Made by a program: the position numbers and the translations under genes
Shown here: positions 1 through 64,000 of the stretch, piece by piece
Position numbering within the stretch: position 1 is the stretch's first letter
How the letters are laid out: each line of letters begins with the position of its first letter
Assembly: GCA_963730745.1 (NCBI GenBank)
Contig: CAVSTA010000025.1
Location: 1-64,000, forward strand
Source of the DNA: an uncultured Alphaproteobacteria bacterium
GTDB taxonomy: Bacteria > Pseudomonadota > Alphaproteobacteria > ATCC43930 > CGMCC-115725
DNA: 64,000 bases
Reading direction: 5' to 3'
Notes under the pieces: generated by a model
What the model was told of the DNA's origin: nothing
Seen by the model: the letters and a program-made list of their open reading frames with translations, nothing else
Database searches by the model: none

Positions 1-106
1 TTTCCATCCCTGACCGGTGGTCGACAGCCCGGTGATGGTGTTCGCCGCTGCCACATGTAGAATACGGGAGAATACGGTTGACTACACAATCTGGCTCGGA
101 GCGGAC

Positions 107-363
107 ATGGCGGGAAAGAATGTGCTCACGGTTGGAGTCTCGGCAGAGCTTCAAGACCGTCTCGACGCGATCGCCGCGCCATCGACCGACCAAGATCATG
201 GGTCGTCAACCGAGCACTCGAGGCGTTCGTGGAATCCGAAGCGTGGCGGATCGAGGAAATAAAACGCGGACTCGCCGAAGCGGATGCGGGTGAATTCGCG
301 AGCGATGCAGAGGTCGGCGCGATTTTCGAGAAGTGGCGCCGCGTAGATCGCGATGCGGGTTAG
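107..363 (+). pseudogene. ParD-like ribbon-helix-helix antitoxin, frameshifted (N-term MAGKNVLTVGVSAELQDRLDAIAA in one frame, C-term RAIDRPRSWVVNRALEAFVESEAWRIEEIKRGLAEADAGEF in another)
   Basis: Translation in two frames gives a contiguous ParD/CopG-like sequence. The stop overlaps the ATG of the downstream ParE toxin. Confidence 0.55.
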
Positions 364-637
364 GTGGTTGCGGGCCGGCCTCCGTAACCTCGATCAGCAT
401 GCGGACTACATAGCCAGGGATGACCCGATCGCGGCCCAGAATGCCGTGCAGCGCATTCGAGCGGCGGTCGATCAGCTCGCGGATTACCCGAATATGGGTC
501 GTACCGGCGGGGTTCCGCTGACGCGCGAACTGATCGTCGGCGGGACACGCTGGATCACCGTCTATCGCGTCCGCGAAGACGTGGTCGAGATAATCCGCGT
601 GCTGCACGGAGCGCAATTATGGCCGCCGCAGCGGTAA
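353..637 (+). CDS. parE: ParE/RelE-family type II toxin
   Basis: 94 aa with ParE-like motifs (LDQHADYIARDDPIAAQNAV...YPNMGR...TRELIV...YRVREDVVEIIRVLHGAQ). The ATG overlaps the antitoxin stop. Confidence 0.7.
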   Translation: MRVRWLRAGLRNLDQHADYIARDDPIAAQNAVQRIRAAVDQLADYPNMGRTGGVPLTRELIVGGTRWITVYRVREDVVEIIRVLHGAQLWPPQR

Positions 638-728
638 TAGCCAGTCCGCTGCATCTTCAGCGGCGCCGTGCTAGATTGACCGGGTGAGTGGCGGAAGAGC
701 CGCCGGCGAACATCTGCGAGGCAACAGC

Positions 729-995
729 GTGAACCCTCTTCTGGAACAAATCTCTATCGATCCCAGAATTTGCGGTGGCAAGCCCTGCATAAAGGGCACC
801 CGGATTTGGGTTTCGCTCATCCTCGATTTTCTTGCCGACGACATGACCGAGGCTGAACTGCTGGCGGAATATCCGGGGCTCACGCACGAGGACGTCTTGG
901 CGGCGATCGCATATGGCGCCGAAGCAGCCCGGAATGCGTCATCCCTGTCCTCGCCGAAAATGCGGCGTGAAATTCAAGCTCGACGAGAACCTTAG
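729..995 (+). CDS. DUF433-family antitoxin-like protein
   Basis: IDPRICGGKPCIKGTRIWVSLILDFLADDMTEAELLAEYPGLTHEDVLAAIAYG is a typical DUF433 signature. Likely GTG start at 729; partner of the downstream DUF5615 gene. Confidence 0.6.
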   Translation: MNPLLEQISIDPRICGGKPCIKGTRIWVSLILDFLADDMTEAELLAEYPGLTHEDVLAAIAYGAEAARNASSLSSPKMRREIQARREP

Positions 996-1334
996 CCGGC
1001 GCGCGGCCGATCTGATCCGTGCTGCAGGCCACGACGCCGTCACGGTCGTCGGTCATAGGGCTGCGTGGGGCGGCGGACGAGACGCTGTTCGAAATATGCG
1101 GGCGCGAAAGCCGAGTACTTATCAGAGTTGGATCGCGATTTTGGCCAAGTGCTTCGCTACCGGCCCGCTGCCAGCGCCGGCATAGTGATACTCGAAATCG
1201 GGCCTCGCGCCACACATGGAGCCCTCCTCGATCGCGTGCGAGAGCTGCTAACCGTACTCGCTACGCGGTCGCCGGAAGGCTCATTGTGGATCGTCGAACC
1301 CGGGCGTCTTCGAAATCCACCTCCCGTCGGATGA
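967..1334 (+). pseudogene. DUF5615 (PIN-like) toxin partner of DUF433, split over three frames
   Basis: VKFKLDENLSRRAADLIRAAGHDAVTVV / GLRGAADETLFEICGRESRVLI / TLDRDFGQVLRYRPAASAGIVILEIGP...LWIVEPGRLR are consecutive DUF5615 segments in three different frames (two frameshifts). Confidence 0.5.
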
Positions 1335-1348
1335 GGAAACGCAATAAA

Positions 1349-2290
1349 AGGCGCGCGGCGAGCGGCGGCGGGTGCGCTCGGATTGGATGGCGGTCGAGCG
1401 CGAGCGCGGCATCTCGGTCTCCTCGGCGGTGATGAGCTTCGAGCACGGGGGCTCGCCTTCAACCTGCTCGACACGCCGGGCCACCAGGAATTCAGCATTC
1501 GAGGACACCTACCGACCCTGACCGCGGTCCCCAGCGCGGTGATGGTGCTGGACCCGCCCATGGCGCCAAGGGCATCGAGGAGCAGACCCGTAAGCTCTTC
1601 GAGGTCTGCCGGCTGCGCGACGTGCCGATCATCACCTTCGTCAACAAGCTCGACCGCGAGAGCCGCGACCCGTTCGACCTGTTGGACGAGATCGAGCAGG
1701 TCTCTGGGGCTCGACGTGATCCCGGCCTCCTGGCCGATCGGCATGGGGCGCGACTTTCTCGGCACCTACGACCTGTTCGCCGATGCGCTGTTATTGTTCG
1801 AGCGCGGCGTCCACGACCGCGTCACCGAGCCGGTCCGTGCAGCGGCCTCGATGACCCGCAATTGCCGCGGCTCCGGCCGAAAGCCGCCCTCGCCAAATTG
1901 CGCGAGGAGATCGAGATGGCGAAGGGGTTGTGCCCGCCTTTCGACCCTGAGGCTCATCGCGAGGGCCATTTGACGCCGGTCTATTTCGGCCGGTGCGCTG
2001 AACAATTTTGGCGCGCGCGGACTGCTGGCCGGGGTCGGCGAACTGGCTCCGGCGCCGCGCCCACAGCTAGCCGCGCCGCCGGCCAATCTCGCCCGAGGAG
2101 CCCGCGGTCACCGGTTTTCGTCTTCAAGGTGCAGGCCAATATCGACCCGCAGTACCGCGACCGCATCGCCTTTGTGCGGATCGCCTCCGGCCGTTTTCAG
2201 CGCGGCATGGAATTGAGGAACATCCGCTCCGGGCGGCTATCGGCCCGCTCGGGGCGTCCAACATCAGTTCAAATTGAGCAGCAAGCGCGG
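1349..2290 (+). pseudogene. prfC: Peptide chain release factor 3 (prfC) fragment, roughly aa 45-345, with many frameshifts, truncated at the AT-rich islet
   Basis: RF3 segments in shifting frames: KARGERRRVRSDWM..ERGIS, NLLDTPGHQEFS, LTAV, RKLFEVCRLRDVPIITFVNKLDRESRDPFDLLDEIEQV, WPIGMGRDFLGTYDLF, FVFKVQANIDPQYRDRIAFVRIASGRFQRGMELRNIRSGR. Confidence 0.7.
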
Positions 2291-2300
2291 GTATGTGTAC

Positions 2301-2570
2301 CTAGAGTCCTACCAAACCTCTCCGATGCAATAACGTAAGATAACATCTGCTCAGCACCTGCACCGCCGGCTCATAGCGCGCATCCTGAGATGGGACATAA
2401 TCGAAATTATCTTCCAAATTCTTATTCTCAAGAACGTAGTTTTGATTATAGATTTGTAGTTCCGTTACTACCCTTTTCGCGCACTCTGAAGCTAGCTGTT
2501 GCGCGTCCACTAGCGCCAATGCGCTCTTAGCGCTTCTTGCGCACAGTTCTCCGAGATATACATCTTTCAC
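2301..2570 (-). CDS. Hypothetical protein (89 aa), third gene of the AT-rich islet
   Basis: ORF in ~42% GC DNA, in contrast to ~67% flanks. GTG start preceded by GAGG, 16 nt after the upstream gene stop. No recognisable domain. Confidence 0.35.
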   Translation of the reverse strand: MKDVYLGELCARSAKSALALVDAQQLASECAKRVVTELQIYNQNYVLENKNLEDNFDYVPSQDARYEPAVQVLSRCYLTLLHRRGLVGL

Positions 2571-2586
2571 CAGCCTCAGAGCCCTT

Positions 2587-2997
2587 TCACGGACTTCTAA
2601 TTGGGATATTTCGCACGCGCGTCAAGCAGCCACAGTGCTTCATGAAAGTCAAGGTTAAGATATGATCGCAACGTAAAGCGTCCCACGCGCTACATGCTCT
2701 CGCCATGCTATCCGTAATTAGATCATATTGACCCAATGCCAAGTTCGGCTTTCTGCGCAATAAGTTTTGCCACTGTGGGTCAACCATGAGCCACGCACGC
2801 AACATGACTGCGACTTCATCTGGAGTAAAAGTATGCAAAATGCCAGAGCTAGCCTTGCTAGCGAGAGTTACCGCGAACCTCGCGTTCGCAACGAGAACTC
2901 TGGCTTGCTGAATATACCATTTCTGGTGAATTTGGAAGCTGTTCATCAACCCCAAATTCATCGCTTTGGCTAGTTCCGTAAGACTAGGCGCGGGCAT
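2587..2997 (-). CDS. Hypothetical soluble protein (~136 aa), second gene of the AT-rich islet
   Basis: Internal ATG (MPAPSLTELAKAM...) overlaps the stop of the upstream membrane-protein gene in another frame, suggesting translational coupling. AT-rich composition; no recognisable domain. Confidence 0.35.
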   Translation of the reverse strand: MPAPSLTELAKAMNLGLMNSFQIHQKWYIQQARVLVANARFAVTLASKASSGILHTFTPDEVAVMLRAWLMVDPQWQNLLRRKPNLALGQYDLITDSMARACSAWDALRCDHILTLTFMKHCGCLTRVRNIPIRSP

Positions 2998-3314
2998 CGT
3001 TGTACATCCCCGACGATCGTAATCGGTGGCACCGCGATTAGTAATATGATCGTATATAGCGAATAAGGTAACCAGACGCTCAACAACATTAATGATGGAT
3101 AAGTAAATATAATGTAAGATCCCGTACAGGCGACGATAATAATAGCAAGAGGAAGCCAATAACAAAGGCGGCGTAGAATATGACATATGGGCGCGCTTCC
3201 TTCTCTCATATAGGCAGTATAAACGGAATATAGATTACCAAACACCGATAGAAGCAATGAGCCGCTGGCGATAAGCGCTGAAACCAGGAAGGCTTCTAAC
3301 TGTGTCTCAGTCAA
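2970..3314 (-). CDS. Small membrane protein with ~3 predicted TM helices (114 aa), first gene of the AT-rich islet
   Basis: Hydrophobic segments LVSALIASGSLLLSVF, YWLPLAIIIVACTGSYIIF, LLSVWLPYSLYTIILLIAVPPI. Likely TTG start. Confidence 0.4.
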   Translation of the reverse strand: MTETQLEAFLVSALIASGSLLLSVFGNLYSVYTAYMREGSAPICHILRRLCYWLPLAIIIVACTGSYIIFTYPSLMLLSVWLPYSLYTIILLIAVPPITIVGDVQRCPRLVLRN

Positions 3315-3467
3315 ATCGTTTCAGGCCTGGTAGGGGTAAGGGGATGCGCTACCATACGTCGGGCGTTGCCGAGAAGGCCGGCGCTCATCATGTACTCGGC
3401 TCGACCGTAGGCCCAGCGGAACTGCGTCGAGAGACGGCCAGACCCCAGCAACCAGCTGAAGCGGATT

Positions 3468-3760
3468 GATGAGACGAGACCCTCCGCCGGCGGACGTTTG
3501 CGATCATTTCGGACCCCGGAGCCCGCAAGACGACACTGACCGAGAAATCGCTGCTGTTAGGCGTCGCGATCCAGCTCGCGGGCGAGGTGAAGGCGCGCGG
3601 GGAGCGACGGCGGGTGCGCTCGGATTGGATGAAGACGAGCGTAAGGGTGGCGATCTCTTTCTCCTCGGCGGTGATGAGCTTCGAGCACGAGGGGCACGCT
3701 TATGAACACTGCTCAATACGGTGGGCCACCAGGATTATCGGGAGGACACGTAGCGGTTCC
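3468..3760 (+). pseudogene. prfC: Second, diverged prfC N-terminal fragment (roughly aa 8-110) with an internal stop and frameshifts
   Basis: RRTFAIISDPGARKTTLTEKSLLLGVAIQLAGEVKARGERRRVRSDWM...SSAVMSFEHEGH...LLNTVGHQDYREDT*. About 80% DNA identity to 1349-1500. Confidence 0.55.
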
Positions 3761-3792
3761 GGCTTGGAGCACTGACCAAAGATTCGGTTGCC

Positions 3793-3900
3793 ATAATCGC
3801 ATGGTACGTCGGCGCATATCGGCGCCCGAGATCGGCAGGCAGTAGGCTTTTGGAGGGAGTTGGGAATACCTGATCTCAACCTGATAAAACAGGCAAAACA
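3793..3900 (+). repeat. Copy 1 of a ~110 bp conserved junction motif (ccataatcgcat ... ttggagggagttgggaatacctgatctcaacctgataaaacaggcaaaacagg)
   Basis: Shares the 12-mer, an SD-like box and an MPDL(D/N)LIKQ-coding start with copies at ~6600-6730 (-) and ~23500-23650 (-). Confidence 0.5.
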
Positions 3901-3927
3901 GGTGACGCGGTTAAGGTTGAGAGGTGC

Positions 3928-4290
3928 TCGATCCCGGGCTCGGCGAACCCTATCTCTATCGCCAGCTGGTCGGCCCCTGGATCCTTAACTTTCCGACGAA
4001 GGGTCACTGGCGCGCCGTATCTAACTTTCTGACATCTGGCGGGTATCCAATACCTGGTTGATCATTACAAAGAATGGGGTATTACCTCTATTGCTGTGCC
4101 GCCGCTTGGCTGCGGCAATGGGCAGCTTGATTGGAACGTCGTCGGCCCAACCCTATATCGATACCTCGCCGAGCTTAAAATCCCTGTTGAGCTGTACGCC
4201 CCGATCGGCGCGCCTGCTGAGCAGTTTCTGACGCGGCCAAATTCTGCCGCGACCTCGGGAGAGCCGCTCCGAGTGGTCGGGGCACGTCTA
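3928..4290 (+). pseudogene. Macro-domain (DarG-like ADP-ribose-binding fold) fragment, frameshifted
   Basis: GEPYLYRQLVGPWILNFPTKGHWRAVSNFLTSGG then GIQYLVDHYKEWGITSIAVPPLGCGNGQLDWNVVGPTLYRYL; the FPTK.HWR...SIAVPPLGCGNGGLDW pattern resembles DarG-type macro domains, recalled from memory only. Stop and frameshift present. Confidence 0.4.
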
Positions 4291-4299
4291 CGGCCAAGT

Positions 4300-4450
4300 C
4301 AGAGCCGAATTGGAGCGAACAGGTCAGCTTGCCGGGCCCCATGATATGTTGATCGGTGCACATGCGCGGAGCGCGGGCCTAATCGTTGTGACCAACAATC
4401 TCCGGGAGTTCGAACGTATCCCCGGTTTACGGATCGAGAATTGGGTGTAA
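4300..4450 (+). pseudogene. C-terminal fragment of a VapC PIN toxin (paralog of vapC at 7409-7810)
   Basis: GPHDMLIGAHARSAGLIVVTNNLREFERIPGLRIENWV* closely matches the C-terminus of the intact VapC. Confidence 0.55.
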
Positions 4451-4521
4451 TTATAGCGGGGAATTGCTCGTAATCGGAGAGTTCAGCGGGGCGGCAGGGG
4501 CCCCCCGCGGTTTAAGGAGCA

Positions 4522-5079
4522 TCAGGCTCGCGAATGCTCCATGGGCGGGCGCTCCGAGGCCGATTGGCTCGTGAAGGGCCGCAGTGCCTCCGGCGTGCGC
4601 ATGTCGCGCGGCGGGGTGAAATCCTTTCTTGCGATGCCGCGCATTTCTTCCGGCGGGCGCGGCATGCCGCGGCGATCGCTGTAATCGGGCGCCGGCCGGC
4701 TTGTGCCGGTAAGGGCCTGAGCAGTGATGCAGTCGAGCGCGGTCACGCCCGCCACTGCGGCGAGCGCAATGGCGACATTGCCTTTGCGCGGATTTTGCTC
4801 GTCGAGCCCGGTGGCGAGAGTCGCCAGATCGAGCGCATCGCCCGCAACCCGTCCCCAGATCCATGGACCCGGATTGTCGCTCATCAATATGCCGACGCCC
4901 GCCGCCATTTCGCGGGCGCCGTAAAACCGCAGCAGCGATTCTTTGCCTTGCATTCCCATTTGCTCGGTCAGCATCCTCGGCGCCAGCATCTCGGCGAGGC
5001 CGAGCCCGATGCTGAACCAGCCGAGACCGCGCGCCAGCGCCATTGCCGTGCCGTTCTGTCGATACGCCATGACATTCAC
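4522..5079 (-). CDS. Hypothetical membrane-associated protein
   Basis: 185 aa ORF immediately downstream of the dehydrogenase, with hydrophobic stretches. No domain recognised. Confidence 0.35.
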   Translation of the reverse strand: MNVMAYRQNGTAMALARGLGWFSIGLGLAEMLAPRMLTEQMGMQGKESLLRFYGAREMAAGVGILMSDNPGPWIWGRVAGDALDLATLATGLDEQNPRKGNVAIALAAVAGVTALDCITAQALTGTSRPAPDYSDRRGMPRPPEEMRGIARKDFTPPRDMRTPEALRPFTSQSASERPPMEHSRA

Positions 5080-5084
5080 CCCTT

Positions 5085-6254
5085 TTACGGTTTGAGCACG
5101 ACCTTGACGCAGCCGTCTTCCTTGTCGCGGAACGTCTTGTACATACGCGGACCGTCATCGAGGCTGACCTTGTGGGTGATGACGAACGACGGGTCGATCT
5201 GGCCCTCCTCGATGCGGTGCAGCAGATCGTCGGTCCAGCGGTTCACATGCGTCTGCCCGGTGCGCAAGGTCAGGCCCTTGTTCATGAACATCCCCATCGG
5301 GATTTTGTCCAACAGCCCGCCATAGACGCCCGGCATCGAGACCGTGCCTGCCGGACGGCAGACGTAAAAGATTTCCCTCAGCACGTGCGGCCTGTCCGTC
5401 TCGAGCATCAGCATCTGTTTCGCGCGGTCGTACATCGAGTCGATCGTGGCGGTGGCGTGCGCTTCCAGCCCGACCGCATCGATGCATTTCTCCGGCCCCT
5501 TGCCGTCGGTCAGGTCGTTCAGGCGCTCGACGACGCTCTCCTCTTCGAAATTGATCGTGATGGCGCCGCCGGCGCGCGCCATGCTGAGCCGCTCGGGCAG
5601 CCGGTCGATCGCAATGACCTGCTTGGCGCCGAGCAGGACGGCGCTGCGGATCGTCATCTGGCCGACCGGGCCGGCGCCCCAGATCGCCACCGTATCGGTC
5701 GGCTCGATGTCGCACTGGACCGCCGCCTGCCAGCCGGTCGGGAAGATGTCGCTGAGGAACAGCACCTTCTCGTCGTCGATCCCATCCGGGATCTTGACCG
5801 GGCCGACATCGGCGTAGGGAACGCGGACATATTCGGCCTGGCCGCCGGGATAACCGCCCGTCAAATGCGTATAGCCGAAGAGCCCGGCAGTCGTGTGCCC
5901 GAAGACCTTGTCGGCGAGATCCTTGTTGCGGTTGGTGCGCTCGCAGACCGAGAAATTGCCGCGCTTGCACTGGTCGCACTCGCCGCAGATGATCGTGAAC
6001 GGCACGACGACGCGGTCGCCGACTTTCAGCTTCTTGTTCTCCGAGCCGACCTCGACCACCTCGCCCATGAACTCGTGGCCCATGATGTCGCCGGATTTCA
6101 TACCCGGCATGAAGCCGTCGTAGAGGTGCAGGTCGGAGCCGCAGATCGCGGTGCTCGTGACCTTGACGATGGCATCGCGCGGATGCTCGATCCGCGGGTC
6201 AGGAACGCGGTCGCACCGAATGTCCTCTTTGCCGTGCCAGCACAGAGCTCTCAT
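5085..6254 (-). CDS. Zn-dependent alcohol dehydrogenase family protein, glutathione-independent formaldehyde dehydrogenase-like
   Basis: 389 aa with [27 protein letters not shown]-x2-C-x2-C ([10 protein letters not shown]) and a GAGPVG Rossmann motif. Confidence 0.75.
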
Positions 6255-6599
6255 CAGGAATTTCTCCTTCGGATTTGCCGAGCGGCTTGCCGCCCTATGA
6301 GGCGAAAACCGGGGCCGGCCGAGTTCGTTCCTGATTAGGCGACTTTCATGGACAGGGCGCCGTCTGCTCGCGTTGGGGTTGACGCACCGCCGATCGTCTC
6401 CACGACCGCTGTTCTGCCGGTTGCCTGACTTCGCACAATCCGTGATTAGAGTCGATTATTCCATCTTGCTGCATCTGCAGCAAATCAGCAGCAAAGCCTC
6501 GCCCATAGGTTGTTGAGCATGCCCGACCCGGAGCCGCCATCCCCGTCAAAGCAACGCCGCCGCGGCGAGCGTGGATTTCCTGCGCGAGCCGGCCCGCCG

Positions 6600-6730
6600 A
6601 CCGGGGGATCCGCCCTTGGCTGCCGCTCGTGCCGGTGCCTCGCTCCCTGTTTCCCCTGTTTTATCTGGTCGAGATCAGGCATCCGCAACTCCTTCAATCG
6701 CAATCCCGCACCCGCTCACGGGCTCGAGTG
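6600..6730 (-). repeat. Copy 2 of the conserved junction motif (ttgaaggagttgcggATGcctgatctcgaccagataaaacagg ... atgcgattatgg)
   Basis: See 3793-3900. Lies in the ~600 bp non-coding stretch between the dehydrogenase and the resolvase remnant. Confidence 0.5.
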
Positions 6731-6853
6731 TATAATGCGATTATGGTAATTGCGTGACGTTTATGCCATATTCACCAGACGGGCCGGCGCAATTCGACGC
6801 GCTTAGGCCATTTGTCCGATAACGCAAATGGGTTATGCATCCCGCAACTTATG

Positions 6854-6990
6854 ACCGAAACTCACCCGCAAAACCGCCGTTTCGGCTATGCCCGCGTCAG
6901 CACTGTCGGCCAGACGCTCGACAGCCAGCTTGAGCAGCTACGCGCCGCAGGATGCGCCGCCAAGATTTACCGCGAGAAGCAGCGCTGGTT
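6854..6990 (+). pseudogene. Serine recombinase (resolvase/invertase) N-terminal remnant
   Basis: MTETHPQNRRFGYARVSTVGQTLDSQLEQLRAAGCAAKIYREK matches the first ~43 aa of the resolvase catalytic domain, then diverges. Confidence 0.55.
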
Positions 6991-7178
6991 GCCGTTTGCG
7001 GGCGCGGTCGGGTGGGTCCTCGACGGAGCAAAATTATATTGCTTAGCGCGAGGTGGTCCAACTGGTCGGATCGGCCGGATGCCGTGAAACCGGGCATTGC
7101 CTTCTGCGCAAGCAGAACCCTTGAAACGAGCGCGATGGATGGAGCTATGTATATCCCGCTTGGATATACGAGAAGAAG

Positions 7179-7412
7179 ATGGCTCACTCGAGGATTTTTA
7201 AGACCAACCGAACCCAGGCGGTGCGCCTGCCGAAAGCGGTGGCATTCCCCGACCACGTACGCGAGGTCGAAATAATCCAGCTCGGCCAGAGCCGACTTAT
7301 AGTTCCCGTAGGGTTGCGCTGGGACGACTTCTTCCGGAATGGGCCGTCCGTATCCGAGGATTTTATGCAAGACCGGGAGCAGCCCGCCGCCGAGAGGCGA
7401 GAGCAGCTTTGA
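7179..7412 (+). CDS. vapB: VapB (AbrB/SpoVT-type) antitoxin
   Basis: MAHSRIFKTNRTQAVRLPKAVAFPDHVREVEIIQLGQSRLIVP; 4-nt overlap with vapC. Confidence 0.7.
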   Translation: MAHSRIFKTNRTQAVRLPKAVAFPDHVREVEIIQLGQSRLIVPVGLRWDDFFRNGPSVSEDFMQDREQPAAERREQL

Positions 7413-7810
7413 TGCTGCAATACATGCTGGATACGAACATCTGCGTCTACGTGCTCAAGAAACGCCCGGAGCAGCTGCGCGAAAGGTTCAACCGCTTGGC
7501 CGGGCAGCTTTGCATTTCCACGATCAGCCTAGCCGAGTTGTTGTACGGCGTGGAAAAATCATCCCGTCCGAATGAAAACCGCCAAGCGGTCGAGCAATTC
7601 GTCGCTCGGCTCGGTGTCCTGCCATTCTCGGCGTCGGCGGCCTCTCATTACGGGCAAATTAGGGTCGCTCTGGAGGGGGCCGGTCGACCGATCGGCGCGC
7701 ACGACATGCTGATCGGGGCCCACGCCCGCAGTGAAGGGATGACCGTCGTGACCAATAACCTCCGCGAGTTCGACCGTATTCCCGAGCTTGGAACGGAGAA
7801 TTGGGTTTAG
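7409..7810 (+). CDS. vapC: VapC PIN-domain toxin
   Basis: MLDTNICVYVLK...ISTISLAELLYG...HDMLIGAHARSEGMTVVTNNLREF. PIN motifs, 133 aa. Confidence 0.8.
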   Translation: MMLQYMLDTNICVYVLKKRPEQLRERFNRLAGQLCISTISLAELLYGVEKSSRPNENRQAVEQFVARLGVLPFSASAASHYGQIRVALEGAGRPIGAHDMLIGAHARSEGMTVVTNNLREFDRIPELGTENWV

Positions 7811-7811
7811 T

Positions 7812-8389
7812 TCACTGATCGGCCATCACCCGCGCCGCCAGCGCGGTCATGACCAGCGACAATCCGAAAAAGAGCATGTTGATGCCGACCAGGAGGCCGA
7901 TCGCCCAGTCGGCCGAGCTCGGCCATCCTGCCCAGATCAGGTAGGCGAGCAACAGGTCGACAATCCCGCTGAACAGCACCCAAACCCAACTGCGCAGATG
8001 CCGGCGATGTTCGATCGCGCCGATGATCGAGGCGATCCCCTCGACGATGAAGAACGCAACCAGCACCATCGTCAATGTCAGCACGCCAGCTAGGGGCCGC
8101 AGGATCAGTATCAGGCCCAACGCAACCGACAGCAGGGCTGTCAGCATCGACCAGGCAAAGCCCGGCATCTGCGCGAATGCCACGCCGAGGCGGCGCGGAA
8201 GACGCCTGCAATGAAGAACAGCCACCCGGCAAAGAGCGTCACCGCCACTGTGGCGACGTTGGGTTCGGCGACCGCCAGGAACCCCAGCACCATCATGACG
8301 ATGCCTTGGATCAGAAACAGCTTCCAATGTCTGTGTATCGTCAGCGCCAACTGGCTGCGCAGCCCGTCGATATCCGTTTGATTGCTCAT
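7812..8389 (-). CDS. HdeD-like (DUF308) acid-resistance membrane protein, one apparent frameshift
   Basis: N-term ORF (MSNQTDIDGLRSQLALTIHRHWKLFLIQGIVMMVLGFLAV...) and C-term ORF (repeated TM helices) lie in different frames. Confidence 0.5.
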
Positions 8390-8402
8390 CTCTGGAATTC
8401 CC

Positions 8403-9473
8403 TTACTGCTGCGCTGGCAGGCGAACGCCGCCCGGCCCGATCAGACCGGGATAGGGCGCCTTGAAGCGCCAGAACGTCCCGCTCGTTGCGCCCTCCAGGT
8501 AAATGAGCTGATTGTCGGGTCCGCCAAACGCGAAGTTGGTCGTTGCAGCGTCGCCGTTGGGGATCGGCACAAAACCGAGAATGACGCCGCGCGGATTGAT
8601 TTGGATAATGCCGCCAAGACCGGCCAATGCTGCCCAGAGGTTGCCCTTCACGTCGTAATGCATGCCGTCCGGGCCGCCATTCCCGGGCATGAAGGTTCCG
8701 GCCTTCACCGAACTGAAGGTCGAATGCGTCGGATCTTTCGGGCATTGCGGGCAGCCCATAGTCGGGCCGTTTTGGAATGTGCTGTACCAGACCCGGCCGC
8801 CCCTGAAATCGCCGACGGCGAGCAGCGCGTCGTCCGGCGACACGGCAATCCCGTTCGGAAACAAGCCGCTGTCCATGATCTTCCGCAGCATGCCGTCGCG
8901 TGAGTACAGGTACACGGCGCCTGTTTGGTCTGTCAGGTTCGGCCCCGGGCCGGTCCCCCAAGGGTCGGTGAAGAAAAGGTTGCCCTCGGCGTCGAAATCG
9001 AGGTCGTTGGGGCCTTTGAACAGCTGGTTGCGGTAGGTATAGACCAGAGTGCTGACCTGCTTCGTCTGCGGGTCATAGACCAAGATGCCGCGGTGCCGGC
9101 TCGTCAGGTAGAGCTTGCCCTCGAACCAGCGGGTACCCTGCGGCTCGCAGGTCTGACCCAGCTCGGGCGGCGGGTTGCAGTTGAAGACCGGGACGAGTTT
9201 GCCGTCCGGTGTCAGGTACGACACCCAGCCACTGCCGATCGCGACAAACCAGATATTGCCCTGGGTATCGAACGCGCCGCCTTCGAGAAACTGGCCCTGC
9301 GGCGTGCCGCTGACATCGGCGAATTTTTCGACCGGGCCAACCCCCGCCGGCAACGGCGGCAACCCCCAGGGCTGCACCGGGCCCGGGGCCTGCGCGTTCG
9401 CCGCTGCAAACGCCAAGGAAGCCCAGAGTAGCGCGATCCCCACGCTCCGGATCAAGGTACGAAATAAACTCAT
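8403..9473 (-). CDS. Secreted SMP-30/gluconolactonase/LRE-family protein
   Basis: Signal peptide MSLFRTLIRSVGIALLWASLAFAAANA; lactonase-like repeats (GNIWFV, GNLFFTDP, PNGIAVSPD, GNLW). Confidence 0.65.
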   Translation of the reverse strand: MSLFRTLIRSVGIALLWASLAFAAANAQAPGPVQPWGLPPLPAGVGPVEKFADVSGTPQGQFLEGGAFDTQGNIWFVAIGSGWVSYLTPDGKLVPVFNCNPPPELGQTCEPQGTRWFEGKLYLTSRHRGILVYDPQTKQVSTLVYTYRNQLFKGPNDLDFDAEGNLFFTDPWGTGPGPNLTDQTGAVYLYSRDGMLRKIMDSGLFPNGIAVSPDDALLAVGDFRGGRVWYSTFQNGPTMGCPQCPKDPTHSTFSSVKAGTFMPGNGGPDGMHYDVKGNLWAALAGLGGIIQINPRGVILGFVPIPNGDAATTNFAFGGPDNQLIYLEGATSGTFWRFKAPYPGLIGPGGVRLPAQQ

Positions 9474-9493
9474 TGAATACCCCCTGGAGCAAG

Positions 9494-10726
9494 TCACACG
9501 ACCCCGTCACTGCGCAGCCGCGCGATATCCGAAGCGCTCATCCCGAGCCACTCCCGGAATACGTCGGCGGTGTGCTCGCCGAGCAGCGGCGCCGGCTCGA
9601 CCGGGGCCATAGCGCCGTCGAAGCGCACCGGGAAAGTCGGCATGCGCAACTCCCCATTGGGGTGCCGCATGGTCTGGATGATGCCGCGTTTCTCGAAGCT
9701 GGGTTCACCCAGCAAGTCGCCGCTGTCGAGCACCGCGCCGGCCGGCACGCCGGCGCCGCCGATCAGGCGCATCGCCTCGTGCTTGTCGTGCCGCTGCGTC
9801 CAGTCAGTGATAATCCGGTCGATTTCGGCTTCGTTCTGGCCGCGCGCCTCGCGGGTCGCAAAGCGCGGATCCGCGATCAGATCCTCCTGCCCGATGACCT
9901 TCAGCAGCCGCTGCCAGTGCTCGGGGTTGGCGGGGCTGGTGAAGACGTAGACATAGTCGTTGGGGCCGCCGGGCTTGCACGGATAGATGCCGGCAGGCGC
10001 CATGCCGCCGGCCAGTGACTTGGCGCCGTTGCGCATTGCCGGCTCGCCGCTCCTCGCATGCTGCACAAAGGCGCTGCGGGTGTATTGCAATTGGGCGTCC
10101 TGCATCGCGATCTGCAATCGGCGTCCCTGGCCGGTGGTATGCCGCTGATAGAGCGCGCCCAGGATGCCGATCGCCAACAGCATGCCGGTGCCGGTGTCGC
10201 CCAATGTCGGCCCCGGCTTGCACGGCCGCCCATCGCGCTCGCCGGTGATCGCCATCGTGCCGCCGCAGGCCTGCGCGATCATATCGAAGGCGAGGTTGTT
10301 CTCGTAGGGGCTGCCCTCGCCGAAACCCTTTACCTGCGCGTAGACGAGGCGGGGGTTGAGGGCGTGCAATACTTCCCAGCCGAGCCCCAGCCGCTCGATC
10401 GCGCCGGGGGCGAAATTCTCGACAAAAACATCCGCGTGCTTTGCCATTTCCTTGACGAGCCGCAGGCCGCGCTCGGATTTGAGGTCGACCGTGGCGGATT
10501 TTTTGTTCGCGTTGTAGATCATGAAATAATAAGCGTCGGCGCCGGGCTGCGGCCCCGAGCCGAGCACGCGGCCGGGCTCGCCGCCCTTCGGGTTCTCGAC
10601 TTTGACGACCTCGGCGCCGAGCCAGGCCAGAGCCTCGGTGCAGGACGGCCCGGCCTCGAATTGCGAAAGGTCGAGAACCCGGACACCGTCGAGACAATTC
10701 GGCGCTGCGCCTGCTCCATCCATCAC
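9494..10726 (-). CDS. CoA-transferase family III (CaiB/BaiF; formyl-CoA transferase-like)
   Basis: 410 aa with GVRVLDLSQFEAGP, ADVFVENFAPG, LGDTGTGM. Confidence 0.75.
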   Translation of the reverse strand: MMDGAGAAPNCLDGVRVLDLSQFEAGPSCTEALAWLGAEVVKVENPKGGEPGRVLGSGPQPGADAYYFMIYNANKKSATVDLKSERGLRLVKEMAKHADVFVENFAPGAIERLGLGWEVLHALNPRLVYAQVKGFGEGSPYENNLAFDMIAQACGGTMAITGERDGRPCKPGPTLGDTGTGMLLAIGILGALYQRHTTGQGRRLQIAMQDAQLQYTRSAFVQHARSGEPAMRNGAKSLAGGMAPAGIYPCKPGGPNDYVYVFTSPANPEHWQRLLKVIGQEDLIADPRFATREARGQNEAEIDRIITDWTQRHDKHEAMRLIGGAGVPAGAVLDSGDLLGEPSFEKRGIIQTMRHPNGELRMPTFPVRFDGAMAPVEPAPLLGEHTADVFREWLGMSASDIARLRSDGVV

Positions 10727-10822
10727 TCATTGTTCCTTCTCAAAACCGCGGAGCGTCACGATAGTGCAGACCGGCTTCCGGTTGAAACGCCTTTCGCCGG
10801 CATCAGCGTTTCGGAGAACCAA

Positions 10823-11260
10823 ATGAACGACCCTTTCGACCTGCAACGATTTGTCGATGCCCAGAACCCGGTTTACGAGGAGGTCTGCTCCGAATTGCGG
10901 GCCGGCCAAAAAAAAACCCACTGGATGTGGTTCGTCTTCCCGCAGATCGAGGGTTTAGGTTCTAGTCCTCTGGCCCGCAAATTCGCCATTTCATCTCTGG
11001 CGGAAGCCGCCGCCTATGTGGCGCACCCGATCCTCGGCCCGCGGCTCGCGGAATGCACCGGGCTAGTAAATCTCGTCGAGGGGCGTCCGATCGAACAGAT
11101 CTTCGGCTACCCGGATGATCTGAAGTTCCGGTCTTCGATGACCCTGTTCGCCCGCGCCGCACCCGACAATGGGGTCTTCATCGACGCGCTAAAAAAGTAT
11201 TTCAGCGGCCAATTCGATCCGGCGACACTCGCGCGACTGCAGGCTCTTCAGAACTCATAA
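10823..11260 (+). CDS. DUF1810 family protein
   Basis: MNDPFDLQRFVDAQNPVYEEV...HWMWFVFPQIEGLGSS. Confidence 0.6.
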   Translation: MNDPFDLQRFVDAQNPVYEEVCSELRAGQKKTHWMWFVFPQIEGLGSSPLARKFAISSLAEAAAYVAHPILGPRLAECTGLVNLVEGRPIEQIFGYPDDLKFRSSMTLFARAAPDNGVFIDALKKYFSGQFDPATLARLQALQNS

Positions 11261-11276
11261 TCGCCGCAGGCATCAA

Positions 11277-11642
11277 ATGACACGGCATCAACTCCGCATC
11301 AAACGCGTCTATAAGCCTCCCGACGATGAGGACGGCATGCGCGTGTTGGTGGACCGCCTGTGGCCGCGCGGACTGTCGCGGGAGCGGGCGCGGATCGATC
11401 TATGGCTGAAGGAAGCCGCACCGAGCGATGCCCTGCGTCGCCGGTTCCACGGTCAGCCGGAGGGTTGGGAAGACTTCAAGACCGCGTATTACGCCGAACT
11501 TGAACGGGAGCCGGCGCAGTCAGCGGCTCACGACCTTCTCGATCGGCTGACACGTGAGCCCGTAACCCTCCTCTTCGCGGCCCGCGACGAAACCCACAAC
11601 AACGCGGTCGCGCTAAAGGAATGGCTCAACTCGCAAAATTGA
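11277..11642 (+). CDS. DUF488 family protein
   Basis: IKRVYKPPDDEDGMRVLVDRLWPRGLSRERARIDLWLKEAAPS...LLFAARDETHNNAVAL. Confidence 0.65.
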   Translation: MTRHQLRIKRVYKPPDDEDGMRVLVDRLWPRGLSRERARIDLWLKEAAPSDALRRRFHGQPEGWEDFKTAYYAELEREPAQSAAHDLLDRLTREPVTLLFAARDETHNNAVALKEWLNSQN

Positions 11643-11701
11643 CAGGATCATCGATTGCAGCGTTAGGTGTGGCTCACCTTTATCACGCAAATTCAGGGAG
11701 A

Positions 11702-12220
11702 ATGACAGTGAAGCTGCAGAAGACCGGCGCCCCGATCCGCGTAGTCTGCGTCGTCCTCTCGATGATGGCATTCGGCGGCTCGGCCCGGGCCGACGCCGGT
11801 GCCGACATCAAGGCGCTCGAGGAGCGCTTTGTCGCTGCGATCAAGGCAAAGGACGTCGACGCAATCATGAAGGTGTACGCCCCCGGCCAAACGCTGGTCG
11901 TCTTCGATGTAGTCCCGCCGCGGCAATATGTCGGCGCCGCAGCCTACCGCAAGGACTGGCAAACGTTCCTCGACACAGTCGAGGGCCCGGTCACCTTCGA
12001 GCTGACCGACCTCGATGTCGCCGCCGACCGCAATCTTGCTTATAGTCACAGCATCCAGCGCATCGCCGGCACCGACAAGCAGGGCAAGAAACTCGATCTC
12101 ACGGTGCGAGTGACCGATGTGTACAAAAAGGCCCGGGGCCGGTGGCTCATCATCCACGAGCACGTCTCGGTGCCCGTCGACCTCGATACCGGCAAGCCGG
12201 ATCTCAGTTCGAAACCCTAG
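11702..12220 (+). CDS. Secreted NTF2/SnoaL-like (DUF4440-type) protein
   Basis: Signal peptide, then IKALEERFVAAIKAKDVDAIMKVYAP...GRWLIIHEH, an NTF2-like fold pattern. Confidence 0.5.
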   Translation: MTVKLQKTGAPIRVVCVVLSMMAFGGSARADAGADIKALEERFVAAIKAKDVDAIMKVYAPGQTLVVFDVVPPRQYVGAAAYRKDWQTFLDTVEGPVTFELTDLDVAADRNLAYSHSIQRIAGTDKQGKKLDLTVRVTDVYKKARGRWLIIHEHVSVPVDLDTGKPDLSSKP

Positions 12221-12272
12221 CTCGACGGCGAAAGCGCTTGACGACAACGGTAAGTCTACGCTAACGTAAGTT

Positions 12273-12581
12273 ATGGCTTACGAAGCGGCGTTGGCGGCGC
12301 TCTCCGATCCGACACGGCGGCTGGTTTTCGAGCGCATCCTCGCCGCGCCACGGCCGGTCGCGGCGATTGCCGAGGGCTTGCCGGTCAGCCGTCCGGCCGT
12401 CTCGCAGCACCTGAAAATATTGCGGGAGGCAGGGCTGGTCACCGAGCGGCGCAATGGCACGCGGCGGCTTTATGCGGCCAACCCGCAGGCCCTGGGTGAG
12501 CTGCGCGCAGCCATCGAGGCGATGTGGCACGAGGCGCTCGGCGGAATGGCCGCCGTGATCGACGAGGATCAGCAGGGATGA
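12273..12581 (+). CDS. ArsR/SmtB-family transcriptional regulator
   Basis: LSDPTRRLVFERIL...PVSRPAVSQHLKILREAGLV wHTH. Confidence 0.7.
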   Translation: MAYEAALAALSDPTRRLVFERILAAPRPVAAIAEGLPVSRPAVSQHLKILREAGLVTERRNGTRRLYAANPQALGELRAAIEAMWHEALGGMAAVIDEDQQG

Positions 12582-13045
12582 CGATCGCCCGGTTCGCGGT
12601 CCCGCCGATCGTTAAGACAGTGACGGTTCGCGCAGCGCCGGAGCGGGCGTTCGCGCTGTTTGCGGATGATTTCGCGCGCTGGTGGCCATTGGCGCGGGTC
12701 CACACGAGCCCCGACCCGGTGGATTGTGCGATCGAGCCGCGAGTCGGCGGGCGCGTCTTCGAACGCGCGGCCGATGGGCGCGAAACTCCGTGGGGAACGG
12801 TGCTGGCATATGACCCGCCGCATCGTCTCGCATTTTCCTGGATCGTCGAGCTGTCGCCCGAACAGGAGCAATTGGTCGAGATCCGCTTCACAGCCGAGGA
12901 TCGCGGCACCAGGGTCGAGCTTACCCACTCGGGCTGGGAGAAATTAGGCGACGCCGCTGCGAGCCAGCGCGAACGCTACGACCGCGGTTGGGGCACGGTC
13001 TTCGAGCGCCATTTCGTCGAGTACGTCAATTCCGCTGCAATGTGA
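12578..13045 (+). CDS. SRPBCC (AHSA1-like) family protein
   Basis: Overlaps arsR stop by 4 nt. VRAAPERAFALFADDFARWWP...TVLAYDPPHRLAFSW. Confidence 0.6.
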   Translation: MTIARFAVPPIVKTVTVRAAPERAFALFADDFARWWPLARVHTSPDPVDCAIEPRVGGRVFERAADGRETPWGTVLAYDPPHRLAFSWIVELSPEQEQLVEIRFTAEDRGTRVELTHSGWEKLGDAAASQRERYDRGWGTVFERHFVEYVNSAAM

Positions 13046-13060
13046 GGAGAGGAGGAAATC

Positions 13061-13724
13061 ATGGCGTCAAAGATGATCGTTCACGGCATTCCCGGCAGCC
13101 CCTATGTGCGGGCCGCGCTGCTGACGCTGGAAGAAAAAGGCGCGGACTACGAATTGGCCGCGATGGCCTTCGGTACACTGAAACAGGAGCCGCATCTGTC
13201 GCGCCACCCGTTCGGCCGCATTCCGGCTTTCGAGCATGACGGCTGGATTCTATACGAGACGCAGGCGATCATGCGCTATGTCGATGAGGTCGTGCCCGGT
13301 CCGCGATTGCAGCCGCAGGAGCCACGCGCGGCGGCGCGGATGAACCAACTGATGGGTATCGCCGACTGGTATGTCATGCCGCAGGTTTCGATGACGATCA
13401 CGTTCAATCGCGTCGTCGCGCCGCGCTTTAACCGGCCGATCGATGAAGAAAAGATCGCGCAGGCCATCCCCAACGCGCGGATCTGCATGGCCGAGATCAG
13501 CCGTCTGCTGGACGGCCATCCATGGATGGCGGGGGAGGCAGCTCAGCCTCGCCGATCTGCTGCTCGCGCCGCATTTGTCGATGTTCGCGCAGGCGCCCGA
13601 AGGCGCGCAGATATTGCAAGACCACAAGAATCTGACGGGCTGGCTCGCGCGCATCGAAGCGCGCCCGAGCATGCAAGCGACCACCTGGGACAGGCTGCTC
13701 GAACGGGTGGCGGCTGCCGCCTAA
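13061..13724 (+). CDS. Glutathione S-transferase, one apparent frameshift near 13530
   Basis: N-term GST thioredoxin-like fold (IVHGIPGSPYVRAALLTLEEKG...) and C-term (LSLADLLLAPHLSMF...LTGWLARIEARPS) in adjacent frames. Confidence 0.6.
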
Positions 13725-13739
13725 GTCGGGGGCCGAGCG

Positions 13740-14276
13740 ATGCTCATCAGAGCTTTAGTGGCGGCCACTCTGACACTGGCCGGCGCTGGTCCGGCCTCGG
13801 CCGAGGTCAAATCCGTGACACCGAACGGTTTCGAGGTCGCGACCGCGGCCGAGATCGCGGCGCCTCCCGATCGGGTCTATGCCGCACTCGGCGAGGTCGG
13901 CCGTTGGTGGAGCTCCTCGCACACTTACTCGCGCGACGCCGCCAACCTTAGCATCGAGCTGCGGGCCGGCGGCTGCTTTTGCGAGCGGTTGAAGGATGGC
14001 GGCTCGGTTCAGCATCTGCAGGTCGTCTATGCCGCGCCGGGCCAGGGATTGCGCCTGCGCGGCGCGCTCGGCCCGTTGCAGACGGAGGGCGTCGACGGCA
14101 CGCTCAGCTGGACGCTGAAACCGGGAGAGGGCGGCACCAATGTCACCTCGAGCTATGTTCTCGGCGGCTACATCCGCAGCGGCATGGAGCAATGGGCGCC
14201 CCGGGTCGACCGGGTGCTCGACGCGCAGGTGCAGCGCCTGAAAAGCTTCGTCGAAGGCAAAGCCCTGCCGCAATAG
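13740..14276 (+). CDS. Secreted SRPBCC/polyketide-cyclase-like protein
   Basis: Signal peptide, then VYAALGEVGRWWSSSH... Confidence 0.5.
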   Translation: MLIRALVAATLTLAGAGPASAEVKSVTPNGFEVATAAEIAAPPDRVYAALGEVGRWWSSSHTYSRDAANLSIELRAGGCFCERLKDGGSVQHLQVVYAAPGQGLRLRGALGPLQTEGVDGTLSWTLKPGEGGTNVTSSYVLGGYIRSGMEQWAPRVDRVLDAQVQRLKSFVEGKALPQ

Positions 14277-14447
14277 CATCTCACAATGAGGCGGTGAGGC
14301 AGCGAGAGGAATTCCTTGCGCGCAAAGCGTGCTTTTGGATCATCTCACCGCCTCACTGCCTCATTGTTCACGCCGCGCGACCCGCTCTACCGGGTGAGAA
14401 GGCGGTGTGATAGCCTCGCTCATCGTGGCATTCGGAGAGGGAAACGC

Positions 14448-15638
14448 GCGATGGAGAAGAGATTTGGCGTCGTGTCCGCGGATGGGCATTGCCGGCTGAT
14501 GCACCTCCCCTTCGACCTGTGGACGAAGCGTCTGCCGCGAAAATTCCAGGATGACGGGCCGCGGGTCGTGAAGGGGCCAGACGGCACCCGCCAGTGGGTC
14601 GTCGAGGGACGCAACTGGAGCGGGGTCGGCTGGGCCGGCGTGGGCCGGGGGCCGGTCAACTGCTATACGCGGGCGGGCTTGGCGGAGGAGCCGGAGCCCG
14701 GCATCTTCCGCGCCGCCAATGCCAAATATCGCTGCGAAGACATGGACCGCGACGGGGTCGATGCCGAGCTCGTCAACGGTCCCTATGAGCAGATATCCGC
14801 CATCAAGGACCCGGAACTGCGGGCCGCCTGCGTTCGCGCCGTCAACGACTGGGCGCGCGAATTGTACGAGGAGTCGAACGGCAGGTTCATCATGCTGCTC
14901 CCGTTGCCCTGCCAGACGCCGGAGGAGGCCGTCGCGGAGCTGATGCGGGTGGCGGAGTTCGGCCTGCCCACCGGGGTCATCTTCGACTGGGTCGGCGCTC
15001 CCGAGCCCGTATTGCACCAGATTTGGGAGCCGGTCTGGGCGGCAGCGGCGGAGACGGGCTTGCCGATCAACTTGCACGCCAACCCGCGCGGCGGGTCGCG
15101 CCAAATCGGCGTGGGGGTCCCAGGCCTGGAACCGCGCAATCAGTCGCTGATGACAGTTGCGAACTTTCCGATGGGGCTCATGGCGGAGCTGATGAGCGCC
15201 GTCGTCTTCTCGGGCATCTGCGACCGTCATCCCGGGGTGCGCTTCGTGCTCGAAGAGGCAGGGGTCGGTTGGGTCCCGTTTCTGTTCTGGCGCTTCGACC
15301 GCGAGTACGATTTCGGCGGGCCGTCCACCCCGGTCTTCAAGCCGGACATTCCGCTTTCCGACAAGCCGACCGAGTTCGTCAAGCGCCAGGTCTTCTTCAC
15401 CTTCGAGGTGGAAGAAGAGGGCGGTTTCCGGCGCGTGCCCGAAATTGGCTTGCGCAATTTCCTGTGGGCCAGCGATTTCCCGGGCCTCGACAGCCCGTGG
15501 CCGCATTCCAAGGCGATGGGACACGCTCCAGCGGAGGCGGCTCTCGGAAAAGCGGCGCTCGACCAACTGGTCTTCGAAAACGCGGTCAGCCTCTATAAAA
15601 TCCCAGTCACCTTCCCGCAAGCGCGAGCGTTCGCGTAA
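14448..15638 (+). CDS. Amidohydrolase-2 (ACMSD-like metal-dependent hydrolase) family protein
   Basis: VVSADGH...; IMLLPLP, HANP, WASDFPG are typical PF04909 features. Confidence 0.6.
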   Translation, partial: AMEKRFGVVSADGHCRLMHLPFDLWTKRLPRKFQDDGPRVVKGPDGTRQWVVEGRNWSGVGWAGVGRGPVNCYTRAGLAEEPEPGIFRAANAKYRCEDMDRDGVDAELVNGPYEQISAIKDPELRAACVRAVNDWARELYEESNGRFIMLLPLPCQTPEEAVAELMRVAEFGLPTGVIFDWVGAPEPVLHQIWEPVWAAAAETGLPINLHANPRGGSRQIGVGVPGLEPRNQSLMTVANFPMGLMAELMSAVVFSGICDRHPGVRFVLEEAGVGWVPFLFWRFDREYDFGGPSTPVFKPDIPLSDKPTEFVKRQVFFTFEVEEEGGFRRVPEIGLRNFLWASDFPGLDSPWPHSKAMGHAPAEAALGKAALDQLVFENAVSLYKIPVTFPQARAFA

Positions 15639-15714
15639 CGCGAGGCTCGGATATTGCGTCCCATCCGTTCGAAGCCTCCGCCAGCGGCAGCGCTGCCTTG
15701 ACCCAGCTTTGAGT

Positions 15715-15765
15715 GGGTTGTAGCCCCTCTCCTGCACTGCGGGAGAGGGGCGGCGAGCGTAGCGA
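15715..15765. repeat. REP-like palindromic element (cccctctcctgcactgcgggagagggg) between convergent genes; possible bidirectional terminator
   Basis: Perfect hairpin; the same family recurs at 38745-38880. Confidence 0.55.
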
Positions 15766-15788
15766 GACGGGGTGAGGGCCTTCCCGCG

Positions 15789-18085
15789 TCACAAGGCGAT
15801 CGACGGCGCATCGAGCAGCTTTTCCAGCCGGATCGGCAGCTCGCGGATCCTCACGCCGGTCGCGTGATAGACGGCGTTGGCGACTGCCGCGTTGGTGCCG
15901 ACATTGCCGAGCTCGCCCAGCCCCTTGATGCCGAGCTCGTTGACCAGGTGATCTTCCTCGGGGATCAGGATCACCTCGGCCTCGTCGATGTCGGCATTGA
16001 CCGGGATCAGATATTCGGCGAGGTCGGTGTTGTAGTAGCGGGCGCTCCGGCGATCGATCTCGGTCGCCTCGTGCAGCGCCGAGGAGACGCCCCAGATCAA
16101 GCCGCCCATCAGCTGGCTCTTGGCGGTCGTCGGGTTGACGATGCGGCCGGCGGCGAAGGCGCCGACGACGCGCGGACAGCGGATCTCGCGCGTTCGTGCG
16201 TGCACCCGCACCTCGACGAATTCGGCGCCGAAGGCGAATTGGATGCGGTCCTTCATCTTGGCGCCGCCGGCCAGCACGGCATGCCCTGGTAGAGCTTGCT
16301 CAACCCCTCCGGCGGAACGCCGTGCGGGATGTTCTCGGCATAGGCCTCGATCGCGCCGTTCGATACCCGGCGGATCGCCGCCTCGAGCGGCTCGGAACCG
16401 CCGTCAGGGTCCTTGCAGCGTGCCGCCGGTCAGCACCAGGCGGCCTGCATCCTTGCCGGCGAAGGCGCCGTTCGCGGCGGCGACGGCCGCTTGCGGCGAT
16501 GCGCGAGCGGATCTGCTCGCAGGCCTTGGCGACGACATTGCAGACGCTGGCCGTGGTGTTGGAGCCGCCCGCGACCGGGGCCGGCGGCAGGTCGGAATCG
16601 CCGAGCTCGACGGTGATCTTGTCGAGCGCGACGCCGAGCCGGTCGGACGCGGTCAGCGCGACCACGGTGTAGGCGCCGGTGCCGATATCGTGCGCCGCGG
16701 TCTGCACCTTGACCGCGCCCTGCGGCGTTATCGTCACGCGCGCCGTCGCCGGGCCCATTTGCGTCGGATACATCGTCGTGGCGCAGCCCCAGCCGACCAG
16801 CCAGTCGCCGTCGCGCATCGATCCGGGCTTCGGATTGCGCCGGTCCCAGCCGAACGCTCTGGCGGCGGCATCGAAGCACGGGATCAGGGTGCGGCTGGTA
16901 TAGGGCAGGCCCTTGATCGGCTCGCGCATCGTGTCGTTGCGCCGGCGCAGCTCGACCGGGTCCATGTTCAGCGCGACCGCCAGCTCGTCCATCGCGCATT
17001 CGAGCGCGAACAGATACGGCACCTCGGGCGGCGAGCGCATGAAGCCCGGCGTGTTGCGGTCGGCATGGACGATCGACACTTTCGAGGCGACGTTGGGGCA
17101 GGCGTAGAGCCGGGTCGAGGCGTCGGTGCCGGCGACCTTGTAATTGTCGGGCCGGCTGGTGACCTCCTCGCCCTCGTGGATCAGCGCCACGAGCTTGCCG
17201 TCACGGTCGGCGCCGAGCCTGACGTGATGGCGCGTCTCGGCGCGGTAGGTGGCGATCGTGAAGCCCTGGTCGCGGGTGGCGACCAGCTTGACCGGCCGGT
17301 TCAGCCGGCGCGCCGCGACCGCGATCAGCGCGGTGCGCTGGGTCAGCGAGCCGCGCGAGCCGAAGGCGCCGCCGATGAAGGGCGAGACGACATGGATCTT
17401 CTCGGGATCGATGCCGAGCTGCTCGGCGAGGCCGTTCTTGAGGCCGGTGACGTTCTGGCTGGCTTCCCAGACCGTCAGCTTGCCGCCGGCCCAGGCGCAG
17501 CTGGTGGTGAACAGCTCGATCGGATTGTGGTGCTGGGTCGGCGTCGCGTAATGCGCATCGACCTTCACCGGCGCGCCGGCGAAGGCGGCCTCGGCATCGC
17601 CGACCGCCGGGTCCTCGTAGTTGCTCGAGGCGTCCTTCGCGGCGACCGTCGTCGCGCCGGCGCTGTCGAAGCCGGCCGAGGGCTGCTCCGCGGCGTAGGT
17701 GACGTTGAGCCGATGGGCCGCTTCGCGCGCCGCCTCGAAAGTCTCGGCGAGGACCACGGCGACGATCTGGCCGCCATGCCAGATCCGGTCGGAGGCCAGC
17801 GGCATGATGGTCGAGCCGACATAGCCGCCGTCGCTGAACAGCTTGGTCGGCTTGATCGCGTTGCCGATGTTGCGGTGGGTCAGGATGTCGAGCACGCCCG
17901 GCACGGCGCGGCTGGCGCTCTCGTCGATGGCGGCGATGCGGCCGCGGGCGATCGCGCTGGTCGCAAGGAAGGCATAGACCGGGTCGGCGAGCGGCGTGTC
18001 GGAGCCATAGCGGGCTTCGCCGGTGACCTTCAGGCGGCCGTCGATGCGCGGCGCCGGCGGTGCCGATCTTGGCTGTTTGCTCCAT
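15789..18085 (-). CDS. Xanthine dehydrogenase/aldehyde oxidase family molybdopterin-binding large subunit (PaoC-like), ~2 frameshifts
   Basis: Start [31 protein letters not shown]...; long Moco-subunit ORFs 17201-18085, 16300-17904 and 15789-16277 in adjacent frames. Confidence 0.7.
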
Positions 18086-19116
18086 GAGTCAGATGCTCAA
18101 TTGGGCGTGCTTGCAGGAGGGCGCGGACCAGGGTCCGCCTGCCGAGCTCGGGCTTGTAGTCGTTGTCGCCATGGGTTTGCGCGGCGGCAAAGGCAGCTTC
18201 GGCGGCGCGCCGGGCAGCGGCTTCGTCGATCAGCGCTTGGCCCTTCAGCGCGGCTTCGGCCTCGCGCGCCCGCCACGGCTTGGTCGCGACGCCGCCGAGC
18301 GCGATCCGCGCCTCATTGACGATGCCGTCGGCGAGGTCGAGCGCGACCGCGGCGGACGCCAAGCGCGAACTCGTAGGATTGCCGGTCGCGGATCTTCAGA
18401 TAGAGCGAGCGCCGCGTCCACGGCGCCGCCGGCAGCCGGAAGCCGGTGATCAGCTCGCCCGGCGCGAGCATCGTCTCGATATGCGGGGTGTCGCCCGGCA
18501 GACGGTGCAATTGCTCGAACGGCATGACCCGCGGCCCGCCCGGGCCGGCGATCTCGACCGCGGCGTCGAGCGCGACCAGCGCCTGCGCGAAATCGCCCGG
18601 ATAGGTGGCGATGCAATGGTCGCTGACCCCGAGCACCGCATGCTTGCGGTTGACGCCGTCGAGCGCGGCGCAGCCGGTGCCCGGCTCGCGCTTGTTGCAG
18701 GCGCCCCAGGACGGATCGCGGAAATAATTGCAGCGCGTCCGCTGCAGCACATTGCCGCCGAGCGTCGCCATGTTGCGGAGCTGCGGGCTGGCGGCGAGAT
18801 CGAGGGATTGGGCGATGACCGGATAATTCCGCCTGATCTCGGGATGCTCGGCCGCGGCGGCCATCGTCACGAGGGCGCCGAGATGGAGCCCGTCGGCGCG
18901 ACGTTCGATGCGGGTGCCCGCTGGGTCGAGGGCGTTGATGTCGACCAACACCTCGGGCCGCATCACGTCGAGCTTCATCAGGTCGAGCAGGGTCGTGCCG
19001 CCGGCCAGAAATTGCACCGCCGCCATGGTCGGCGGGAGACCGCTGCCGTCGTGGCTCGCCGCCGCCTGGACCGCCGCGGCAAGACCGCCGGCGCGCTGGT
19101 AGAGGAAGGGGCGCAT
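18085..19116 (-). CDS. FAD-binding subunit (PaoB/CoxM-like) of the Mo-oxidoreductase, frameshift near the C-terminus
   Basis: [19 protein letters not shown]...[12 protein letters not shown]...NMATLGGNV; C-terminal [23 protein letters not shown]. Confidence 0.65.
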
Positions 19117-19119
19117 CTC

Positions 19120-19761
19120 GTCAGCTCCGCATCTCGCCTTTGGCCTGGTTGATCGCCGTCGACGATGTGCGGGTAGGCGGCGCAGCGGCAGAGATTGCCG
19201 CTCATATATTCGCGGATCTCGGCGTCGCTGCCGGCATGCCCTTCCTTGACGCAGGCGATCGCCGACATGATCTGCCCCGGCGTGCAATAGCCGCACTGGA
19301 ATGCGTCCTGATCGATGAAGGCCTGCTGCATCGGGTGGAGCGCGCCGCCCGGCTCGGCGAGCCCCTCGATCGTCGTCACCGGGCCGCGCACCGCGACGGC
19401 CAGGGTCAGGCAGCCGAGCACCCGCGTGCCGTCGACCAGCACCGTGCAGGCGCCGCACTGGCCGTGGTCGCAGCCCTTCTTCGCGCCGGTCAGGCCGAGA
19501 TGCTCGCGCAAGCGCGTCGAGCAGCGTCGTGCGCGGATCGACCGTCAATTGCCGCGCGCGCCCATTGACGACGAGGTCGAACGAGACGACAGCGCGCGGA
19601 TCGACGACTTGTCCGGGCATTTCCGCCGATGCTCGACCCTGAGCTACCGCGGCAATCGGCGCGAGCGCGGCGGCCGAAGCGCCAGAGGTTAGAAGCGAGC
19701 GCCGGCTGACCCCGCCGCAACGCACGCCGGGGGCGCCCTGAGAAAGCGCCTTTGTTGTCAC
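19120..19761 (-). CDS. [2Fe-2S]-binding small subunit with Tat signal (PaoA-like), one frameshift
   Basis: N-term [24 protein letters not shown] is a Tat signal; [11 protein letters not shown] and CGYCTPG ferredoxin motifs. Confidence 0.65.
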
Positions 19762-19875
19762 GTGCCACCTTTATTCGTTTAACGGTTCGCCGCACCACCG
19801 CCGTCGCCCGGACCACAAGGCTACGGTTCGGATTACGATACCCAGGGCGGTGCGCTGTCTGGTAAAGGTCCTCCG

Positions 19876-21066
19876 GTGTGCGATGGTTCCGCTCGCCGCG
19901 GAAGGAAGCGGCCGTTGGCGCAGACTGAGACACCAGACGCGCTCGCGCGCGCCGGTGCGGCGACAAGGCGCGGCCGAAGCCCAGCGGCGTCGCGCCTTGC
20001 CGTTATCCGATACGCCGGCCGGCATCTCGGCTTTTTGGCCGGGCTGCTCATCCTCGCGGTCGCGATTGGCATCACCTATCGCTACCTGTTCGATCCGCTC
20101 GAAGAGCGGACGCTGCCGTTTTACATCCGCAGCTGCATCCATGCGATGGGCCTGACTTTCGCCGGCTGGGCCATCCATCTGACCTTCGCGGCGGTCCCGC
20201 GATCGCGGCTCGGCGGCGTGTTGCGGCGATTGCCGCTGAGCGCCGAATTCGCGATCAAGGCGCTCACGATGACGGCGGCCCTGACGATCGTCGCCGTCGG
20301 GCTCCAATTCGTGCTCTACCCCTTTCCGCTGTCGCGATACTGGCTCGCCGATGAGCTGCCGCTGATCGTCGGCATTACTTTTTCTGCGTCGCTGGTTGTT
20401 GGCGCGATGTTCGAGTTCCGCCGGATGATCGGTGGCCGTGTCCTCGGCAGCTTTTTGCTCGGAACCTATCATCGGCCGAGACGCGAACAGCGCATCGTCA
20501 TGTTTCTGGACATTGCCGACTCGACCGCGCTCGCCGAGCAGTTCGGCGAGCTGCGCGTGCACGATCTGATCACCAGGTTCTTTTTCGACATCGACGAACC
20601 GATCGCCGACCAAGACGGGGAAGTCCACGCCTATGTCGGCGACGAGGTCATCGTCACCTGGCCGCTGAGCGAGAACCCCGGGCGCAACGCCCGGTCACTG
20701 CGCTGCTTCTTCGCCATCGAAGAGAAGATGGTTGATCTCGCCCCGTCCTACGCCCAGGAATTCGGCGTCGTGCCGCGCTTCCGTGCCGGCCTTCATGCCG
20801 GTCCCGTCGTCGTCAGCGAGTGCGGCGACGCGAAGCGGCAGATCGCCTATTTCGGCGACACGATGAATGTCGCCGCGCGGCTTTGCGAGCACTGCAAGGC
20901 CGCCGGAGAAACCCTGGTCGCCTCGGCCGACATGCTGCGCAGCGCCGCGGTCCCGCATGGACTCGCCGTGGGGCGGCACGTCAGCCTCATGCTGCGCGGA
21001 CGACGAACCCCGGTCGAGGCGCACGCGGTGCATCGCCACGAGCCCGCCGAAGCGGTGCAGCGGTGA
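19876..21066 (+). CDS. Membrane-anchored class III adenylate/guanylate cyclase (start uncertain)
   Basis: Several N-terminal TM helices, then a CHD cyclase domain (IVMFLDIADSTALAEQFG...YVGDEVIVTWP...GDTMNVAARL). Confidence 0.65.
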   Translation: MCDGSARRGRKRPLAQTETPDALARAGAATRRGRSPAASRLAVIRYAGRHLGFLAGLLILAVAIGITYRYLFDPLEERTLPFYIRSCIHAMGLTFAGWAIHLTFAAVPRSRLGGVLRRLPLSAEFAIKALTMTAALTIVAVGLQFVLYPFPLSRYWLADELPLIVGITFSASLVVGAMFEFRRMIGGRVLGSFLLGTYHRPRREQRIVMFLDIADSTALAEQFGELRVHDLITRFFFDIDEPIADQDGEVHAYVGDEVIVTWPLSENPGRNARSLRCFFAIEEKMVDLAPSYAQEFGVVPRFRAGLHAGPVVVSECGDAKRQIAYFGDTMNVAARLCEHCKAAGETLVASADMLRSAAVPHGLAVGRHVSLMLRGRRTPVEAHAVHRHEPAEAVQR

Positions 21067-21361
21067 GCGGTGACCGCGCCGGCGCACTGATCAGTCCCGG
21101 GCGCTCCTCTCCAGCCGGATGGCGGCATCAATGAGTGATGACCATGTCGGCCGTCACGGCGAGCGATGGCGCCTCGACTTCTCGACCGGCCTCATTGCCT
21201 GCACCGGAATGCGGTTGGCGCAGCCGCAGGTCTGGCCGCGTTGGCTGCGGCGATCGCTCCCTTGACCGTCATCTCGGATTTGTCGCATGGGAGACGAGCC
21301 CGGAATTTCGCAGGACGAATTTTCACGCGCTTCGCGGAGGGCACTATCGGGAGGGGATCCG

Positions 21362-22438
21362 ATGACCACGGGAGCGGCGGGTGGTTTGAGCGCCATCCCG
21401 CAACCGGTAACCGCGGCTCTGACGCGCGCGGCAATCTTTCTGGTCGCGGCGGTGAACCCGGGTGCCGACAATCGCGCCGCCGTGAGATCGCTTTGCGGAG
21501 ACCTCGCCGCGCTTTTGCGTGCGGTCGGTTTTCGCGACCCGGAGGGAAGCCTCTCCTGCGTGATGGCGATTGGGTCCGACGCGTGGGACCGGCTCTTCGG
21601 GCAGCCGCGGCCGGCGGAGTTGCATGAGTTTCGAGAGATCCGCGCGGGACCGCGCCAAGCCGTCTCCACAGCCGGCGATCTGCATTTCCACATCCGCGCG
21701 GAGCGTATGGATCTCTGCTTCGAATTGGCCACGCAAATCATGGCGCGGCTCGGGAATGCCGTTTCAGCGGTCGACGAGGTGCACGGCTTTCGGTCCTTCG
21801 ATACCCGCGATCTTCTCGGGTTCGTCGACGGGACGGAGAACCCCAGCGGCCGGGCAGCAATTGACGCCACGTTGATCGGCGACGAGGACATCGCGTTCGC
21901 GGGCGGCAGCTACGTAATCACGCAGAAATACCTGCACGATCTGACCAGCTGGAATGCGCTGCCTATAGAAGCGCAGGAGCACATCATCGGCCGCACAAAA
22001 CTGTCCGGCATCGAGCTGGATGCGGCGATCAAGCCGAGTTCGGCGCACAGTGCGCTCACCACGATCGTGGAGAACGGGAAGGAGATCAAGATCCTGCGCG
22101 ACAACATGCCTTTCGGCCGTGCCGGGCAGGGTGAGTTCGGCACGTACTTCATCGGCTACAGCCGTTCGCCGCGCACGATCGAGCAGATGCTCGAAAACAT
22201 GTTCGTGGGTCGCCCGCCGGGCAACTACGACCGGCTGCTGGACTTCAGCAGGGCCGTTACCGGCCACCTCTTCTTCGCGCCGTCTGCGACGTTTCTGGAA
22301 AACGTGACAGCCGACGAAGCCCAGCCGGTCGCGCCCGCACAATCCGTTCAGCCCGTGCCGGATGGTTCACCCCTGGCCGATGGTTCGCCCCGGCTCGATG
22401 GTTCGTTGGGCATCGGCTCGCTCAAAGGAGACCCCGGT
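21362..22438 (+). CDS. DyP-type (dye-decolorizing) peroxidase cargo protein with C-terminal encapsulin targeting peptide
   Basis: DyP motifs (HFHIRAERMDLCFE, GFVDGTENP, FIGYSRSP). Ends with a Pro/Ser-rich linker and DGSLGIGSLKG, the canonical encapsulin cargo-loading peptide. No stop codon before the downstream ATG. Confidence 0.75.
22424..22432 (+). promoter_or_regulatory. Ribosome-binding site (aaaggagac) for the encapsulin gene, embedded in the 3' end of dyp
   Basis: AAGGAG ~8 nt upstream of the encapsulin ATG at 22439. Confidence 0.5.
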
Positions 22439-23248
22439 ATGAATAATCTGCATCGCGAGCTTGCGCCGATATCCGAGGCGGCGTGGGCGCAGATCGAGGA
22501 GGAGGCCTCGCGCACCCTCAAACGCTACCTCGCCGGGCGCTGCGTGGTCGATGTGCAAGGGCCGAGCGGCACCGCCCTCTCGGCGGTCGGCACCGGTCAT
22601 CTGCGGGCTATCGCGGCGCCAGCGGAAAGCATCATCGCCCGGCAGCGCGAGGTGAAACCGTTGGTCGAGTTGCGCGTGCCGTTCGAGTTGGACCGCCAGA
22701 TGATCGACGATGTCGAGCGCGGCGCAAACAATTCCGATTGGCAGCCCGCAAAGGATGCCGCGCGACGGATCGCTTTTGCCGAGGACGGCGCCATTTTCGA
22801 GGGCTATCCTGCGGCCGGTATCGAAGGCATCCGCCAGGGGACCAGCAATCCGATTACGACATTGCCGAGCGACGTGCGTAATTACCCCGACGCGATCGCC
22901 CAGGCGTTGAACCAGCTGCGTCTGGTCGGGGTCAACGGTCCTTACTCGGTGCTGCTGGGCGCCGACGCCTATACCGCCCTCGCCGAGACCAGTGACAACG
23001 GGTATCCGGTGCTGCAGCACATCAGGCGTCTCGTCGATAGCGAAATCATCTGGGCCGCGGCCATTGCGGGCGCTTTTGTCGTCACCACCCGCGGCGGCGA
23101 TTTCGACCTGCACATCGGCCAGGACATCTCGATCGGCTATCTGAGCCACACCGATGCCGCCGTTCGCCTGTACCTGCAGGAGACGTTCACCTTCCTCCTG
23201 CTGACCACAGAGGCCGCCGTGGCGCTGGCGCCTGCGTCGGCATCCTGA
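22439..23248 (+). CDS. Family 1 encapsulin (linocin M18-like) shell protein
   Basis: 270 aa: MNNLHRELAPISEAAWAQIEEEA...PFELDRQ...NPITTLPSD... is typical HK97-fold encapsulin. In frame with upstream dyp. Confidence 0.8.
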   Translation: MNNLHRELAPISEAAWAQIEEEASRTLKRYLAGRCVVDVQGPSGTALSAVGTGHLRAIAAPAESIIARQREVKPLVELRVPFELDRQMIDDVERGANNSDWQPAKDAARRIAFAEDGAIFEGYPAAGIEGIRQGTSNPITTLPSDVRNYPDAIAQALNQLRLVGVNGPYSVLLGADAYTALAETSDNGYPVLQHIRRLVDSEIIWAAAIAGAFVVTTRGGDFDLHIGQDISIGYLSHTDAAVRLYLQETFTFLLLTTEAAVALAPASAS

Positions 23249-23304
23249 CGGTTGCTTGCGGAAGGCATCCTTGCTGGGGCTCGGCTACGCCGACCATGGT
23301 CGGA

Positions 23305-23440
23305 TCAACTCGTCCCGATCCGGCCTGGCAAACGGGGCGATTTCGCCACCGGCTTTGGCGAGATGATGCCCTCGTTGATGCCGACGATGCCGTATTCGAG
23401 CTCCTCGGCGACGCGCCAGATGCGGCCGCATGTCGCGGCT
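23305..23440 (-). pseudogene. gabD: gabD 3'-end fragment (divergent; ...[23 protein letters not shown]), broken at the FYSRD codon by a ccctcccttccctcccc-initiated element
   Basis: DNA and protein similarity to the C-terminus of the intact gabD at 29407-29760. Confidence 0.5.
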
Positions 23441-23499
23441 GTAGCCCTCCCTTCCCTCCCCGGCAAGCGGGGGAGCGCTAGGATGGGGGCATGGTCGGC

Positions 23500-23650
23500 C
23501 ATCTCGACCCGCAAAAAACGCCTGCGCCCATCGCGCACCCCCTGTTCCGCCTGTTTTATCAGGTCGAGATCAGGCATCGCCAACTCCTTCAAAAACAAAA
23601 GGCCCCGCTCGCGGGGCGCCGATCTCGCAACGATACGATGCGATTATGGC
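23500..23650 (-). repeat. Copy 3 of the conserved junction motif (ttgaaggagttggcgATGcctgatctcgacctgataaaacagg ... atgcgattatgg)
   Basis: See 3793-3900. Confidence 0.5.
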
Positions 23651-23669
23651 GACTTTACTGTTGCTTACT

Positions 23670-23770
23670 GATGGCACCGGCGGTCTCGGCGAGGCGCCTG
23701 GTGAAGGCGTCGTACACGCCGGCTTGCACCAGGATGCGGTGGGCACAGACGCAGGTCTGGCGGGGCGTCG
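23670..23770 (-). pseudogene. gabD: Short gabD mid-region fragment (roughly aa 300-330)
   Basis: ~85% DNA identity to 29935-30020. Confidence 0.4.
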
Positions 23771-23798
23771 CGCGGGGCCCAACGCGACGAAAATTCCG

Positions 23799-24140
23799 CT
23801 AGAGCCCGATCAAAGCCACCAATTTCATGCGAACTTCGTGCAGAATTTCTGCGGGAACCGCGGCTCCGGCGTAGCTGATCGGGCGCGCCATGGTATCGAT
23901 GCTCCGCACATGGCTGGTCAAGATCTCTCCGGAAACCGGCAGCCCCATCGGCAGCACAACGCTGGTGCCAAAGGGACGAACGCGCGAGGTAATCGGGCAG
24001 ACGATCGCGAACTCCGTTGCCCGGCAAAAGTCGGCAGGTGAAACGACCAGCGCGGGGCGTCGACCGCTCTGCTCGCGACCGACGCGAGGATCAAAATCGG
24101 CCCAGATAAGGTCACCCGCCTCCGGTGCGTAAGCCATCAC
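23799..24140 (-). CDS. mazF: MazF/PemK-family toxin
   Basis: GDLIWADFDPRVGREQSGRRPALVVS...FAIVCPITSRV. Confidence 0.75.
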   Translation of the reverse strand: MMAYAPEAGDLIWADFDPRVGREQSGRRPALVVSPADFCRATEFAIVCPITSRVRPFGTSVVLPMGLPVSGEILTSHVRSIDTMARPISYAGAAVPAEILHEVRMKLVALIGL

Positions 24141-24141
24141 C

Positions 24142-24396
24142 TCATTCGACGATCTCGCGACCCTTGTCAGGTCCCCAATCGAAGGCCTGGCGCATCGCCT
24201 CTGGAGTCATCCCCCGCAACAAGTCGGCGAGGACATAGCGCGGGCGAGCCGGAGAAATGATGATCCGGTCGCCCTCAGCCTCTACATCGACCCGGGCTCC
24301 CTCGCGCAGGCCCGCTCGACGCGCGATCTCCTTGGGAATGCGCAGGCCAAGGCTGTTGCCCCAGCGTGCGACCTGCACTTGCATCGGCTTCTCCAC
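24142..24396 (-). CDS. mazE: MazE/PemI (SpoVT-AbrB) antitoxin
   Basis: VARWGNSLGLRIPKEIARRAGLREGARVDVEAEGDRIIISP; immediately upstream of the toxin. Confidence 0.7.
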   Translation of the reverse strand: MEKPMQVQVARWGNSLGLRIPKEIARRAGLREGARVDVEAEGDRIIISPARPRYVLADLLRGMTPEAMRQAFDWGPDKGREIVE

Positions 24397-24437
24397 CCGC
24401 CAGGATATACATAGGATATCCGATCAATGCCGTCAAG

Positions 24438-24560
24438 TCAGCGGTCGATGCCGCCCATGCAGAGGTATTTGACCTCGAGGAATTCCTCGATGCCGTATTC
24501 GAGGGCCTCGGCGACGCGCCAGATGCGGCCGATGTCGCGGCTGTAGAAACAGGCGATGGC
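24438..24560 (-). pseudogene. gabD: gabD C-terminal fragment with an internal deletion; left half of a copy split by the MITE-like element
   Basis: [41 protein letters not shown]. Confidence 0.55.
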
Positions 24561-24875
24561 CCCCTCCCTTCCCTCCCCCGCGGGCGGCAGGGCTGTCCGG
24601 GGAATCGAACTCGGTTGCACCAGATCCGTGTCGCACAACCGCCATTGGCCAAGAAAAACCCCTCTCCGCCCTTTAGGGGGGAGAGGGAGGGGCCCGCGAA
24701 GCGGGAGGGTGAGGTGGGCGGCGCCGCAAACCGGCACGACGGCCCTCCTCACCCTACCCTCTCCCCGGCCGGCGGGGGGAGAGGATATTATTGCGGGTCA
24801 TCTGCAATGGACTTAACGGCAAAGTTGATCCTATATTTTCCCCGGACAGCCCTGCGCGGGCGGGGGAGGATTAGG
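24555..24875. mobile_element. MITE-like non-autonomous element (~320 bp) with ~30-40 bp imperfect terminal inverted repeats and internal perfect hairpins
   Basis: Left end ccctcccttccctcccccgcgggcggcagggctgtccgggg vs right end ccccggacagccctgcgcgggcgggggagg. Internal palindromes ccctctccgccctttaggggggagaggg, gggagggtgagg/cctcaccctacc and ccctctccccggccggcggggggagagg. Interrupts a gabD fragment. Confidence 0.45.
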
Positions 24876-24879
24876 GTGG

Positions 24880-25320
24880 GGGCCTCGTTGGCCGTCTTGA
24901 ACGCCTCGTCCTCGCTCTTGAAGCGGTAGAGCGGGGCGACGGGCCCTAAGGTCTCCTCCTTGTTGATGACCACGTCGGTCGTCACATCGGTCAGGACCAT
25001 CGGCTCGAAGAAGCTGCCGCGCCGTCTTCATGTTTGATGGGCGGCGCGCTTGCCGTCGGTGACGACCTCGCCGCCCTTCTTCAAGGCGTCGGCGATGTGC
25101 GCCTCGACCTTCTCGACCGCCTTCATGTCGATCAGGGGCCGATCACCGCTCCAGGCTCGGACCCGGTGGCGACCTTCGTCGCTACGGTGATCCGGGCCTG
25201 GGGAAGGCATCGCATGACACCGTCCTGCACAGAGATGCGGCTGGCGCCACGCAGGTGTGATCAGCATACGGTAGTAGGCGCGCTTAATTGCTCCCACCCC
25301 AATTGCGCTATGCGTTAAAA
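24880..25320 (-). pseudogene. gabD: gabD fragment (roughly aa 283-415), continuation of the copy split by the MITE
   Basis: ...ILVQDGV..., [72 protein letters not shown]. Confidence 0.55.
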
Positions 25321-25326
25321 GGAGTA

Positions 25327-25940
25327 ATGGTTTCTCTCCCACCGCACCTAGCGCGCACTCAAATCCGACCTGGAGGAACGAGGAAACATGCCTACGTTCA
25401 GATTCTGATCGCTGCGATTGCTTGTGCGACGCCGGCCATGACGTCCGCCGCGGCTGACTGCCATATTGACGCGAGGTCGGTCGCCGGCACCTACGGCTTA
25501 GCGGCACAGGGCGTGGCAACTGACACGAACCCCCTCGTCCCGTTGGACCGTTTGCCCAAGCGGGTACGGTAACCCAGGTCGCGACGTCGCAAACATCAAA
25601 TACGATCAGCGGCACCTGGATGCTGATATCGGAGAGAACAACGCGAACGGCTACACGCCGGATACACCCCTCAGCGGCACCTTCCAGATCGACCGGGCGA
25701 GGTGTGCCGGGGAATTCTACATAACCGGCCTCACGCGCCGGCTTTCCATGTCGTGGTCGTCGCTGGCGGTGACGAAGAGCGAGCGATTTCGGCGCTACCC
25801 AACCTGATCGTGGCATACGTCAGCGTCAAGCGCCTGTAACGGTTGCGAGTCGGACCAACCTTGGTGACGCAAACGGCTTAGCACGCCGATAATGCGACCG
25901 GCCGAGGACCTGCAATAGCGCCTGAGCTCGCAGGGCGCGA
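25327..25940 (+). other. Cargo segment with a small putative secreted protein ORF (good RBS aaaggag; signal-peptide-like ILIAAIACATPAMTSAAADC), apparently frameshifted
   Basis: ORF 25327-25572 continues in another frame (NPGRDVANIKYDQRHLDADIGENNANGYTPDTPLSGTFQIDRARCAGEFYITGLT). Flanked by direct gabD-fragment repeats. Confidence 0.3.
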
Positions 25941-26400
25941 CCAGGCCGAAAGTCTCCTCCTTGGTTTATGACCACGTCGGTCGTCACATCGGTCAGGACC
26001 GTCGGCTCGAAGAAGCTGCCGCCCTCTTCAGTTGATGGGCGGCGCGCTTGCCGCCGGTGACGACCTCGCCGCCCTTCTTCAAGGCGTCGGCGATGTGCGC
26101 CTCGACCTTCTCGACCGCCTTCATGTCGATCAGCGGCCCGATCACCGCACTAGGCTCGAACCCGTCGGCGACCTTCATCGCGCCGGCGGTTTCACCGAGG
26201 GCTCGGTGAAGGCGTCGTAGACGCCGTCCTGCACAAGGATGCGGTTGGCGCAGACGCAGGTCCGGACGGCATTGCGATATTTGGGGGCAATTGCGCTCTC
26301 GGCCGCGGCCTCGATACAGTTTTTTGACCGGGCCAGCGCACTACTCCGTCTGCAATTGCCGATCTCCCTCGGTCAGCATCAATTAGCACGATCGGGTTCG
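25940..26400 (-). pseudogene. gabD: gabD internal fragment (roughly aa 225/265-392), ending at the GPVAP codons
   Basis: [49 protein letters not shown]...[19 protein letters not shown]. Confidence 0.5.
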
Positions 26401-26433
26401 AGGCCAGCTCGCAGCCGATCCTGGCCCCGCCCG

Positions 26434-26823
26434 CTACTTCAGGACATTGCGTGCCAACCCGTGGGCGGCCTGCGCCAGCCGATCGTCATTCGTCCATAAG
26501 GCAGCGCATTGATGATGCTGGGCGCAAGCGAGGTGCAGCGCATCTGGTGTCCTCAAACCAAAGTGACCGCGGAGCTGGGCGGCTTGCAGGTAAACCGGCT
26601 CGGGCATTTCCAACGACGCGAACTGGTCGAAGAGGTCGATATAGGCGCGCTGCAGAACTGGATCCCCACGCTTGATGGGCCCTACCAGACACTCGCATTT
26701 GACCAGCGGGGAGATGCCGAAGCGGGCTCCTTCGGCTTGGGCGATCGCGCCTGCGACGGGCTCGCCCCACCGCGCATGATGCTCGGTAAGGTAGATCACC
26801 AGGCAGGCGTCGAGATAGATCAA
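26434..26823 (-). CDS. vapC: VapC PIN-domain toxin (GTG start overlapping the phd stop)
   Basis: [17 protein letters not shown]...[14 protein letters not shown]...[29 protein letters not shown]. Confidence 0.7.
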
Positions 26824-27086
26824 TCCCACGAGCTTCTCTCCAGCCGGATGGCGGCATCGATCTCCTCGGCAGAACGTCGCGCGTAGGCGGGCAGGGGATG
26901 GCCCTTGAGCCAGTCGAGAATGGCCCGGGCGCTGCCCGCATCTGCTCTTGCCGCCGGCGCCGGTCCCGTAGGCACCAGCCGAACCACCGGTTCGCCGCGG
27001 TTGGCGATGACCACCTCCTCGCCGGCCCGAGCGGCTCTTATCAGCTGTGAGAGGCGGTTCTTCGCCTCCAAGATGTTTACTTGCAC
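26820..27086 (-). CDS. phd: Phd/YefM-family antitoxin
   Basis: [39 protein letters not shown]. Confidence 0.7.
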
Positions 27087-27129
27087 GAGCCCCTACTCCG
27101 ACCTTCTCCTGGCTAGAGATGGCTATACT

Positions 27130-27414
27130 AGCCAGATGTGTAAAGGCATGTCGGTCGATGCCGCCCATGCAGAGGTATTTGACTTCGAGGAATTCCTCGA
27201 TGCCGTATTTCGAGCCCATGATCGCGGGGCCGATGCCGCTTTCCTTCATGCCGCCGAAGGGGGCGATCTCGGTCGAGATGATGCCTTCGTTGATGCCGAC
27301 GATGCCGTATTCGAGCGCCTCGGCGACGCGCCAGATGCGGCCGATGTCGCGGCTGTAGAAATAGGCGGCGAGGCCGAATTCGGTGTCGTTGGCCCATCTT
27401 TGTGGCGTCGTCAT
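27130..27414 (-). pseudogene. gabD: gabD 3'-end copy (aa ~393-end) without a stop, reading through into the phd/vapC region
   Basis: [55 protein letters not shown]...[17 protein letters not shown]. Confidence 0.6.
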
Positions 27415-27441
27415 CGGTCTCGAAGGGTCGGCCCACCAAAT

Positions 27442-27681
27442 TTAATCGTACGGGCGCCGGGAGGTGTGGCGGATGTGCACGATCCGGATGGCGTCTTCGG
27501 CGACCCGATAGAAGATCTTGTAGCGATAGCTGGGAAGCAGCGCGACGCGGACGCCCGGCCTCCGGACCACAGCGCGGCCGCTCAATGGCGATAGGGCTAT
27601 CCGTGCGATGACTTGCTGAATGCGCTCTGCGATCCTGTCAGCCGATCGCCGAATTCCCGGACCGAGCGTAATAGGCAGCAA
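27442..27681 (-). CDS. RelE/ParE-family toxin
   Basis: ...RVALLPSYRYKIFYRVAEDAIRIVHIRHTSRRP is the RelE/ParE C-terminal signature. Confidence 0.65.
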   Translation of the reverse strand: MLPITLGPGIRRSADRIAERIQQVIARIALSPLSGRAVVRRPGVRVALLPSYRYKIFYRVAEDAIRIVHIRHTSRRPYD

Positions 27682-27723
27682 TTTGTCGAAGATCGGCGAG
27701 GGCCCGCTTCGAATATTCGACCC

Positions 27724-27948
27724 TCATGCCTTCCGGAACAGGGCGAAGGCCGCGTCGACTTCGTCTTCGCTCGCGGCTTCCCCGGAGAGCCCTTCGTCGA
27801 TCGCTGCCAATTCGTCCGGCGTCGCCTCGTATTCGGCGCCGGCGAGTTCGGCCTCGATTTCGAGGGCAATCTCGGCCAGCTCCTGCTGCCGGTCTTCCGG
27901 CCAGGTCGGGACCCGTTCCAATACTGCCTTAACCTGATCCTTGGTCAT
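27724..27948 (-). CDS. Putative antitoxin partner of the RelE/ParE toxin
   Basis: 75 aa acidic protein MTKDQVKAVLERVPTWPEDRQQELAEIALEIEAEL...DEVDAAFALFRKA immediately upstream of the toxin. Confidence 0.45.
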   Translation of the reverse strand: MTKDQVKAVLERVPTWPEDRQQELAEIALEIEAELAGAEYEATPDELAAIDEGLSGEAASEDEVDAAFALFRKA

Positions 27949-27998
27949 GATTTCCTGTCCGATCCTGGCCGGTCCACTCTTGTCCGACGATACCTGGC

Positions 27999-28298
27999 TT
28001 ACCGGTCGATGCCGCCCATGCAGAGGTATTTGACTTCGAGGAATTCCTCGATGCCGTATTTCGAGCCTTCGCGGCCGATGCCGCTTTCCTTCATGCCGCC
28101 GAAGGGGGCGATCTCGGTCGAGATGATGCCCTCGTTGATGCCGACGATGCCGTATTCGAGGGCCTCGGCGACGCGCCAGATGCGGCCGATGTCGCGGCTG
28201 TAGAAATAGGCGGCGAGGCCGAATTCGGTGTCGTTGGCCATCTTGACCGCCTCGTCTTCGGCTTTGAAGCGGTAGAGCGGCGCGACGGGTCCGATCAT
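27999..28298 (-). pseudogene. gabD: gabD 3'-end copy (aa ~388-end), beginning exactly at the GPVAPLY codons
   Basis: [99 protein letters not shown]. Confidence 0.6.
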
Positions 28299-28967
28299 GA
28301 CCGCGAACCCGACCGCAACAACGTCCTGGCCCCCTTGCGAAGTTGCTCGAACAGCGCCGCATCCACGGGCTGGTTGAGAAAGCCGTGCGCGACGGCGTTA
28401 CGAACCGCAAGCCCGCGGCGGAGAACGGAATAATCGTCGTCCTCGATGATGCCCTCGGTCAGCAGCATCTTGATAAGCGCCGATGAGGAAATCCGGCGGG
28501 TGGGCGGGATCTTCAGGGGCAAGAGCCGGTGGCGCCCGGCCGCTTCGATAATCGACCATAGCAACAGAAATTCCAGGCGGCGCTGCATCGCCGTCTTCGT
28601 CGACCGAGCTCAGGTTTGCCAGGCGCGCCGAAAGATCTGGAACATCGGGCAGCTGCGAGGGCGGCGCCCATTCCGGATCCGGCAAGTCGGCGTACACTAC
28701 TTGCAGCTTCCAGCCGGCGCGATGCTCCAATGCCCTGGCGAACTGCTGGACTTGTTCGAAGCTCGCCGGCGAAGAGGTCTTGATTTCGACGACGATATTT
28801 TCCCCATTGCGATGGGCGATCAGATCCGGCGCCAGCGTGCGCAAAAACTCCGGCAATTCTCGTGGTGAAGGGTCTACCGAAACCTGGTAGCCTTGGCGCG
28901 AATACCAATCAGCATACTGTCTGATAGCTTCGCGTTCGCTGGCGACGAGGTCGGTGTCGGCACTCAT
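28295..28967 (-). CDS. Putative two-domain protein, apparently frameshifted: N-terminal PD-(D/E)xK-like nuclease fold plus C-terminal HEPN-like region with an Rx4HG motif
   Basis: N-term ...[23 protein letters not shown] (a D...E.K pattern); C-term frame ...[26 protein letters not shown] overlaps the RusA stop (ATGA). Domain assignments rest on motifs only. Confidence 0.35.
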
Positions 28968-29340
28968 GGGATCCTGCTGTGGTCGGGCGCCGGATCGGCA
29001 CGCACGTAAACGAAATCAGAACCTGCCTGCGACATGCGCTCGATTGCGTCCAACAGATATAGGCTCGCTCCGGTCAACGATAACCCAGCGCTGAAGCGGC
29101 TTTTGCGGATCAAGATCTCCGAGACCTGCTGGTCGTCCCGAAAAAGTACGCCCTTGAGACCGTCGAGCAAAGATTTCGCTATGTTGTCGACATCAAGCGT
29201 GGTTTCGCCCTGATAGAAATAGATGATCAAGACCGCGACATCCTGGTCTGTCGGTTCGCCCTCCTGTTCCAAACGTTCCCGAGCCGCTCGCGACACCCGT
29301 TCGCGCCATCGGCGCCGCGAGCGTGCGATTTGCATTCGCG
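28964..29340 (-). CDS. rusA: RusA-like Holliday-junction resolvase
   Basis: ...[39 protein letters not shown] matches the RusA DxDNxxKxxxDaL...DD.qV catalytic signature. Confidence 0.55.
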
Positions 29341-29406
29341 CTGCGGGGCGCGCCGGCAACGATAAACTCCATCCCGGTTCATCGCGCCGACGTGCCGTCG
29401 AGCCGG

Positions 29407-30867
29407 CTAGCGGTCGATGCCGCCCATGCAGAGGTATTTGACTTCGAGGAATTCCTCGATGCCGTATTTCGAGCCTTCGCGGCCGATGCCGCTTTCCTTC
29501 ATGCCGCCGAACGGGGCGATCTCGGTCGAGATGATGCCTTCGTTGATGCCGACGATGCCGTATTCGAGCGCCTCGGCGACGCGCCAGATGCGGCCGATGT
29601 CGCGGCTGTAGAAATAGGCGGCGAGGCCGAATTCGGTGTCGTTGGCCATCTTGATCGCCTCGGCTTCGGTCTTGAAGCGGTAGAGCGGCGCGACCGGGCC
29701 GAAGGTCTCCTCCTTGGTGATGACCATGTCGGTCGTCACGTCGGTCAGCACCGTCGGCTCGAAGAAGCTGCCGCCCTGCGCGGCGCGCTTGCCGCCGAGC
29801 GACCACCTTGGCGCCCTTCTTGACGGCGTCGGCGATATGCGCCTCGACCTTCTCGACCGCCTTCATGTCGATCAGCGGGCCGATCACCGCGCCCGGCTCG
29901 AACCCGTCGGCGACCTTCATCGCGCCGGCGGTCTCGGCGAGGCGCTTGGTAAAGGCGTCGTAGACGCCGTCCTGCACCAGGATGCGGTTGGCGCAGACGC
30001 AGGTCTGGCCGGCATTGCGGTATTTCGAGGCGATCGCGCCCTTGACCGCCATCTCGATATCGGCGTCGTCGAAGACGATGAACGGCGCGTTGCCGCCCAA
30101 TTCCATCGACAGTCTTCTTGACCGTGCCGGCGCACTGCTCCATCAGCAATTTGCCGACCTCGGTCGAGCCGGTGAAGGTCAGCTTGCGCACGATCGGGTT
30201 CGAGGTCATCTCGCCGCCGATCTCCTTCGACGTCGCCGGTGACGCAGGAAAAGACGCCCTTCGGCACGCCGGCGCGCTCGGCCAATTCGCACAAGGCCAG
30301 CGCCGAATAGGGGGTCGCGGTCGCCGGCTTCACCACCATCGTGCAGCCGGCGGCCAGGGCCGGGCCGCATTTGCGGGTGATCATCGCCGCCGGGAAGTTC
30401 CACGGCGTGATCGCGGCGCAGACGCCGATCGGCTCCTTGGTCACGACGATGCGCTTGTCGGAGGCGTGCGCCGGGATCGTGTCGCCGTAGATGCGCTTGC
30501 CCTCCTCGCCGAACCATTCGATGAAGGCGGCGGCATAGGCGATCTCGCCCTTCGACTCGGCAAGCGGCTTGCCCTGCTCGGCGGTCATCAGCGCGGCGAG
30601 ATCCTCCTGGTTCGCCATCATCAGATCGAACCATTTGCGCAGGATCTGCGCGCGCTCCTTGGCGGTCTTGCCGCGCCAGCCCGGCAGGGCGCGGTCGGCC
30701 GCCTCGATCGCCTGGCGGGTCTCCTCGGCGCCCATCCGCGGCACCGTGCCCAAGGTCTCGCCGGTCGCCGGGTTGGTGACCGGGATCGTGCCGCGGTTCA
30801 ACGCGTCGACCCATTCGCCATTGACGTAGCATTGCTGGCGGAACAGCTTCGGATCCTTGAGCTCCAT
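29407..30867 (-). CDS. gabD: NAD(P)-dependent succinate-semialdehyde dehydrogenase, full length but with ~3 apparent frameshifts
   Basis: N-term [22 protein letters not shown]...[18 protein letters not shown]; mid ...[14 protein letters not shown]...[16 protein letters not shown]...; C-term ...[16 protein letters not shown]. Confidence 0.8.
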
Positions 30868-30966
30868 CGCGCACCTCCCTCGGCTCGGTGATTAAGGATA
30901 GGTACGGCCCGGCTTCGGCTTTCGCAAGGCGGGCTGCGATCGAGATGCAAAAACCAGTTCGCCGAT

Positions 30967-31230
30967 TTAGTAGGTCGAAGAGGTACGGCGCGTAATGTCG
31001 GCGACGAGCACCGTCCGGATCTCGGTCTTCACGGCGAAAATGATGCGCCACGATCCGACCCGGCGCCGAAATGCGCCCTGATGCCTGCCTCGGAGCGGCT
31101 TGGTGTCCCCGCTGTAGGGTTCACGCTTCATCTGAAGCAGCGCAGTCTCGATCCGCTCTCGATCGCGAGCCGGTATCCTTTCGAGGGCTCGCTCGGCTCG
31201 ACTACCTAACCTTACGTCCCAATCCATGAA
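30967..31230 (-). CDS. RelE/ParE-family toxin
   Basis: MDWDVRLGSRAERALERIPARDRERIETALLQMKREPYSGDTKPLRGRHQGAFRRRVGSWRIIFAVKTEIRTVLVADITRR. Confidence 0.65.
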   Translation of the reverse strand, partial: FMDWDVRLGSRAERALERIPARDRERIETALLQMKREPYSGDTKPLRGRHQGAFRRRVGSWRIIFAVKTEIRTVLVADITRRTSSTY

Positions 31231-31456
31231 GTATGTCGTCGAGGCTGCGGGTTTTTCCCTCCGCGAATTCCTGTTCCGCCTCGTCAAGCGCCTCGAGCTC
31301 GCCCGGCAGAGGTTCTACGGCCACAGGCGTCAGCACAATCCGACCGCCCTCGCTTGTCACTTCAAGCTCGTCGCCGTCATGCACATCGAGCTTTTCCCGG
31401 ACATCATCTGAGAGCGGAATGGTTAGTTTGCCGCGGCGCACCGTCGCCTTGGGCAT
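31202..31456 (-). CDS. AbrB/MazE/SpoVT-type antitoxin
   Basis: MPKATVRRGKLTIPLSDDVREKLDVHDGDELEVTSEGGRIVLTP; overlaps the toxin start. Confidence 0.6.
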   Translation of the reverse strand: MPKATVRRGKLTIPLSDDVREKLDVHDGDELEVTSEGGRIVLTPVAVEPLPGELEALDEAEQEFAEGKTRSLDDILHGLGRKVR

Positions 31457-31610
31457 GTGTACTCCTAGGACTTACGGCCTCCGAGCCTATTGATAGGTAC
31501 TGGCAGGCGGAGGGTTTGACAAGGCGCGCTCGGCTCGTGCGAGATGCACCCACAGGCTGATATAGTGGGCATTACGGAACGAGGCCGAATAAGCGTGACA
31601 GGACTGCTGC

Positions 31611-32656
31611 ATGACCGGTGACACAGCCGACCTCAAGGCATTGCTCGCGCATGTCGCGCAGGGGCGCAGCCTCAGCGAGGGCGAGGCGGAGGCGGCGTTC
31701 GACATCATCATGAGCGGCGACGCCACGCCGTCGCAGATGGGCGCCTTTCTGATGGCGCTGCGGGTGCGCGGCGAGACCGTCGACGAGATCACCGGCGCGG
31801 CGCGGATCATGCGCGCGAAGGCCGTGGCGATCGACGCGCCGCCCGGCACGATCGACACCTGCGGCACCGGCGGGGATGCCTCGGGCAGCTTCAATATCTC
31901 GACCGCGAGCGCGCTGGTGGTGGCCGGCTGCGGCGTGCCGGTCGCCAAGCACGGCAACCGCGCGCTCTCCTCGAAATCGGGCTCGGCGGATGTGCTGACC
32001 GCGCTCGGCGTCAATATCGACGCCGACCTCGCGATCGTGCGGCAGTGTCTGTGGGAGATCGGCATCGGCTTTCTGATGGCGCCGCGCCACCACAGCGCGA
32101 CGCGCCATGTCGCGCCGACCCGGGTCGAGCTCGGCACGCGGACGATCTTCAACCTGCTCGGGCCGTTGTCGAGCCCGGCGATGGCGCGCCGCCAGCTGGT
32201 CGGCGTGTTCGCGCCCGAATGGGTGCGGCCGATGGCCGAGGTGCTCGGGCGTCTCGGCGCCGAGCACGCCTGGGTCGTGCACGGCGACGGCCTCGACGAG
32301 CTGACCACCGCAGGCGTGACGACGGTCGCCGCGTTCGAGGACGGCGAGGTCCGAGATGTTCGAGGTCGTTCCCGAGGATTTCGGGCTGCCGAGAGCGCGG
32401 CTCGAAGACATTCGAGGCGGCGAGCCGCAGCACAATGCCGGTCTGATGCGGGACCTGCTCGCCGGCGTCGGCGGACCGTTGCGGGACGTCGTGCTGTTGA
32501 ACAGCGGCGCCGCCCTGCTCGTCGCCGGCCGGGCGACGACGGTCGAAGCGGGCATCGAGCTCGCGGCCAGAGCGATCGACTCGGGTGCGGCGCGGCGGGT
32601 GCTGGACGAGCTGGTCGCCCGCACCAATGAACCCTGCCATTGCGGAGGCGATTGCG
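31611..32656 (+). CDS. trpD: Anthranilate phosphoribosyltransferase (one apparent frameshift near 32350)
   Basis: [51 protein letters not shown]; C-terminal part in the adjacent frame. Confidence 0.8.
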
Positions 32657-32658
32657 CG

Positions 32659-33458
32659 ATGAGGGATGTGCTCGCCGAGATCTGCGCCGAGAAGCGCGCT
32701 CATATCGCACGCGCGAAGGCCGTGCGGTCCGAGGCCGCGCTGCTCGCCGGGATTTCCGAGGCGCCGCCGGTGCGGCCGTTTGCGGCGGCGCTCGAGCGCC
32801 ATCTCGCCGAAGGGCGCTATGGGCTGATCGCCGAAATCAAGAAGGCCTCGCCCAGCGCCGGGCTGATCCGGCAGGATTTCGATCCCGCGGACGCTCGCCA
32901 GCGCCTATGCGGCGGGCGGCGCCAGCTGCCTGTCGGTGCTGACCGATGTGCCCTATTTCCAGGGCAGCGACGACGATCTTACCGCGGCGCGCGAGGCGGT
33001 CCAGCCTGCCGGTGCTGCGCAAGGATTTCATCCTCGACCCCTATCAGGTCGTGGAAAGCCGGCGTATCGGGGCCGACTGCATCCTGCTGATCATGGCGGC
33101 GCTGTCCGATGCGGAGGCCGCAGAGCTGGCGGCGGCCGCCGCCGAGCTCGGTCTCGACGTGCTCGTCGAAATCCACGACGGCGCCGAGCTCGACCGCGCC
33201 CTGCGCCTTCCGGTGCGGCTGATCGGCATCAACAACCGCAACCTGAAGACGCTCGAAACCGATCTGCGCACCGCCGAGACCCTGGCGCCGGTGGTGCCGG
33301 CGGACCGCATCGTCGTCGCCGAGAGCGGGATCCGCGCGATCCGCGGATCTCGACCGCCTGGCCGCCGCCGGCGCGCGCTGCTTCCTGGTCGGCGAAACCT
33401 TGATGCGCGAGCCCGATGTGGCCGCGGCGACCCGCCGGCTGCTGGGCATTTCAACTGA
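32659..33458 (+). CDS. trpC: Indole-3-glycerol phosphate synthase (frameshifts near 32890 and 33340)
   Basis: [16 protein letters not shown]...[49 protein letters not shown]...[15 protein letters not shown]. Confidence 0.75.
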
Positions 33459-33936
33459 CCCCGGTTTCACCCATCTCGACGCCGAGGGCCGGGCGCGGAT
33501 GGTCGATGTCTCCGACAAGGAGGAGACCGACCGGGTGGCGATCGCCGGCGCCCGCGTCGTGATGCGCCCGGAGACGCTCGAACGCATCCGCTCCGGCGAT
33601 GTCGCCAAGGGCGATGTGCTCGCCGTCGCCCGACTCGCCGGCATCATGGCCGCGAAGCGCACCGCGGAATTGATCCCGCTGTGCCACCCGCTCGCGCTGA
33701 CTTCGGTCAAGGTCGATCTCGAATGCGTGCCCGAGCGCTCGGCGGTCGAGATCACCGCGACCTGCAGATTGCGCGGCCGCACCGGGGTCGAAATGGAAGC
33801 GCTGACTGCGGCGAGCGTCGCCGCGCTGACCGTCTACGACATGTGCAAGGCGGTCGACCGCGGGATGGTCGTGACCGATCTGCGCCTGTTGCGCAAATCG
33901 GGCGGCAAATCCGGGAATTGGGAGGCAGAACCGTGA
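33400..33936 (+). CDS. moaC: Cyclic pyranopterin monophosphate synthase MoaC (true start probably ~33460-33502)
   Basis: [25 protein letters not shown]...[17 protein letters not shown]...[10 protein letters not shown]. Confidence 0.75.
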
Positions 33937-35147
33937 TCTCCGTCGAAGAAGCGCTGTCGCGTCTGCTCGCGCCGCTCGAAAAGCTGCCGCTCGAGCAGAT
34001 CTCGATCGCCGACGCCATCGGCCGCGTTCTGGCCGAGGATTTGGCCGCCCGCCGGACGCAGCCGCCCTTCGCGGTATCGGCGATGGACGGCTACGCGGTG
34101 CGCGCCGAGGATGTGGCCGCGGTCCCGGTCGAATTGCGGATCGTCGCCGAGGTGCCGGCCGGGGCCGGGTTCGGCGGGCATGTCGGCCCCGGCGAAGCCG
34201 CCCGCATCTTCACCGGCGCGCCGATGCCGGCGGGCACCGACACGATCGTCATCCAGGAGGACACCGAGCGCGACGGCGACCGGGTCCGGGTGCTCGAAGG
34301 CGCCGCGCGCGGCCGCTATGTGCGGCGCGAAGGGCTCGATTTCGGCGAAGGCGACGTGCTGCTGCGGGCCGGGAAGCGGCTCACGGCGCGCGACATCGGC
34401 CTCGCCGCGGCAATGAACCGGCCGTGGCTCTTCGTGCATCGCCGGCCGCGCGTCGGCATCCTGTCGACCGGCGACGAGATCGTCATGCCCGGCGACCCGA
34501 TCGGGCCGCACCAGATCGTCAGCTCGAACAGCCTGGCGCTCGCGGCTTTTGTCGCGGCCTGCGGCGGGATCCCGGTGTCGGTCGGCAACGCCCCCGACGA
34601 TCCGGCGGCGCTGCGCCAGGTCGCCGCCGCGACGCGCGGCGTCGACCTGCTGGTCACGACCGGCGGCGCTTCGGTCGGCGAGCACGATCTGGTGCGCGAC
34701 GTGCTCGGCGCCGACGGGCTGGAGCTCGATTTCTGGCAGATCGCGATGCGGCCCGGAAAGCCGCTGATGGTCGGCCGCTACCGCGGAACGCCGATGGTCG
34801 GGCTGCCGGGCAACCCGGTCTCGACCCTGGTCTGCGCGCTGCTGTTCCTGCGGCCCGCGCTCGACCGGCTGAGCGGCGCCGTGTCCGCGGAGGAAGCGGC
34901 GCCGACGGCGCGGCTCGGCACGGCATTGCCAAAGAACGACCGGCGGCAGGATTATCTGCGGTCGAGGCTCGCCCGGGCCGCGGACGGCACCCTCGAAGTG
35001 TTCCCGTTCGAGGTGCAGGACAGCTCGATGATGCGCCTGCTCTCGGCTGCCGACTGCCTGGTGGTCCGTCCGCCGCACGCCCCCGCAATCGCGGCCGGCG
35101 CCACCGTGCCGATCGTGCCGTTCCCCGGCGGCGCGCTGCCGATTTGA
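33933..35147 (+). CDS. moeA: Molybdopterin molybdotransferase MoeA
   Basis: GTG start overlapping the moaC stop. [37 protein letters not shown]. Confidence 0.8.
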
Positions 35148-35166
35148 TCAGTAGGGAGGGACCGCA

Positions 35167-35941
35167 ATGAGCTCGTTCGAGGAATACGCCAACAAATACC
35201 AGACGGCGCGAATGGAGCGCCGCAACGGCATCCTGCAGGTCACGTTGCACACCGAGGGTCAGTCACTGCGCTGGGGTTTTCTGCCGCACGGCGAACTGCC
35301 GGAAGCCTTTCACGACATCGGCGCGGACCGCGAGAACAAGGTCGTGATCCTGACCGGCACGGGCGCGGAGTTCTCCGGGCCCGCGCGCGACTCCCGGAAC
35401 ATCGTCCTTTCCGTCCCGGCCGTCGATCGAGCGCATCGACCGCATCCATTGGGAAGGCCGCCATCTGCTGATGAACCTCCTCAATATCGAGGTGCCGGTG
35501 ATCAGTGCGATCAACGGCCCCGCCTGGCGCCATTCGGAGATCCCGCTGCTCTGCGACATCGTGCTCGCCGCCGATACCGCGCAGTTCCAGGATTCGGCGC
35601 ATTTCATGTCGGATGTCGTGCCGGGCGACGGCATGCACATCGTCTACCCGTTGCTGCTGGGCATGAATCGCGGGCGTTATTTTCTGATGACCGGCCAGAC
35701 ATTGGACGCCGCCGAAGCACTGCGGCTGGGCCTCGTCGCCGAAGTATTGCCGCCCGACAAGCTGATGGCGCGCGCCTGGGAACTGGCCGAGGATCTGACC
35801 CGCAAACCGACACTGCTATTGCGCTACACCCGGCTGCTCTTCACCGAATACCTCCGGCGGCAAATGCACGATCTGTTGGGCTACGGCCTCGCAATGGAGA
35901 GCCTGGCGTTGTTCGAAAAGCCCGAAGCGCCGCAGAGCTGA
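35167..35941 (+). CDS. Enoyl-CoA hydratase/isomerase (crotonase) family protein, one frameshift near 35400
   Basis: N-term ...[12 protein letters not shown]...[13 protein letters not shown]; C-term ...[12 protein letters not shown]...[23 protein letters not shown]. Confidence 0.6.
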
Positions 35942-35963
35942 ACCATCACTCTAGGGAGGAAAC

Positions 35964-37070
35964 ATGAACGGACGCGCTTTTCTGGCCGCCACGGCGGCCA
36001 CCGCGACTGACTGCTGCCGTAGAATGTCGGCCAATGGTGCGACCGAGGGTCCGTTTGGCCGAAACTGGGGATTCCGCTGAGAGCCTCCGAAGCGCTTGCC
36101 ACTGGGTCCGCTGCCCGACTCGCGCTACCCCGACACCCACATCGAAGCTCTCGACAAGCGGTTCAAGGGCAGCGTCCCGGCACCGGTGCCGTAGAACGGG
36201 TCGCCACCGGCTTCCGCTGGGCGGAGGGGCCGGCCTATTTCGCGTGCCGGCCAATACGTCATCTTCAGCGACATCCCCAACAACCGGATGATGCGCCTGC
36301 TTGGAGGACGACAATCATCTGAGCGTTTTCCGCTAGCCTTCGCTGAACTCGAACGGCAACACGCGACGATCCGCAGGGGCGGCTCGTGACTTGCGAGCAC
36401 ACGTGGCCGGCGCGTCACCCGCACCGAGCTCGACGGCACAATCACCGTCATCGCGGACAGCTACAACGGCAAGAAGCTCAATTCGCCGAACGATGTCGTA
36501 GTGGCGTCCAACGGCTCGATCTGGTTCACCGATCCGACCTACGGCATCAGGCGGCAAGTACGAGGGCCTCATGAGGACATCAGAGCAGGACAAGCACAAC
36601 GTCTTCCGCGTCGACGGCAAGACCGGCGAACATCAAGGTCGATCGTCGATGATTTCGTGCAGCCGAACGGCATTCTTTTCTCGCCCGACGAGAAGAAGCT
36701 ATACGTCATCGACAGCGGCATCACCGAGGGCGGCAATCCGTCGCATATCCGGGTATTCGACGTCGATATCGAGACCGGCAAGCTGACCAACGGCAAGGTC
36801 TTCGCCGAGGGATTCGCGCCCGGCCTCACCGACGGCATGCGCTGCGACGTCGAGGGCAATGTCTGGTGCAGCATGGGCTGGGCCGACCCGAAGGAGGACG
36901 GCGTGCGCTGCTACAGCCCGCAGGGCGATCTGCTCGGCAAGATCCACATGCCGGAGACTTGCGCTAATTGTGCATTCGGCGGGCCGCTGCAGCAATCGGC
37001 TCTACATCTGCGGCGGCACGTCGCTCTATGCCTGCTATGTCAATACGCAGGGCGCACTGAAGCCGTAATC
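35964..37070 (+). pseudogene. SMP-30/gluconolactonase/LRE-family pseudogene (paralog of the gene at 53826-55040), several frameshifts
   Basis: SNGNTRDPQGRLVTCEHT..., VIADSYNGKKLNSPNDVVVASNGSIWFTDPTYG, KKLYVIDSG..., NVWCSMGW...ETCANCAFGGP distributed over three frames. Confidence 0.6.
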
Positions 37071-37289
37071 GTGTCAGCGAGCCGCTTTGGCTTCGGGCGC
37101 TGCGGGGCGGGGGCTTCTCTGCGCAATCGGGGCGCGGTAGGGTCCCGCGACGCTCGGGAGGCACATGGCAATTGTCGACGCGCTGCGCGTCCGATGCTTT
37201 GTCCGACAAGCGCTCTTTCAGTGTCCGCGGCTCTTGGGCAATTGCCGAGGGCGCCGCGAGCACTATTGCGCAGCCAAGGCCAATATGTG

Positions 37290-37948
37290 TCGCATCACTC
37301 AGAGCGCCTTGCGAAAGGTCAGATTGATGCGGCGATTGCCGGTCAGCCGGATCTTCGCCTTCGTCAAGCGGCGCGACGCCGTGATAGACGAGGCGATCGG
37401 GACCGCCCCAAACGACAATATCGCCGCTCTCCAGCAGAATGCGCCGAGGCCGATCGCTGCGGCGATTGCCTCCGAACAGGAACATGGCCGGCAATCCGAG
37501 CGACACCGAAACGATCGGCGCGGTCAGATCGCGCTCGTTCTCGTCGCGGTGCAGCGACAGCCGGGTCCCTGGTTCGTAAAGATTGATCAGGCAGGCGTCG
37601 GGCTCGAAGCAAGGATACCCGGCAGCCGCCGCGGCGCTCGCGGCGAGACACCGAAAAGATTCCGGCATCGCGGGCCAGGGAGCTGCCGGTGATCGGGTCG
37701 ATGGGCTCGTAGCGATATCCTTTGCGGTCCGTCACCCAGCCGGCGCGGCCGCAATTGGTCATCCCGACCGACATGCGAAACCCGCCCGGCGTCACCATGT
37801 TGCGGAACGGCGCGACAGCAGTGATGCCGTCCACCGCCGCAACCAGCCCAGCGGCCATATCGCGGGCGAACCCGCGCAACACGACCGCTGCTTCGCTGAG
37901 CCGCTCGACAGCTCGCGCCGGCTCGAGGCTGCTCAGCAGGTCACCCAA
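37290..37948 (-). CDS. alkB: Alpha-ketoglutarate-dependent dioxygenase AlkB (DNA/RNA repair), one frameshift
   Basis: FRNMVTPGGFRMSVGMTNCGRAGWVTDRKGYRY, AGYPCFEPDACLINLYEPGTRLSLHRDENERDLTAPIVSVSLGLPAMFLFGG, DIVVWGGPDRLVYHGV. Confidence 0.65.
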
Positions 37949-37955
37949 TGCTCGA

Positions 37956-38737
37956 TTACCCGAGCGGGATTTCGCGCAATGCCGTCGTGTCCTGGCGCGC
38001 GCCGGCGAGCACGTAATTGACGTCGGTGCCGGCGATCACAAAGCGCGCGCCGAGCCGGATCAGCTCGCCCTGCAGTGCGACATTGTGGCGGATGCCGCCG
38101 ACTCCCAGCACCTTGCCGTGCGTGCGGCAGGCGTCGGCCACGCGTTCATAGGCCTCGCGCAGACGCGGGTGGTCGACCTGGCCCGGGATGCCGTAATCGG
38201 TCGTCAGGTCGCCCGAGCCGATCAGCAGCACGTCGATCCCGGGCAATGCGGCGATCGCGCGGCATTGTCGATGCCCTCGGCGGTTTCCAGCATGACGATC
38301 AGCGCGGTTTCCGCATTGAGCCGTTCGTTGATCTCGCCGAGCGGCATCGCGCGGTAGCCGAGCGCCGGCCCGAGCCCCATGACCGAGCGCTGGCCGAGCG
38401 GCGGGAAGCGGCAATTGCGCACCACCGCCTCGGCTTCGCTGCGGTTGTTGACGTGCGGGACGATGACGCCTTGCGCGCCGCCGTCGAGCACCCGGCTCGA
38501 CCAGTGCCCGTCATGGCTCGGCACCCGCACCAGCGGGGTGATGCCGATGCCGATCGCCGCGGCGCAGATCGTCGCGGCGGTGTCGATCGAATAGGGGCTG
38601 TGCTCCATGTCGACATAGAGCGCGTCATAGCCGCCGGCCTTGGCGACCATCGCGATGTCGACGGTACGCGCGAGCCGCAAATTCATGCACAGCACCAGCT
38701 CGCCGGCGGCGAGCTTCTGCTTCATCGAATTGGTCAT
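37956..38737 (-). CDS. HpcH/HpaI aldolase family (2-keto-3-deoxy-acid aldolase), one frameshift
   Basis: GGYDALYVDMEHSP...PLVRVP...GAQGVIVPHVNNRSEAEAVV...; C-term GIDVLLIGSGDL. Confidence 0.65.
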
Positions 38738-38744
38738 CCCTCAC

Positions 38745-38880
38745 CCGCCTCGCTACGCTCGGCACCCTCTCCCGCGGTGCGGGAGAGGGGATTAAATGCA
38801 CTGCTCTTCTAGGCCCCTCGCCCGCACTGCGGGAGAGGGGGGACCCAGCCCGCAGGGCTGGGTGGGTGAGGGTCGCTCAG
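38745..38880. repeat. Two REP-like palindromes (ccctctcccgcggtgcgggagaggg; ccctcgcccgcactgcgggagagggggg) plus a third hairpin
   Basis: Same family as 15715-15765; intergenic between two minus-strand genes. Confidence 0.55.
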
Positions 38881-39926
38881 CCGCAGGCGACCGCGTAAAC
38901 GTCGCGGACACCCTCGGGCAGCCGGCTCTCGTTCCAGCTGCGCCCGCCGTCCTGCGTTCCGAACACTTGGCCGAAGCGGGAGACGCCATAGACCTGGTTG
39001 GGGTCGCGCGGATGCACCGCGACGCCCATCATCGTCGCCTCGGCCTTTACGCCATGGTCGAAGCGCTTCCAGGTCTGGCCGACATCGTCGCTGCGGTAGA
39101 TCGAGCCGTCGGTGCTGCGCGCCGCCGGGCTGAGGCAAGCGTACATGACCTTGGGGTCGTGCGGCGACACGCGGATGTCGCGGCCATAGGTCAAGGGCGA
39201 GAAGCGGTTGATCTCCATGTCCTGCCAATGCTCGCCGCGGTCGTTGCTGCGGAAGAGGCCCATCCGGTTGGCGAGAAACACCGTGCCCGGCGCCGCGGCG
39301 CTGCAGGTCAGCGCGTGGCCGTCGAGCATGCCCTCGATCTCGGTCTGGCTGCCGATGCGGCTGCTATATTTCGGCTCTTCGCAGAAGCGGATCAGATCGG
39401 CGGTGCAGTCCTCCCAGCTCTCGCCGCCGTTGCGGCTGCGCATCGCGCCGTTGGCTTCCAATGTCGCATACACGTCATCGGGCGAATTGGGATCGACATC
39501 GAGCCGCATGACCCGGCACGCGAAACCCATGATCACGCGGTCGGGGAGGCCGGGGTCCGCCATCTTGCGCCACGTGTCGCCGCCGTCGTCGCTGCGATAG
39601 ACACCCGGGGGCGTCGCACCGGCATAAACGACCCGCGGGTTCTTCGGGTGGATGCAGACCGACCAGATGTCGGCATCCTCGGGAAGGCGGAGCCGCTCCC
39701 AGGTGTTGCCCCGATTGGTGCTGCGATAGGCCCCCTTCGTGCTGCCCACGTAGACGACATCGGGGTTTTCCGGATGCACCGTGATCGCGTGGACATCGGC
39801 CTCTTCAGGCAAACCGTTGGTCAGATGTTCCCAGCGGTTGTCGCCCGCAGCCTGACGGAAAATACCGCCGGCCGTTGCGCCCATCGACCGGGCCGTACCG
39901 GCATACACATGAGTGCTCGCCATCAT
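38877..39926 (-). CDS. BNR/Asp-box repeat (Ycf48/sialidase-like beta-propeller) protein
   Basis: Repeated S.DGG.TW / SxDxGxxW motifs (YRSDDGGDTW, RSNDRGEHW, YRSDDVGQTW, GTQDGGRSW). Confidence 0.55.
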   Translation of the reverse strand: MMASTHVYAGTARSMGATAGGIFRQAAGDNRWEHLTNGLPEEADVHAITVHPENPDVVYVGSTKGAYRSTNRGNTWERLRLPEDADIWSVCIHPKNPRVVYAGATPPGVYRSDDGGDTWRKMADPGLPDRVIMGFACRVMRLDVDPNSPDDVYATLEANGAMRSRNGGESWEDCTADLIRFCEEPKYSSRIGSQTEIEGMLDGHALTCSAAAPGTVFLANRMGLFRSNDRGEHWQDMEINRFSPLTYGRDIRVSPHDPKVMYACLSPAARSTDGSIYRSDDVGQTWKRFDHGVKAEATMMGVAVHPRDPNQVYGVSRFGQVFGTQDGGRSWNESRLPEGVRDVYAVACG

Positions 39927-40009
39927 TCTCCTCCCTCGCCTGGATTGCCGCGGCGATCATACCCCTCTATTAGAGCTTGTCACAAAGCTTTAGCTGGTTG
40001 GAGAGAGCG

Positions 40010-40990
40010 ATGCGCAGGAAGCTCGGCAAGACAGGACCAGAGGTGTCCGCGATCGGTCTCGGCTGCATGTCTTTGTCGGGAGTCTACGGCACGAGCGACG
40101 ATGAGGCCGGGGTCCGACTGATCCATCGGGCCATCGAGCTCGGCGTCGACCATTTCGACAGCTCGGACATGTATGGCTGGGGCCAGAACGAGGAATTGCT
40201 CGGCCGGGCATTGAAGGGCCGGCGCAACGACGTCGTGATCGCGACCAAATTCGGCCAGACCCGCCGGCCGGGCGGCGCCAACGGCGTCGACGGCAGCCCC
40301 GCCTATGTAACTCAGGCCTGCGAGGCGAGCCTGAAGCGCCTCGGGGTCGATGTCATCGATCTTTATTACCAGCACCGGGTCGACCCGGGGGTGCCGGTCG
40401 AGGAGACCGTCGGCGGGATGTCGCGACTCGTCGAACAAGGCAAAGTGCGTTATCTCGGGCTGTGCGAGGCGCGGCCGGAACGCATCCGCCGGGCCCACGC
40501 CACCCATCCGATCGCCGCGGTGCAAAGCGAATTCTCGCTCCTCTACCGGGAAGAGGCGACCGAGACGCGCGAGCTCACGCGCGACTTGGGTATCGGCTTT
40601 GTCGCTTACGCCCCGCTCGGCCGCGGCCTACTGACCGGCGACGTCCCGGATCTCGGAAATTTGGCCGAAGGCGATACGCGCGGCCGTCACCCCCGGTTCA
40701 TGGGTGACAATTTCGCCAAGAACCGCGAGCTGGTGCAACGCATCGAAGCAATCGCCCAAGAAAGAGGCTGCACCCCCGCGCAGCTCTGCCTGGCTTGGCT
40801 CCTAGCGCAAGGCCCCGATGTGATCCCGATCCCGGGCACCAAGCGTATCGAACGGCTGGAGGAGAATCTCGGCGCGATGCGGGTGCATCTGACCGAGGCC
40901 GATATCGATCGCATCTCGACCGCGATTCCGATTGGCGCCGCCGCCGGCACCCGTTATCCCGAAGGCGGGATGCGAGGCGTCTATATCTGA
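40010..40990 (+). CDS. Aldo/keto reductase (Tas-like)
   Basis: MRRKLGKTGPEVSAIGLGCM...HFDSSDMYG...IATKFG...YYQHRVDP. Confidence 0.75.
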   Translation: MRRKLGKTGPEVSAIGLGCMSLSGVYGTSDDEAGVRLIHRAIELGVDHFDSSDMYGWGQNEELLGRALKGRRNDVVIATKFGQTRRPGGANGVDGSPAYVTQACEASLKRLGVDVIDLYYQHRVDPGVPVEETVGGMSRLVEQGKVRYLGLCEARPERIRRAHATHPIAAVQSEFSLLYREEATETRELTRDLGIGFVAYAPLGRGLLTGDVPDLGNLAEGDTRGRHPRFMGDNFAKNRELVQRIEAIAQERGCTPAQLCLAWLLAQGPDVIPIPGTKRIERLEENLGAMRVHLTEADIDRISTAIPIGAAAGTRYPEGGMRGVYI

Positions 40991-41053
40991 GGTTTGCCCA
41001 TTACAGGGCGGATCGCATAAACTCCGTGATCAACTAGAGGGAGTGAGGCGAGC

Positions 41054-41572
41054 ATGGCGTCACCGACAAAGCTGTCGCACATCGTGTTGCAGACCAATCG
41101 CCGGCGCGAGATGATCGATTGGTACTGCACTGTGCTCGGCGCCGAGATACTTTACGAAGCCGAGCGCATCTCGTTTATCAGTTACGACGACGAGCATCAC
41201 AGGGTCGCCTTCCTCGACCCCGGGCCGCTGACGGAGCGGCAGCCGGACGCGGCGGGCCTCAATCACGTCGCGTTCACATTTGGCGGTGTCGACGATCTGA
41301 TCGACAATTACCAGCGACTCAAGGATATCGGCATTCGTCCGCATCGCTGCGTCAATCACGGCGTGACGACGTCGATGTATTACCACGATCCCGACCACAA
41401 CCAGGTCGAGCTCTTGGTCGACAATTTCGTGACGGCCGAGGAAGGCCAATCGTACATGCGGCGGCGCTCGGCCGCCGACAAGAACCCGGTCGGGGTCGTC
41501 TATGATCCGGAAGAGCTGGCCCAGCGCGTCCACGCCGGTCTGCGCGTCGAGGAACTCGCCTCGATTAACTAA
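41054..41572 (+). CDS. VOC-family (glyoxalase/extradiol-dioxygenase fold) protein
   Basis: LSHIVLQTN...GLNHVAFTF...VNHGVTTSMYYHDPDHNQVEL. Confidence 0.6.
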   Translation: MASPTKLSHIVLQTNRRREMIDWYCTVLGAEILYEAERISFISYDDEHHRVAFLDPGPLTERQPDAAGLNHVAFTFGGVDDLIDNYQRLKDIGIRPHRCVNHGVTTSMYYHDPDHNQVELLVDNFVTAEEGQSYMRRRSAADKNPVGVVYDPEELAQRVHAGLRVEELASIN

Positions 41573-41585
41573 AACCGCGACTGAC

Positions 41586-42917
41586 TCAGCTCGCGAGCGG
41601 GTGTGGGCGCGGGTTCGAGCCGTCGGTGAACCGGGAGAGGCGGAACGGCGCCGGGTCTACCAGGGTCGGGTCGCCGGCGACCATGTCCGCCGCCAGCTTG
41701 CCGGCTCCCGGTCCGATGCCGAAGCCATGACCGGAGAACCCGGTGGCAATAAAGAAGCCGGGCAGGCTCTCGACCGGTGAGATGACCGGTATCGCGTCGG
41801 GCATGACGTCGATCATGCCGCCCCAGCTTTCGGCGACCACCGCGTTGCGGAACACCGGGAAGGCTGCGGCCGTGGCGGCGCGTGCCCGATCGACGACGAA
41901 CTGATCAGGCTCCGGATCGAGCACGCGCATCGCCTCGAACGGCGAGGCCTGGTCCAAGCCCCAATGGCGCGGGATTCGCCATTCCTCAACCCAGCGGCGG
42001 CCGACGCGGAACCGCAACTTCTTCCAGTGCAGCCGCGCTGCGGGTAGATAATCGAAGAACAGCCGAAAGTTATCCGGTACGAGGTCGATCGTCCGGACCC
42101 CGAGGGTTGCGACGGTGTAGCCGCCATCCATCCGTTTGCGAAACCCGAAGAGGCCTCCAGATGCCGAAATCTCCGGGCCGCCTTCGAGCGGTTGAGTGCG
42201 CATGACCGTCGCCAACACTTTGAGCTGCGGCAGCTCAACGCCGAGATTGCCGCAGAACAGCCGGCACCAGGCGCCGCCGGCGAGCACGACCTTGTCGCAA
42301 GCGATGCGGCCCTTTTCGGTCACCACCCCCGAGACGCGCCCGCCTTCTGTTTCGATGCCGCGTGCGGCGCATTGGGTCAGGATCCCCGCGCCGTGCCGCC
42401 GCGCCGCTTCGGCGATCGCCGGAGCCGCCCGCTGCGGCTCGGCTTTGCCGTCGCTCGCGGTGTAGAGCGCGCCAGTCCAGTTGCCCGTCAAACCAGGCAT
42501 CAGCTCCGCCGCTTCGGCACGGGTGAGTATGCGGGTGTCGAGCTGATACTGGCGGGCGTGCTCGAGCCAGGTTTCGAGCTGCCCGAGCTCGGCCTGGGTC
42601 TCGGCCAGATACATGATGCCGGCTTGGCGGAAACCGGTCTCGGCCTCGACCAATTCGTTCATCCCCTGCCAGAGCCGCAGGCTCTCGATGATCAGCGGCA
42701 ATTCGCGCGGATCGCGTCCCATCTTGCGGCACCAGCCCCAATTGCGGCTCGACTGCTCGCCGGCAATGTGCCCCTTCTCGCACAGGACTGCCCGGACACC
42801 CTTTTGCGCCAGGAACAGCGCCGTGCTGGTGCCGATGATCCCGCCGCCGATGATCACGACGTCGGCGCGCGCCGGCAGCGCTTGGTCGGAACGAACCGGA
42901 TCGACCCGCGGCGCCAT
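41586..42917 (-). CDS. FAD-dependent oxidoreductase (DAO/D-amino-acid-dehydrogenase-like)
   Basis: ADVVIIGGGIIGTSTALFLAQKG...; ...FIATGFSGHGFGIGPGAG. The ORF's apparent N-terminal extension is translated REP sequence. Confidence 0.7.
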   Translation of the reverse strand: MAPRVDPVRSDQALPARADVVIIGGGIIGTSTALFLAQKGVRAVLCEKGHIAGEQSSRNWGWCRKMGRDPRELPLIIESLRLWQGMNELVEAETGFRQAGIMYLAETQAELGQLETWLEHARQYQLDTRILTRAEAAELMPGLTGNWTGALYTASDGKAEPQRAAPAIAEAARRHGAGILTQCAARGIETEGGRVSGVVTEKGRIACDKVVLAGGAWCRLFCGNLGVELPQLKVLATVMRTQPLEGGPEISASGGLFGFRKRMDGGYTVATLGVRTIDLVPDNFRLFFDYLPAARLHWKKLRFRVGRRWVEEWRIPRHWGLDQASPFEAMRVLDPEPDQFVVDRARAATAAAFPVFRNAVVAESWGGMIDVMPDAIPVISPVESLPGFFIATGFSGHGFGIGPGAGKLAADMVAGDPTLVDPAPFRLSRFTDGSNPRPHPLAS

Positions 42918-42924
42918 CGGGCTA

Positions 42925-43035
42925 CTTGGGCAAGTGGTCGTCACCCCCGCGAAAGCGGGGGCCCAGGGCAAGCGGTCGAGACTTGCCGCCCTGGGTTCCC
43001 GCTTTCGCGGGAAAGACGAAGCAGACAGGGGAAGG
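42925..43035. repeat. Pair of inverted REP elements of the 'VIPAKAGI' family (tcacccccgcgaaagcgggggcccaggg ... ccctgggttcccgctttcgcgggaa)
   Basis: cccgcgaaagcggg palindrome twice in opposite orientation. Same family at 50745-50790 and 51600-51645. Confidence 0.6.
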
Positions 43036-44166
43036 TTCTGACTTCATGCCCATTCAATCGATCGCGGCGTGCACGAGGTTGGCCACCCGGTCGAGGCGGG
43101 CGGAATGCCACGGGTCGGGCTGACGCGAAATTGGTGATGTAGGTGAACGACACGCCGCTCGTCGGGTCGGCCCACGAATATGAAGTGCCGGCGCCGCCAT
43201 GACCGAAGGTCTCCGGCGCGCCGATCGTGCCGAGGCCGCGGATGCGGTCGCTGTCGCCGCGGACATGCGGCCCCAGGCCGCGGTGCATCGGAATGCCGCC
43301 CATCGCATCGTCGCCGCGGTCGCCGGTGTGACTGCGCGTTACGTAGCTCACCAGCCGCGGCGACAGCAGCCGCACATCCCCGAGCCGGCCGCGCCCCAGC
43401 AGCATCTGGTAGAACGCCGCCATCCCGCGTGCGGTCGCATAGCCGCCGCCGCTCGGCATGCCGGCCGCCTTGAACTCGGCCGAGTTGTCCCGGGCCTCCG
43501 GCGCATAAGTGTCGGCGCAACGCTCCTGCTCGCTCGGCGGGACGCCGACAAAGATGTCTTTGGCGAGCCCGAGCGGGGCCAGCACCTTTTCCCGGATCAC
43601 GTCGCGATAGTCCTTTCCGGTAACCGCCTCGATGACCATCGCCTGGGTCAGATGCGCCGCGCGCGGGTGATATTGCAGCCGCGTGCCGGGGGTCCAGTCG
43701 AGCGAGAAGTCGCAAACCTCGTCGCGCATCCTCGTGTGATCGGTCCAGGTCGCCTGGGTCACGTCGCCGCTCGGAAAGCCGCCCTGATGGGTCATGACCT
43801 GATGCAAAGTGATCTCGCCCTTGCCGCGCTTGGCGAACTCCGGCAGGTGATCGGCAATCCGGTCCATAAAGGAGAGCTTGCCTTCCTCGATCAATGTCCA
43901 GACCGCGCAGCTGGTCAGCACCTTGGTCTGGCTGAACAGCAGGAAAAGTGTGTCATCGGTTGCCGGCAGGTTGCGGCCCTCGGTCTTGGCATTGCCGTAG
44001 GTGCGGAACAGCGCCAGCTGGCCGTCACGCGCCAGCGCTATCTGCGCGCCGGGATAACGGTCTTCCTCGATATGGCCGCGGATCAGCCGATCGAGATGCT
44101 GCAACGGCGTAGCGGCAAAGCCGAGGCTCGCCGGATCGGCGGCGGGCAAGGGATAAGCGTCAGGCA
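43030..44166 (-). CDS. Serine hydrolase of the beta-lactamase (class C/esterase EstB-like) family; 3' end uncertain (runs into REPs)
   Basis: MPDAYPLPAADPAS...FLLFSQTKVLTS (S-x-x-K)...HLTQAMVIEAVTG... Confidence 0.6.
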
Positions 44167-44305
44167 TGGCGGTCACCTCAAAAGGTCCTGCTGCGATGCT
44201 ACATGACCGCGCGCGCTTGTGGGAGGGCAATCGATGCTCTCCGATAGGCGGGACGAGAGGTTTCGGCGTAAGATCGCGCCGCAGCTGCTTTCTCGGGAGG
44301 ACGAA

Positions 44306-45509
44306 ATGCGCGAAGCCGTTATCGTATCGACCGCCCGCACGCCGATCGGCAGGGCTTATCGCGGTGCCTTCAACGACACGCAGGCGCAGGCTCTCGCCGG
44401 GCATGTGGTCGCCGAGGCAGTGCGGCGCGCCGGCGTCGATCCGGCCGAGGTCGAGGATATCGTGCTGGGCGCCGCACTGCAGCAAGGGTCAAGTGGGTAT
44501 AATGTGGCACGGCAGGCGGCAGTTCGCGCGGGGCTGGCGATTTCGGTTCCGGGGATGACGATCGACCGACAATGTTCCTCGGGGCTAATGGCGATCGCGA
44601 CCGCTGCGAAACAGATCGTACACGATGGAATGGAAATCGCCGTCGGCGGCGGGGTCGAGTTCGATCTCGCTGGTCCAGAACGAACACCGCAACCAATATC
44701 GCGCGCAAGATCCCTGGCTGACCGAGCACCGGCCCGACCTCTACATGACGATGATCGAGACGGCCGAGATCGTCGCCGAGCGCTATCAGGTCACCCGCGA
44801 CGCGCAGGACGAATACGCCTTGCAATCCCAGCAACGCACCGCGGCAGCGCAGGCGGCCGGACGTTTTGACCGGGAGATCGCTGCGTTGCCCTCGATCATG
44901 CGGGCCGAAAACCGCGAAACCGGCGCGATCTCCGACATCCCGGTGACGCTCGAAAAGGATGAAGGCAACCGGCCATCGACCACATTCGCGGGGTTGGCGT
45001 CGCTGAAACCGGTATTCCGCGATGGGCAGACCGTCAAAGAGGGCCGGTTCATCACGGCGGGGAACGCTTCTCAGCTGTCCGACGGCGCATCCGCCTCGCT
45101 GCTGATGGAGGCGAAGGAGGCGGAACGCCGTGGGCTGCAACCGCTCGGGGCCTATCGCGGCATCGCAGTTGCCGGCTGTGCGCCGGACGAGATGGGGATC
45201 GGCCCGGTTTTCGCCGTACCAAAGCTGTTGCGGCAGCACGGGCTCACAGTCGAGGATATCGGGCTCTGGGAGCTCAACGAGGCCTTTGCGGTGCAGGCTC
45301 TTTATTGCCGCAACCGGCTCGGCATCGATCCCGAGCGGTACAATGTCGACGGTGGCGCCATTTCCATCGGTCATCCTTACGGAATGTCCGGCGCGCGCAT
45401 GGTCGGTCACGCGCTGATCGAGGGAAAGCGCCGCGGGGTTCGTCATGTTGTCGTCACGATGTGCGTCGGCGGCGGCATGGGCGCGGCCGGGCTATTCGAG
45501 GTCTTGTGA
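44306..45509 (+). CDS. Acetyl-CoA C-acyltransferase (thiolase), one frameshift near 44660
   Basis: [25 protein letters not shown]...[12 protein letters not shown]...NASQLSDGA...[18 protein letters not shown]...[15 protein letters not shown]. Confidence 0.75.
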
Positions 45510-45610
45510 GACCATTTACCGCGCCGAATACCGCCGTTCGCCAGCGAACCCAACAATAAAAAATTAACCACGAATAATGGACTGATGCGAGCCAAAAGCT
45601 GCTATTTAAA

Positions 45611-46363
45611 TTGGCCAGCTGTAAGGGGAAAAACCTTTTGGGCTACGCTAAATGGCTAATCACTGCTTTGTTTGCGTCCCAGGTAATTACTCCGGTTGCA
45701 ATTGGGGGTGAACGGGAGGGCTTGCGCGACGCTCGGGCCGTGCCAGGCAAGCTCGCCCATTCGGGACGTCCAGCGGCCAAGGATGCCAATCCGACGGCGC
45801 CCCTCGACCGCGTGGCGAGTGCGGTGGATGGAGCGGAGTCGAGCCACGGCAACGACATGGCCATGTGGCGCCCGGATCCCTCCGGACCGCAGGGGCCGAT
45901 GCAGGTAAGCGAGGCGGCGGCGGCGGATGTCGGCGGCGGGGACCGATTTGATTCATTGCAGAACCGCACGATAGGAAGGGCGTATTTGGTACAGCTCTAC
46001 GGGCGATACGGTAATTGGCCCGACGCGATCGCCGCTTATAATTGGGGCATTGGCAAGATGGATGCCTGGGTGAGAGCCGGACGACCTCCCGACCAATTTC
46101 TCGTCGGCGTTGCGGTCTATTTGCGGCGCGTTCTCCACGAAAGCGGCCTGTGCATCAGCGCCGAGGCTGGGCGGCACCGGCAACCAAGCGAAGAGGCGAG
46201 GGAGCCCGCTTCGGCGCCGCCGGACTCGCTTGTCTACGCCGCTTGTTCCGGACCCGACGCCTGGGCCGGAGCATCGGGTTTTGGGGGCGGACCGACGCGA
46301 TTTTCCCGAAAACTCGACCAGGCGCTGAAGCTGGCTCTGCAGCGTGCGGCGCAGGGCGGGTGA
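45611..46363 (+). CDS. Secreted lytic transglycosylase (SLT/lysozyme-like) domain protein
   Basis: Signal peptide; ESSHGND...GPMQVSEA...AYNWGIGKM resembles the SLT catalytic E-S..G/MQ.../AYNaG pattern. Confidence 0.55.
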   Translation: MASCKGKNLLGYAKWLITALFASQVITPVAIGGEREGLRDARAVPGKLAHSGRPAAKDANPTAPLDRVASAVDGAESSHGNDMAMWRPDPSGPQGPMQVSEAAAADVGGGDRFDSLQNRTIGRAYLVQLYGRYGNWPDAIAAYNWGIGKMDAWVRAGRPPDQFLVGVAVYLRRVLHESGLCISAEAGRHRQPSEEAREPASAPPDSLVYAACSGPDAWAGASGFGGGPTRFSRKLDQALKLALQRAAQGG

Positions 46364-46773
46364 TCGGGTGTCAGGCCGCCAACAGCCAACCCGCGATGCG
46401 CAAGGCGATATTCCACAGAAAGAGCGACAACGCGATGTTCGACAGCAGCGCCGTGTCGAGGGGCAGTGGCTCTTGCACCCGTGTTGTTGCCGCGTGCGCC
46501 ATCGGGCCTCCTCCGCTGGACCTCGCACGGCAAATTCCGCGCTCGATGTTGACCAGCAAACATCGTGCCATGCTGTTATCAGATTGAAACCGCTATGTTC
46601 CTTTTCCCGTCTACGGTAGGCTGTAAAAATTTCCGACGTAAAGGCGTTGCCGACCAGGCCGTCCGCATCTGTCTTCCGCGTCAACAAATTTGCAATCAAA
46701 CTCTGATAAATCTGCGGCCTATCTCCCGTTACGCGCAATACCGGCCCGGCCTAACGACCGTGGAGAGACCGAC

Positions 46774-47121
46774 ATGATGGAGATTTTTCTGATACAGCTG
46801 CTGGCTGCAGGCCTTGGCGCCCTCAGCACGGCTTGGGCCGACTGGTCGTATAATCGGTCGCGGATTGGTCGGCGCCTTCACGCGTTCTGGGTTGCCGCTT
46901 CTATCGCGATGATTTGCCTGCCGGTCGTGTCTTGGACCACGATGGTGTTCCTCGGTTGGGGGCTGCTCGGCGAATTGGTCGCCAGCACATTTGTCGGTGC
47001 GATCTTTCTCTGGGTGCATCGAAATCTGCCGAAGTCCCGCCAAATCCGCCAATTTGGGCCGGCCCTCCCCGACGTCCGCGAAGCGGCGCCGTACCCCCCG
47101 GTATCCAGACTCGATGGGTAA
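46774..47121 (+). CDS. Hypothetical small membrane protein
   Basis: MMEIFLIQLLAAGLGALSTAWADW...; 3 hydrophobic helices; AT-rich promoter-like upstream region. Confidence 0.35.
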   Translation: MMEIFLIQLLAAGLGALSTAWADWSYNRSRIGRRLHAFWVAASIAMICLPVVSWTTMVFLGWGLLGELVASTFVGAIFLWVHRNLPKSRQIRQFGPALPDVREAAPYPPVSRLDG

Positions 47122-47137
47122 ACGATCCGATTTCGGA

Positions 47138-47950
47138 TCAGCGGCTGCCCTTTGCAGCGACATGCTCGGCTTTTGAAAGGGTTAGCTTCTCGGGGTGGAC
47201 GATCGTTTTGTTCACTGCAGCGCGCGCCGCGCCGAGATTGGGGAATTCGGCCTCCACGCCTTCTCGTTGCAGCACATAGGACGCAGACATTGCCTTGCCG
47301 CTCTTCTGGTCGGCGACCGTGCGCTTGATAATCGTCCAGTGGACGCGGCGGGTGCCCCCTTCGTCTACATCCTCGGTAACATCCTCGAAACCCCGGTCGA
47401 CCACCGATTCGAGTGCATAGAGCTTCTGCTCCGGCTTTCTCAGCGGAGCTTCCCGACCTCTTCCCGGCGGTCGGCCGCTCGATCGCCTGTCCCGCCGCCC
47501 CCGATTGTCCGAGCCCTGTTCCCGCCGATCCGGCCCTCGCGCGCCGGCCTCACCCGGCCTCGCAGCCCGTTCACGCGGCTGGCGCGGACCATCGCGGCGC
47601 GGCTCCCCTTCCGGTGCCGCACGGTCGGGTGGCCGCCGGTTGCGCGGACGGCCCGGCCAAGGCCTCCCGACCTTCCGGGGCTCCGACTGTGATCCGCCCT
47701 CGGTAATCGCTTCGGACCCGCTCGGGCTTTGCCCGCCGGAAGCCGCCTGCTCGATCGGACCTGGTCTGCCCGCCGGCCGACGGCGCCGGCGGCGCGGGCG
47801 GGGTGGCTCACTGGCCATCCCGGGCGCAGGCTGAGCCTGCCTCGACCCCTTCGCCGGGAGTGACCGCCGTCGGGTCCGAGGAGCCGCTCTCGTCGACCGG
47901 AACATCGGCGCTCACCGGCAATTGTTGCGACATCTCGCGCGGCGGCCCGC
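47138..47950 (-). CDS. Arg/Pro-rich low-complexity protein with a conserved C-terminal domain (possibly DUF4167-like), N-terminal frameshift
   Basis: C-term KLYALESVVDRGFEDVTEDVDEGGTRRVHWTIIKRTVADQKSGKAMSASYVLQREGVEAEF. The DUF name is recalled, not verified. Confidence 0.3.
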
Positions 47951-48398
47951 GACGGCGGCGGCGATGACGCCGGGGTTTTGGCGCCTGAGCGTCGCCCGCG
48001 GTCTACCTCCCTCGGCATCCCCCTGGGTCTCAACGTGTGCGTCCCGAACCCTATCGCCCGCCAGTGGCGTCCCTTCAAGTGTGGTTTGATCCGCTGCCGC
48101 TGCTCCTGGCAACGCTGCCGCCGGCGGGGGTCGGCGGCGGCGTCGCCGGCGCCGGCGGTGCGGCTGCTGGGCTTCGCCGTTCTGCAATGACGGGCCAGCT
48201 GGATTGGCACCGTCCGGGGCGTCCGCGATGGTTGCGCCCGGCGTTTCGCTCTCTACACTCGCCGTGGGAGCGCTGGGCGGATCGTCGGAAGAATGCGGCA
48301 TCGGGGCGTTTCCTCGAGCGGCGATATGATTTCAGGCAACGGTATCACGACCAGCGGGGTGCCGCGATGTCAACCGCGCAAGATCAAAGTCGGAGCTG

Positions 48399-49487
48399 AT
48401 GATGCAAGGCCGAGCCGTTAATTCGAGCGTGATCGCCTCGAGCGTCATAGGCGGGGCGATGCTGCCCCACGCCCCGCAATTCTTCACGATGCCCGAAACC
48501 GAGGACCGCGACACGGTCGAGCGGGTCAGGACTACGGCGGCCGAAATCGGCGCCAGGCTGAAGGCCTTGACGCCCGATCTCTGGATCATCTTTTCGAACG
48601 ATCATGCCGAGCAATTTTTCCATCAGGCGGCGCCACCTTTCACCATCCATGTCGGGGACGCGGCCGAGGGCGCGTTCGCGGGCCGGAGTTTCCGCTGGAA
48701 AGTTCCCAGCGAGATCGGTCTGGAGCTCGTCCGGCAGCTCTATCGGCAGGGCTTCGACCCGGCCTACACCAGCGTCGCCAAGATCGATTACGCGATGGGC
48801 ATTCCGCTCACCCATCTCGGCGTCGCGGATCCGGTCCTGCCGATCTATGTCAATGCCTACCTGCCGCCGCAGCCGACGATGGAGCGCTGTTATGCCTTTG
48901 GCCAGGCAGTCGCGCGGATCGTTTCCGCAATGGGCCTGAGGACAGCGGTCGTCGCGAGCGGCGGCATGTCGCATTTCCCCGGCACCGCGCGCTATCCTCA
49001 TCCGGAACTCGCCTGGGACGAGGCGGTCATGGCTCAACTCTGCACCGGCAATCTGAAATCGCTGATCGGCTGGGACGAAGCCGCGCTCGATGAAGCCGGC
49101 AATGTCGAGTTGCGCTGCTGGGCGGCGGCCGCCGGCGCGCTCGGCGAGCGCAAGCCCGACATCGCCGCGCTGGAGCCGAGTTGGCATCACAACTACGCTT
49201 CGCTCGGATTTTTAGCTCCACCGCCCGACGGACCCGATCCGCATTATCCCTCGATCACACCGGAGCTGGTCGAGCTGACGACCGCTCTGCACGGGTTGGC
49301 GCACGACGAAGATAGGCGCGGCCAATATCTCGCCGACGCCGCAGCCTATGCGGGCAATTTTCGGCTGACGCCGCCACAGCAGGCTGCTTTGCTCGCGCTC
49401 GACACACAAGCGCTGGTGAAGATGGGCGTCCATCCGCTGGTCGCATTCCTCGCCAACATGCAGGTCGAGCGGCAACGCAAGAGTTGA
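48399..49487 (+). CDS. Class III extradiol ring-cleavage dioxygenase (LigB family) with a C-terminal LigA-like domain
   Basis: LPHAPQFF...IIFSNDHAEQF...VVASGGMSHFPG; C-term LTPPQQAALLALDTQALVKMGVHPLVAF. Confidence 0.6.
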   Translation: MMQGRAVNSSVIASSVIGGAMLPHAPQFFTMPETEDRDTVERVRTTAAEIGARLKALTPDLWIIFSNDHAEQFFHQAAPPFTIHVGDAAEGAFAGRSFRWKVPSEIGLELVRQLYRQGFDPAYTSVAKIDYAMGIPLTHLGVADPVLPIYVNAYLPPQPTMERCYAFGQAVARIVSAMGLRTAVVASGGMSHFPGTARYPHPELAWDEAVMAQLCTGNLKSLIGWDEAALDEAGNVELRCWAAAAGALGERKPDIAALEPSWHHNYASLGFLAPPPDGPDPHYPSITPELVELTTALHGLAHDEDRRGQYLADAAAYAGNFRLTPPQQAALLALDTQALVKMGVHPLVAFLANMQVERQRKS

Positions 49488-49497
49488 CGGCCACGCC

Positions 49498-50640
49498 TTA
49501 CCGGCTCGATACGAGCCCGCTGACGTTGAGCACTGCGATCGGGCGGCTGAGGCCTTTCAACGCAATGTCGCCGAGGGGCTGCAGCTCCGCCAATTTATCG
49601 ATCGCCGCTGCCACCCGCTGGGTCACCAGGATTTGGCCGTCCTTGGCCTCGGCGCAGAGCCGCGCCGCCACATTGGTGACGGTGCCGATCGCGGTGTAGT
49701 CGAAGCGGCCCTCGAAACCGATTCGCCCCAATGTGGCATAGCCTTGGGCGATCCCGACGCCGAAACCGATCTCGTGTCCACGGGCCGTCCATGAGCGAGC
49801 GAGCGAGGCAACCCTTTCCCGCATGTCGACGGCAAGCCGAACGGCGCGCAGAACGGGGTCGGGGCAGGGTATCGGATCATTGAAGATCACGATCAGACCA
49901 TCGCCGGTAAAACTGTCGATCATCCCTTCGTAGCGATGGATCAGCGGTCCAAGCGCGCAATGATATTCGCCCAGAACCGCCATCACGTCTTCCGGCTCGG
50001 CGGTTTCGGCCAATGCCGTAAAGCCGCGCATGTCACAGAACAGGACGACAATATCGCGCCGGTGGCTTTCGAGGATCGCCTCGCCACCCGAGGAGACGAT
50101 CGTCTCGGCAATCTGCGGCGCGAGAAACCGCTTCAGGCGGCCGATACGCTCGATTTCGCCGACCTGCGCCGCAACTCTTTCCTCGAGCGTCTTGTTCCAG
50201 GCGGCGAGTTCGGTCGCCTGCTCCCCAAGCCGCCGCGCTTGTGCCTGCACGGTGTCGTGCAGGGCCTTGATGCGCAGCATCGCGCGCACCCTGGCCGACA
50301 GAGCGGCATGATCGACCGGCTTCGTCAGGTAATCGTCGCCGCCGCTTTCCAGCCCCGCGACAACGTCCGCGCCGTCCGATTTGGCAGTGACCAGGATCAC
50401 CGGAATGAAGGGCAGCGAGAGGTCGGCCTTCAGCCGCTTGACGGTCTCGATGCCGTCCATCTTCGGCATCATGATGTCGAGCAATATGAGATCGGGCAGC
50501 AGCTCGCGGGTTTTTTCCAACGCCTCGACCCCGTCCGCCGCAGTCACGACCTCGTAGCGCTGGCTTTCCAGGCGAATTTGCAGGATCTCGACATTGTCCG
50601 GAACATCATCGACAACCAGGATCAACGGCGGCTCACGCAT
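49498..50640 (-). CDS. Response-regulator receiver fused to a class III adenylate/guanylate cyclase domain
   Basis: LILVVDDVPDNV...DLILLDIMMPKMDG (REC) then DIVVLFCDMRGFTALAE...GDGLIVIFN...GTVTNVAARL (CHD). Confidence 0.7.
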   Translation of the reverse strand: MREPPLILVVDDVPDNVEILQIRLESQRYEVVTAADGVEALEKTRELLPDLILLDIMMPKMDGIETVKRLKADLSLPFIPVILVTAKSDGADVVAGLESGGDDYLTKPVDHAALSARVRAMLRIKALHDTVQAQARRLGEQATELAAWNKTLEERVAAQVGEIERIGRLKRFLAPQIAETIVSSGGEAILESHRRDIVVLFCDMRGFTALAETAEPEDVMAVLGEYHCALGPLIHRYEGMIDSFTGDGLIVIFNDPIPCPDPVLRAVRLAVDMRERVASLARSWTARGHEIGFGVGIAQGYATLGRIGFEGRFDYTAIGTVTNVAARLCAEAKDGQILVTQRVAAAIDKLAELQPLGDIALKGLSRPIAVLNVSGLVSSR

Positions 50641-50744
50641 CTTCGCTCTCCAAAAGAACACTTCACCGCAGTCATTGCAGAGGACGCGCAGTGGACGCGG
50701 ACATTAGAGGCCATTGGCCATTCTGACGATCCCGTCACGCGTAT

Positions 50745-50790
50745 GTCTTTGCTCGTCATCCCAGCGAAAGCGGGGGTGACGACAACGGCG
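50745..50790. repeat. REP element of the 'VIPAKAGI' family (gtcatcccagcgaaagcgggggtgacg)
   Basis: Same palindrome family as 42925-43035. Confidence 0.55.
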
Positions 50791-50807
50791 CGGCGAAAGG
50801 GCAGGGC

Positions 50808-51131
50808 ATGATTGCAAACCCGATGCCTTGGCCGGACGGCGCGCGCTGCGCGGTCGCGATGACCTGGGAAATGGATGCCGACAGCGCCTGCAACTGGTAC
50901 AATCAGGACACCGCCGACAATCTCGTAGCCGCGCAACCCTGGACGCGCTACGACCCGCTGATCGCGATCCCGCGCCTCGTCGAGCAGTTCGCGCGCCTCG
51001 ACCTGGTATGCGATCACGTGCAGAAGCGGATGGCCGAGGGCCGCTGGACCCCGCGCTACGAGACGTTCCCGATCTACCAGAGCCCGCTCCCGGAGTTCTC
51101 GAAGGACCGGGAAGCCGGTTTAGCAAAATAG
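50808..51131 (+). pseudogene. Short ORF resembling the N-terminus of a polysaccharide-deacetylase/PuuE-like enzyme, truncated
   Basis: PWPDGARCAVAMTWEMDADSA... then a stop after 107 aa. Weak similarity. Confidence 0.25.
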
Positions 51132-51215
51132 CCGGGCGGAGCTGGTGTCGAGATTCAATCATGGAACCAGGTATTTGATGCATGAATTGATCAATTGATG
51201 GCATGGAACCGCTCC

Positions 51216-51584
51216 ATGAACCGCCGTATCGACGCTCACATCGCCCGTACGCAATTCGGACAGATTATGGACATGGCGACCAAAAACAATGAGCGGTTCA
51301 TCGTCGACCGCCGCGGCGAGCCGGCTGTCGTTATTATGAGCGTGCAGGATTTCATTCATACGGCGGCACCGCCGCCCGACTGGCTGGAGAAAGCCTGGAC
51401 CGGCGCCAAACAACGCGGGCTCGGCAAGTTGACGCCGGCCGATATCGATGACGAGATCGCTGCCTACCGGCGCGGGCGCCGGCGGGCCGTCGTGATCCGG
51501 GCGGTTATCGACACCGATGTGCTGGTTTCCGGCCGATCGTCGCCCCCGCGAAAGCCGGGGTTCCAGAGCTTGCCCCTGGCTTAA
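51216..51584 (+). pseudogene. Phd/YefM antitoxin fused in frame to the first ~15 aa of a VapC toxin that is cut off by a REP element
   Basis: MNRRIDAHIARTQFGQIMDMATKNNERFIVDRRGEPAVVIMSVQDF (Phd) ... AVVIRAVIDTDVLVSG (PIN start), then SSPPRKPGF (REP translation). Confidence 0.5.
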
Positions 51585-51599
51585 ACAGGGGGCCGGCGA

Positions 51600-51645
51600 C
51601 GGAGTGTATGGTTCCTAAATTCCCGCTTTCGCGGGAATGACGGTG
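51600..51645. repeat. REP element of the 'VIPAKAGI' family (ttcccgctttcgcgggaatgac)
   Basis: Palindrome; truncates both the vapC remnant and the NmrA-like remnant. Confidence 0.55.
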
Positions 51646-51649
51646 TAAG

Positions 51650-52024
51650 CTGCCGAGCGAGCGGCGTCAGTTTGTTTCTAACGGCGGAGCCATTCGTCGA
51701 GACCGATATGGCCGAGGCGCGCTTCGCCCAACGGCACGAGCGAGCGCTCCTCGACGCGGCCGCCGAAGTATTGGGCCTCGGCGTCGCGCACGACCTCACG
51801 CGGGTCGCTGACCGCCTTCAGATAGCGGGCGACGATTTCGTTGTACGGTGCTCGTTCCGATCACCACCGGCGCGCCGCGCCATGGCCTCTTTGAGCCCCT
51901 CGCCGGTGATGCTGTTGACGCCGCTTTTGGGCGAGCCGGCGACGACCTCTTGACCGCCCTGGCGCAGAATGGCGACGGTCTTCGAGCCGATCAGGCCGGT
52001 GCCGCCGATGACGACGATCTTCAT
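51650..52024 (-). pseudogene. NmrA/SDR-type NAD(P)H-binding protein remnant (N-terminal ~120 aa, frameshifted)
   Basis: MKIVVIGGTGLIGSKTVAILRQGGQEVVAGSPKSGVNSITGEGLKEAM..., then a frame change and loss of the C-terminal half. Confidence 0.5.
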
Positions 52025-52464
52025 GCCTCAACTCCTGGTTCGTCGCATGCGAGAATGTGTCCTGGCTCCCTCAAGATGAGGTAGCGCACGGTGATGTGAC
52101 ATGGCTGTGGAAGAATTTTCCGCCCTCGTGTGACTGCTGTGGGGCATATCCTGGCAGCTTGATGAAGCATCGCTAGGGGGCCGATGGTCGCGTTCGCCGG
52201 CGAGCGGGCCTCCCGCAATGACCCCGAAATTTCCCGCATTTGGCTCGTAATATGAAAGGGGTCCAGATCGGCGGACTGCGTGGCGGTCCGGGCACGCGGG
52301 GCGGAACGGTAAGCCGTTGACCAGACCAGGTTTGTCGAATTCGCGACAACTCATGCGGGTAATTGGCTGTAAATTCTCTGCAGAAAACAGCGAGAACAGC
52401 CAAAGCGGCACAAACACAGGTTGCAGGCAACGACTGAGTGCGGCAGCCGGAAAGGAGGCGGGGA

Positions 52465-52685
52465 TGGCGCTTCACTTTACACGCGATGAATTTGCCGCGC
52501 GACAGAGGCGCGCCTGCGCAGAGATGGCCAGCGCCGGGCTCGACGGTCTCTTAATCTTCCGCCAGGAGAGCATGTATTGGCTGACCGGGTATGACACCAG
52601 CGGCTGCAGCGATGCGGTGCAATTGGACGCCTGCCTTCGTGCATCCGCTCGCGCCCGCGCACGGCAGGCGTCCGAAAACCCTTAG
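52465..52685 (+). pseudogene. N-terminal fragment of an M24-family (creatinase/prolidase N-domain) hydrolase
   Basis: MALHFTRDEFAARQRRACAEMASAGLDGLLIFRQESMYWLTGYDTSG, then unrelated sequence and a stop. Confidence 0.4.
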
Positions 52686-53149
52686 CGTTAGCGGCCGTTC
52701 GCCGGCCGTCACCGCTCGATTAAAAATCGACCCAGAAGACATTAGACGGTCACGGAATACAGAGTTGTGTCGGATCGCCGCCCGGGTGATCCTAGTCTCT
52801 AGGACGCCAAGGACCAGCGCACTCCAGGGGAGGAACGCATGGGAATGACGCGAAACGCTTCGCGGCGCGAGTGTGCTCACAGTTATCACAATGGCCCCAA
52901 TCGGCCTGGTTCGCGCCACTTCGAGCTACTGCCGTTCTGCGCAGCAAATGTCCCCACAATCGGCGCGGCGGCTCTTGGACGGCGGGGGCCGTCGTTGCGG
53001 ATTGATCGCTGCTCAGCCGAGGCCAGCAAAAGTCTGACAATTAGCAACTACGTCGTGTAGGGGGTATCGGGTAGCCTGCGTCCAGCGCCAAGTTCTCCCC
53101 ATCGGCCACCGGGCAACTCACCGCTGACTACTGAACTAAGGAGTGCGCA

Positions 53150-53702
53150 AATGTCGGGGCCGTTCCTCCCACATTGAACCATACGAGAGCGGTATGCTCG
53201 ATGGGGGCGATGGGCATCAGGTCTACTGCGAGTGCTGCGGGAATCCCGCTGGCAAGCCCGCGCTGTACCTGCAAGGTGGTCCCGGTTCAGGCTGCTCGCA
53301 GGTCAGCGGCGGTTCTTTGATCCTCACCTCTACCGTGCCGTGCTGGTGGATCAACGCGGGTCAGGGCGCAGCCGACCACTGGCGAATGCACCCGACGCCG
53401 ACCTCAACAGCAACACCGCTGCCCACCTGATCGCCGACATCGTGGCATTACGTGAGATGCACGGCGTGGATCGCTGGACCATTTTGGGTCTGTCCTGGGG
53501 CACCACCCTCGGCCTGGCATATGCCCAGGCTTACTCTCACCGAGTGAACACCCTGGTGCTGGGCTTCGTAACCGCCACCTCCCGCCGCGAGGTGCAATGG
53601 ATCACCGAGGCTATCTATAGCAGGCTGAATTGTATCGCCGCCACGTCGCGTGAATGTCGCAAATGGGGCACGAGTTGCCATCGTGGCCTACCCAGCGAAT
53701 AA
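53150..53702 (+). pseudogene. pip: Proline iminopeptidase (S33 alpha/beta hydrolase), frameshifted and C-terminally truncated
   Basis: HIEPYESGMLDGGDGHQVYCECCGNPAGKPALYLQGGPGSG / FFDPHLYRAVLVDQRGSGRS...ILGLSWGTTLGLAYAQ. Confidence 0.55.
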
Positions 53703-53825
53703 CCGTTTAAAGGGTCGACAACGGTAGTCGTAACTGGGTGCTGAACGTCGGATTTCATCACTTGTTGCCCGGCGACAGGCGGCGGTCCACAATCGGCCGC
53801 ACCTGACCAAGGGGAGGACGGATGG

Positions 53826-55040
53826 ATGATCGAACAGACCACGCGGCGCCGGCCGCTGTCGCGCCGCGGCCTGCTCGCCGGGACGGCGGGGTTGGCCGGC
53901 GCTGCGGCGCTTTCCTCCCGCGGCTCGCGGGCGCAGCAAAACGCGGAGCTCGGGACCCCAGCGACCGTTATCAGCAACCCGCCGCGCGACTTTGCGCGCG
54001 GCCATCCGTCGATCTATCCGGACCCCGACGTGATCGTCGTCGACCCGTCGTTTCTGCCGCTGCGGCGCAGTCAGGGGGCGATCTACCGGGTGTGGACCGG
54101 CGCGCTGTGGGCGGAGGGACCGGCGTGGTCGAGCCAGGGCCGCTACGTCGTTTTCAGCGATGTCTCGGGCGATGTGCAGTACCGCTACATCTGGGACGAC
54201 GGAAGAGTCACCGTGTTCCGCCGGCCGTCCTACAACAGCAACGGCAACACGTTCGATTTCCAAGGCCGGCAAATCTCGTGTGAGGACTTCAATCGCCGCG
54301 TGATCCGGTGGGAGCATGACGGCTCGGCGACGGTCATTGCCGACTCCTACGACGGCAAGCCATTGAACTCACCAAACGACGTCGTGCCGCATCCCGACGG
54401 CAGCATCTGGTTCACCGATCCGCCCTACGGGGGCTCGCTCGCGGAGGGTCATCCGGACGAGCCGGGCGGAGCGAGCAACCCGCAGGGCCTGTTCAATCCG
54501 CGGCTCGGCGCCGAGACTGCGTTCGCGCTCGGCGGGCGCCGGCGGGAATTGTCGACGAACGTCTATCGCTGGGACCCGAGCGGTCGGCTGGATGTGGTGA
54601 TCACAGAGGACCGGCTCGCCGACCCCAACGGCATCTGCTTCTCGCCGGACTACAAGACGCTCTACGTGATCAGCACAGGCAAAGGCCCCGGTGACGCTGG
54701 ACCGGGCGGCACGCGCTCAATCTATGCTTTTGACGTGCAGGGCACCAAAATCGTGAACATGCGGCTTTTCACCGACATGACTGTCGACGGGGTCAAATGC
54801 GGGCCGGACGGCATGCGCGCCGATGTCACCGGCAATCTGTGGTGCAGCTCCAGTGCGCCGCTCGGCTATGCCGGCGTGCTCGTGCTCAACCCGGCAGGCA
54901 AGCTGATCGGCCGCATTCGACTTCCCGAAGTGTGCGCCAATCTGTGTTTCGGCGGCCCCAAGCGCGACCGCCTATTCATGGCCGCGAGCCAGTCGCTTTA
55001 CATGATGCAGGTAGCGACGCAAGGGGCCGCTCCCGGCTGA
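53826..55040 (+). CDS. Tat-secreted SMP-30/gluconolactonase/LRE-family protein (intact paralog)
   Basis: RRRPLSRRGLLAGTAGLAGAAALS is a Tat signal; SNGNTFDFQGRQ, DSYDGKPLNSPNDVVPHPDGSIWFTDP, GNLWCS. Confidence 0.75.
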   Translation: MIEQTTRRRPLSRRGLLAGTAGLAGAAALSSRGSRAQQNAELGTPATVISNPPRDFARGHPSIYPDPDVIVVDPSFLPLRRSQGAIYRVWTGALWAEGPAWSSQGRYVVFSDVSGDVQYRYIWDDGRVTVFRRPSYNSNGNTFDFQGRQISCEDFNRRVIRWEHDGSATVIADSYDGKPLNSPNDVVPHPDGSIWFTDPPYGGSLAEGHPDEPGGASNPQGLFNPRLGAETAFALGGRRRELSTNVYRWDPSGRLDVVITEDRLADPNGICFSPDYKTLYVISTGKGPGDAGPGGTRSIYAFDVQGTKIVNMRLFTDMTVDGVKCGPDGMRADVTGNLWCSSSAPLGYAGVLVLNPAGKLIGRIRLPEVCANLCFGGPKRDRLFMAASQSLYMMQVATQGAAPG

Positions 55041-55115
55041 TTGCGAGCCATAAAGCTGCGATTCTCTTCTCTGGATACAGACCGATGCGACGATAAGGCT
55101 TATTGAACCAAGGGG

Positions 55116-55559
55116 ATGTTGAATATGTCGGAACGAGTTGTTGCGGCCGCCTGGCTATTTGGCTGTTTGTCGATTGTAGCGAGTCCTCAAATCGCGGCGG
55201 CCGGCACGCCGCCGGAGGTTTTGCTGGTACAAGCCCAGCCTCCTGCGCAGCCGCCAAATGTCGAGGCCAATATTGCGAGCCTCCATCAAAGGCTGCAAAT
55301 CATGCCGGCGCAGGAAGCCCAGTTCAACGCCGTCGCCAATGTCATGCGGCAGAATGCCCGGGCGGAGGCGAGCGCGCCGCAGTCGCCGCCGGCGAACGCG
55401 AGTGCTGTCGACCATCTGCGCGCCGAGCTTCAGTACGACGAGGTGGAACTCGCCGGAATGAAACGGTTGCTGCCGGCGCTGGAAGCGCTGTACGCGACCC
55501 TGTCGCCCACGCAACGGCAAACCGCCAACGCGATCTTTAGCCAGGGTCCGGGAGGATGA
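55116..55559 (+). CDS. Periplasmic LTXXQ-motif (CpxP/Spy-like) protein
   Basis: Signal peptide; Gln/Ala-rich; MPAQEAQ and LSPTQRQ motifs. Confidence 0.45.
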   Translation: MLNMSERVVAAAWLFGCLSIVASPQIAAAGTPPEVLLVQAQPPAQPPNVEANIASLHQRLQIMPAQEAQFNAVANVMRQNARAEASAPQSPPANASAVDHLRAELQYDEVELAGMKRLLPALEALYATLSPTQRQTANAIFSQGPGG

Positions 55560-55638
55560 CGAAGAATGCGCGGGCATAGCCAGACCGCGCGGTCCCGTGC
55601 ACTATGGCGGCGGTCGGAGTGGCAGGGGAGCGGGCGGC

Positions 55639-57072
55639 ATGTTTGATCTGATTGTGAGCGGCGGCAAGGCGGTGATGCCGAGCGGCAACGCAGAGCGCGC
55701 CGATATCGGCGTCAGCGGCGGAAAAATCGCTGCGGTCGGCGGGCCGGGAAGCCTCTCGGACATCGGCGCCGCACGAGTTGTCGATGCCGCGGGACAGATC
55801 GTGATGCCAGGTGGGGTCGACCCGCATATCCATTGCAGCTCGCCGATCCCGTTCCCCGGCCGCAACGAGGATCTCTTGAGCGCGCCGCCGGAGCAGGTCA
55901 GTCGCGCCGCTCTCCATGGCGGCACGACCACCCTGCTCGATTTCGCACCGTGCCCGCCGGACCAGCCGCTGCAGCAATCGATCGAGCTGCGCAAGCGCGA
56001 ATGGGCCGGGGCCTGCTACTGCGACTACGGCTTTCACCTGCTGCTGCACGGCAAACTGTCACAAGGCGTGCTCGACCCGCTGCCGGAGGCGATCCAGGAC
56101 GGCCACGCCTCGGTCAAAATGTTCACGACCGACATCCGGCCCAACCGGCAAGGGCGGATGGTGCAGTTCGGCGACATCTGGGAGGTGTTCAAGATCCTGG
56201 GCGCGGCGGGGGGCCTCGCCGCGATCCATGCCGAGGACAACGACATCGTCATGCACATGTACGAAAAGCTGATCCGCGAGGACCGGGTCGGATTCGAGAA
56301 CATGGCCGAAGTGCACAACACCTTGTCCGAGGATCTGTCTTTCAACCGCGTCATCCGGCTGGCCGAAAATGTCGAGGGCGCCGCGCTCTACATGGTGCAT
56401 GTGTCGGCCGCGACCGGGGTCGCCGCGATCGCGGCGTCTCGAGCGCGGGGATTTCCGATCTACGGCGAAACCCTGCACCAATACCTGCTCTACACCGCCG
56501 AGGACTACAAGCGCCCGGGCGGCCAGATGTTCCACACATATCCGTCGCTCAAATTCGCGAAGGACCAGGAGGCATTGTGGGCAGCGACCAATCACGGCGC
56601 GATCCAGTCGGTCGCGACCGACGAGGTGTGCTGCCCGTTGAGGATCAAATTGCAGGGGCGGCGCATCGACGACACGACCGGCGGCAACTCCGGGGTCGAG
56701 CCCCGGCTGTCGCTGATGTACACGCACATGGTCGAGAAGCGCGGCTACACCCTCGCCGATTTCGTCGGGCTGACCTCGGCCAACGCGGCGCGCATCATGG
56801 GCCTTTACCCACGCAAAGGCGCATTGGCGGTCGGCTCGGACGCCGACATCGTGCTGCTCGACCCGCGCGCCCGGCGGGTCATACGCAAAGAGGATCTGCA
56901 CGAGACCGACTACACGCCATGGGAGGGCCACGAAGTCGCCGCCTGGCCGAGCATGACGATCCTGCGCGGCAAAATCGCCGTCGAAGGCGGCCAATTTCAC
57001 GCCAGCCTCAGCGACGGCCAGTTCCTGCCGCGCAAAATCCCCGACGAAATCCGCTCCCGCCCTGCTGTTTGA
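55639..57072 (+). CDS. Cyclic amidohydrolase of the dihydropyrimidinase/hydantoinase family
   Basis: IVMPGGVDPHIHC...; 478 aa; DADIVLLDP; amidohydrolase superfamily metal ligands. Confidence 0.7.
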   Translation: MFDLIVSGGKAVMPSGNAERADIGVSGGKIAAVGGPGSLSDIGAARVVDAAGQIVMPGGVDPHIHCSSPIPFPGRNEDLLSAPPEQVSRAALHGGTTTLLDFAPCPPDQPLQQSIELRKREWAGACYCDYGFHLLLHGKLSQGVLDPLPEAIQDGHASVKMFTTDIRPNRQGRMVQFGDIWEVFKILGAAGGLAAIHAEDNDIVMHMYEKLIREDRVGFENMAEVHNTLSEDLSFNRVIRLAENVEGAALYMVHVSAATGVAAIAASRARGFPIYGETLHQYLLYTAEDYKRPGGQMFHTYPSLKFAKDQEALWAATNHGAIQSVATDEVCCPLRIKLQGRRIDDTTGGNSGVEPRLSLMYTHMVEKRGYTLADFVGLTSANAARIMGLYPRKGALAVGSDADIVLLDPRARRVIRKEDLHETDYTPWEGHEVAAWPSMTILRGKIAVEGGQFHASLSDGQFLPRKIPDEIRSRPAV

Positions 57073-57103
57073 AACCAGGCGCGGGTCGCAGATCGCGCTT
57101 GAC

Positions 57104-57868
57104 TCAGCCGCGGTCCCCGCAGGTCGGGCAGTCCGGGTCCTTGTTGATGCGGATCGAATGGAAGCGGGCGCGCAGCGCGTCATAGAGAAGAAGGGTGCCG
57201 TCGAGGTTCTCGCCGAGCTGCAGGAGCTCCTTCAGCACCTCGACCGCCTGCAAGGTGCCGAGCACGCCGGCGACGGCGCCGAGAATGCCGGCGGTCTCGC
57301 AACGCGGCACGAGGTCGGGCGGCGGGGGGTCGCGGAAGAGGCAGCGGTAGCAAGGGTGGCCGGCGCCGAGGTAGGGCTTGAAGGTCGACAGCTGGCCCTC
57401 GAAGGGGGACAGCGCCGCCGCCACCAGAGGCTTTTCGAGCCGGCAGCAAATATCCGTCAGCAGGTAGCGCGTCTCGAAATTGTCGCTGCCGTCCGCGACG
57501 AGGTCGTAGTCGCGGATCATTGCCTCGGCATTATCCGGGCCGAGTTGCAGCGGGTGGGTTTCGACCTGCACGCCCGGATTGACCGCGGCGAGCGTGTGCC
57601 GGGCGCTGTCGACCTTGAACGCGCCGATACGGTCGGTCGCGTGCACGATCTGCCGCTGCAGGTTGGTCAGGTCAACGCGGTCGGCATCGGTAATGCCGAG
57701 CGTTCCAACTCCCGCCGCGGCGAGATAGAGCAGCAACGGCGAACCGAGGCCGCCGGCGCCGACGACGAGGACGCGCGCTGACAGCAATCTGATCTGTCCC
57801 TCCTCGCCGACCTCGTCGAGGATCAGGTGCCTGGCATAGCGCTGAAACTGCTCCTCAGTAAGCTCCAT
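57104..57868 (-). CDS. moeB: MoeB/ThiF-family adenylyltransferase (E1-like)
   Basis: MELTEEQFQRYARHLIL...ARVLVVGAGGLGSP...GITDADRVDLTNLQRQ...CYRC...CPTCG. Confidence 0.7.
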   Translation of the reverse strand: MELTEEQFQRYARHLILDEVGEEGQIRLLSARVLVVGAGGLGSPLLLYLAAAGVGTLGITDADRVDLTNLQRQIVHATDRIGAFKVDSARHTLAAVNPGVQVETHPLQLGPDNAEAMIRDYDLVADGSDNFETRYLLTDICCRLEKPLVAAALSPFEGQLSTFKPYLGAGHPCYRCLFRDPPPPDLVPRCETAGILGAVAGVLGTLQAVEVLKELLQLGENLDGTLLLYDALRARFHSIRINKDPDCPTCGDRG

Positions 57869-57875
57869 GGGTGCC

Positions 57876-58853
57876 TCAGACACCGTCGAAGAGAACCGTC
57901 GACAGGTAACGCTCGGCAAAATCGGGCAACACTACGACGATCGTCTTCCCCGCCATATCGGGCCGCGCGCCGACTTCGAGAGCGGCGGCAAGCGCCGCCC
58001 CGGACGAGATCCCGACCGCGAGACCTTCGAGCCGGGCGGCGTCCCGTGCGCAGTTCACGGCGGTGTCGTTGCCGATCCGGACAATCTCGTCGATGAGGCT
58101 GGTATCGAGAACGTCTGGGATAAAGCCGGCGCCGATCCCTTGGATTCTGTGGGAGCCCGGGGGTCCGCCCGACAGCACCGCACTGTCCTCGGGCTCGACC
58201 GCGATCATCTTCAGACCGGGCTTGCGCGGCTTCAGAACCGAGCCGACACCGGTCAAGGTGCCGCCAGTCCCAACTCCGCTGACCACCACGTCCACCGCGC
58301 CATCGGTGTCCTTCCAGATCTCCTCGGCCGTGGTGCGGCGATGGATTTCGGGGTTTGCCGGGTTCTGGAATTGCTGTGGGATGAACGCGTCGGGCAGCGA
58401 TCCCGTGATCTCCTCCGCCTTGGCGATGGCCCCGCGCATTCCCTGCGCCGCAGGCGTAAGCTCGAGCTCGGCGCCGAGCAGCTTCAGCATCTTGCGCCGC
58501 TCGACCGACATGCTGTCCGGCATCGTCAAGATCAGCCGATAACCTTTGGCCGCACAGACGAAGGCGAGTGCGATGCCGGTGTTGCCGGAAGTCGGCTCTA
58601 CCATCACGGTCCCGGGTTTGATGCGACCGGCTGCCTCGGCCGCCGCGATCATCGAAACCCCGATCCGGTCCTTGACCGAGCCGAGCGGGTTGAAGAATTC
58701 GCACTTGGCCAGAATATCTGCCTTGGCTCCGGCTTTCTGCGCGAGCCGATGGAGGCGGACGAGCGGGGTCGCCCCGATCGTATCGGCGATGCTGTCATAG
58801 ACCCGGCCGCGAAACTCGCCGCTCTGCCCTCTGGTGCTGGTCGCGGTGTCCAT
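57876..58853 (-). CDS. cysK: Cysteine synthase (O-acetylserine sulfhydrylase)
   Basis: GATPLVRL...[11 protein letters not shown]...[14 protein letters not shown]...[10 protein letters not shown]. Confidence 0.8.
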
Positions 58854-58917
58854 CAGCCCTCTCCTTCTGCTGGTTGGAAATTGATTTAGCCGATTGCGAT
58901 TATCTAGGCTGGATCGC

Positions 58918-59373
58918 TCAAATCTCGAAATCGGTGTGCTCGGTAGTTCGGCCGGTAATGCCGGCGCGGTGAGCGCGACCACAGAGATCCTCCAGAGTTA
59001 ACGAGTTGAGCCGCTTCATCATCTCGTTCTGGAGATCGAGCCATAGCGGGCGCACGATCCGATGGCCGAGCGCGCTGCCGGCCGGGTCGGCGATCGGATC
59101 TTCCGCGGTCTCGAGCCCTTGCAACGTGCGCACGATGTCGCCAAGGCTGATGCGCCGCCGCTCGCGGGCGAGCCTATAGCCGCCGCTGGGGCCGCGGATC
59201 CCGAGAAGGATCTGGTGCCGGACCAGCTCCTGCAGAACCGGCTCCAGGTAGCGGCGCGGAATTCCCTGGCGCTCGGTAATCTCGGATGAACGCACCGGTG
59301 CGTGACCGCCATTGTAGGCAATGTCGAGCACCGCCTCGATGGCGAAAATCAGTTTCTTAGTTAAACGAATCAT
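58918..59373 (-). CDS. Rrf2-family transcriptional regulator
   Basis: [23 protein letters not shown]...[26 protein letters not shown]. Confidence 0.7.
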
Positions 59374-59419
59374 CTTCGCCCGAACCGCCACGCCGTGTTT
59401 CCGGGTGTGGGTCTGATTG

Positions 59420-59914
59420 TCACCCCGGAAGCGGATTGGGACAAGCGGCCTCGACGCCGGTCGAACCGAACCCGGCTTCCTGCCGGCCGCCCTCCCCCAA
59501 AAACGCCGGCACAATCACGAAGTCCGGCCGCGTAATGCGGGTAAAGACCAGCTGGGCAATGCGGTCCCCGGGCCGGATCTCGATGCTGTCGCCGTGCTGC
59601 GCCGGATTGCGGTTCCACGCCGAAATGAGGCAGGGTCCCTCGTAATCGGCGTCGATCACGCCGACCGTGTTGCCGAGAACCAGCCCCCGCTTGTGGCCGA
59701 GGCCCGAACGCGGCAGCACCAGCGCGCACCATTCGGGGTCGCCAATACGAAAGGCGATGCCGGCGGAGATCAGGGCGGCGGGCGCTTGCGGCTGCAGGAC
59801 GAGCGGACCGTCGAGGCAGGCGTGGAGGTCGAGCCCCGCCGCGAGGCGCGACCCTCGGCTCGGGAACCCCCAACCGGGCAGCCGAGGGTCGAGGATTTTC
59901 AGCTCGATCTTCAC
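59420..59914 (-). CDS. dut: dUTP diphosphatase
   Basis: ...LPRSGLGHKRGLVLGNTVGVIDADYEG...GDRIAQLVF. Confidence 0.8.
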   Translation of the reverse strand: MKIELKILDPRLPGWGFPSRGSRLAAGLDLHACLDGPLVLQPQAPAALISAGIAFRIGDPEWCALVLPRSGLGHKRGLVLGNTVGVIDADYEGPCLISAWNRNPAQHGDSIEIRPGDRIAQLVFTRITRPDFVIVPAFLGEGGRQEAGFGSTGVEAACPNPLPG

Positions 59915-59918
59915 CGCG

Positions 59919-61128
59919 TCACGCCCGCTGACGCCCGAGCGATCCGGCTATGCGATCGGCCAGCCGAGCGGCGACTTCCCGCTTTGTCATGACGGGCCAG
60001 TCTTCCACACCCGCCGCCTCCACCAGGTGGATCGTGTTGCGGTCGCCGCCGAAGGTGCCGGTTCCAAGCGAGACGTCATTGGCGAGAATCCAGTCGCAAA
60101 GCTTGCGTTTGAGCTTGAGGCGGGCGTTCTCGACGATCTCGTCGGTCTCCGCCGCAAAGCCGATGACGAGAGCGGGCCGGTCGTTGCCGCGCTGCGCGAT
60201 GCGGGACAGGATGTCCGGGTTCTCGGCAAGGCGGAGCACCGGCGGGCCGTCCCCGTCCTTTTTCAGCTTATGGAGGGCGGTGCTCTCGATCCGCCAATCG
60301 GCGACGGCCGCCGCCATCACCGCCACATCGACCGGGAGCGCGGCTTCGCAGGCGGCGAGCATTTCCGCCGCGGTCTCGACCGGCACAAGCTTGACCCCGG
60401 CGGGCGAGGGCTCGCTGCGTCGGTCCGGAAACGAGCACCGTCTCGGCGCCGAGCGCGGCCAAAGCTGCGGCGATGGCATGGCCCTGCTTGCCCGAGGAGT
60501 GGTTCGAGATGTAGCGCACCGGATCGATCGGCTCGCGGGTCGGCCCGCTCGTAACGAGCGCCCGCTTTCCGGCTAGCCTTTTATCGCCAACCAGCACGTG
60601 CTCGATTGCCGCGATGATCTCCAGCGGCTCAGACATGCGGCCAGACCCGACCTCTCCGCAGGCGAGCTCACCCGAACCGGGGCCGACGCGTACGACGCCG
60701 CGCGCATCGAGTGTTGCGAGGTTCGCCTGGGTCGCCGGATGCTCCCACATCATCAGATTCATCGTCGGGGCGATCAGCACCGGCTTGTCGGAGGCGAGCA
60801 GAGCGGTCGTCGCGAGATCGTCGGCGAGCCCCGCCGCCATACGGGCGATCAGATCGGCGCTCGCCGGCGCGACCACCACGAGATCGGCTTCGCGCGACAG
60901 CCGGATATGACCCATCTCGCTCTCGTCGGTCAGCGACCAGAGGTCGTCATAGACCTTGTCCTCGCTCAGCGAGGCAACCGACAGCGGCGTCACAAAGTGC
61001 TTCGCCGCAGCGGTCATGATGCAGCGAACCGCGGCGCCGCGCTCGCGCAGCCGGCGGATCAAGTCGAGGCTCTTATAGGCGGCAATCCCGCCGGAAATGA
61101 TCAGCAGAATGCGCCGGTCCTGAAGCAA
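59919..61128 (-). CDS. coaBC: Bifunctional phosphopantothenoylcysteine decarboxylase / phosphopantothenate-cysteine ligase (one frameshift near 60420)
   Basis: [14 protein letters not shown]...; ...[27 protein letters not shown]. Confidence 0.75.
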
Positions 61129-61196
61129 GTCGGCCCTCCGATCCTGTCAGCCGAGGTCAATATGATACTGCCCGGTGGCAAGGGCGAGAGCTATCG

Positions 61197-62730
61197 CTAT
61201 CGCCCGAGTAGGAGCGCGACGGCGATCCCGGCTAAAGCCAACGCTGTGATCCACACCGGCACTATTACGATTGCCAGATGCCGGGCACGATGTGCGGCCT
61301 GAATCGCCAAAGTTTCGGCGTGCATCACAATCCCTTCGCGCGACCAATCGGCAATCAGTGCATCGAGGCTTCGCACCAGCCGCGGGACGCGCTCGACAAG
61401 ATCGGCGATCGTCTCCAGTCCGAGCCGAACTCTTGCCTCGGGCCCGCGATTGTCGCGCATCCACTCCTCGATCAGCGGCCGCGCCAGAGCCCAGATGTTG
61501 ATCTCGGGATCGAGACGGCGCCCGACGCCCTCGATGACGACCATGGTTTTCTGCAGCAACAAAAGCTGCGGCTGGGTTTCCATGTCGAACTGCTCGGTGA
61601 TCTCGAAGAGCTGCGCGAGCAAGCGGGCGACCGAGATCTCCTGCAACGGTTTGCCGAGGATGGGTTCGCCGATCGACCGGCACGCTTGTGTGAAGGCGTC
61701 GATGGACCGGCTTGTCGGTACGTACCCCGCCGCGAAATGGACTTCCGCCACCCGGCGGTAATCTCCCGACAGAAAGCCGATCAGCATATCCGCCAGGTAG
61801 AAGCGGGTGTCGCGATCGAGCCGCCCCATGATGCCGAAATCGACGACGGCGATCGCGCCATCGGCATCGACGAACATGTTTCCGGGATGGAGATCGGCGT
61901 GGAAAAAGCCGTCGCGGAAGACCTGGTTGAAAAAGGCTGCGGCGGCTTTACGCAATAGATCTTCGATGCAATGCCCGGCAGCGAGCGAGCGCCGCCTTGT
62001 CGTCGATGCGGATCCCGGTTATCCGCTCGAGCGTCAAGACGGTTCGGCCGGTGCGCAGCCAATCGACCCGAGGCACATGGAAGTTCGGGTCCCCGGCGAA
62101 ATTCTCGGCGAGCTCCGCGGCCGCGGCAGCCTCCATTCGCAGGTCCATCTCGAACCTGACCACCTCGGCGAGCGTCTGCACCACCTCGACCGGCTTGAGC
62201 CGCCGCAGCGCGGGCTGCAGCCGCTCACCCAAACCGGCGAGCCACAGGAACAGGTCGAGGTCGCGGGCAAACGCAGCGGCGATACCGGGCCGCAGCACCT
62301 TGACGGCAACCTCGTGCCCGTCGGTGGTCCGAGCGAAATGGACCTGGGCGATAGAAGCGGCCGCTATCGCCCCCTCGTCAAATGATGCGAACAGATCGTC
62401 GAGTGGGCGGGCGAACTCGGCCTCGATCAGTGCCCGCGCCTCGGTGCCCGGGAAAGGCGGGAGCTGGTCCTGCAGGCCGGTGAGATCGGCAGTGATCTCT
62501 TCGCCGAGGAGATCGGCTCGGGTGGACAGGAGCTGGCCGAGCTTGATGAAGCTCGGCCCCAATTCTTCGAACGCGGCGGCGAGCCGCTGACCCGGCCGCG
62601 GCAAGACCCGGCCGCGGCGGCGTGCAAACAGATGACCAAACCGCACAAATGGCACTGCGGCAGGGACGGCCGTCAACGGCGACAGCGCATCGTGCCGGGC
62701 GAGGGTAAGGCAGATCCGGACCAGCCGCAC
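61197..62730 (-). CDS. ubiB: Ubiquinone biosynthesis protein kinase UbiB (ABC1 family), one frameshift near 61960; start uncertain
   Basis: LGPSFIKLGQLLSTRADL...AAASIAQVHFA...GHEVAVKVLRPGI...FFHADLHPGNMFV. Confidence 0.75.
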
Positions 62731-62776
62731 AAAATTGCGGACGCTGCGCAGAAGCCCGAATCTGGGTCGGAGCGGA

Positions 62777-63551
62777 TCAGAGGCGCCAGGCAGAATGGAG
62801 CGCAGCGACGCCCCCCGTCAGATTGCGGAATTTGACCTGGTCGAGACCCGCTCCGGCGATCATCTCGGCGAGCTCGCTCTGCCGCGGGAAACGCCGGATG
62901 CTTTCGACGAGATAGGCGTAGGCGTCGCGATCACCGGTGACGACCTGGCCCAGGAACGGGACGATCCGGAAGCTGTAGAGGTCGTAGAGCGGCTGAAGAA
63001 GCGGGGTTATTTCGGGCGTGAATTCGAGACACATAAAGCGTCCGCCCGGCTTTAGCACGCGGCGCGCCTCGGCGAGCGCCCGATCGATATGGGTGACATT
63101 GCGCAACCCGAACCCGACCGTATAGAGATCGACGCTGCGGTCGGCCACCGGAAGCCGTTCGGCATCGGCACACAACCATTCGATCCCGGCGAGAATTCCT
63201 TGATCGAGCGCCCGGGCGCGGCCGATCTCCAGCATCGCCGCGCTGGCGTCGCAGACGACGGCGCCGGCGTCCGTGGCCTCGCTCCGTCCCGAGAAGGCGC
63301 GGCAAGGCGCGCAGGGCGATGTCGCCGGTTCCGCCGGCGACATCGAGCAGACGTTGGCCCGGACGCGGCTTCAACGCGGCCACCATCTCGCTCTTCCACC
63401 AGCGGTGGATCCCGGCGCTCATCAAATCGTTCATCACGTCGTAGCGCACGGCAACGCTGTCGAAAATAGCGCGGACCAGCGGCGCCTTGTCGTGCTCCGG
63501 CACCCGGCGGAAGCCGAAATCGGTGCGAGCGCTTGTGTCTTCCTCACTCAT
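62777..63551 (-). CDS. ubiE: Ubiquinone/menaquinone C-methyltransferase UbiE (one frameshift near 63300)
   Basis: [42 protein letters not shown]...[12 protein letters not shown]... Confidence 0.75.
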
Positions 63552-63669
63552 CGGGCAGGAACATACATGTAGAGTGGCGTGCGCGCCACGGCGCGTAAAT
63601 CAAAGCTGGTCGGGACGCGATGTTCTGTTGCGGTCGATCGTGCAAGGAGCCGGGCCGCACGGATGCCCG

Positions 63670-64000
63670 AACTGCCTGAGGTTGAGACGGTCCGGCGCGG
63701 TCTCGCACTGAAGATGAGCGGCCGCCGCATTCTGCAGGCCGAGCTGCGCCGGCCGGATCTGCGGCGGCCGTTTCCGCCGGCCCTTGCCGCGCGGCTCGAC
63801 GGCGCACGTATCGGCGCGCTCGGCCGGCGTGGGAAGTACATCCTGATCGAGCTCGATTCGGACGGAGTGCTGCTGCTCCATCTCGGCATGTCCGGGCGGG
63901 TCACGGCGGGCACCGCCGCTCTGCCGGACGCACCGCACGACCATGTGGTATTGCGGCTCGACGACGGTACCGTCATTCGCTTCAATGATGCCCGCCGCTT
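63670..64000 (+). CDS. mutM: Formamidopyrimidine-DNA glycosylase, 5' part (continues beyond the window)
   Basis: MPELPEVETVRRGL...LGRRGKYILIEL. Confidence 0.8.

What the first reader, a model, noticed from the sequence alone, without database searches (positions are those of the whole stretch)
1340..3770. AT-rich three-gene islet truncating prfC, with a second diverged prfC 5' fragment downstream in permuted order
A ~1 kb segment (2290-3330) at ~42% GC sits in a ~67% GC background. It carries a three-gene minus-strand operon: a 3-TM membrane protein (2970-3314), an overlapping 136 aa soluble protein (2587-2997) and an 89 aa protein (2301-2570). None has a recognisable domain. The islet truncates a heavily frameshifted prfC copy (aa ~45-345) at 1349-2290. 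A second, diverged prfC N-terminal fragment (aa ~8-110) lies after it at 3468-3760. The order is therefore C-part, islet, N-part, which is not what a simple insertion into prfC would give. The neighbourhood is full of TA and defence debris (ParDE, DUF433/DUF5615, macro-domain fragment, vapC fragment). A small membrane protein plus coupled partners in a laterally acquired islet is a typical layout for abortive-infection or toxin-type modules.
Basis: partly seen in the sequence, partly recalled or inferred. Interest (0 to 1): 0.65.

Follow-up and report, generated by a model that had tools for sequence, protein, structure and literature searches.

The report
Decayed copy of unknown three-gene module
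The AT-rich islet is a broken copy of a real but uncharacterised three-gene module (a small membrane protein plus two small soluble proteins) that moves between soil bacteria and probably acts as a cell-killing or phage-defence switch; the prfC pieces around it are old rearrangement debris.

Summary
Window 2301-3314 is 46.8% GC against 64.8% overall. It carries three minus-strand ORFs: A (three membrane helices), B and C. Two prfC pseudogene pieces flank it.

The three genes form a conserved unit. The same A-B-C triad occurs in at least seven other sequence contexts, including Skermanella stibiiresistens SB22. It always has the same A/B overlap and is always more AT-rich than its flanks. All three genes are under purifying selection (dN/dS 0.10-0.45). 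None matches Pfam, NCBIfam, PHROGs, PADLOC or PDB. The B model (pLDDT 86.5) has no structural neighbour.

One relative fuses a TIR domain to a full B domain, lies directly after an integrase, and has no A or C. That looks like an effector swap, which favours a conflict module (abortive infection or toxin type). This function is inferred, not shown.

The window copy is decayed: each gene carries a frameshift relative to its relatives.

The islet did not simply insert into prfC. The triad/prfC-5' junction is shared with an independent metagenome contig, and the two prfC pieces overlap as a 2,242-bp-period direct repeat. That points to duplication or rearrangement followed by decay.

Overall: a modestly interesting new family, of which this window holds a dead copy.

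The parts
1348..2236 (+). prfC pseudogene fragment 1 (RF3 aa ~47-338), with multiple frameshifts and no P-loop
   Evidence: tblastn with RF3 maps it in frames 1, 2 and 3. Three-frame translation shows it directly. EF-G_D2 Pfam hit on ORF 1622-2338. The left boundary is sharp at 1348, with an in-frame TAA just before it.
1348..1489 (+). Left copy of the direct repeat (prfC aa ~47-95). Its partner is 3590-3734; the period is 2,242 bp.
   Evidence: the repeat finder families D1, D2 and D8, spacing 2242-2245. blastn gives 84% over 146 nt. Alignment A10.
2237..2300 (.). Junction between prfC fragment 1 and the triad block. Homology to L001 runs from about 2245 to the C stop codon.
   Evidence: Local alignment with L001 is significant only for the first ~55 nt after the C stop. 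Identity over 2245-2300 is 75%.
2301..2570 (-). Gene C (relatives ~87-100 aa). Small, acidic and helical, with a conserved C-terminal ...LLHRRGLVG[FL]. The window copy has a 1-nt deletion at ~2529 that replaces the N-terminal ~13 residues.
   Evidence: (alignment A9). dN/dS is 0.20-0.45 between intact copies. The AF2 model is only pLDDT 69.7.
2587..2997 (-). Gene B (relatives 111-115 aa). Basic and all-helical. The start MPAPSLTE at 2997 is confirmed. The window copy has a +1 frameshift at ~2677, so its C-terminus (the conserved Y..I end) is replaced and the ORF is extended to 136 aa.
   Evidence: AF2 pLDDT 86.5, pTM 0.79. dN/dS 0.11-0.16.
2970..3314 (-). Gene A (relatives mostly 111 aa). Three-TM membrane protein with a nearly invariant N-terminal ~45 residues. 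The window copy has a 2-nt deletion at ~3018 that replaces the near-invariant C-terminal ISWGMxKDARP.
   Evidence: (alignment A4). dN/dS 0.10-0.15.
3315..3475 (.). Spacer between A and prfC fragment 2, co-inherited with both
   Evidence: Continuous alignment with L001; identity 87.5% over 3315-3670. No sigma-70-like promoter was called upstream of A in this spacer; the only call in 2100-3700 lies inside gene A.
3476..3768 (+). prfC pseudogene fragment 2 (RF3 aa ~9-101). The P-loop is degenerate (DPGARKT). It is divergent from A, and its 3' part (3590-3734) is the right copy of the direct repeat.
   Evidence: The same arrangement, also with in-frame stops, is present in L001.

Best explanation
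Window 2301-3314 is a pseudogenised copy of a conserved, horizontally mobile three-gene module, A-B-C.

The three proteins in intact copies:
- A is a ~111-aa three-TM inner-membrane protein.
- B is a ~112-aa basic helical cytosolic protein. Its start overlaps the end of A by 11-14 nt, so the two are translationally coupled.
- C is an ~88-aa acidic helical protein and the fastest-evolving of the three.

Proposed mechanism (inferred, not shown): the module is a conflict system of the abortive-infection or toxin type.
- B is the common sensing or regulatory core.
- A is the effector, which damages or depolarises the membrane once released.
- C is the neutralising or trigger-sensing partner of A.
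- In a sister architecture, A and C are replaced by an N-terminal TIR (NADase-type) domain fused to B.

In this window the module is dead, because each gene has a frameshift.

The flanking prfC pieces are not two halves of a gene split by the islet. The triad and a prfC pseudogene 5' part were already neighbours, as they are in contig L001. A duplication or rearrangement with a 2,242-bp period, followed by end deletions and decay, produced the order prfC(47-338) - triad - prfC(9-101).
For: Shown:
- The unit is conserved with the same order and A/B overlap in L001, L002/3, L004/5, L008-10, L012/13, Skermanella L016 and L018/19. L006 carries A and partial B at a contig end.
- DNA homology between contexts starts 15-77 nt before A and stops at the C stop codon.
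- dN/dS is 0.10-0.45.
- The triad is 7-18 GC points below its flanks in all seven loci examined.
- Contexts are integrase or resolvase genes, IS elements and TA genes.
- P0050 is TIR_2 (Pfam E 2e-8) followed by a full B domain (hhalign probability 99.7%, E 1.5e-25). It lies 25 nt after a tyrosine integrase gene, and neither A nor C is present.
- The window frameshifts are at ~3018 (A), ~2677 (B) and ~2529 (C). They destroy near-invariant termini.
- prfC: the direct repeat; L001 shares the triad/prfC-5' block; in the overlap, L001 is 93% identical to fragment 1 but only 77% to fragment 2.

Inferred:
- The roles of A, B and C.
- Membrane damage as the output.
- The order of rearrangement events.
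Against: - No protein of the triad matches any defence, toxin or antitoxin family. PADLOC gave nothing, even for the TIR fusion. Pfam, NCBIfam, PHROGs and PDB sequence searches gave nothing.
- The TIR fusion is a single 50%-identity cluster, seen on three contigs.
- A's N-terminal TM region is unusually conserved for a simple pore-forming effector.
- No canonical promoter was called upstream of A in the window, L005 or L008.
- For prfC, the unequal divergence of the two repeat copies does not fit a clean recent tandem duplication, and the left junction is unique to this window.
Confidence: 0.5

Rival explanations
1. The triad is an addiction (toxin-antitoxin-like) module. It stabilises the integrative elements or islands that carry it rather than defending against phage. 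A is the membrane toxin. B and/or C are labile neutralisers.
For: - It always lies in mobile or variable DNA next to recombinases, IS elements and classical TA pairs.
- A and B are translationally coupled.
- It is absent from phage and IMG/VR collections.
- Several copies are found decayed: the window, L007 and L011.
Against: - It is absent from 72,556 plasmid records, where addiction modules are usually common.
- TIR fusions are best known from anti-phage systems (established knowledge).
- There is no DNA-binding antitoxin-type domain.
- This rival overlaps mechanistically with the best explanation and cannot be separated from it in silico.
Confidence: 0.2
2. The triad serves the biology of the mobile element itself: control of integration, excision or inversion, or entry exclusion. 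B would act as a small basic accessory factor of the neighbouring recombinases.
For: - B is small, basic (+5) and helical.
- The TIR-B gene sits 25 nt after a tyrosine integrase.
- A resolvase gene or fragment lies convergent just downstream of C in L002, L008/9 and L012/13.
- The window has a resolvase N-terminal fragment at 6812-6979.
Against: - The recombinase type and position vary: tyrosine, serine or none.
- A membrane partner and a TIR fusion are not expected for a directionality factor.
- No HTH or excisionase-like hit or fold was found.
- No terminal repeats bound the unit.
Confidence: 0.1
3. The prfC pieces mark an attachment site. An integrative element that targets the 5' end of prfC (as SXT/R391 ICEs do) carried the triad at its prfC-proximal end. 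Serial or tandem integrations left hybrid prfC fragments.
For: [quoted passage not shown]
- The triad abuts a prfC 5' piece both in the window and in L001.
- Fragment 2 ends at aa ~101, and unrelated mobile or TA debris follows.
- The fragments are direct repeats, as attL and attR would be.
Against: - The ORFs scanned within 8 kb gave no integrase hit; there is only a resolvase fragment.
- No intact prfC is present anywhere in the 64 kb.
- Both pieces, and the L001 copy, are pseudogenes with stops or frameshifts.
- Fragment 1 extends to aa 338 on the wrong side of the triad for a simple attL/attR pair.
- In six other contexts the triad has no prfC neighbour.
Confidence: 0.12
4. The islet is a contaminant or a misjoined contig, or its ORFs are chance ORFs in AT-rich DNA.
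For: There is an abrupt 18-point GC drop. The left junction at ~2240 is unique to this window.
Against: - An independent ENA forest-soil contig (L001) spans the right junction, from the triad into GC-rich prfC DNA, at 88-95% identity.
- The same GC contrast is seen in seven loci, including a 153-kb contig and a cultured genome.
- Purifying selection acts on all three genes.
- 0 of 2000 shuffles give the same ORF coverage.
Confidence: 0.03

Closest known systems
TIR-domain anti-phage proteins (Thoeris ThsB-type and other bacterial TIR effectors)
   Same: One relative (P0050) has an N-terminal TIR_2 domain containing the S..C.FEL motif. It is fused to a complete B domain and sits at the integrase end of an element. 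This looks like the effector interchange (TM protein versus TIR) seen in many defence systems.
   Different: The window triad has no TIR. No ThsA or SIR2/SLOG partner is present. PADLOC models do not hit P0050 or any triad protein. NADase activity is untested.
Abortive-infection modules with a small multi-TM effector and cytosolic partner(s) (for example lambda RexAB, Kiwa KwaAB, TM effectors of CBASS/Pycsar)
   Same: A small membrane protein is co-encoded and translationally coupled with a soluble partner. The module lies in mobile or TA-rich DNA, has a patchy distribution and a foreign composition.
   Different: There is no sequence or fold similarity to any of them. There is no nucleotide-signal synthase. 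There are three genes. A's first TM helix is almost invariant.
Class I holins / phage lysis cassettes
   Same: A is ~111 aa with three TM segments.
   Different: There is no endolysin or spanin next to it, and B and C have no lytic domain. The triad is absent from 50,697 phage records and from IMG/VR.
[quoted passage not shown]
   Same: Foreign DNA is joined to the 5' part of prfC, and prfC-derived direct repeats are present (PMC4344509).
   Different: No integrase hit was found nearby and no intact prfC is restored. The order is permuted, and the prfC pieces are pseudogenes. The GC content and best DNA hits suggest an alphaproteobacterial-type host.
Type II toxin-antitoxin pairs (ParDE, VapBC, DUF433-type) that surround it
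   Same: Small, coupled genes clustered in the same debris-rich neighbourhood.
   Different: There is no homology to them. The module has three genes and a membrane component, and no DNA-binding antitoxin domain is recognisable.

Membership tests
Thoeris / TIR defence systems | A TIR-domain protein is encoded in the module | tested here: not met
   None of window A, B or C has a TIR hit. Only the distant relative P0050 carries TIR_2.
Thoeris / TIR defence systems | A ThsA-type (SIR2/Macro/SLOG) partner is present and recognised by system models | tested here: not met
   PADLOC gave no hit for the triad proteins, P0050 or neighbours. No such gene is called in L014 or L015.
Membrane-effector abortive-infection module (generic kind) | A small multi-TM protein is co-transcribed with soluble partner(s) | tested here: met
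   A has three TM segments; B and C are soluble. The A/B overlap of 11-14 nt is conserved.
Membrane-effector abortive-infection module (generic kind) | The effector is interchangeable with other toxic domains across relatives | tested here: met
   The TIR-B fusion lacks A and C. It is a single cluster only.
Membrane-effector abortive-infection module (generic kind) | Confers phage resistance through growth arrest or death of the infected cell | not testable with these tools
   Requires expression and phage-challenge experiments.
Type II toxin-antitoxin systems | Toxin and antitoxin belong to recognised families, or the antitoxin has a DNA-binding fold | tested here: not met
   No Pfam, NCBIfam or PDB hits. 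The B model has no HTH/RHH-type neighbour. The C model is too weak to judge.
Class I holin / lysis cassette | Three-TM protein of about 95-130 aa | tested here: met
Class I holin / lysis cassette | Adjacent endolysin, and a location in a phage or prophage lysis region | tested here: not met
   No lysin domains. No phage or IMG/VR occurrence.
SXT/R391-like prfC-integrating element | A tyrosine integrase at the element end, and a functional prfC restored at attR | tested here: not met
   The ORFs scanned in 1-8000 gave no integrase hit. There is no intact prfC in 64 kb, and the fragments carry frameshifts or stops.
SXT/R391-like prfC-integrating element | Short identical core repeats at both junctions inside the 5' end of prfC | tested here: inconclusive
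   The ~146-nt overlapping prfC repeats are 84% identical. No empty site is available for comparison.
Autonomous transposable element / integron cassette | Terminal inverted repeats or an attC-like palindrome bounding the unit, plus a transposase | tested here: not met
   No shared inverted repeats at the ends in seven loci. No transposase-like domain.

The most novel reading that the evidence does not exclude
The B domain defines a previously undescribed defence-system family in soil Alphaproteobacteria. In it, one helical sensor/adaptor domain drives interchangeable effectors: either a three-TM protein with its small partner C, or a fused TIR NADase. The nearly invariant first TM helix and Cys-rich loop of A would form a new kind of membrane effector.
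Probability: 0.35. Interest if true: 0.6.

Novelty: new member of a known kind. Interest (0 to 1): 0.4.

Why it matters
If the triad is a working conflict module, it adds three protein families with no annotation (no Pfam, PADLOC or PDB relative) to the set of small membrane-effector systems. It also comes with a natural TIR-for-TM effector swap that makes the hypothesis directly testable. An intact copy is available in a cultured strain, Skermanella stibiiresistens SB22.

For this genome the practical message is smaller. The locus is non-functional debris in a TA- and MGE-rich stretch. The odd prfC order reflects duplication and decay, not a new insertion mechanism. The 199-aa ORF (2587-3186), which appears to be deposited as a protein in NCBI, spans a frameshifted pseudogene.

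Tried and rejected
- **Family libraries.** Pfam, PHROGs, PADLOC and NCBIfam on A, B, C and the 199-aa ORF gave only noise. Per-member Pfam scans of the A, B and C alignments gave nothing consistent. Profile searches of PDB sequences gave nothing.
- **Exact look-ups.** The window's B and C proteins are not on record.
- **Genome scans.** The first pattern set found nothing. The full B-family alignment was too diverse to use. The second scan found only Skermanella.
- **Viral and plasmid collections.** IMG/VR gave nothing for B and one spurious out-of-frame 17-aa hit for A. Plasmid and phage tblastn gave no match. Megablast of window 1-8000 against plasmids hit only the ADH gene.
- **Mobility signatures.** No terminal inverted repeats bound the triad.
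- **RNA.** No RNA family was found in 1-8000.
- **Promoters.** The scans found no promoter-like site upstream of A in the window, L005 or L008; the only calls lie inside gene A (window) and downstream of C (L005). By eye, L005 and L008 share TTGACT-N14-TATA(G/A)A upstream of A, but the spacing is not canonical.
- **A call I withdrew.** I first took the 717-aa gene upstream of the triad in L006 for a primase. It has no Pfam hit, so I dropped that.
- **L001 tail.** I tested whether L001 also carries prfC fragment 1 beyond the C gene. The nucleotide similarity is not significant, and there is only a weak amino-acid hint.
Full report
**1. What is in the window**

- 200-nt windows between 2300 and 3300 are 43-52% GC; both flanks are 62-69%.
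- The islet 2301-3314 is 46.8% GC and the whole window is 64.8%. GC3 of the three islet ORFs is 0.45-0.55, against 0.75-0.88 for ADH, ParE, VapC and a CoA-transferase nearby.
- The minus strand carries three ORFs:
  - A: 3314-2970, TTG start, 114 aa.
  - B: 2997-2587, 136 aa. A longer 199-aa reading from 3186 also exists.
  - C: 2570-2301, 89 aa.
- Stop-free stretches of 80 codons or more cover the whole minus strand and none of the plus strand. None of 2000 shuffles reaches this.
- A has three hydrophobic segments (about 6-28, 44-72 and 75-105). B (net +5) and C (net -3) have none.
- No RNA family is found in 1-8000.
- The window holds only one copy of the triad.

**2. The three ORFs are a real, conserved unit**

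- B has homologues of 112 aa that all start MPAPSLTE. This fixes the start at 2997.
- A has 25 homologous clusters, mostly 111 aa.
- A profile of B finds 43 representatives among 1.84 billion proteins.
- The triad A-B-C recurs in the same order, with an A/B overlap of 11-14 nt and a B-C gap of roughly 55-105 nt, in:
  - L001 (ENA forest soil);
  - L002/L003;
  - L004/L005;
  - L008/L009/L010 (one of these on a 153-kb contig);
  - L012/L013;
  - L018/L019, a distant branch;
  - the cultured Skermanella stibiiresistens SB22 (L016; B is only 33% identical to the query).

  - L006 carries A and the start of B at a contig end; L007 has B interrupted.
- Between different contexts, DNA similarity begins 15-77 nt before the A start and ends at the C stop codon.
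- No shared terminal inverted repeats bound the unit.
- Nei-Gojobori dN/dS between intact copies is 0.10-0.15 for A, 0.11-0.16 for B and 0.20-0.45 for C. All three are therefore protein-coding genes under purifying selection, and C evolves fastest.
- In every one of seven loci the triad is 7-18 GC points below the rest of the locus.

**3. Contexts**

- The triad always sits in variable or mobile DNA. Its neighbours include:
  - IS-type transposase genes or fragments (L005, L008, L012, L016);
  - a tyrosine-integrase C-terminal fragment (L005);
  - serine resolvase genes or fragments, convergent just after C (L002, L008/9, L012/13);
  - RelE/HTH and acetyltransferase genes (L008);
  - integrases, IS91 and Toprim/AAA_25 genes (L011).

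- It was not found in IMG/VR viral contigs, 50,697 phage records or 72,556 plasmids.
- Pattern-limited scans of 185,579 species-representative genomes found it only once.
- Several copies are decaying. B is interrupted in L007. L011 has A with only a remnant of B.

**4. The window copy is a pseudogene set**

I aligned the window with L001, which is 95% identical in A, 88% in B and 93% over the B-C spacer plus C. The window shows the following changes:

| Gene | Change (window coordinate) | Effect |
|---|---|---|
| A | 2-nt deletion at ~3018 | Replaces the near-invariant C-terminus ISWGMxKDARP |
| A | 3-nt deletion at ~3108 | In-frame |
| B | 1-nt insertion at ~2677 | Replaces the conserved ...AWDAY..I end and extends B from 112 to 136 aa |
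| B | 3-nt insertion at 2696-2698 | In-frame |
| C | 1-nt deletion at ~2529 | Replaces the N-terminal ~13 residues |

- In each case all other family members agree with L001, not with the window.
- A cluster mate of P0001 of 199 aa, from an NCBI contig of 105 kb, is most likely the annotated product of this frameshifted locus.

**5. What the proteins are**

- None of A, B or C, nor their alignments, matches Pfam, NCBIfam, PHROGs, PADLOC or PDB sequences.
- C could only be modelled poorly (pLDDT 69.7). The model is a long helix plus a C-terminal helix. Its extreme C-terminus, LLHRRGLVG[FL], is conserved.
- In A, the first ~45 residues (TM1 and the loop ...REGGAPIC...LCYC) are almost invariant across copies whose B proteins are only about 55-60% identical.

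**6. The functional lead**

- One B-family representative, P0050 (345 aa), has an N-terminal TIR_2 domain (Pfam E 2.2e-8, above the curated cut-off).
- Its TIR contains the motif S..C.FEL. From general knowledge of TIR NADases, this motif holds the catalytic glutamate.
- Residues 229-342 of P0050 are a complete B domain (hhalign probability 99.7%, E 1.5e-25).
- The gene lies 25 nt downstream of a tyrosine integrase gene on three contigs. No A- or C-like ORF is nearby.
- So TIR-B replaces A + B + C. This is the pattern of interchangeable effectors attached to a constant sensing or regulatory part that is typical of abortive-infection and other conflict systems (established knowledge).
- Together with the mobile, TA-rich contexts, the foreign composition, the patchy and rare distribution and the frequent decay, this makes a conflict module the best reading. 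In that reading A is the membrane effector, B the common core, and C the A-specific partner (neutraliser or trigger sensor).
- This is inference. Toxicity, phage protection and protein interactions are all untested.
- I cannot separate phage defence from addiction of the carrier element in silico. A role in recombination control is less likely.

**7. The prfC pieces**

No other prfC is present in the 64 kb.
- Both pieces are pseudogenes.
- They overlap in prfC coordinates. 1348-1489 and 3590-3734 form a direct repeat with a constant period of 2,242-2,245 bp and 84% identity.
- The block from about 2245 (55 nt beyond the C stop) through the triad and spacer into prfC fragment 2 (to about 3670) is collinear with L001 at 88-95% identity. 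L001's prfC piece also carries in-frame stops. The triad and a prfC 5' pseudogene were therefore neighbours before the two lineages split, and this junction is not an assembly artefact.
- In the 73 overlapping columns, L001 is 93% identical to fragment 1 but only 77% to fragment 2. This suggests that fragment 1 is the true continuation of the triad-adjacent prfC pseudogene.
- The simplest history has three steps:
  1. The ancestral state was [triad]-[prfC' 8->338...].
  2. A duplication followed. This was either a tandem duplication or an insertion of slightly more than one 2,242-bp unit.
  3. Both ends were then lost, and decay was uneven.
- A prfC-targeting integrative element, as in SXT/R391 (PMC4344509), remains possible. 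However, the scanned ORFs gave no integrase hit, there is no intact prfC, and there is no prfC next to the triad in the other contexts.
- Whether L001 also has fragment 1 beyond C is unresolved.

**8. Verdict**

The GC figure is off, and the overlap of the prfC pieces and the frameshifts were missed.
The triad is a real, mobile, probably conflict-type module from three unannotated protein families. This copy is dead, and it did not arise by a simple insertion into prfC.
- Novelty lies in the family, not in this locus.

Noticed in passing
window 3787-3902, 6645-6697, 23540-23653; L004 6153-6290; L005 799-936: A short dispersed repeat (50-140 nt, 78-91% identical, in both orientations). In one frame it reads ...MPDLDLIKQ(A/G)(E/K)QG.... 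It occurs three times in the window and also in unrelated metagenome loci that carry the triad. It looks like a MITE- or REP-like element shared by these soil bacteria.
   Followed up: partly
window 4340-4452 versus 7700-7812: The vapC fragment next to the finding is a 75%-identical duplicate of the 3' end of the intact vapC in the VapBC pair at 7179-7810.
   Followed up: partly
window 6812-6979: An N-terminal fragment of a serine resolvase (RFGYARVSTVGQTLDSQLEQLRAAG...), about 74% identical in DNA to the resolvase gene that lies beside the triad in L008/L009. Resolvase genes or fragments accompany the triad in several loci.
   Followed up: partly
window 21287-23248: A single 653-aa ORF combines Dyp-type peroxidase N and C domains with a Linocin_M18 encapsulin shell domain. 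Cargo and shell appear to be fused in one reading frame.
   Followed up: no
window 26434-27414 and 28964-30106: Two ORFs each join part of an aldehyde dehydrogenase (the C-terminal end and the middle, respectively) to foreign domains (PIN; RusA). This suggests an aldehyde dehydrogenase gene split by an inserted element carrying PIN and RusA genes.
   Followed up: no
L007 1397-1942; L011 10001-10440: Other triad copies are also broken. In L007, B is interrupted after residue ~37 by unrelated DNA. L011 keeps A (118 aa) but only the first ~30 codons of B, amid integrase fragments and an IS91.
   Followed up: partly
L005 ~4220-4260; L008 ~9900-9940: A conserved motif, TTGACT-N14-TATA(G/A)A, followed by TGACCTTG...GGAGCCTTGCC, lies upstream of A in several contexts. 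The promoter scanner does not accept it, and its role is unknown.
   Followed up: partly
JGI sample 3300050821, 2,093-bp contig (no DNA available): P0059 is a 190-aa B-domain protein with a C-terminal extension. An overlapping 168-aa gene follows it instead of C, and no A-sized gene lies upstream. This is possibly a third architecture of the family.
   Followed up: no

Follow-up and report, generated by a model that had tools for sequence, protein, structure and literature searches.

A dispersed repeat in soil Alphaproteobacteria as the probable 5′ control region of a multicopy DUF5681 module

Introduction

Correia elements of Neisseria and other MITEs are characterised by terminal inverted repeats and short target duplications. 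The repeat family analysed here, which appears to derive from a DUF5681 operon, resembles such promoter-carrying MITEs (Correia) in several respects: its copies are ~100-200 bp long, occur in large numbers in or beside genes, carry promoter-like signals and outnumber the autonomous parent. Unlike Correia elements and MITEs, the DUF5681 unit has no visible inverted repeats or target duplications, is old (72-85% identity between copies) and corresponds to the 5′ end of one specific operon. A second parallel is provided by REP/REPIN sequences (RAYT) and by the ends of IS200/IS605 elements, in which a short imperfect palindrome is likewise found in many copies, solitary or at operon ends, and which share with the DUF5681 family the lack of terminal inverted repeats and target duplications. 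In contrast with these systems, clustering of the neighbourhoods of the DUF5681 copies revealed no Y1/HUH transposase, the palindromic core is nearly always tied to a box and a leader, a frequent core variant is hairpin-less, and the copies number tens rather than hundreds per genome.

Solo LTRs and solo att sites are similar in that some full DUF5681 modules lie between direct cores and many relics end at the core; unlike in those systems, most full modules carry a single core and lack a linked integrase. Integron cassettes with their attC sites are also small, of unknown function and delimited by an imperfect palindrome that leaves some bases unpaired, and their promoter is outside the variable part. 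The DUF5681 copies differ from them in being dispersed over many contigs and in possessing a promoter-like box of their own; no intI or integrase gene was found in the neighbourhoods, and no GTTRRRY motif (R/L box) could be read in the core. The iteron and operator arrays of plasmid rep and phage genes place direct and inverted repeats at the start of a gene for a small nucleic-acid-binding protein, as is seen here (with the binding being putative), and as in such arrays the repeat sequence differs by DUF5681 subfamily. Unlike iteron arrays, the DUF5681 arrays have no evident replication function, and orphan arrays outnumber the genes. Finally, the insertions of Rickettsia palindromic elements are in frame, and the genes that receive them stay functional. 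They, too, are alphaproteobacterial repeats of ~100-150 bp inside protein-coding genes; at a DUF5681 relic, in contrast, the host gene is cut short, or part of it is deleted or duplicated. We know of no fit of either box or core to Xer/dif-like, IHF, CcrM, LexA or CtrA sites.

Results

The window, i.e. the whole stretch of 64,000 nucleotides that was analysed, contains three copies of the motif (Table 1). Alignment bears out the original prediction that they share a 12-mer, a variable spacer of ~45 nt and a 3′ block; the order is 12-mer, spacer, GGAGTTG, start codon and a conserved block with a terminal AACAGG. With at most one mismatch allowed, the 12-mer matches three times in the window, compared with a mean of 0.22 in shuffled sequence, and no shuffle reached three. 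Besides the 12-mer, the stretch common to all three copies is a block of 25-34 nt, and the 25-mer CCTGATCTCRAYCWGATAAAACAGG within it, at 3869-3893 (+), 6655-6679 (-) and 23550-23574 (-), had no match in 100 shuffles.

Several details of the original prediction had to be revised. A start codon had been assigned to every copy, and copy 1, a member of a non-coding subfamily, has ATA in place of ATG. Of the 13 conserved codons, the proposed reading MPDLDLIKQAEQG is found in copy 3 alone; copy 1 reads (I)PDLNLIKQAKQV and copy 2 reads MPDLDQIKQGKQG. The copies were said to diverge completely past codon 13, yet copies 2 and 3 match the DNA of the DUF5681 gene to +145 and +64, respectively (copy 1 to +45), and in all three the conserved unit exceeds the ~110 bp given for it.

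The flanking genes were for the most part named correctly. Pfam identifies a Zn-dependent alcohol dehydrogenase, the N-terminal remnant of a resolvase, and a DyP peroxidase plus encapsulin; the gabD and prfC fragments were recognised by reading the translations. A supposed macro-domain fragment at 4096-4344 was not confirmed, having no Pfam match. Copy 3 lies on the same strand as a gabD-type aldehyde dehydrogenase and separates its N-terminal-side from its C-terminal-side fragment. The resolvase remnant has a recombinase-like coding sequence (MTETHPQNRRFGYARVSTVGQ...), which starts ~30 bp past the left edge of the copy-2 unit and is directed away from it; we treat the remnant as context and not as a demonstrated part of the element.

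Table 1. Coordinates of the motif copies and adjoining features in the window (signed offsets count from the start-codon position)
Feature	Position	Strand	Remarks
Copy 1, whole unit	3742-3938	+	about -124 to +72; pairwise BLAST and alignment with L024, L045, L009; module profile matched by nhmmer at 3778-3910
Copy 1, 12-mer CCATAATCGCAT	3791-3802	+	inside box TTGCCATAATCGCATGGTA
Copy 1, 34-nt core CCTGATCTCAACCTGATAAAACAGGCAAAACAGG	3869-3902	+	preceded by ATA 3866-3868
Copy 2, whole unit	6449-6823	-	about -141 to +233; common to L029 (94% identity), L098, L023; nhmmer match 6767-6537, profile positions -94 to +155
Copy 2, second palindromic element CTGCTGATTTGCTGCAGAT	6473-6491	-	close to right end of copy-2 unit
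Copy 2, decayed DUF5681 remnant	6537-6645	-	+38 to +145; ORF of 65 codons only
Copy 2, ATG and core	6646-6682	-	ATG 6680-6682, 34-nt core 6646-6679; CAG variant
Copy 2, leader hairpin GAGCCCGTGAGCGGGTGC	6708-6725	-	paired in minimum-energy and centroid folds
Copy 2, 21-nt box AATTACCATAATCGCATTATA	6731-6751	-	encloses 12-mer CCATAATCGCAT 6735-6746
Resolvase N-terminal remnant	6812-7087	+	PF00239, E = 8.5e-6, residues 24-56 only
Copy 3, whole unit	23444-23665	-	about -88 to +133
Copy 3, final recognisable DUF5681 piece	23513-23540	-	+38 to +64; nhmmer match 23664-23513
Copy 3, ATG and core	23541-23577	-	ATG 23575-23577, 34-nt core 23541-23574
Copy 3, leader hairpin GCCCCGCGAGCGGGGC then CTTTTGTTTT	23592-23617	-	terminator-like
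Copy 3, 12-mer of box CCATAATCGCAT	23638-23649	-	

The motif begins with a promoter-like box, AATTRCCATAATCGCATYRTA. Next comes the leader, which contains a GC hairpin, and then a Shine-Dalgarno sequence; the start codon and a 34-nt core complete the motif. In its full form the box reads (T)AAAATTRCCATAATCGCATYRTA and includes the 12-mer. It contains a possible extended -10 element (TGcCATAAT), from which a promoter role may be deduced; a scan for consensus sigma-70 promoters (-35/-10 hexamers with 16-18 bp spacing) at copy 3 found none, an extended -10 element lying outside that scan. The leader is ~65 nt long, and in some subfamilies a T-run follows its GC-rich hairpin. This combination is present in copy 3 and, by reading, in L072 and L120-L122; it is absent from copies 1 and 2 and from most of the main type. 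The core has the consensus CCTGATCTCGACCWGATAAAACAGGnnnAACAGG and overlaps codons 2-13. It consists of two CCTGAT units and two oppositely oriented AACAGG(n)GG units, which jointly form an imperfect palindrome, and we infer that it is a putative protein-binding repeat array. The identical 21-nt box stands at the head of several different DUF5681 subfamilies, where arrays of (G)ATAACAG(G/A)nGG, direct and inverted, occupy the equivalent place. A second palindromic element, close to the right end of the copy-2 unit, is also located 100-370 nt past the core in L017, L029 and L164/L172/L178/L190, and it begins both long repeats of L048.

On the basis of sequence comparison, the motif appears to be the upstream control region and the first 12 codons of a DUF5681 gene family. 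The full module consists of a 155-aa DUF5681 protein (PF18932) and a helical partner of ~140-167 aa without known domain. Among 118 copies analysed, L001, L064 and L093 are intact and encode the 155-aa product (PF18932, E = 1.4e-11); intact relatives score 45.3 and 44.6 bits, compared with a Pfam gathering cut-off of 27.5. The partner ORF overlaps the first gene on its downstream side in L001, L064, L093, L116, L120 and L122, and module homology extends as far as about +870 to +900. The partner gene is missing from all three copies in the window. Intact modules have ordinary chromosomal or housekeeping genes as neighbours, and in a 157-aa sister subfamily the peptide N-terminus is not conserved.

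Beyond DUF5681 itself, no fold or domain could be recognised in either protein. The partner has no match in PHROGs or Pfam, the DUF5681 protein matches only PHROGs of unknown function, and a PDB sequence search with both returned chance matches only. Homologues number 2781 for the DUF5681 protein and 34 for the partner. The pair also occurs in a Methylobacterium phage-plasmid, without box or core. A phage collection yielded a single weak, unannotated match to the DUF5681 protein, a DNA search of the PLSDB plasmids with copy 3 yielded no match, and a literature search under the name 'DUF5681' found only unrelated phage-annotation work. Two candidate systems were considered and rejected: a small-terminase pac site, given the lack of terminase context and of box and core at the phage-plasmid pair, and a type III toxin-antitoxin (ToxIN-like), the main type having two 9-nt repeats only and no tandem array of 30-40 nt.

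The hosts are uncultured soil Alphaproteobacteria, in which further copies were found, at least 8-13 per genome. About 85-95% of the copies are without an intact gene; the gene is intact in 3/118 core-anchored copies, and an ORF of at least 140 aa is found in 3/20 box-anchored copies with enough downstream sequence. Copies that always lie upstream of one intact gene family had been named as evidence against the original prediction, and this is only half borne out. The single family is indeed what we find, but the gene is truncated, frameshifted or absent in most copies. The majority of copies are relics, in which the genes have been lost and the box-to-core block has been kept, and the three window copies are relics of the DUF5681 module. 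Errors in nanopore assemblies are in our judgement an unlikely cause of the broken genes, the same truncations being present in JGI, ENA and GenBank metagenome contigs of unrelated projects.

Within a genome, the copies share 72-85% identity over -90 to +60, which argues against a recent burst, and many relics lie at orthologous positions across genomes with flanks that are 85-94% identical. The repeat family is thus dispersed and old.

The core-anchored scan detects only copies with an intact 25-mer, and the search pattern itself accounts for part of the 25-mer conservation in that set. The box-anchored sample is unbiased with respect to the core, and in it the core is present in 31/31 main-type copies, 25 of which have at most one mismatch. 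Core positions that were degenerate in the search are almost fixed (GAT, ATA, AAA) despite a GC content of ~65% (window mean). The core changes that do occur are non-synonymous, while the synonymous positions are near-invariant. AACAGG at +32 to +37, which lies outside the search pattern, is retained in nearly all copies. The start codon is lost in many copies (ATA, ACG, ATC), and between genomes the leader of the copy-3 subfamily is 96-97% identical, compared with 76-77% for +37 to +124. Near-invariant synonymous positions, lost start codons and, in some relics, conserved leaders together point to a function at the level of the nucleic acid; gene conversion among copies could mimic such purifying selection.

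Discussion

We consider it somewhat more probable than even that the motif represents the 5′ control region of a multicopy DUF5681 module whose relics are kept as a cis-acting nucleic-acid element. The original prediction had offered a conserved promoter-leader region as one of its options, and that was essentially right: the region in question is the DUF5681 5′ control region with the first 12 codons. The box-to-core block would have been retained because it acts in cis, most likely by offering an array of binding sites in double-stranded DNA; the N-terminal arm of the DUF5681 protein, which is rich in arginine, may be what binds there. Orphan copies might still be regulated promoters or serve as binding (decoy) sites. 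After insertion of the module, its edges would undergo deletion, duplication and illegitimate recombination, which would break the neighbouring genes, most commonly at the 3′ edge of the core. In the window, the copies would lie between gene fragments because such an insertion and the subsequent edge rearrangements broke the neighbours. How the module spreads, the direct cores at some modules, host duplications of ~480 bp and an excess of convergent pairs are outside this explanation.

In a different reading, the core marks the boundary of a mobile cassette, as a site of recombination or termination. The imperfect palindrome would be cut or recombined on its 3′ side, and the enzyme responsible would be encoded elsewhere (a tyrosine or serine recombinase, an HUH nuclease/relaxase, or the module's own two proteins); the relics would be non-autonomous elements with both ends kept, box on the left and core on the right, or else would stem from a deletion that joins a 5′ core to a 3′ core, as solo LTRs do. 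In L072 and L010 the full module lies between two direct cores 949 bp apart, the 157-aa-type modules L120, L121 and L122 (3/3) have no 5′ core and a good core right after gene 2, with flanks that diverge directly past AACAGG, and every examined intact module has at least one good core. Homology is lost within ~8 nt past the core in 34/118 copies, and ~10 solitary cores are embedded in unrelated flanks with no DUF5681 or partner remnants. Copy 2 and its relatives have different left flanks in each genome, even 94%-identical ones differing exactly at the left edge of the unit, and the right end of this unit has the second palindromic element. In addition, relics are far more numerous than intact modules, as is the case for MITEs, and the opposite-strand pairs within 25 kb comprise five convergent and no divergent ones.

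Other observations speak against this reading. Clustering of the ORFs at 115 loci revealed no transposase or recombinase with the 5′ end of the motif and no HUH/Y1 transposase; recombinase, transposase and HUH genes are not enriched near the copies, nor do they adjoin intact modules, and the resolvase beside copy 2 is a mere remnant. No inverted similarity between box and core ends could be read in the alignments, and none of 19 sharply bounded relics has a short target duplication. The proposal of an IS or cassette terminus is thus unsupported in its stated form; that the motif marks rearrangement breakpoints does hold, as homology very often stops near the core, direct cores flank some intact modules and host duplications of 330-479 bp adjoin several copies. 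A 3′ core on all modules was rejected as a general rule, because full modules of the unbiased box-anchored set lack one. The right-hand ends form a broad, roughly exponential continuum out to +900, with no single cut site, viral contigs scanned with the core pattern gave no match, and the within-genome identity excludes a recent burst as a source of the copies. Empty sites were not found when the flanks of all copies were compared with all DNA collected, only occupied orthologous sites and flank duplications. Overall, we regard a mobile cassette delimited by the core as unlikely.

The unit could alternatively function as RNA, either as a cis-regulatory leader or as a small-RNA gene: a transcript that starts from the box would fold into a hairpin or attenuator and a core hairpin that control translation, and orphan copies would persist as riboregulators or as decoys, similar to RNA antitoxins, for the copies that are intact. 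In the leader hairpin 70.5% of cells are paired, compared with 32-48% for slid partners, and there are double changes in 7/7 pairs; its 19 double-change cells exceed the 11.5 expected and were reached by 7/500 shuffles, which is modest support. On the sense strand G.U outnumbers A.C by 29 to 11. The T-run after the hairpin in copy 3, L072 and L120-L122 is in keeping with such a function, as are other subfamilies that differ in sequence and share the same layout (anti-SD CUCC, long helix, SD), the conservation of startless relics and the orientation of the next downstream ORF, which by crude gene calling is co-oriented in 47 cases vs 21. Against this, Rfam 15 contains no match to the whole window at the gathering score, and at copy 3 even a threshold of E up to 10 produced only two chance microRNA matches. 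RNAalifold applied to 35 diverse copies found no leader structure and no covariation, the only pairs being seven invariant ones within the core, and z-scores for whole-leader folding come to -0.03, -1.6 and -0.8 in the three copies of the window. The RNA fold check that had been called for thus yields modest support for the leader hairpin, with no covariation in the RNAalifold prediction. A long-range helix that would mask the start codon (GGCAUCGGC with GCCGAUGCC) was rejected because the G.U bias is absent (G.U 16 vs A.C 22) and compensating changes are few. The core folds in copy 1 (-6.8 kcal/mol, z = -2.8) and copy 3 (-13.4 kcal/mol, z = -4.6); the frequent CAG variant seen in copy 2 (z = -0.8) loses the core hairpin without compensating change, which argues that the element acts as DNA rather than RNA. 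A consistent terminator past the core is absent as well. A function as RNA is accordingly quite improbable in our estimation.

We give still less credence to the box-to-core block as a non-autonomous element that spreads without a known transposase. It may be mobilised by the DUF5681 protein and its partner, which would then constitute an undescribed system that acts on box and palindromic core. Alternatively, template switching may copy the unit into broken or stalled replication sites, with the open promoter as its left and the palindrome as its right limit; such a process may leave host duplications of up to ~480 bp or deletions, together with microhomology junctions.

Least likely of all is an ordinary, decaying paralogous family in which conservation stems from search bias, recent gene conversion and chance, and the junctions are random deletions: the broad, roughly exponential truncation points on the right, the common internal deletions and frameshifts and the blindness of the core-anchored scan to copies without the intact 25-mer agree with it, but it is at odds with near-perfect cores throughout the core-unbiased sample, with the survival of 5′ pieces alone (two extra 5′ motifs and no isolated 3′ gene fragments in ~1 Mb of flanking DNA), with synonymous positions fixed against the GC bias of the genome, with some leaders far better conserved than the adjacent remnant and with the very existence of solitary cores.

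Conclusions

For genome annotation, the repeat family explains a recurrent short 'MPDLDLIKQ...' ORF, which is otherwise called as unrelated hypothetical proteins or as false N-terminal extensions. If the 5′ control region of the DUF5681 module is indeed kept as a cis-acting element, it would provide the first concrete handle on DUF5681, a family with thousands of members in soil metagenomes, in the form of two sequences that accompany it, a 21-nt box and a defined DNA element of 34 nt. In this family, an operon's regulatory head has outlived the genes behind it several-fold and is located at the breakpoints of host-gene deletions and duplications, which is relevant to the origin of the pseudogene-rich mosaic regions in uncultured soil Alphaproteobacteria.

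The motif heads a DUF5681 two-gene module

All three copies of the motif lie where the original prediction placed them. Three occurrences of the 12-mer in the window compare with a shuffle mean of 0.22, a count reached by no shuffle, and the conserved block had no match across 100 shuffles. Alignment bears out the proposed layout of 12-mer, spacer, GGAGTTG, start codon and conserved block ending in AACAGG. The proposal of a start codon with conserved codons stands in part: the block is conserved, but copy 1 has ATA instead of ATG and the peptides differ at several residues. The copies were also thought to diverge completely beyond codon 13; however, copies 2 and 3 retain recognisable gene sequence further on. 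The macro-domain fragment proposed next to copy 1 was not recovered, as a Pfam search of 4096-4344 gave no match.

The motif is the head of a module composed of a DUF5681 gene and a downstream partner gene. A scan of one genome per species (GTDB), using as a degenerate pattern the conserved block (part of the core, a 34-nt stretch overlapping codons 2-13 of the DUF5681 gene), returned at least 115 loci; metagenome-assembled genomes that carry the label 'uncultured Alphaproteobacteria', the majority of them of the Microflora Danica project, account for nearly all the matches listed, and four genomes hold at least 8-13 copies. Each copy was translated from the start-codon position. Among the copies listed, only L001, L064 and L093 encode the complete 155-aa protein, which begins MPDLDLIKQxEQGxRDRRGRFxKGRSGNPAGRPRG... 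and matches DUF5681 in Pfam (E = 1.4e-11); the rest carry frameshifts or internal deletions or are truncated. Intact copies have a second ORF, of ~140-167 aa, that overlaps the stop codon of the first, and homology between modules stops at about +870 to +900 from the start-codon position. The DUF5681 protein has 2781 homologues (E < 1e-3) and the partner, an Ala-rich, helical protein with the C-terminal motif DFAxASFAELFAWSLA, has 34; our searches found no known function for either. In the structure model of the DUF5681 protein, a disordered Arg/Gly-rich N-terminus (residues 1-37) is followed by four helices, with generic structural matches only.

Intact modules are flanked by ordinary chromosomal genes, and no recombinase was seen beside them. 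In the plasmid collection the only relatives are on three Methylobacterium/Methylorubrum plasmids, annotated as DUF5681; the one Methylobacterium plasmid examined looks like a phage-plasmid and keeps the gene pair without box or core. The phage-plasmid carrying the nearest cultured DUF5681 gene pair (L198, Methylobacterium currus, NZ_CP089300.1) has a macro-domain and DUF4433 gene pair at 24769-26482. In L120 (4844-7527) an intact module of the 157-aa type directly adjoins a HamA and DEAD-box helicase pair, read as a Hachiman-type defence system, and the window copies are situated near toxin-antitoxin genes, which suggests a tendency of modules to cluster in variable or defence regions. Main-type copies also occur on very short contigs of a Steroidobacteraceae bin (L007, 3.1 kb; a gammaproteobacterial family) and a Chthoniobacterales bin (L115, 2.3 kb; Verrucomicrobiota), where mis-binning is more likely than transfer.

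Coordinates of the motif copies, associated repeats and neighbouring genes
Feature	Location	Remarks
12-mer CCATAATCGCAT	window 3791-3802 (+), 6735-6746 (-), 23638-23649 (-)	exactly three in window
Conserved block CCTGATCTCRAYCWGATAAAACAGG	window 3869-3893 (+), 6655-6679 (-), 23550-23574 (-)	three in window
Second palindromic element CTGCTGATnnGCTGCAGAT	window 6473-6491	near right end of copy-2 unit; also downstream of core in several loci
Convergent pairs	window 3778-3910 (+) with 6537-6767 (-); L074/L060; L089/L042; L048; L105/L097	
Direct host duplication	L048 978-1455 and 1611-2087	479 bp, 90% identity; exactly brackets motif copy
Direct host duplication	L165/L187 (L187 1763-2237 and 2434-2908)	476 bp, 85% identity; exactly brackets motif copy
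Direct host duplication	L012	330 bp; adjoins motif
Direct host duplications	L131, L133	adjoin motif
DyP-type peroxidase (N- and C-terminal domains) and encapsulin shell protein (Linocin_M18)	window 21287-23248 (+)	653-aa single ORF
MazE/MazF pair	window 23799-24396	interleaved with gabD-type fragments
PIN-domain ORF fused to ALDH C-terminal fragment	window 26434-27414	interleaved with gabD-type fragments
Another ALDH gene	window 29455-30834	three co-linear tblastn pieces (query residues 5-466)

Anatomy of box, leader and core

A second scan, independent of the core, searched metagenome contigs for the box AATTRCCATAATCGCATYRTA, the promoter-like element containing the 12-mer, and yielded 74 loci, 58 of them distinct. 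Homology between subfamilies starts exactly at (T)AAAATTGCC, which makes the box the left edge of their common part. By its sequence the box would be an extended -10 element, TGcCATAAT; a simple scan found no sigma-70 site at copy 3. Downstream of the box, leader and N-terminus fall into several different types; those with a recognisable protein are DUF5681-like, and in several others no ORF can be recognised. All three window copies are of the main type, which consists of a GC hairpin, GGAGTTG, ATG and the core, and makes up 31 of the 53 box-anchored loci with enough sequence. The core is present in all 31, 69-83 nt after the box start, with at most one mismatch over 31 scored positions in 25 of them; box and core thus stay together as a block. 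Other types carry (G)ATAACAG(G/A)nGG arrays, direct and inverted, at the core's position, and the main core can likewise be read as repeats (CCTGAT, CCTGAT, AACAGGnGG, AACAGGnGG). In L078 the Shine-Dalgarno region, ~60 nt upstream of the start codon, comprises four tandem copies of the 13-nt GTAAGGAGTTGGC. On the metagenome contig L170 (OCOJ01039191.1), ~80-160 nt past the box, a CTGCTGATTnnCnGCAGAAGCAG...AAACAGG element occurs after the start in two versions, arranged in tandem, that look like a hybrid of main core and second palindromic element.

A possible constraint on the nucleic acid

Core positions left free in the search pattern are almost fixed to A/T (GAT, ATA, AAA), against a genome of ~65% GC (window mean). 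Substitutions seen in the core are non-synonymous (D/N, L/Q, E/K and a variable codon 10), AACAGG at +32..+37, outside the search pattern, is kept in nearly all copies, and the start codon is gone in about a quarter; the copy-1 subfamily retains ATA across several genomes. The N-termini of the 157-aa sister subfamily are quite different, so the peptide itself is not the conserved entity. Comparison of three genomes of the copy-3 subfamily shows 2-3 differences over 70 leader positions and 20-21 over 87 positions of the adjacent gene remnant. These patterns suggest that the box-to-core block evolves under a constraint other than protein-coding. Many relics (copies without intact genes) are found at orthologous sites in different genomes, where their flanks share 85-94% identity, so they are old and have been retained; within a single genome, identity between copies is only 72-85%. 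Overall, the motif family is dispersed and old, and relics make up most of it.

Several results speak against a structured RNA. The leader hairpin has modest support from the alignment as a structure of the sense strand (paired in 70.5% of cells versus 32-48% with partners slid; some double changes in 7/7 pairs; G.U versus A.C, 29 versus 11) and may be an RNA element or attenuator. RNAalifold detected no covariation, the motif has no Rfam match, and whole-leader folding of the three window copies was no better than shuffles (z = -0.03, -1.6, -0.8). Copy 3 has a strong core hairpin (z = -4.6); the frequent CAG variant of the core, e.g. copy 2 (z = -0.8), has lost it and shows no change that would compensate. 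These results favour the core as a sequence-specific site on double-stranded DNA. A long-range helix over the start codon was unsupported when base-pair changes were tested.

Junctions with host DNA

Matching a profile of five full modules to all 118 copies listed, we found left ends clustered at -80 to -120 and right ends just past the core (within ~8 nt in 34/118, before +80 in 78/118, with a tail to +900). A preferred junction thus lies at the core's 3′ edge. About 1 Mb of flanking DNA contained two extra 5′ motifs and no stand-alone 3′ gene pieces. Some ten cores stand alone in unrelated flanks without DUF5681 or partner remnants, some behind other promoter-like sequences. Full modules lie between direct cores 949 bp apart in L072 and L010, and three modules of the 157-aa type lack a 5′ core and have a good core right after gene 2; in full modules from the unbiased set the 3′ core is often absent.

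Long direct duplications of host DNA adjoin the motif in several loci (table), and those bracketing L048 and L187 are nearly equal in length though the motif copies are independent. The right-hand repeat begins exactly at the core edge in L054, L110 and L133, with short microhomologies in L110 and L054. At some loci the motif replaces part of a host gene: copy 3 has a gabD fragment on either side, with a gap between them that we take to be ~140 codons from typical aldehyde dehydrogenases, and L084/L051 have lost part of pntB, presumably ~115 codons, judging by E. coli PntB. A prfC 5′ fragment precedes copy 1, with the same junction in L009, and fragment-motif-fragment units recur across genomes with differing outer flanks. 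Opposite-strand pairs within 25 kb are convergent in five cases and divergent in none, which with only five pairs could be chance; they enclose 2.6-21 kb of ordinary metabolic genes.

In the window, gabD-type aldehyde dehydrogenase fragments recur as a mosaic across 23300-27400 and 28047-30834 (one 25-residue stretch twice, one 19-residue stretch three times), and the 653-aa ORF represents a cargo-shell fusion or else two genes joined by a sequencing or frameshift event. At 4647-4977 the window carries ~330 bases more than the relative L029 (94% identity); ~1.77 kb at 4682-6449, right after the copy-2 unit and including a Zn-alcohol-dehydrogenase gene, is extra in the window and L029 relative to L098.

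The main rival explanation holds that a mobile cassette uses the core as its site of recombination or termination, with the enzyme encoded elsewhere. Unlike the reading favoured below, it would account for the module reaching new sites, for the cores bracketing some modules, and for the long host duplications and deletions accompanying copies; however, no such enzyme was found near the copies or intact modules, nor were short target duplications, terminal repeats or young copies seen.

Outlook

We favour a box-to-core block that would work as a compact promoter and protein-binding repeat array, possibly bound by the module's own arginine-rich protein; orphan copies would be kept for this role. 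The motif family is similar in kind to dispersed repeats that descend from mobile or selfish modules, namely promoter-bearing MITEs, REP-like palindromes and solo relics, but it appears to fall outside what defines each of them. Rfam and the literature yielded no earlier description of the repeat, box or core, and the DUF5681 domain itself is uncharacterised. If transposase-independent spreading were demonstrated, the interest of this motif family would rise sharply.

Follow-up and report, generated by a model that had tools for sequence, protein, structure and literature searches.

The commonest type of encapsulin operon is that in which a DyP peroxidase is the cargo and a family 1 encapsulin forms the shell (PMC12746231, PMC8346489). 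The canonical DyP-loaded family 1 (T=1) operons include those of Mycolicibacterium smegmatis (7BOJ/7BOK), of M. tuberculosis, where the partners are Cfp29 and DyP (7P1T and others), of Klebsiella pneumoniae (8U50/8U4Z), of Rhodococcus jostii with its DypB (3QNR) and of Brevibacterium linens. In the known T=1 DyP shells there are 6 or 12 DyP subunits per 60 protomers, i.e., one or two hexamers, and so a cargo to shell ratio of 1:10 or 1:5 (PMC8229669). Covalent joining of cargo to shell does also occur naturally, with Flp as the archaeal cargo and cytochrome c as that of anammox bacteria (PMC8346489, 10.1101/085266). In the Flp fusions (Pyrococcus furiosus, Sulfolobus; T=3) and in cEnc of anammox Planctomycetes, cargo and shell are encoded by one ORF with the cargo at the lumen-facing N-terminus of the shell protein (PMC8346489, PMC8229669), and these fusions are conserved across lineages, the domains being small and the shells of the larger T=3 kind (PMC8346489). 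As to DyP, there is a passing statement in Tracey et al. 2019 (PMC6934571), attributed to Sutter 2008, that some DyP encapsulins are fused, and two large encapsulin surveys have no DyP-fusion class.

What then is to be made of bacterial DNA in which, as written, a DyP gene runs without a stop into the shell gene that follows it? The DNA concerned, hereafter the window, is 64,000 nucleotides of a contig from an uncultured alphaproteobacterium. Like the canonical DyP operons it has dyp and then the shell gene, the same kind of targeting peptide (GSLGIGSLKG) and a shell protein of the size of the T=1 class (269 aa). Unlike them, it lacks the DyP stop and has one shared frame, whereas all solved systems are of two separate chains. 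As written it is in this respect akin to the Flp fusions and cEnc, but its junction is unique among 196 loci, it keeps a targeting peptide and an internal start, and it would leave a hexamer-forming enzyme of 38 kDa tied to a T=1 shell. To our knowledge, no targeting peptide has been described between the cargo and shell domains of those natural fusions. Very probably the operon is a canonical two-gene one of the family 1 encapsulin type, and its in-frame junction the result of an assembly indel.

One open frame and its two halves

A single + strand ORF extends from 21287 to 23248 (653 aa), and reading of the window reveals no internal stop in it. The initial annotation described a 653-aa DyP–encapsulin frame beginning at 21362. 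That there is one open frame stands, and both domains within it are complete, but the length of 653 aa belongs to ATG 21287. As the DyP start ATG 21362 is nevertheless preferred, since GGGAGGGG is present at 21349-21356, 5 nt 5′ of it, and solved DyPs align from residue 10-12 counted from there. From this likelier start the product as written would have 628 aa and a mass of 67.0 kDa. The features of the locus are:

21362..22438, + strand: DyP-type peroxidase, encapsulin cargo, without its own stop as written (Pfam, TIGR01413, matches to solved DyPs, motifs)
22397..22429, + strand: cargo-loading (targeting) peptide DGSLGIGSLKG at the DyP C-terminus (read in the sequence)
22425..22430, + strand: Shine-Dalgarno (SD) AAGGAG of the encapsulin gene, lying within the targeting peptide's Lys-Gly codons and 8 nt ahead of the ATG
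22430..22438, + strand: junction spacer GACCCCGGT, codons GAC CCC GGT (DPG), with the C run 22432-22435 as the suspected indel site
22439..23248, + strand: family 1 encapsulin shell gene, ATG 22439, 269 aa, 28.9 kDa (NF041155, PF04454, matches to solved shells)

The junction itself is GAT GGT TCG TTG GGC ATC GGC TCG CTC AAA GGA / GAC CCC GGT / ATG AAT AAT, translated as DGSLGIGSLKG-DPG-MNN, so that the run from targeting peptide through DPG into an encapsulin ATG with an AAGGAG of its own is just as initially described.

In the DyP half, Dyp_perox_N and Dyp_perox_C are complete at residues 39-335 (Pfam, NCBIfam), with full-length matches to PF04261 and PF20628 and a match also to TIGR01413. 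Against solved DyPs (9e4r, 8u4z, 7bok, R. jostii DypB 3qnr) the E values range from 1e-107 to 1e-133, the value for the encapsulin-associated 9e4r, 8u4z and 7bok being about 1e-133. The motifs FVDGTENP, SAHSALT and ILRDNMPFG can be read directly in the sequence, and by assignment from R. jostii DypB their residues presumably include the catalytic Asp of GXXDG, the distal Arg and the proximal His. The gene is that of a B-type DyP peroxidase serving as encapsulin cargo. The shell half is matched full length by Linocin_M18 / encap_f1 at residues 388-647 (model positions 1-261 of 261), by NF041155 with 351 bits against a cut-off of 100 (positions 1-261 of 261) and by PF04454 with E 5.8e-97 (positions 1-253 of 253). 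Its residues 1-265 match 9i8d, 6i9g, 7boj, 7p1t and 8u50, deposited as encapsulin, Cfp29 or linocin-M18, with E about 1e-110, and these structures we take to be T=1 DyP encapsulins of Mycobacterium, Mycolicibacterium and Klebsiella. On sequence grounds the shell gene is one for a family 1 encapsulin of HK97-fold and T=1 type. The mark of a family 1 shell, an adjacent cargo gene with a C-terminal targeting peptide, is present, DyP being directly upstream and ending DGSLGIGSLKG, while the mark of a separate cargo, a DyP with its own stop, is absent from the window as written and present in 195 of 195 orthologues. If the products are separate, their computed masses are 38.1 kDa for DyP and 28.9 kDa for the shell protein, in agreement with the ~38 and ~29 kDa estimated earlier. 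A promoter and terminator scan of 20900-23700 gave no promoter-like sites and, downstream of the shell stop, no + strand terminator-like site. There are five terminator-like sites in that region, three of them inside the two coding regions and two on the minus strand downstream.

Junctions in orthologous loci

For comparison of junctions, the spacer was taken as the distance from the last Leu codon of the targeting peptide to the encapsulin ATG, which in the window is 15 nt. The genome set came from species-representative genomes with the shell protein as query (80 loci, 74 of them scored), and the metagenome set from a pattern scan of contigs in which the targeting-peptide and SD codons were those of the window and the gap was free to vary over 6-10 nt (121 junctions). 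These 195 orthologue junctions were drawn from L001-L080 and L082-L201, with L081, considered below, outside that set. At 69 of the 74 genome loci the spacer is 16 nt and the DyP TAA, at +5, overlaps encapsulin codons 2-3 (ATGAATAA), the typical DyP C-terminus being GSLGIGSLKGDIRHE followed by the stop; at four it is 17 nt, with TGA at +1 overlapping the ATG (ATGA), and at one it is 18 nt, and an in-frame TGA immediately precedes the ATG. The metagenome junctions have gaps of 8 nt, the 16-nt class (71/121), of 9 nt, the 17-nt class (47/121), or of 6 nt, the 14-nt class, which has ATGA too (3/121), and none of the 121 has a gap of 7 or 10 nt. Outside the window the totals are thus 140 spacers of 16 nt, 51 of 17 nt, 3 of 14 nt and 1 of 18 nt with its stop. 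An in-frame junction lacking a stop was found at 0/74 genome loci and 0/121 metagenome loci, and with 0/195 orthologues in frame no lineage among them conserves a fused state. The window is the sole 15-nt, stopless junction among the 196 loci (the 195 orthologues and itself), and the comparison confirmed that its in-frame state is not a chance state of such junctions. The initial annotation had looked to orthologues for a stop between the targeting peptide and the encapsulin ATG. A stop is kept in 195/195, in 194 of them overlapping the first encapsulin codons (ATGAATAA or ATGA) rather than lying between peptide and ATG, and in the other as TGA directly before the ATG; of the two possibilities that had been left, a fusion or a lost stop, these junctions favour the error of a lost stop and not the fusion.

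The orthologous loci, of soil Acidobacteriota and Alphaproteobacteria, share with the window the same targeting-peptide codons, the SD inside them and the ATGAAYAAY start, and differ from it in having spacers of 16, 17, 14 or 18 nt with a DyP stop where the window has 15 nt and none. The GSLGIGSLKG peptide is kept in nearly all 74 genome loci and, at the level of its codons, in the 121 metagenome junctions as well. In this family the SD of the shell gene is made from Lys-Gly codons of the targeting peptide, and AAAGGAG at the SD position is kept in most of the 74 genome loci; as the SD formed part of its search pattern, the metagenome set cannot independently show SD conservation. DyP and encapsulin are in different frames in the orthologues, and the conserved shell start ATGAAYAAY holds a stop for each of the other two frames (TGA at +1, TAA at +5). 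Since ATGAATAA in this way supplies the DyP stop whichever of those two frames is used, and since a high GC content keeps the frames around it long and open, one indel suffices for an apparent fusion.

Where genes overlap so closely the thought of recoding readily arises, and stop-codon readthrough had been suggested for this junction. That reading is rejected, readthrough being inapplicable to a frame without any stop. It is exceedingly improbable that programmed recoding, whether by frameshifting or by readthrough, yields a defined fraction of DyP–shell fusion here: nothing specific speaks for it, its one basis being the close overlap of dyp and shell genes in the family, and besides the absence from the window of a stop to read through, the different frames of the orthologue genes, and the stop that each of the other frames meets where encapsulin begins, argue against it.

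Overall, identity of the orthologous loci over both genes is 76-79% at the DNA level, and for the five closest (L152, L147, L128, L149, L123) it is about 79%. These five read GGAGATCCCCGGCATGAATAA at the junction, from which it follows that their DyP ends GSLKGDPRHE before its stop. The window's spacer is one base shorter, GGAGAC-CCCGGT against GGAGATCCCCGGC in these nearest relatives, and when the window (GGAGAC-CCCGGTATGAATAA) is aligned with them the single-column gap falls in the window. Computed addition of one C to the run 22432-22435 yields a DyP of 361 aa whose C-terminus is GSLKGDPRYE and whose TAA overlaps the shell gene in the usual way. The alignment gap, together with this restoration of the stop by one C, makes the ancestral junction state clear. 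An extra C in a 14-nt spacer with ATGA overlap is a possible origin that would look alike; it is less parsimonious as Asp-Pro-Arg matches the nearest relatives. At 90% identity the cluster of the fused protein has one member.

Frameshifts in the window and fusions in databases

How far is the sequence to be trusted to a single base? Counting cases in which a single Pfam domain, or an obligate pair of domains, is split across frames, there are at least 10 frameshifts in the 64 kb window, about 1.6e-4 per base, which bears out the indel rate of which the initial annotation had warned. They include:

trpD: Glycos_transf_3 positions 4-174 and 170-252 in different frames, one shift
trpC: IGPS positions 1-73, 101-220 and 217-254, two shifts
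Mo-hydroxylase large subunit: MoCoBD_2 positions 2-135 and 198-282 split
Mo-hydroxylase FAD subunit: FAD_binding_5 and CO_deh_flav_C in different frames
coaBC: DFP positions 1-55 and 56-185 split
ubiB: ABC1 positions 2-163 and 168-244 split
ubiE: in frame only for positions 75-232, the N-terminal part missing
aldehyde dehydrogenase: positions 1-192 and 335-460, the middle part missing, at least two shifts

The fusion ORF, with its junction in a C run, is accordingly not in a stretch of reliable sequence. By eye, several of the frameshift sites could be accounted for by one surplus base in a short run of C. Of the frameshifts in the window whose direction could be inferred, from frame phases and reading by eye, most are of +1 type. 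That most shifts are of this type, whereas the most parsimonious change at the dyp–encapsulin junction is -1, stands against its being an artefact. Near the shifts within trpD and trpC there is a further feature: the frame of trpD, too, continues into trpC with no stop between them, and an ATGA overlap of the two is visible in another frame. It looks like a candidate second case of the same artefact.

Several of the frameshifted genes are essential. Apart from the shifts they have full domain matches, and they keep a strong coding signal (GC3 about 0.8). As several are essential and all have this signal, it is far more likely that the frameshifts are consensus errors than that they reflect decay. 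If, nonetheless, the locus were a decaying one, a pseudogene in which relaxed selection had let genuine frameshifts accumulate, the junction would be one of them and without adaptive meaning. The number of frameshifts in the window would fit such decay, as would the repeated aldehyde-dehydrogenase fragments and the toxin-antitoxin insertions at 23.3-30.9 kb. It is however very improbable, for the joint loss of trpD, trpC, coaBC, ubiB and ubiE is unlikely in a 65% GC genome of free-living type, and the GC3 signal and complete domain matches just mentioned are typical of consensus errors.

Fusions of this type are also to be found in databases. A full-length query of the protein database yielded about 40 proteins combining DyP and encapsulin domains, most of which have the targeting-peptide region translated in the encapsulin frame (RSASDLSKETYQM, VRSASVPSKETYDM, RFARHRFPKRRSPGM). 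With that region out of frame there must be a frameshift in the Pro/Ala-rich linker, and several of the proteins carry further garbled internal stretches. That the top matches, P0002-P0036, might include a conserved clade of genuine fusions was considered and rejected on account of the out-of-frame peptide of most and the other scars of several. Besides the window, four proteins (P0022, P0041, P0030 and P0019) have an intact targeting peptide in frame. Two of these, P0022 and P0041, have scars elsewhere and P0030 is truncated at its 5′ end, leaving P0019, at locus L081, as the sole clean-looking analogue among the database fusions. From contig Ga0683570_0000796 of JGI metagenome 3300086361, it comprises 609 aa of DyP, a GSLRVGSLRESRN peptide and encapsulin in one frame, and has a 15-nt spacer like that of the window. 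It is only 60% identical, is of unrelated lineage with intact neighbouring genes, and is likewise a candidate fusion. Since it appears clean, the in-frame state can occur, or be mis-assembled, outside error-rich data.

Among the genome loci there are eight clearly broken DyP genes, plus two that are seemingly N-terminally short. All eight are within the about 50 metagenome-assembled genomes with long-read names and none is among the 23 short-read ones (0/23), the sequencing platform being what we take it to be from the genome names. The frameshift scars, and the confinement of broken DyPs to long-read assemblies, make indel errors the usual route to such fusions.

An assembly indel weighed against a newborn fusion

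In the favoured reading, of an indel, the true locus would be a canonical operon in which a gene for a B-type DyP with its C-terminal targeting peptide is followed by that for a T=1 shell protein. The true DyP stop, TAA or TGA, would overlap the start of the shell gene. Its likeliest form would be ...GGA GAC CCC CGG TAT GAA TAA, giving the DyP C-terminus GSLKGDPRYE and stop, and a less likely form would be an ATGA overlap. Translation of the shell protein would start at its own ATG, served by its own AAGGAG, and would probably be coupled to the termination of DyP, a coupling for which the overlap may well serve. A one-base indel in the C run 22432-22435 would bring both genes into one frame and remove the stop and, as it joins the frames, the 628/653-aa fusion would be an assembly artefact. 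We infer that the base difference at the junction is an error and not a real mutation.

At about 1.6e-4 per nt, random indels within the 15-nt spacer would be expected only some 2-3e-3 times, or more often should C runs be prone to error, so the argument for error depends on real fusions being rarer still. Seemingly clean in-frame junctions number one or two per several thousand operon-equivalents, about 3-7e-4, the background for this being a search that scored >7000 clusters. From these two rates, error is favoured over real fusion by roughly 4-10 to 1. Of relevance here, and against an artefact, a genuine one-base deletion of very recent date would give the same picture, with the closest relatives at 79% identity in DNA.

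Such a deletion in the spacer, really and very recently fusing DyP, its targeting peptide kept, to the N-terminus of the shell protein, is an unlikely but serious contender. Similarly unlikely is its corollary, that the retained AAGGAG and ATG give free shell protein and so mixed shells with a few lumen-tethered DyP subunits. The sequence as given does encode exactly such a product, and the DyP and encapsulin domains are both intact and full length. The encapsulin N-terminus faces the lumen, and the natural N-terminal fusions of Flp in Archaea and of cytochrome c in anammox bacteria (PMC8346489, PMC8229669) offer precedent. The same 15-nt in-frame spacer in the clean-looking P0019, and the passing mention by Tracey et al. 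of fused DyP encapsulins, also favour a fusion. Against it, the state is found in 0/195 orthologues, and the targeting peptide, SD and ATGAATAA are all unaltered, so that the change would have no evolutionary depth; the same assembly has its frameshifts in essential genes, and the two large surveys are devoid of a DyP-fusion class. Ribosomes reading through from dyp would be expected to occlude the internal SD, and each DyP would drag a shell protomer with it, to be set against a known capacity of 6-12 DyP per 60-mer (PMC8229669). The stoichiometric loading of cargo that had been envisaged at first is sterically implausible: by computation, 66-91% of the lumen would be taken up by the 60 DyP domains that a 1:1 fusion brings with it.

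If the fusion is real, there would be a polyprotein of DyP, targeting peptide and encapsulin, plus free shell protein, and so T=1 shells to which peroxidase is tethered covalently. Such a natural cargo–shell fusion would be newly born, its targeting peptide and internal start not yet decayed, and the first to be documented for DyP. It would offer a snapshot of how a two-gene operon passes into a fusion of the kind seen in the Flp-encapsulins of Archaea, and a template from nature for loading an enzyme covalently. Most probably, the locus is an ordinary DyP–encapsulin operon, and for the family there is a caution, that the DyP–encapsulin ‘fusion proteins’ of large databases are mostly indel products of long-read metagenome-assembled genomes.

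Frameshifts within the window

At least ten frameshifts interrupt housekeeping genes in the window, Pfam domains being split across frames in each case. The genes involved are trpD, trpC (twice), those for the large and FAD subunits of a Mo-hydroxylase, coaBC, ubiB, ubiE and aldehyde dehydrogenase (twice), and the regions bearing them, recognised by their split Pfam domains, are:

31599-33936 (+), frameshift-bearing region
15792-19770 (-), frameshift-bearing region
59922-63370 (-), frameshift-bearing region
29410-30891 (-), frameshift-bearing region

The assembly here is indel-rich, and so oddities at the level of open reading frames, wherever they lie in the window, are to be judged accordingly. 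At 32600-32665 (+) trpD runs into trpC in one continuous frame with no intervening stop. The trpC ATG is preceded by GGAGG, and another frame shows an ATGA overlap. This is probably the second place in the window where a stop has disappeared through an indel.

Of a different kind is the stretch 23305-30891 (-), where a single aldehyde dehydrogenase gene precedes several additional partial 3′ copies of itself, with toxin-antitoxin genes interleaved:

28002-28397 (-), partial 3′ copy
27445-27723 (-), ParE
25996-26340 (-), partial 3′ copy
24791-25027 (-), partial 3′ copy
24441-24797 (-), aldehyde dehydrogenase remnant
24142-24396 (-), AbrB/MazE-like gene, beside the MazF-like gene
23799-24140 (-), MazF-like gene
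23308-23643 (-), aldehyde dehydrogenase remnant

It looks as though toxin-antitoxin cassettes were inserted serially at the gene's 3′ end, which was duplicated each time.

Apparent DyP-encapsulin fusions in databases

Are the database proteins annotated or called as DyP-encapsulin fusions (P0002-P0036) a family? Most carry frameshift scars, chief among them an out-of-frame reading of the targeting peptide. Among the genome loci, the clearly broken DyP genes (L003, L009, L015, L031, L047, L058, L061 and L070) all, eight of eight, come from MAGs identified by their names as long-read. The fusions are database artefacts and not a protein family.

Of the proteins examined, P0019 (JGI 3300086361, contig Ga0683570_0000796) alone is a candidate for a real, naturally occurring fusion of DyP and shell. 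It is a clean-looking 609-aa reading frame (L081 3200-5029) comprising DyP, targeting peptide and encapsulin, with an in-frame 15-nt spacer (agggagtcccgcaacATG); the neighbouring genes on its contig are intact and a HicAB toxin-antitoxin pair adjoins it.

The dual-coding junction

A metagenome contig of 4.9 kb, L155, has two junctions, inverted relative to each other at mirror-image positions, a doubling that is probably a palindromic assembly artefact:

809-848 (+), DyP-encapsulin junction
4075-4114 (-), DyP-encapsulin junction

Across the family (loci L001-L080 and L082-L201; window 22421-22446) a dual-coding junction is conserved. In these loci the targeting peptide's Lys-Gly codons, AAAGGAG, double as the Shine-Dalgarno sequence of the shell gene, and the start of that gene, ATGAAYAAY, provides the stop for DyP in either alternative frame. 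Since their spacers fall almost entirely into the 16-nt (ATGAATAA) and 17-nt (ATGA) classes, the sequences suggest that the peroxidase and shell genes are translationally coupled.

Follow-up and report, generated by a model that had tools for sequence, protein, structure and literature searches.

In the 64-kb stretch of DNA analysed here (the window), a 267-bp MITE with ISRm22-type ends has very probably inserted into the loop of a REP-type hairpin, which itself lies within a fragment of a gabD gene. Four layers are thus nested in one another at this locus: a gabD pseudogene fragment, within it a REP-type hairpin, the MITE within the hairpin loop, and a mosaic repeat within the MITE.

Anatomy of the 267-bp element

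The MITE (24588-24854) is bounded by perfect terminal inverted repeats (TIRs) of 17 bp, CAGGGCTGTCCGGGGAA at 24588-24604 and its perfect complement TTCCCCGGACAGCCCTG at 24838-24854 (both given for the plus strand). Each end is abutted by the exact 9-bp direct repeat CGCGGGCGG (24579-24587 on the left, 24855-24863 on the right), the target-site duplication that the earlier note had proposed to look for. Outside the duplication lie the two arms of a REP-type target hairpin, GGCCCCCTCCCTTCCCTCCCC at 24558-24578 and GGGAGGATTAGGGTGGGGGCC at 24864-24884, that pair with each other. Together with the adjacent G/C, the TIRs form a perfect 18-nt inverted repeat (GCAGGGCTGTCCGGGGAA at 24587-24604, complement at 24838-24855); at up to three mismatches, this repeat had 3 matches in the window versus 0.15 expected, a number that was reached in none of 100 shuffles. 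The perfect inverted repeat over 17-18 bp is not a chance feature. When folded as single-stranded DNA, the ~320-bp segment as a whole had a free energy of −110.7 kcal/mol (z = −8.5 versus shuffles).

The earlier note had described this segment as one element with imperfect inverted repeats of 30-40 bp. A segment of ~320 bp bounded by inverted repeats is indeed present (24558-24884, from reading of the sequence and a repeat scan); the mobile element, however, does not extend over 24555-24875, but is confined to the 267 bp between 24588 and 24854. The proposed 30-40 bp TIR is of composite nature: a hairpin arm of 21 nt is followed by a 9-bp repeat that is direct, and then by the true TIR of 17 bp. 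Similarly, several near-perfect hairpins were found in the interior, but the three hairpins had been described as perfect, and one of them contains a G/G mismatch while the large one is 76% complementary.

The element is shorter than ~600 bp, has TIRs and a target-site duplication and does not code for a transposase, as expected of a MITE. It had no protein family match, and a Pfam search of the two ORFs overlapping the 267 bp yielded nothing. A transposase is likewise absent from the 64-kb window, in which a tblastn search with the ISRm22 transposase gave nothing below E = 0.99. As neither the element nor the window contains a transposase, the element is a MITE with IS4Sa-type ends and not an IS. 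No second copy of the MITE was found within the window; over the whole window, no Rfam family was detected at gathering thresholds, and ARAGORN found neither tRNA nor tmRNA. An outward-facing promoter-like site at 24808-24837 (score 9/12) was dismissed, its sequence being unconserved in the subfamily alignment.

ISRm22-type ends and relatives of the element

The lead to ISRm22 came from a blastn comparison of the segment with the PLSDB plasmids: The sole match was a stretch of 46 nt on pSymB of S. meliloti that comprised the right TIR and the hairpin arm (89-91% identity of right hairpin arm and right TIR to the sequence adjoining the pSymB IS); copies of the MITE were not found among the PLSDB plasmids by this search. 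The pSymB copy is an element of 1299 bp with the same perfect ends as the window MITE, is labelled 'ISRm16 family' by PGAP, and encodes a protein of 390 aa that matched NCBIfam transpos_IS4_1 at 236 bits (cut-off 115). It is located in a CCCCTCTCCCC...GGGGAGAGGG hairpin, the GCAGGCG(G) loop of which is duplicated. ISRm22 has been assigned to the IS4 family, and all of its copies in S. meliloti 1021 have been reported to reside in REPs at the axis of palindromy (Tobes and Pareja, PMC1525189); its ends are printed as CAGGGCTGTCCGGGGAAAGTTC... and ...GGACAGCCCTG, with direct repeats and fragments of REPs on their outer sides (Additional file 5, PMC1525189). The left TIR of the window MITE is identical to the ISRm22 end in this file and to that of the pSymB copy. 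Within the IS4 family, ISRm22 belongs to the subgroup IS4Sa, which is characterized by CA ends and duplications of 8-10 bp (De Palmenaer et al., Table 1, PMC2266710); conserved target arms of ISRm22 are noted by the same authors.

Each of these published features of the ends and the target was found in the window MITE. The termini CAGGG...CCCTG together with the 9-bp duplication fit the IS4Sa subgroup (5'-CA ends, repeats of 8-10 bp); the DDE transposase with YREK motif of this subgroup is missing from the window element. ISRm22 and the MITE have identical 17-bp TIRs, 5'-CA ends and a duplication of ~9 bp, and each has inserted into a GC-rich REP palindrome (CCCTCTCCCC/GGGGAGAGGG type) at its axis. 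In contrast, ISRm22 has a size of ~1.3 kb and encodes a DDE transposase, whereas the window element comprises 267 bp and encodes nothing. Similarity to ISRm22 (pSymB copy) was restricted to the terminal 17-21 nt, the interior of the MITE being unrelated. In consequence, an origin of the element as a deletion derivative of ISRm22 itself was not demonstrable: Homology was found neither in the interior nor in the sub-terminal parts, the alignment being limited to 17-21 terminal nt. It is the ends, the length of the duplication and the target that tie the element to ISRm22; the interior does not derive from ISRm22 and consists of short sub-terminal sequences and a ~130-bp mosaic hairpin repeat. 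The element is most likely moved in trans, and the responsible ISRm22-like DDE transposase would be encoded in another part of the genome.

An autonomous IS with such ends was present on a soil metagenome contig (L050, Ga0210399_10009691), on which positions 6192-7470 are occupied by a full-length IS of 1279 bp with the same perfect 17-bp ends; its transposase (DDE_Tnp_1 and DUF4372) shares 56% identity with the ISRm22 enzyme. The occurrence of autonomous partners with these ends is therefore not limited to Sinorhizobium.

To collect relatives of the MITE, one genome of each species was scanned with a two-arm pattern (GGCTGTCCGGGG, 207-267 nt, CCCCGGACAGCC). The pattern occurred in 37 stretches, 35 of which were judged real elements (237-294 bp); they derived from Methylobacterium, Rhodoblastus, Methylocapsa, Roseiarcus, Mesorhizobium, Devosiaceae, Reyranellaceae, Lichenihabitans and uncultured Alphaproteobacteria. 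The two actinobacterial stretches (L020, L024) were rejected as chance matches that shared no more than the 12-13 nt required by the pattern and had neither CA/TG ends nor a duplication. In 14 of 38 elements (the 37 stretches and the window element), the ends were abutted by an exact direct repeat of 7 bp or more; controls that combined left and right flanks of different loci gave 0.9 such cases on average and 4 at most. Several further elements had a direct repeat with one mismatch, and imperfect or shifted duplications were seen in many relatives. According to their interiors, the elements sort into at least eight subfamilies that have the ends alone in common. Indeed, the 17-bp ends remained unchanged across the IS copies (with transposases of 56% identity) and at least eight MITE subfamilies from many alphaproteobacterial families. 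Two elements deviate in their surroundings: In one of them (L010, 1546-1777) the flanks are inverted instead of direct, a 22-nt inverted repeat including the flank, and in the other (L027, ~3530-3822) a second, degenerate TIR copy is found ~30 nt upstream; the two have the appearance of insertions that were rearranged or nested.

The subfamily of the window element includes one relative that is homologous over the full length at 81% identity (L017), three full-length copies at 73-75% within a single MAG (L016, L023 and L026 in MFD03346.bin.2.45), and a more distant one at 65% (L011). The closest copy among the matches listed resides on a metagenome contig (L077; 93% over all 267 nt), where it occupies a different hairpin and is flanked by its own duplication, CGCGAAAGCG. 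The relatives in this subfamily lie at different loci with different duplications, and 20 metagenome contigs among the matches listed for the interior contained both TIRs, each with its own flanks; the family is therefore present in multiple copies at different loci. With the TIRs, the target-site duplication and these relatives elsewhere, the suggestion of a small non-autonomous transposable element in the earlier note was supported.

In the searchable literature, a description of MITEs with these ends was not found, and a full-text search for the TIR string gave unrelated primer-type matches only. The MiniMdi3 element of Methylobacterium extorquens is comparable as a short, non-coding, TIR-bounded bacterial MITE that has its ends in common with an autonomous IS of the same bacterial group. 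As a known counterpart it was rejected: MiniMdi3 has a length of 382-416 bp and is related to ISMdi3 of the IS3 family, and hence is unrelated to the window element.

REP-type hairpins as target and as passenger

Based on 20 reconstructed target sites (those with a 9-bp repeat of at most one mismatch), the target consensus is CCCTCTCC-C(N7)G-GGAGAGGG, palindromic around the 9-bp duplication. Correspondingly, the flanks of most elements from the pattern scan were of the CCCTCTCC type on the left and of the GGAGAGGG type on the right, and two-tier arms like those of the window's flank were observed in three metagenome copies (L051, L062, L069). In the type 1 association defined by Tobes and Pareja (PMC1525189), insertion takes place at a fixed position of the REP, its axis, and the broken REP halves flank the inserted element; this is the arrangement in the window, where the broken hairpin arms (24558-24578 and 24864-24884) flank the duplication at the axis. 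The MITE would accordingly have been inserted at the symmetry axis of the hairpin, as is the case for ISRm22, with duplication of the 9-bp loop. The earlier note had considered gabD-derived sequence to be the preferred insertion site. This view was not sustained: the target is the loop of a REP-type hairpin, and since none of the other copies of the MITE family examined lies in gabD, gabD itself is not preferred.

Site-specific insertion, with one position of the repetitive extragenic palindrome always being used, is a feature that the MITE shares with other REP-targeting insertion sequences, which differ from it in that they are autonomous and have transposases of other families (IS110, IS3), other ends and other duplication lengths. 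IS1397 and ISKpn1 are REP-targeting elements of this kind in enterobacterial BIMEs. Further examples are ISPpu9/ISPpu10, ISPa11, ISPsy8 and ISRm19 (PMC1525189).

The interior of the MITE contains a module of ~130 bp at 24659-24787 (MITE positions 72-200) that occurs as an independent repeat in soil metagenomes. An interior 23-mer used as query against metagenome contigs was found on at least 120 soil contigs (L040-L159). Among these matches listed (120 read), 20 had both TIRs nearby and 22 had one, whereas 78 of 120 were without a TIR within 220 nt, a count that includes some modules at a distance of 180 nt or less from the contig end. In most matches listed, the similarity to the window element was confined to positions 72-200; the module boundaries were sharp and the flanks unrelated. 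A copy of the module (2681-2824) was also present on the 7.5-kb contig that carries the 1279-bp IS. In its structure, the module is a GC-rich mosaic of hairpins (CCCCTCTCCGCCCTTCAGGGGGGAGAGGG ... GGGAGGGTGAGGTGGGCGGCGCC ... CCCTCTCCCCCCGGCCGGCGGGGGGAGAGGG), with CCCTCTCCCC-GGCCGGC-GGGGGGAGAGG as an internal hairpin; the consensus that RNAalifold derived from 61 module copies was poor (−11 kcal/mol, 11 pairs), the sub-hairpins of the mosaic being interchangeable. As the module is common without TIRs and has sharp ends and unrelated flanks, the three or four internal hairpins constitute a separate ~130-bp mosaic repeat that is carried by the window's MITE subfamily.

Both the outer hairpin and the ~130-bp module resemble the REP, BIME and RIME palindromes in that they are GC-rich imperfect palindromes and occur in variable combinations and, probably in the case of the outer hairpin, in many copies. 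They differ in that such palindromes are here the target and the passenger of the MITE and not the MITE itself, and in that one copy of the hairpin is located within a gene fragment instead of between genes. Similar REP-type hairpins are present elsewhere in the window (15724, 38765 and ~38830), in addition to the copies at 23445 and 24558 that lie in gabD pseudogene fragments. It could be argued that no transposon exists at all, and that a cluster of REP/BIME-like palindromes has grown in place, with ordinary REP arms as the inverted repeats. This view would agree with the CCCTCTCC(N7)GGAGAGGG hairpins at 15724 and 38765 and with the occurrence of the interior 24659-24787 as a mosaic hairpin repeat without TIRs in most metagenome matches listed. 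The 17-bp ends, however, are not REP-like in sequence, and identical ends bound a transposase-encoding IS both in S. meliloti and on the soil contig; moreover, the element is flanked by an exact 9-bp duplication, and duplications specific to the locus were found at other sites, so that growth in place is very unlikely. The earlier note had regarded an explanation of the inverted repeats as ordinary REP palindromes as evidence against a transposable element; such an explanation holds true for the outer arms only.

The gabD fragments and the history of the insertion

The interruption of a gabD 3' fragment described in the earlier note was confirmed by blastn: Homology to the main gabD copy extends over 24428-24555 (minus strand, 90-97%; 3' part of fragment A, which includes the stop codon at 24438-24440) and is resumed at 24885-25267 (minus strand; 5' part, 81% over 393 nt). 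The comparison of gabD copies that had been proposed as a check, comprising three uninterrupted copies and a second fragment, defined the anatomy of the insertion. In this second fragment (fragment B), the part adjoining the hairpin (23359-23444, minus strand) is 96.5% identical to the main copy and contains a 1-nt insertion by which the frame is shifted after YSRD. The hairpin of fragment B (23445-23490) is an unoccupied paralog with the arms CCCTCCCTTCCCTCCCC / GGGGGAGCGCTAGGATGGGGGC and the loop GGCAAGC, as established by colinear alignment with fragment A. Its left arm (23445-23461) is the same as the arm of fragment A and is free of an insertion; the arms of the two hairpins are identical at 17/17 and 17/21 positions. 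When the MITE and one copy of the duplication are removed from fragment A, a simple hairpin is restored and the fragment becomes colinear with fragment B through the hairpin. In effect, the hairpin at 23445-23490 serves as an empty site.

Both fragments had been thought to be broken at the same codon. In gabD direction, the two do share the position at which gabD gives way to the hairpin, just behind the GCC codon of A-N-D/E-A, and this junction is identical; on the far side, fragment B lacks 15 nt that are kept in fragment A (..AIACF) before the FYSRD codons follow, and the breaks on the FYSRD side hence do not coincide. The sequence block reported as common to both fragments is likewise real, CCCTCCCTTCCCTCCCC being found exactly twice in the window (23445 and 24562), but ccctcccttccctcccc represents the arm of the target hairpin and not an element end.

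These observations bear on the initial proposal that the whole ~320-bp segment (24555-24875) is one MITE with imperfect TIRs of 30-40 bp and a preference for gabD, and that the second fragment carries a solo end. The outer arms are indeed inverted repeats continuous with the inner ones, and the second fragment has this block at a comparable place in gabD. Nevertheless, 23445-23490 contains both outer arms joined directly by a 7-nt loop, and hence a self-contained hairpin and not a solo end; the repeat between outer arms and inner TIRs is a 9-bp direct and not an inverted one; the 267-bp core has other outer flanks in its relatives, and no relative examined lies in gabD; and in none of the ~55 elements examined was the CCCTCCCTTCCCTCCCC arm seen to travel to an unrelated locus. 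The proposal of a single ~320-bp element is very unlikely, and a 267-bp MITE within a pre-existing hairpin is preferred.

Fragments A and B belong to an array (21089-30900) of 5'-truncated gabD 3' fragments, all on the minus strand, that alternate with small cargo: a DyP/encapsulin ORF (21287-23248, plus strand), MazE and MazF (23799-24396), Phd and PIN (26434-27086), ParE (27442-27681), and RusA with an AHJR-like nuclease (28398-29350). Most of the fragments reach the gabD stop region, past which the cargo starts after ~30-65 nt; fragment C ends earlier (q1214). From this arrangement we infer that the array may have arisen by repeated single-crossover insertion of circles composed of a gabD 3' part and cargo, which would give such a pattern. 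The least probable of the readings considered is that the hairpin of the two gabD fragments is an attC-like recombination site which built the gabD/toxin-antitoxin array, the MITE being incidental: although gabD 3' fragments do alternate with small cargo genes over 21089-30900 and two of these fragments have the hairpin, it is located inside gabD-derived sequence (~q1272-1290) and not at the fragment/cargo boundaries, which argues against a role in array assembly, it is lacking in fragments C, D and E and in the main copy, and hairpins of this type are a generic target of the MITE family at unrelated loci. With the hairpin inside gabD-derived sequence in both fragments, the further idea of an element end co-opted in a cassette junction is abandoned as well.

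The longest gabD copy of the array (29390-30867, minus strand) contains three +1 frame changes; its stitched product of 487 aa scored 855 bits on NF008415 (NADP-dependent succinate-semialdehyde dehydrogenase, equivalog cut-off 828), which suggests that this copy either became a pseudogene very recently or is affected by indel errors of the assembly. Several further features were observed. The DyP/encapsulin ORF at 21287-23248 (plus strand) is a single ORF of 653 aa, in which a DyP-type peroxidase (Dyp_perox_N, Dyp_perox_C) is fused to an encapsulin shell protein (Linocin_M18), and has a set of gabD remnants on either side. Between fragments A and C, identity amounts to 97-98% over ~170 nt (24962-25140 versus 25964-26138) but drops to ~80-83% in adjoining stretches, a patch that suggests gene conversion. 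A 74-nt repeat of 80% identity (6624-6697 and 23519-23592) comprises the ribosome-binding region and the start (MPDLD..IKQ) of a small minus-strand ORF; the second of the two copies, located upstream of the hairpin, forms an in-frame fusion with gabD fragment B.

For the MITE within its hairpin, the simplest history would comprise three steps in the order of hairpin, duplication and MITE: The hairpin would have entered a gabD 3' fragment that was already redundant and decaying; the hairpin-bearing fragment would then have been duplicated within the local array of gabD fragments; and the MITE would finally have inserted in one of the two copies. The earlier duplication of the fragment would account for the hairpin that the sister fragment keeps unoccupied (23445-23490). 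Perfect TIRs and a perfect duplication indicate a comparatively recent insertion of the MITE.

The reading in four layers clears up the annotation of a confusing stretch. An insertion of this sort is an ordinary event of a well-understood type, and the concept of how such elements work is left unchanged by the finding. If the hairpins of the interior module are usable as targets, the MITE would spread the landing sites of its own transposase; this is a speculative and rather doubtful idea, but if true, the MITE would be a vehicle of REP dispersal independent of RAYT enzymes. In practical terms, MAGs can be masked or annotated for these elements and the hairpins that they target, and the insertions may be used as polymorphism markers. 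The published REP targeting of ISRm22 is also extended to widespread non-autonomous elements of soil and plant-associated Alphaproteobacteria.
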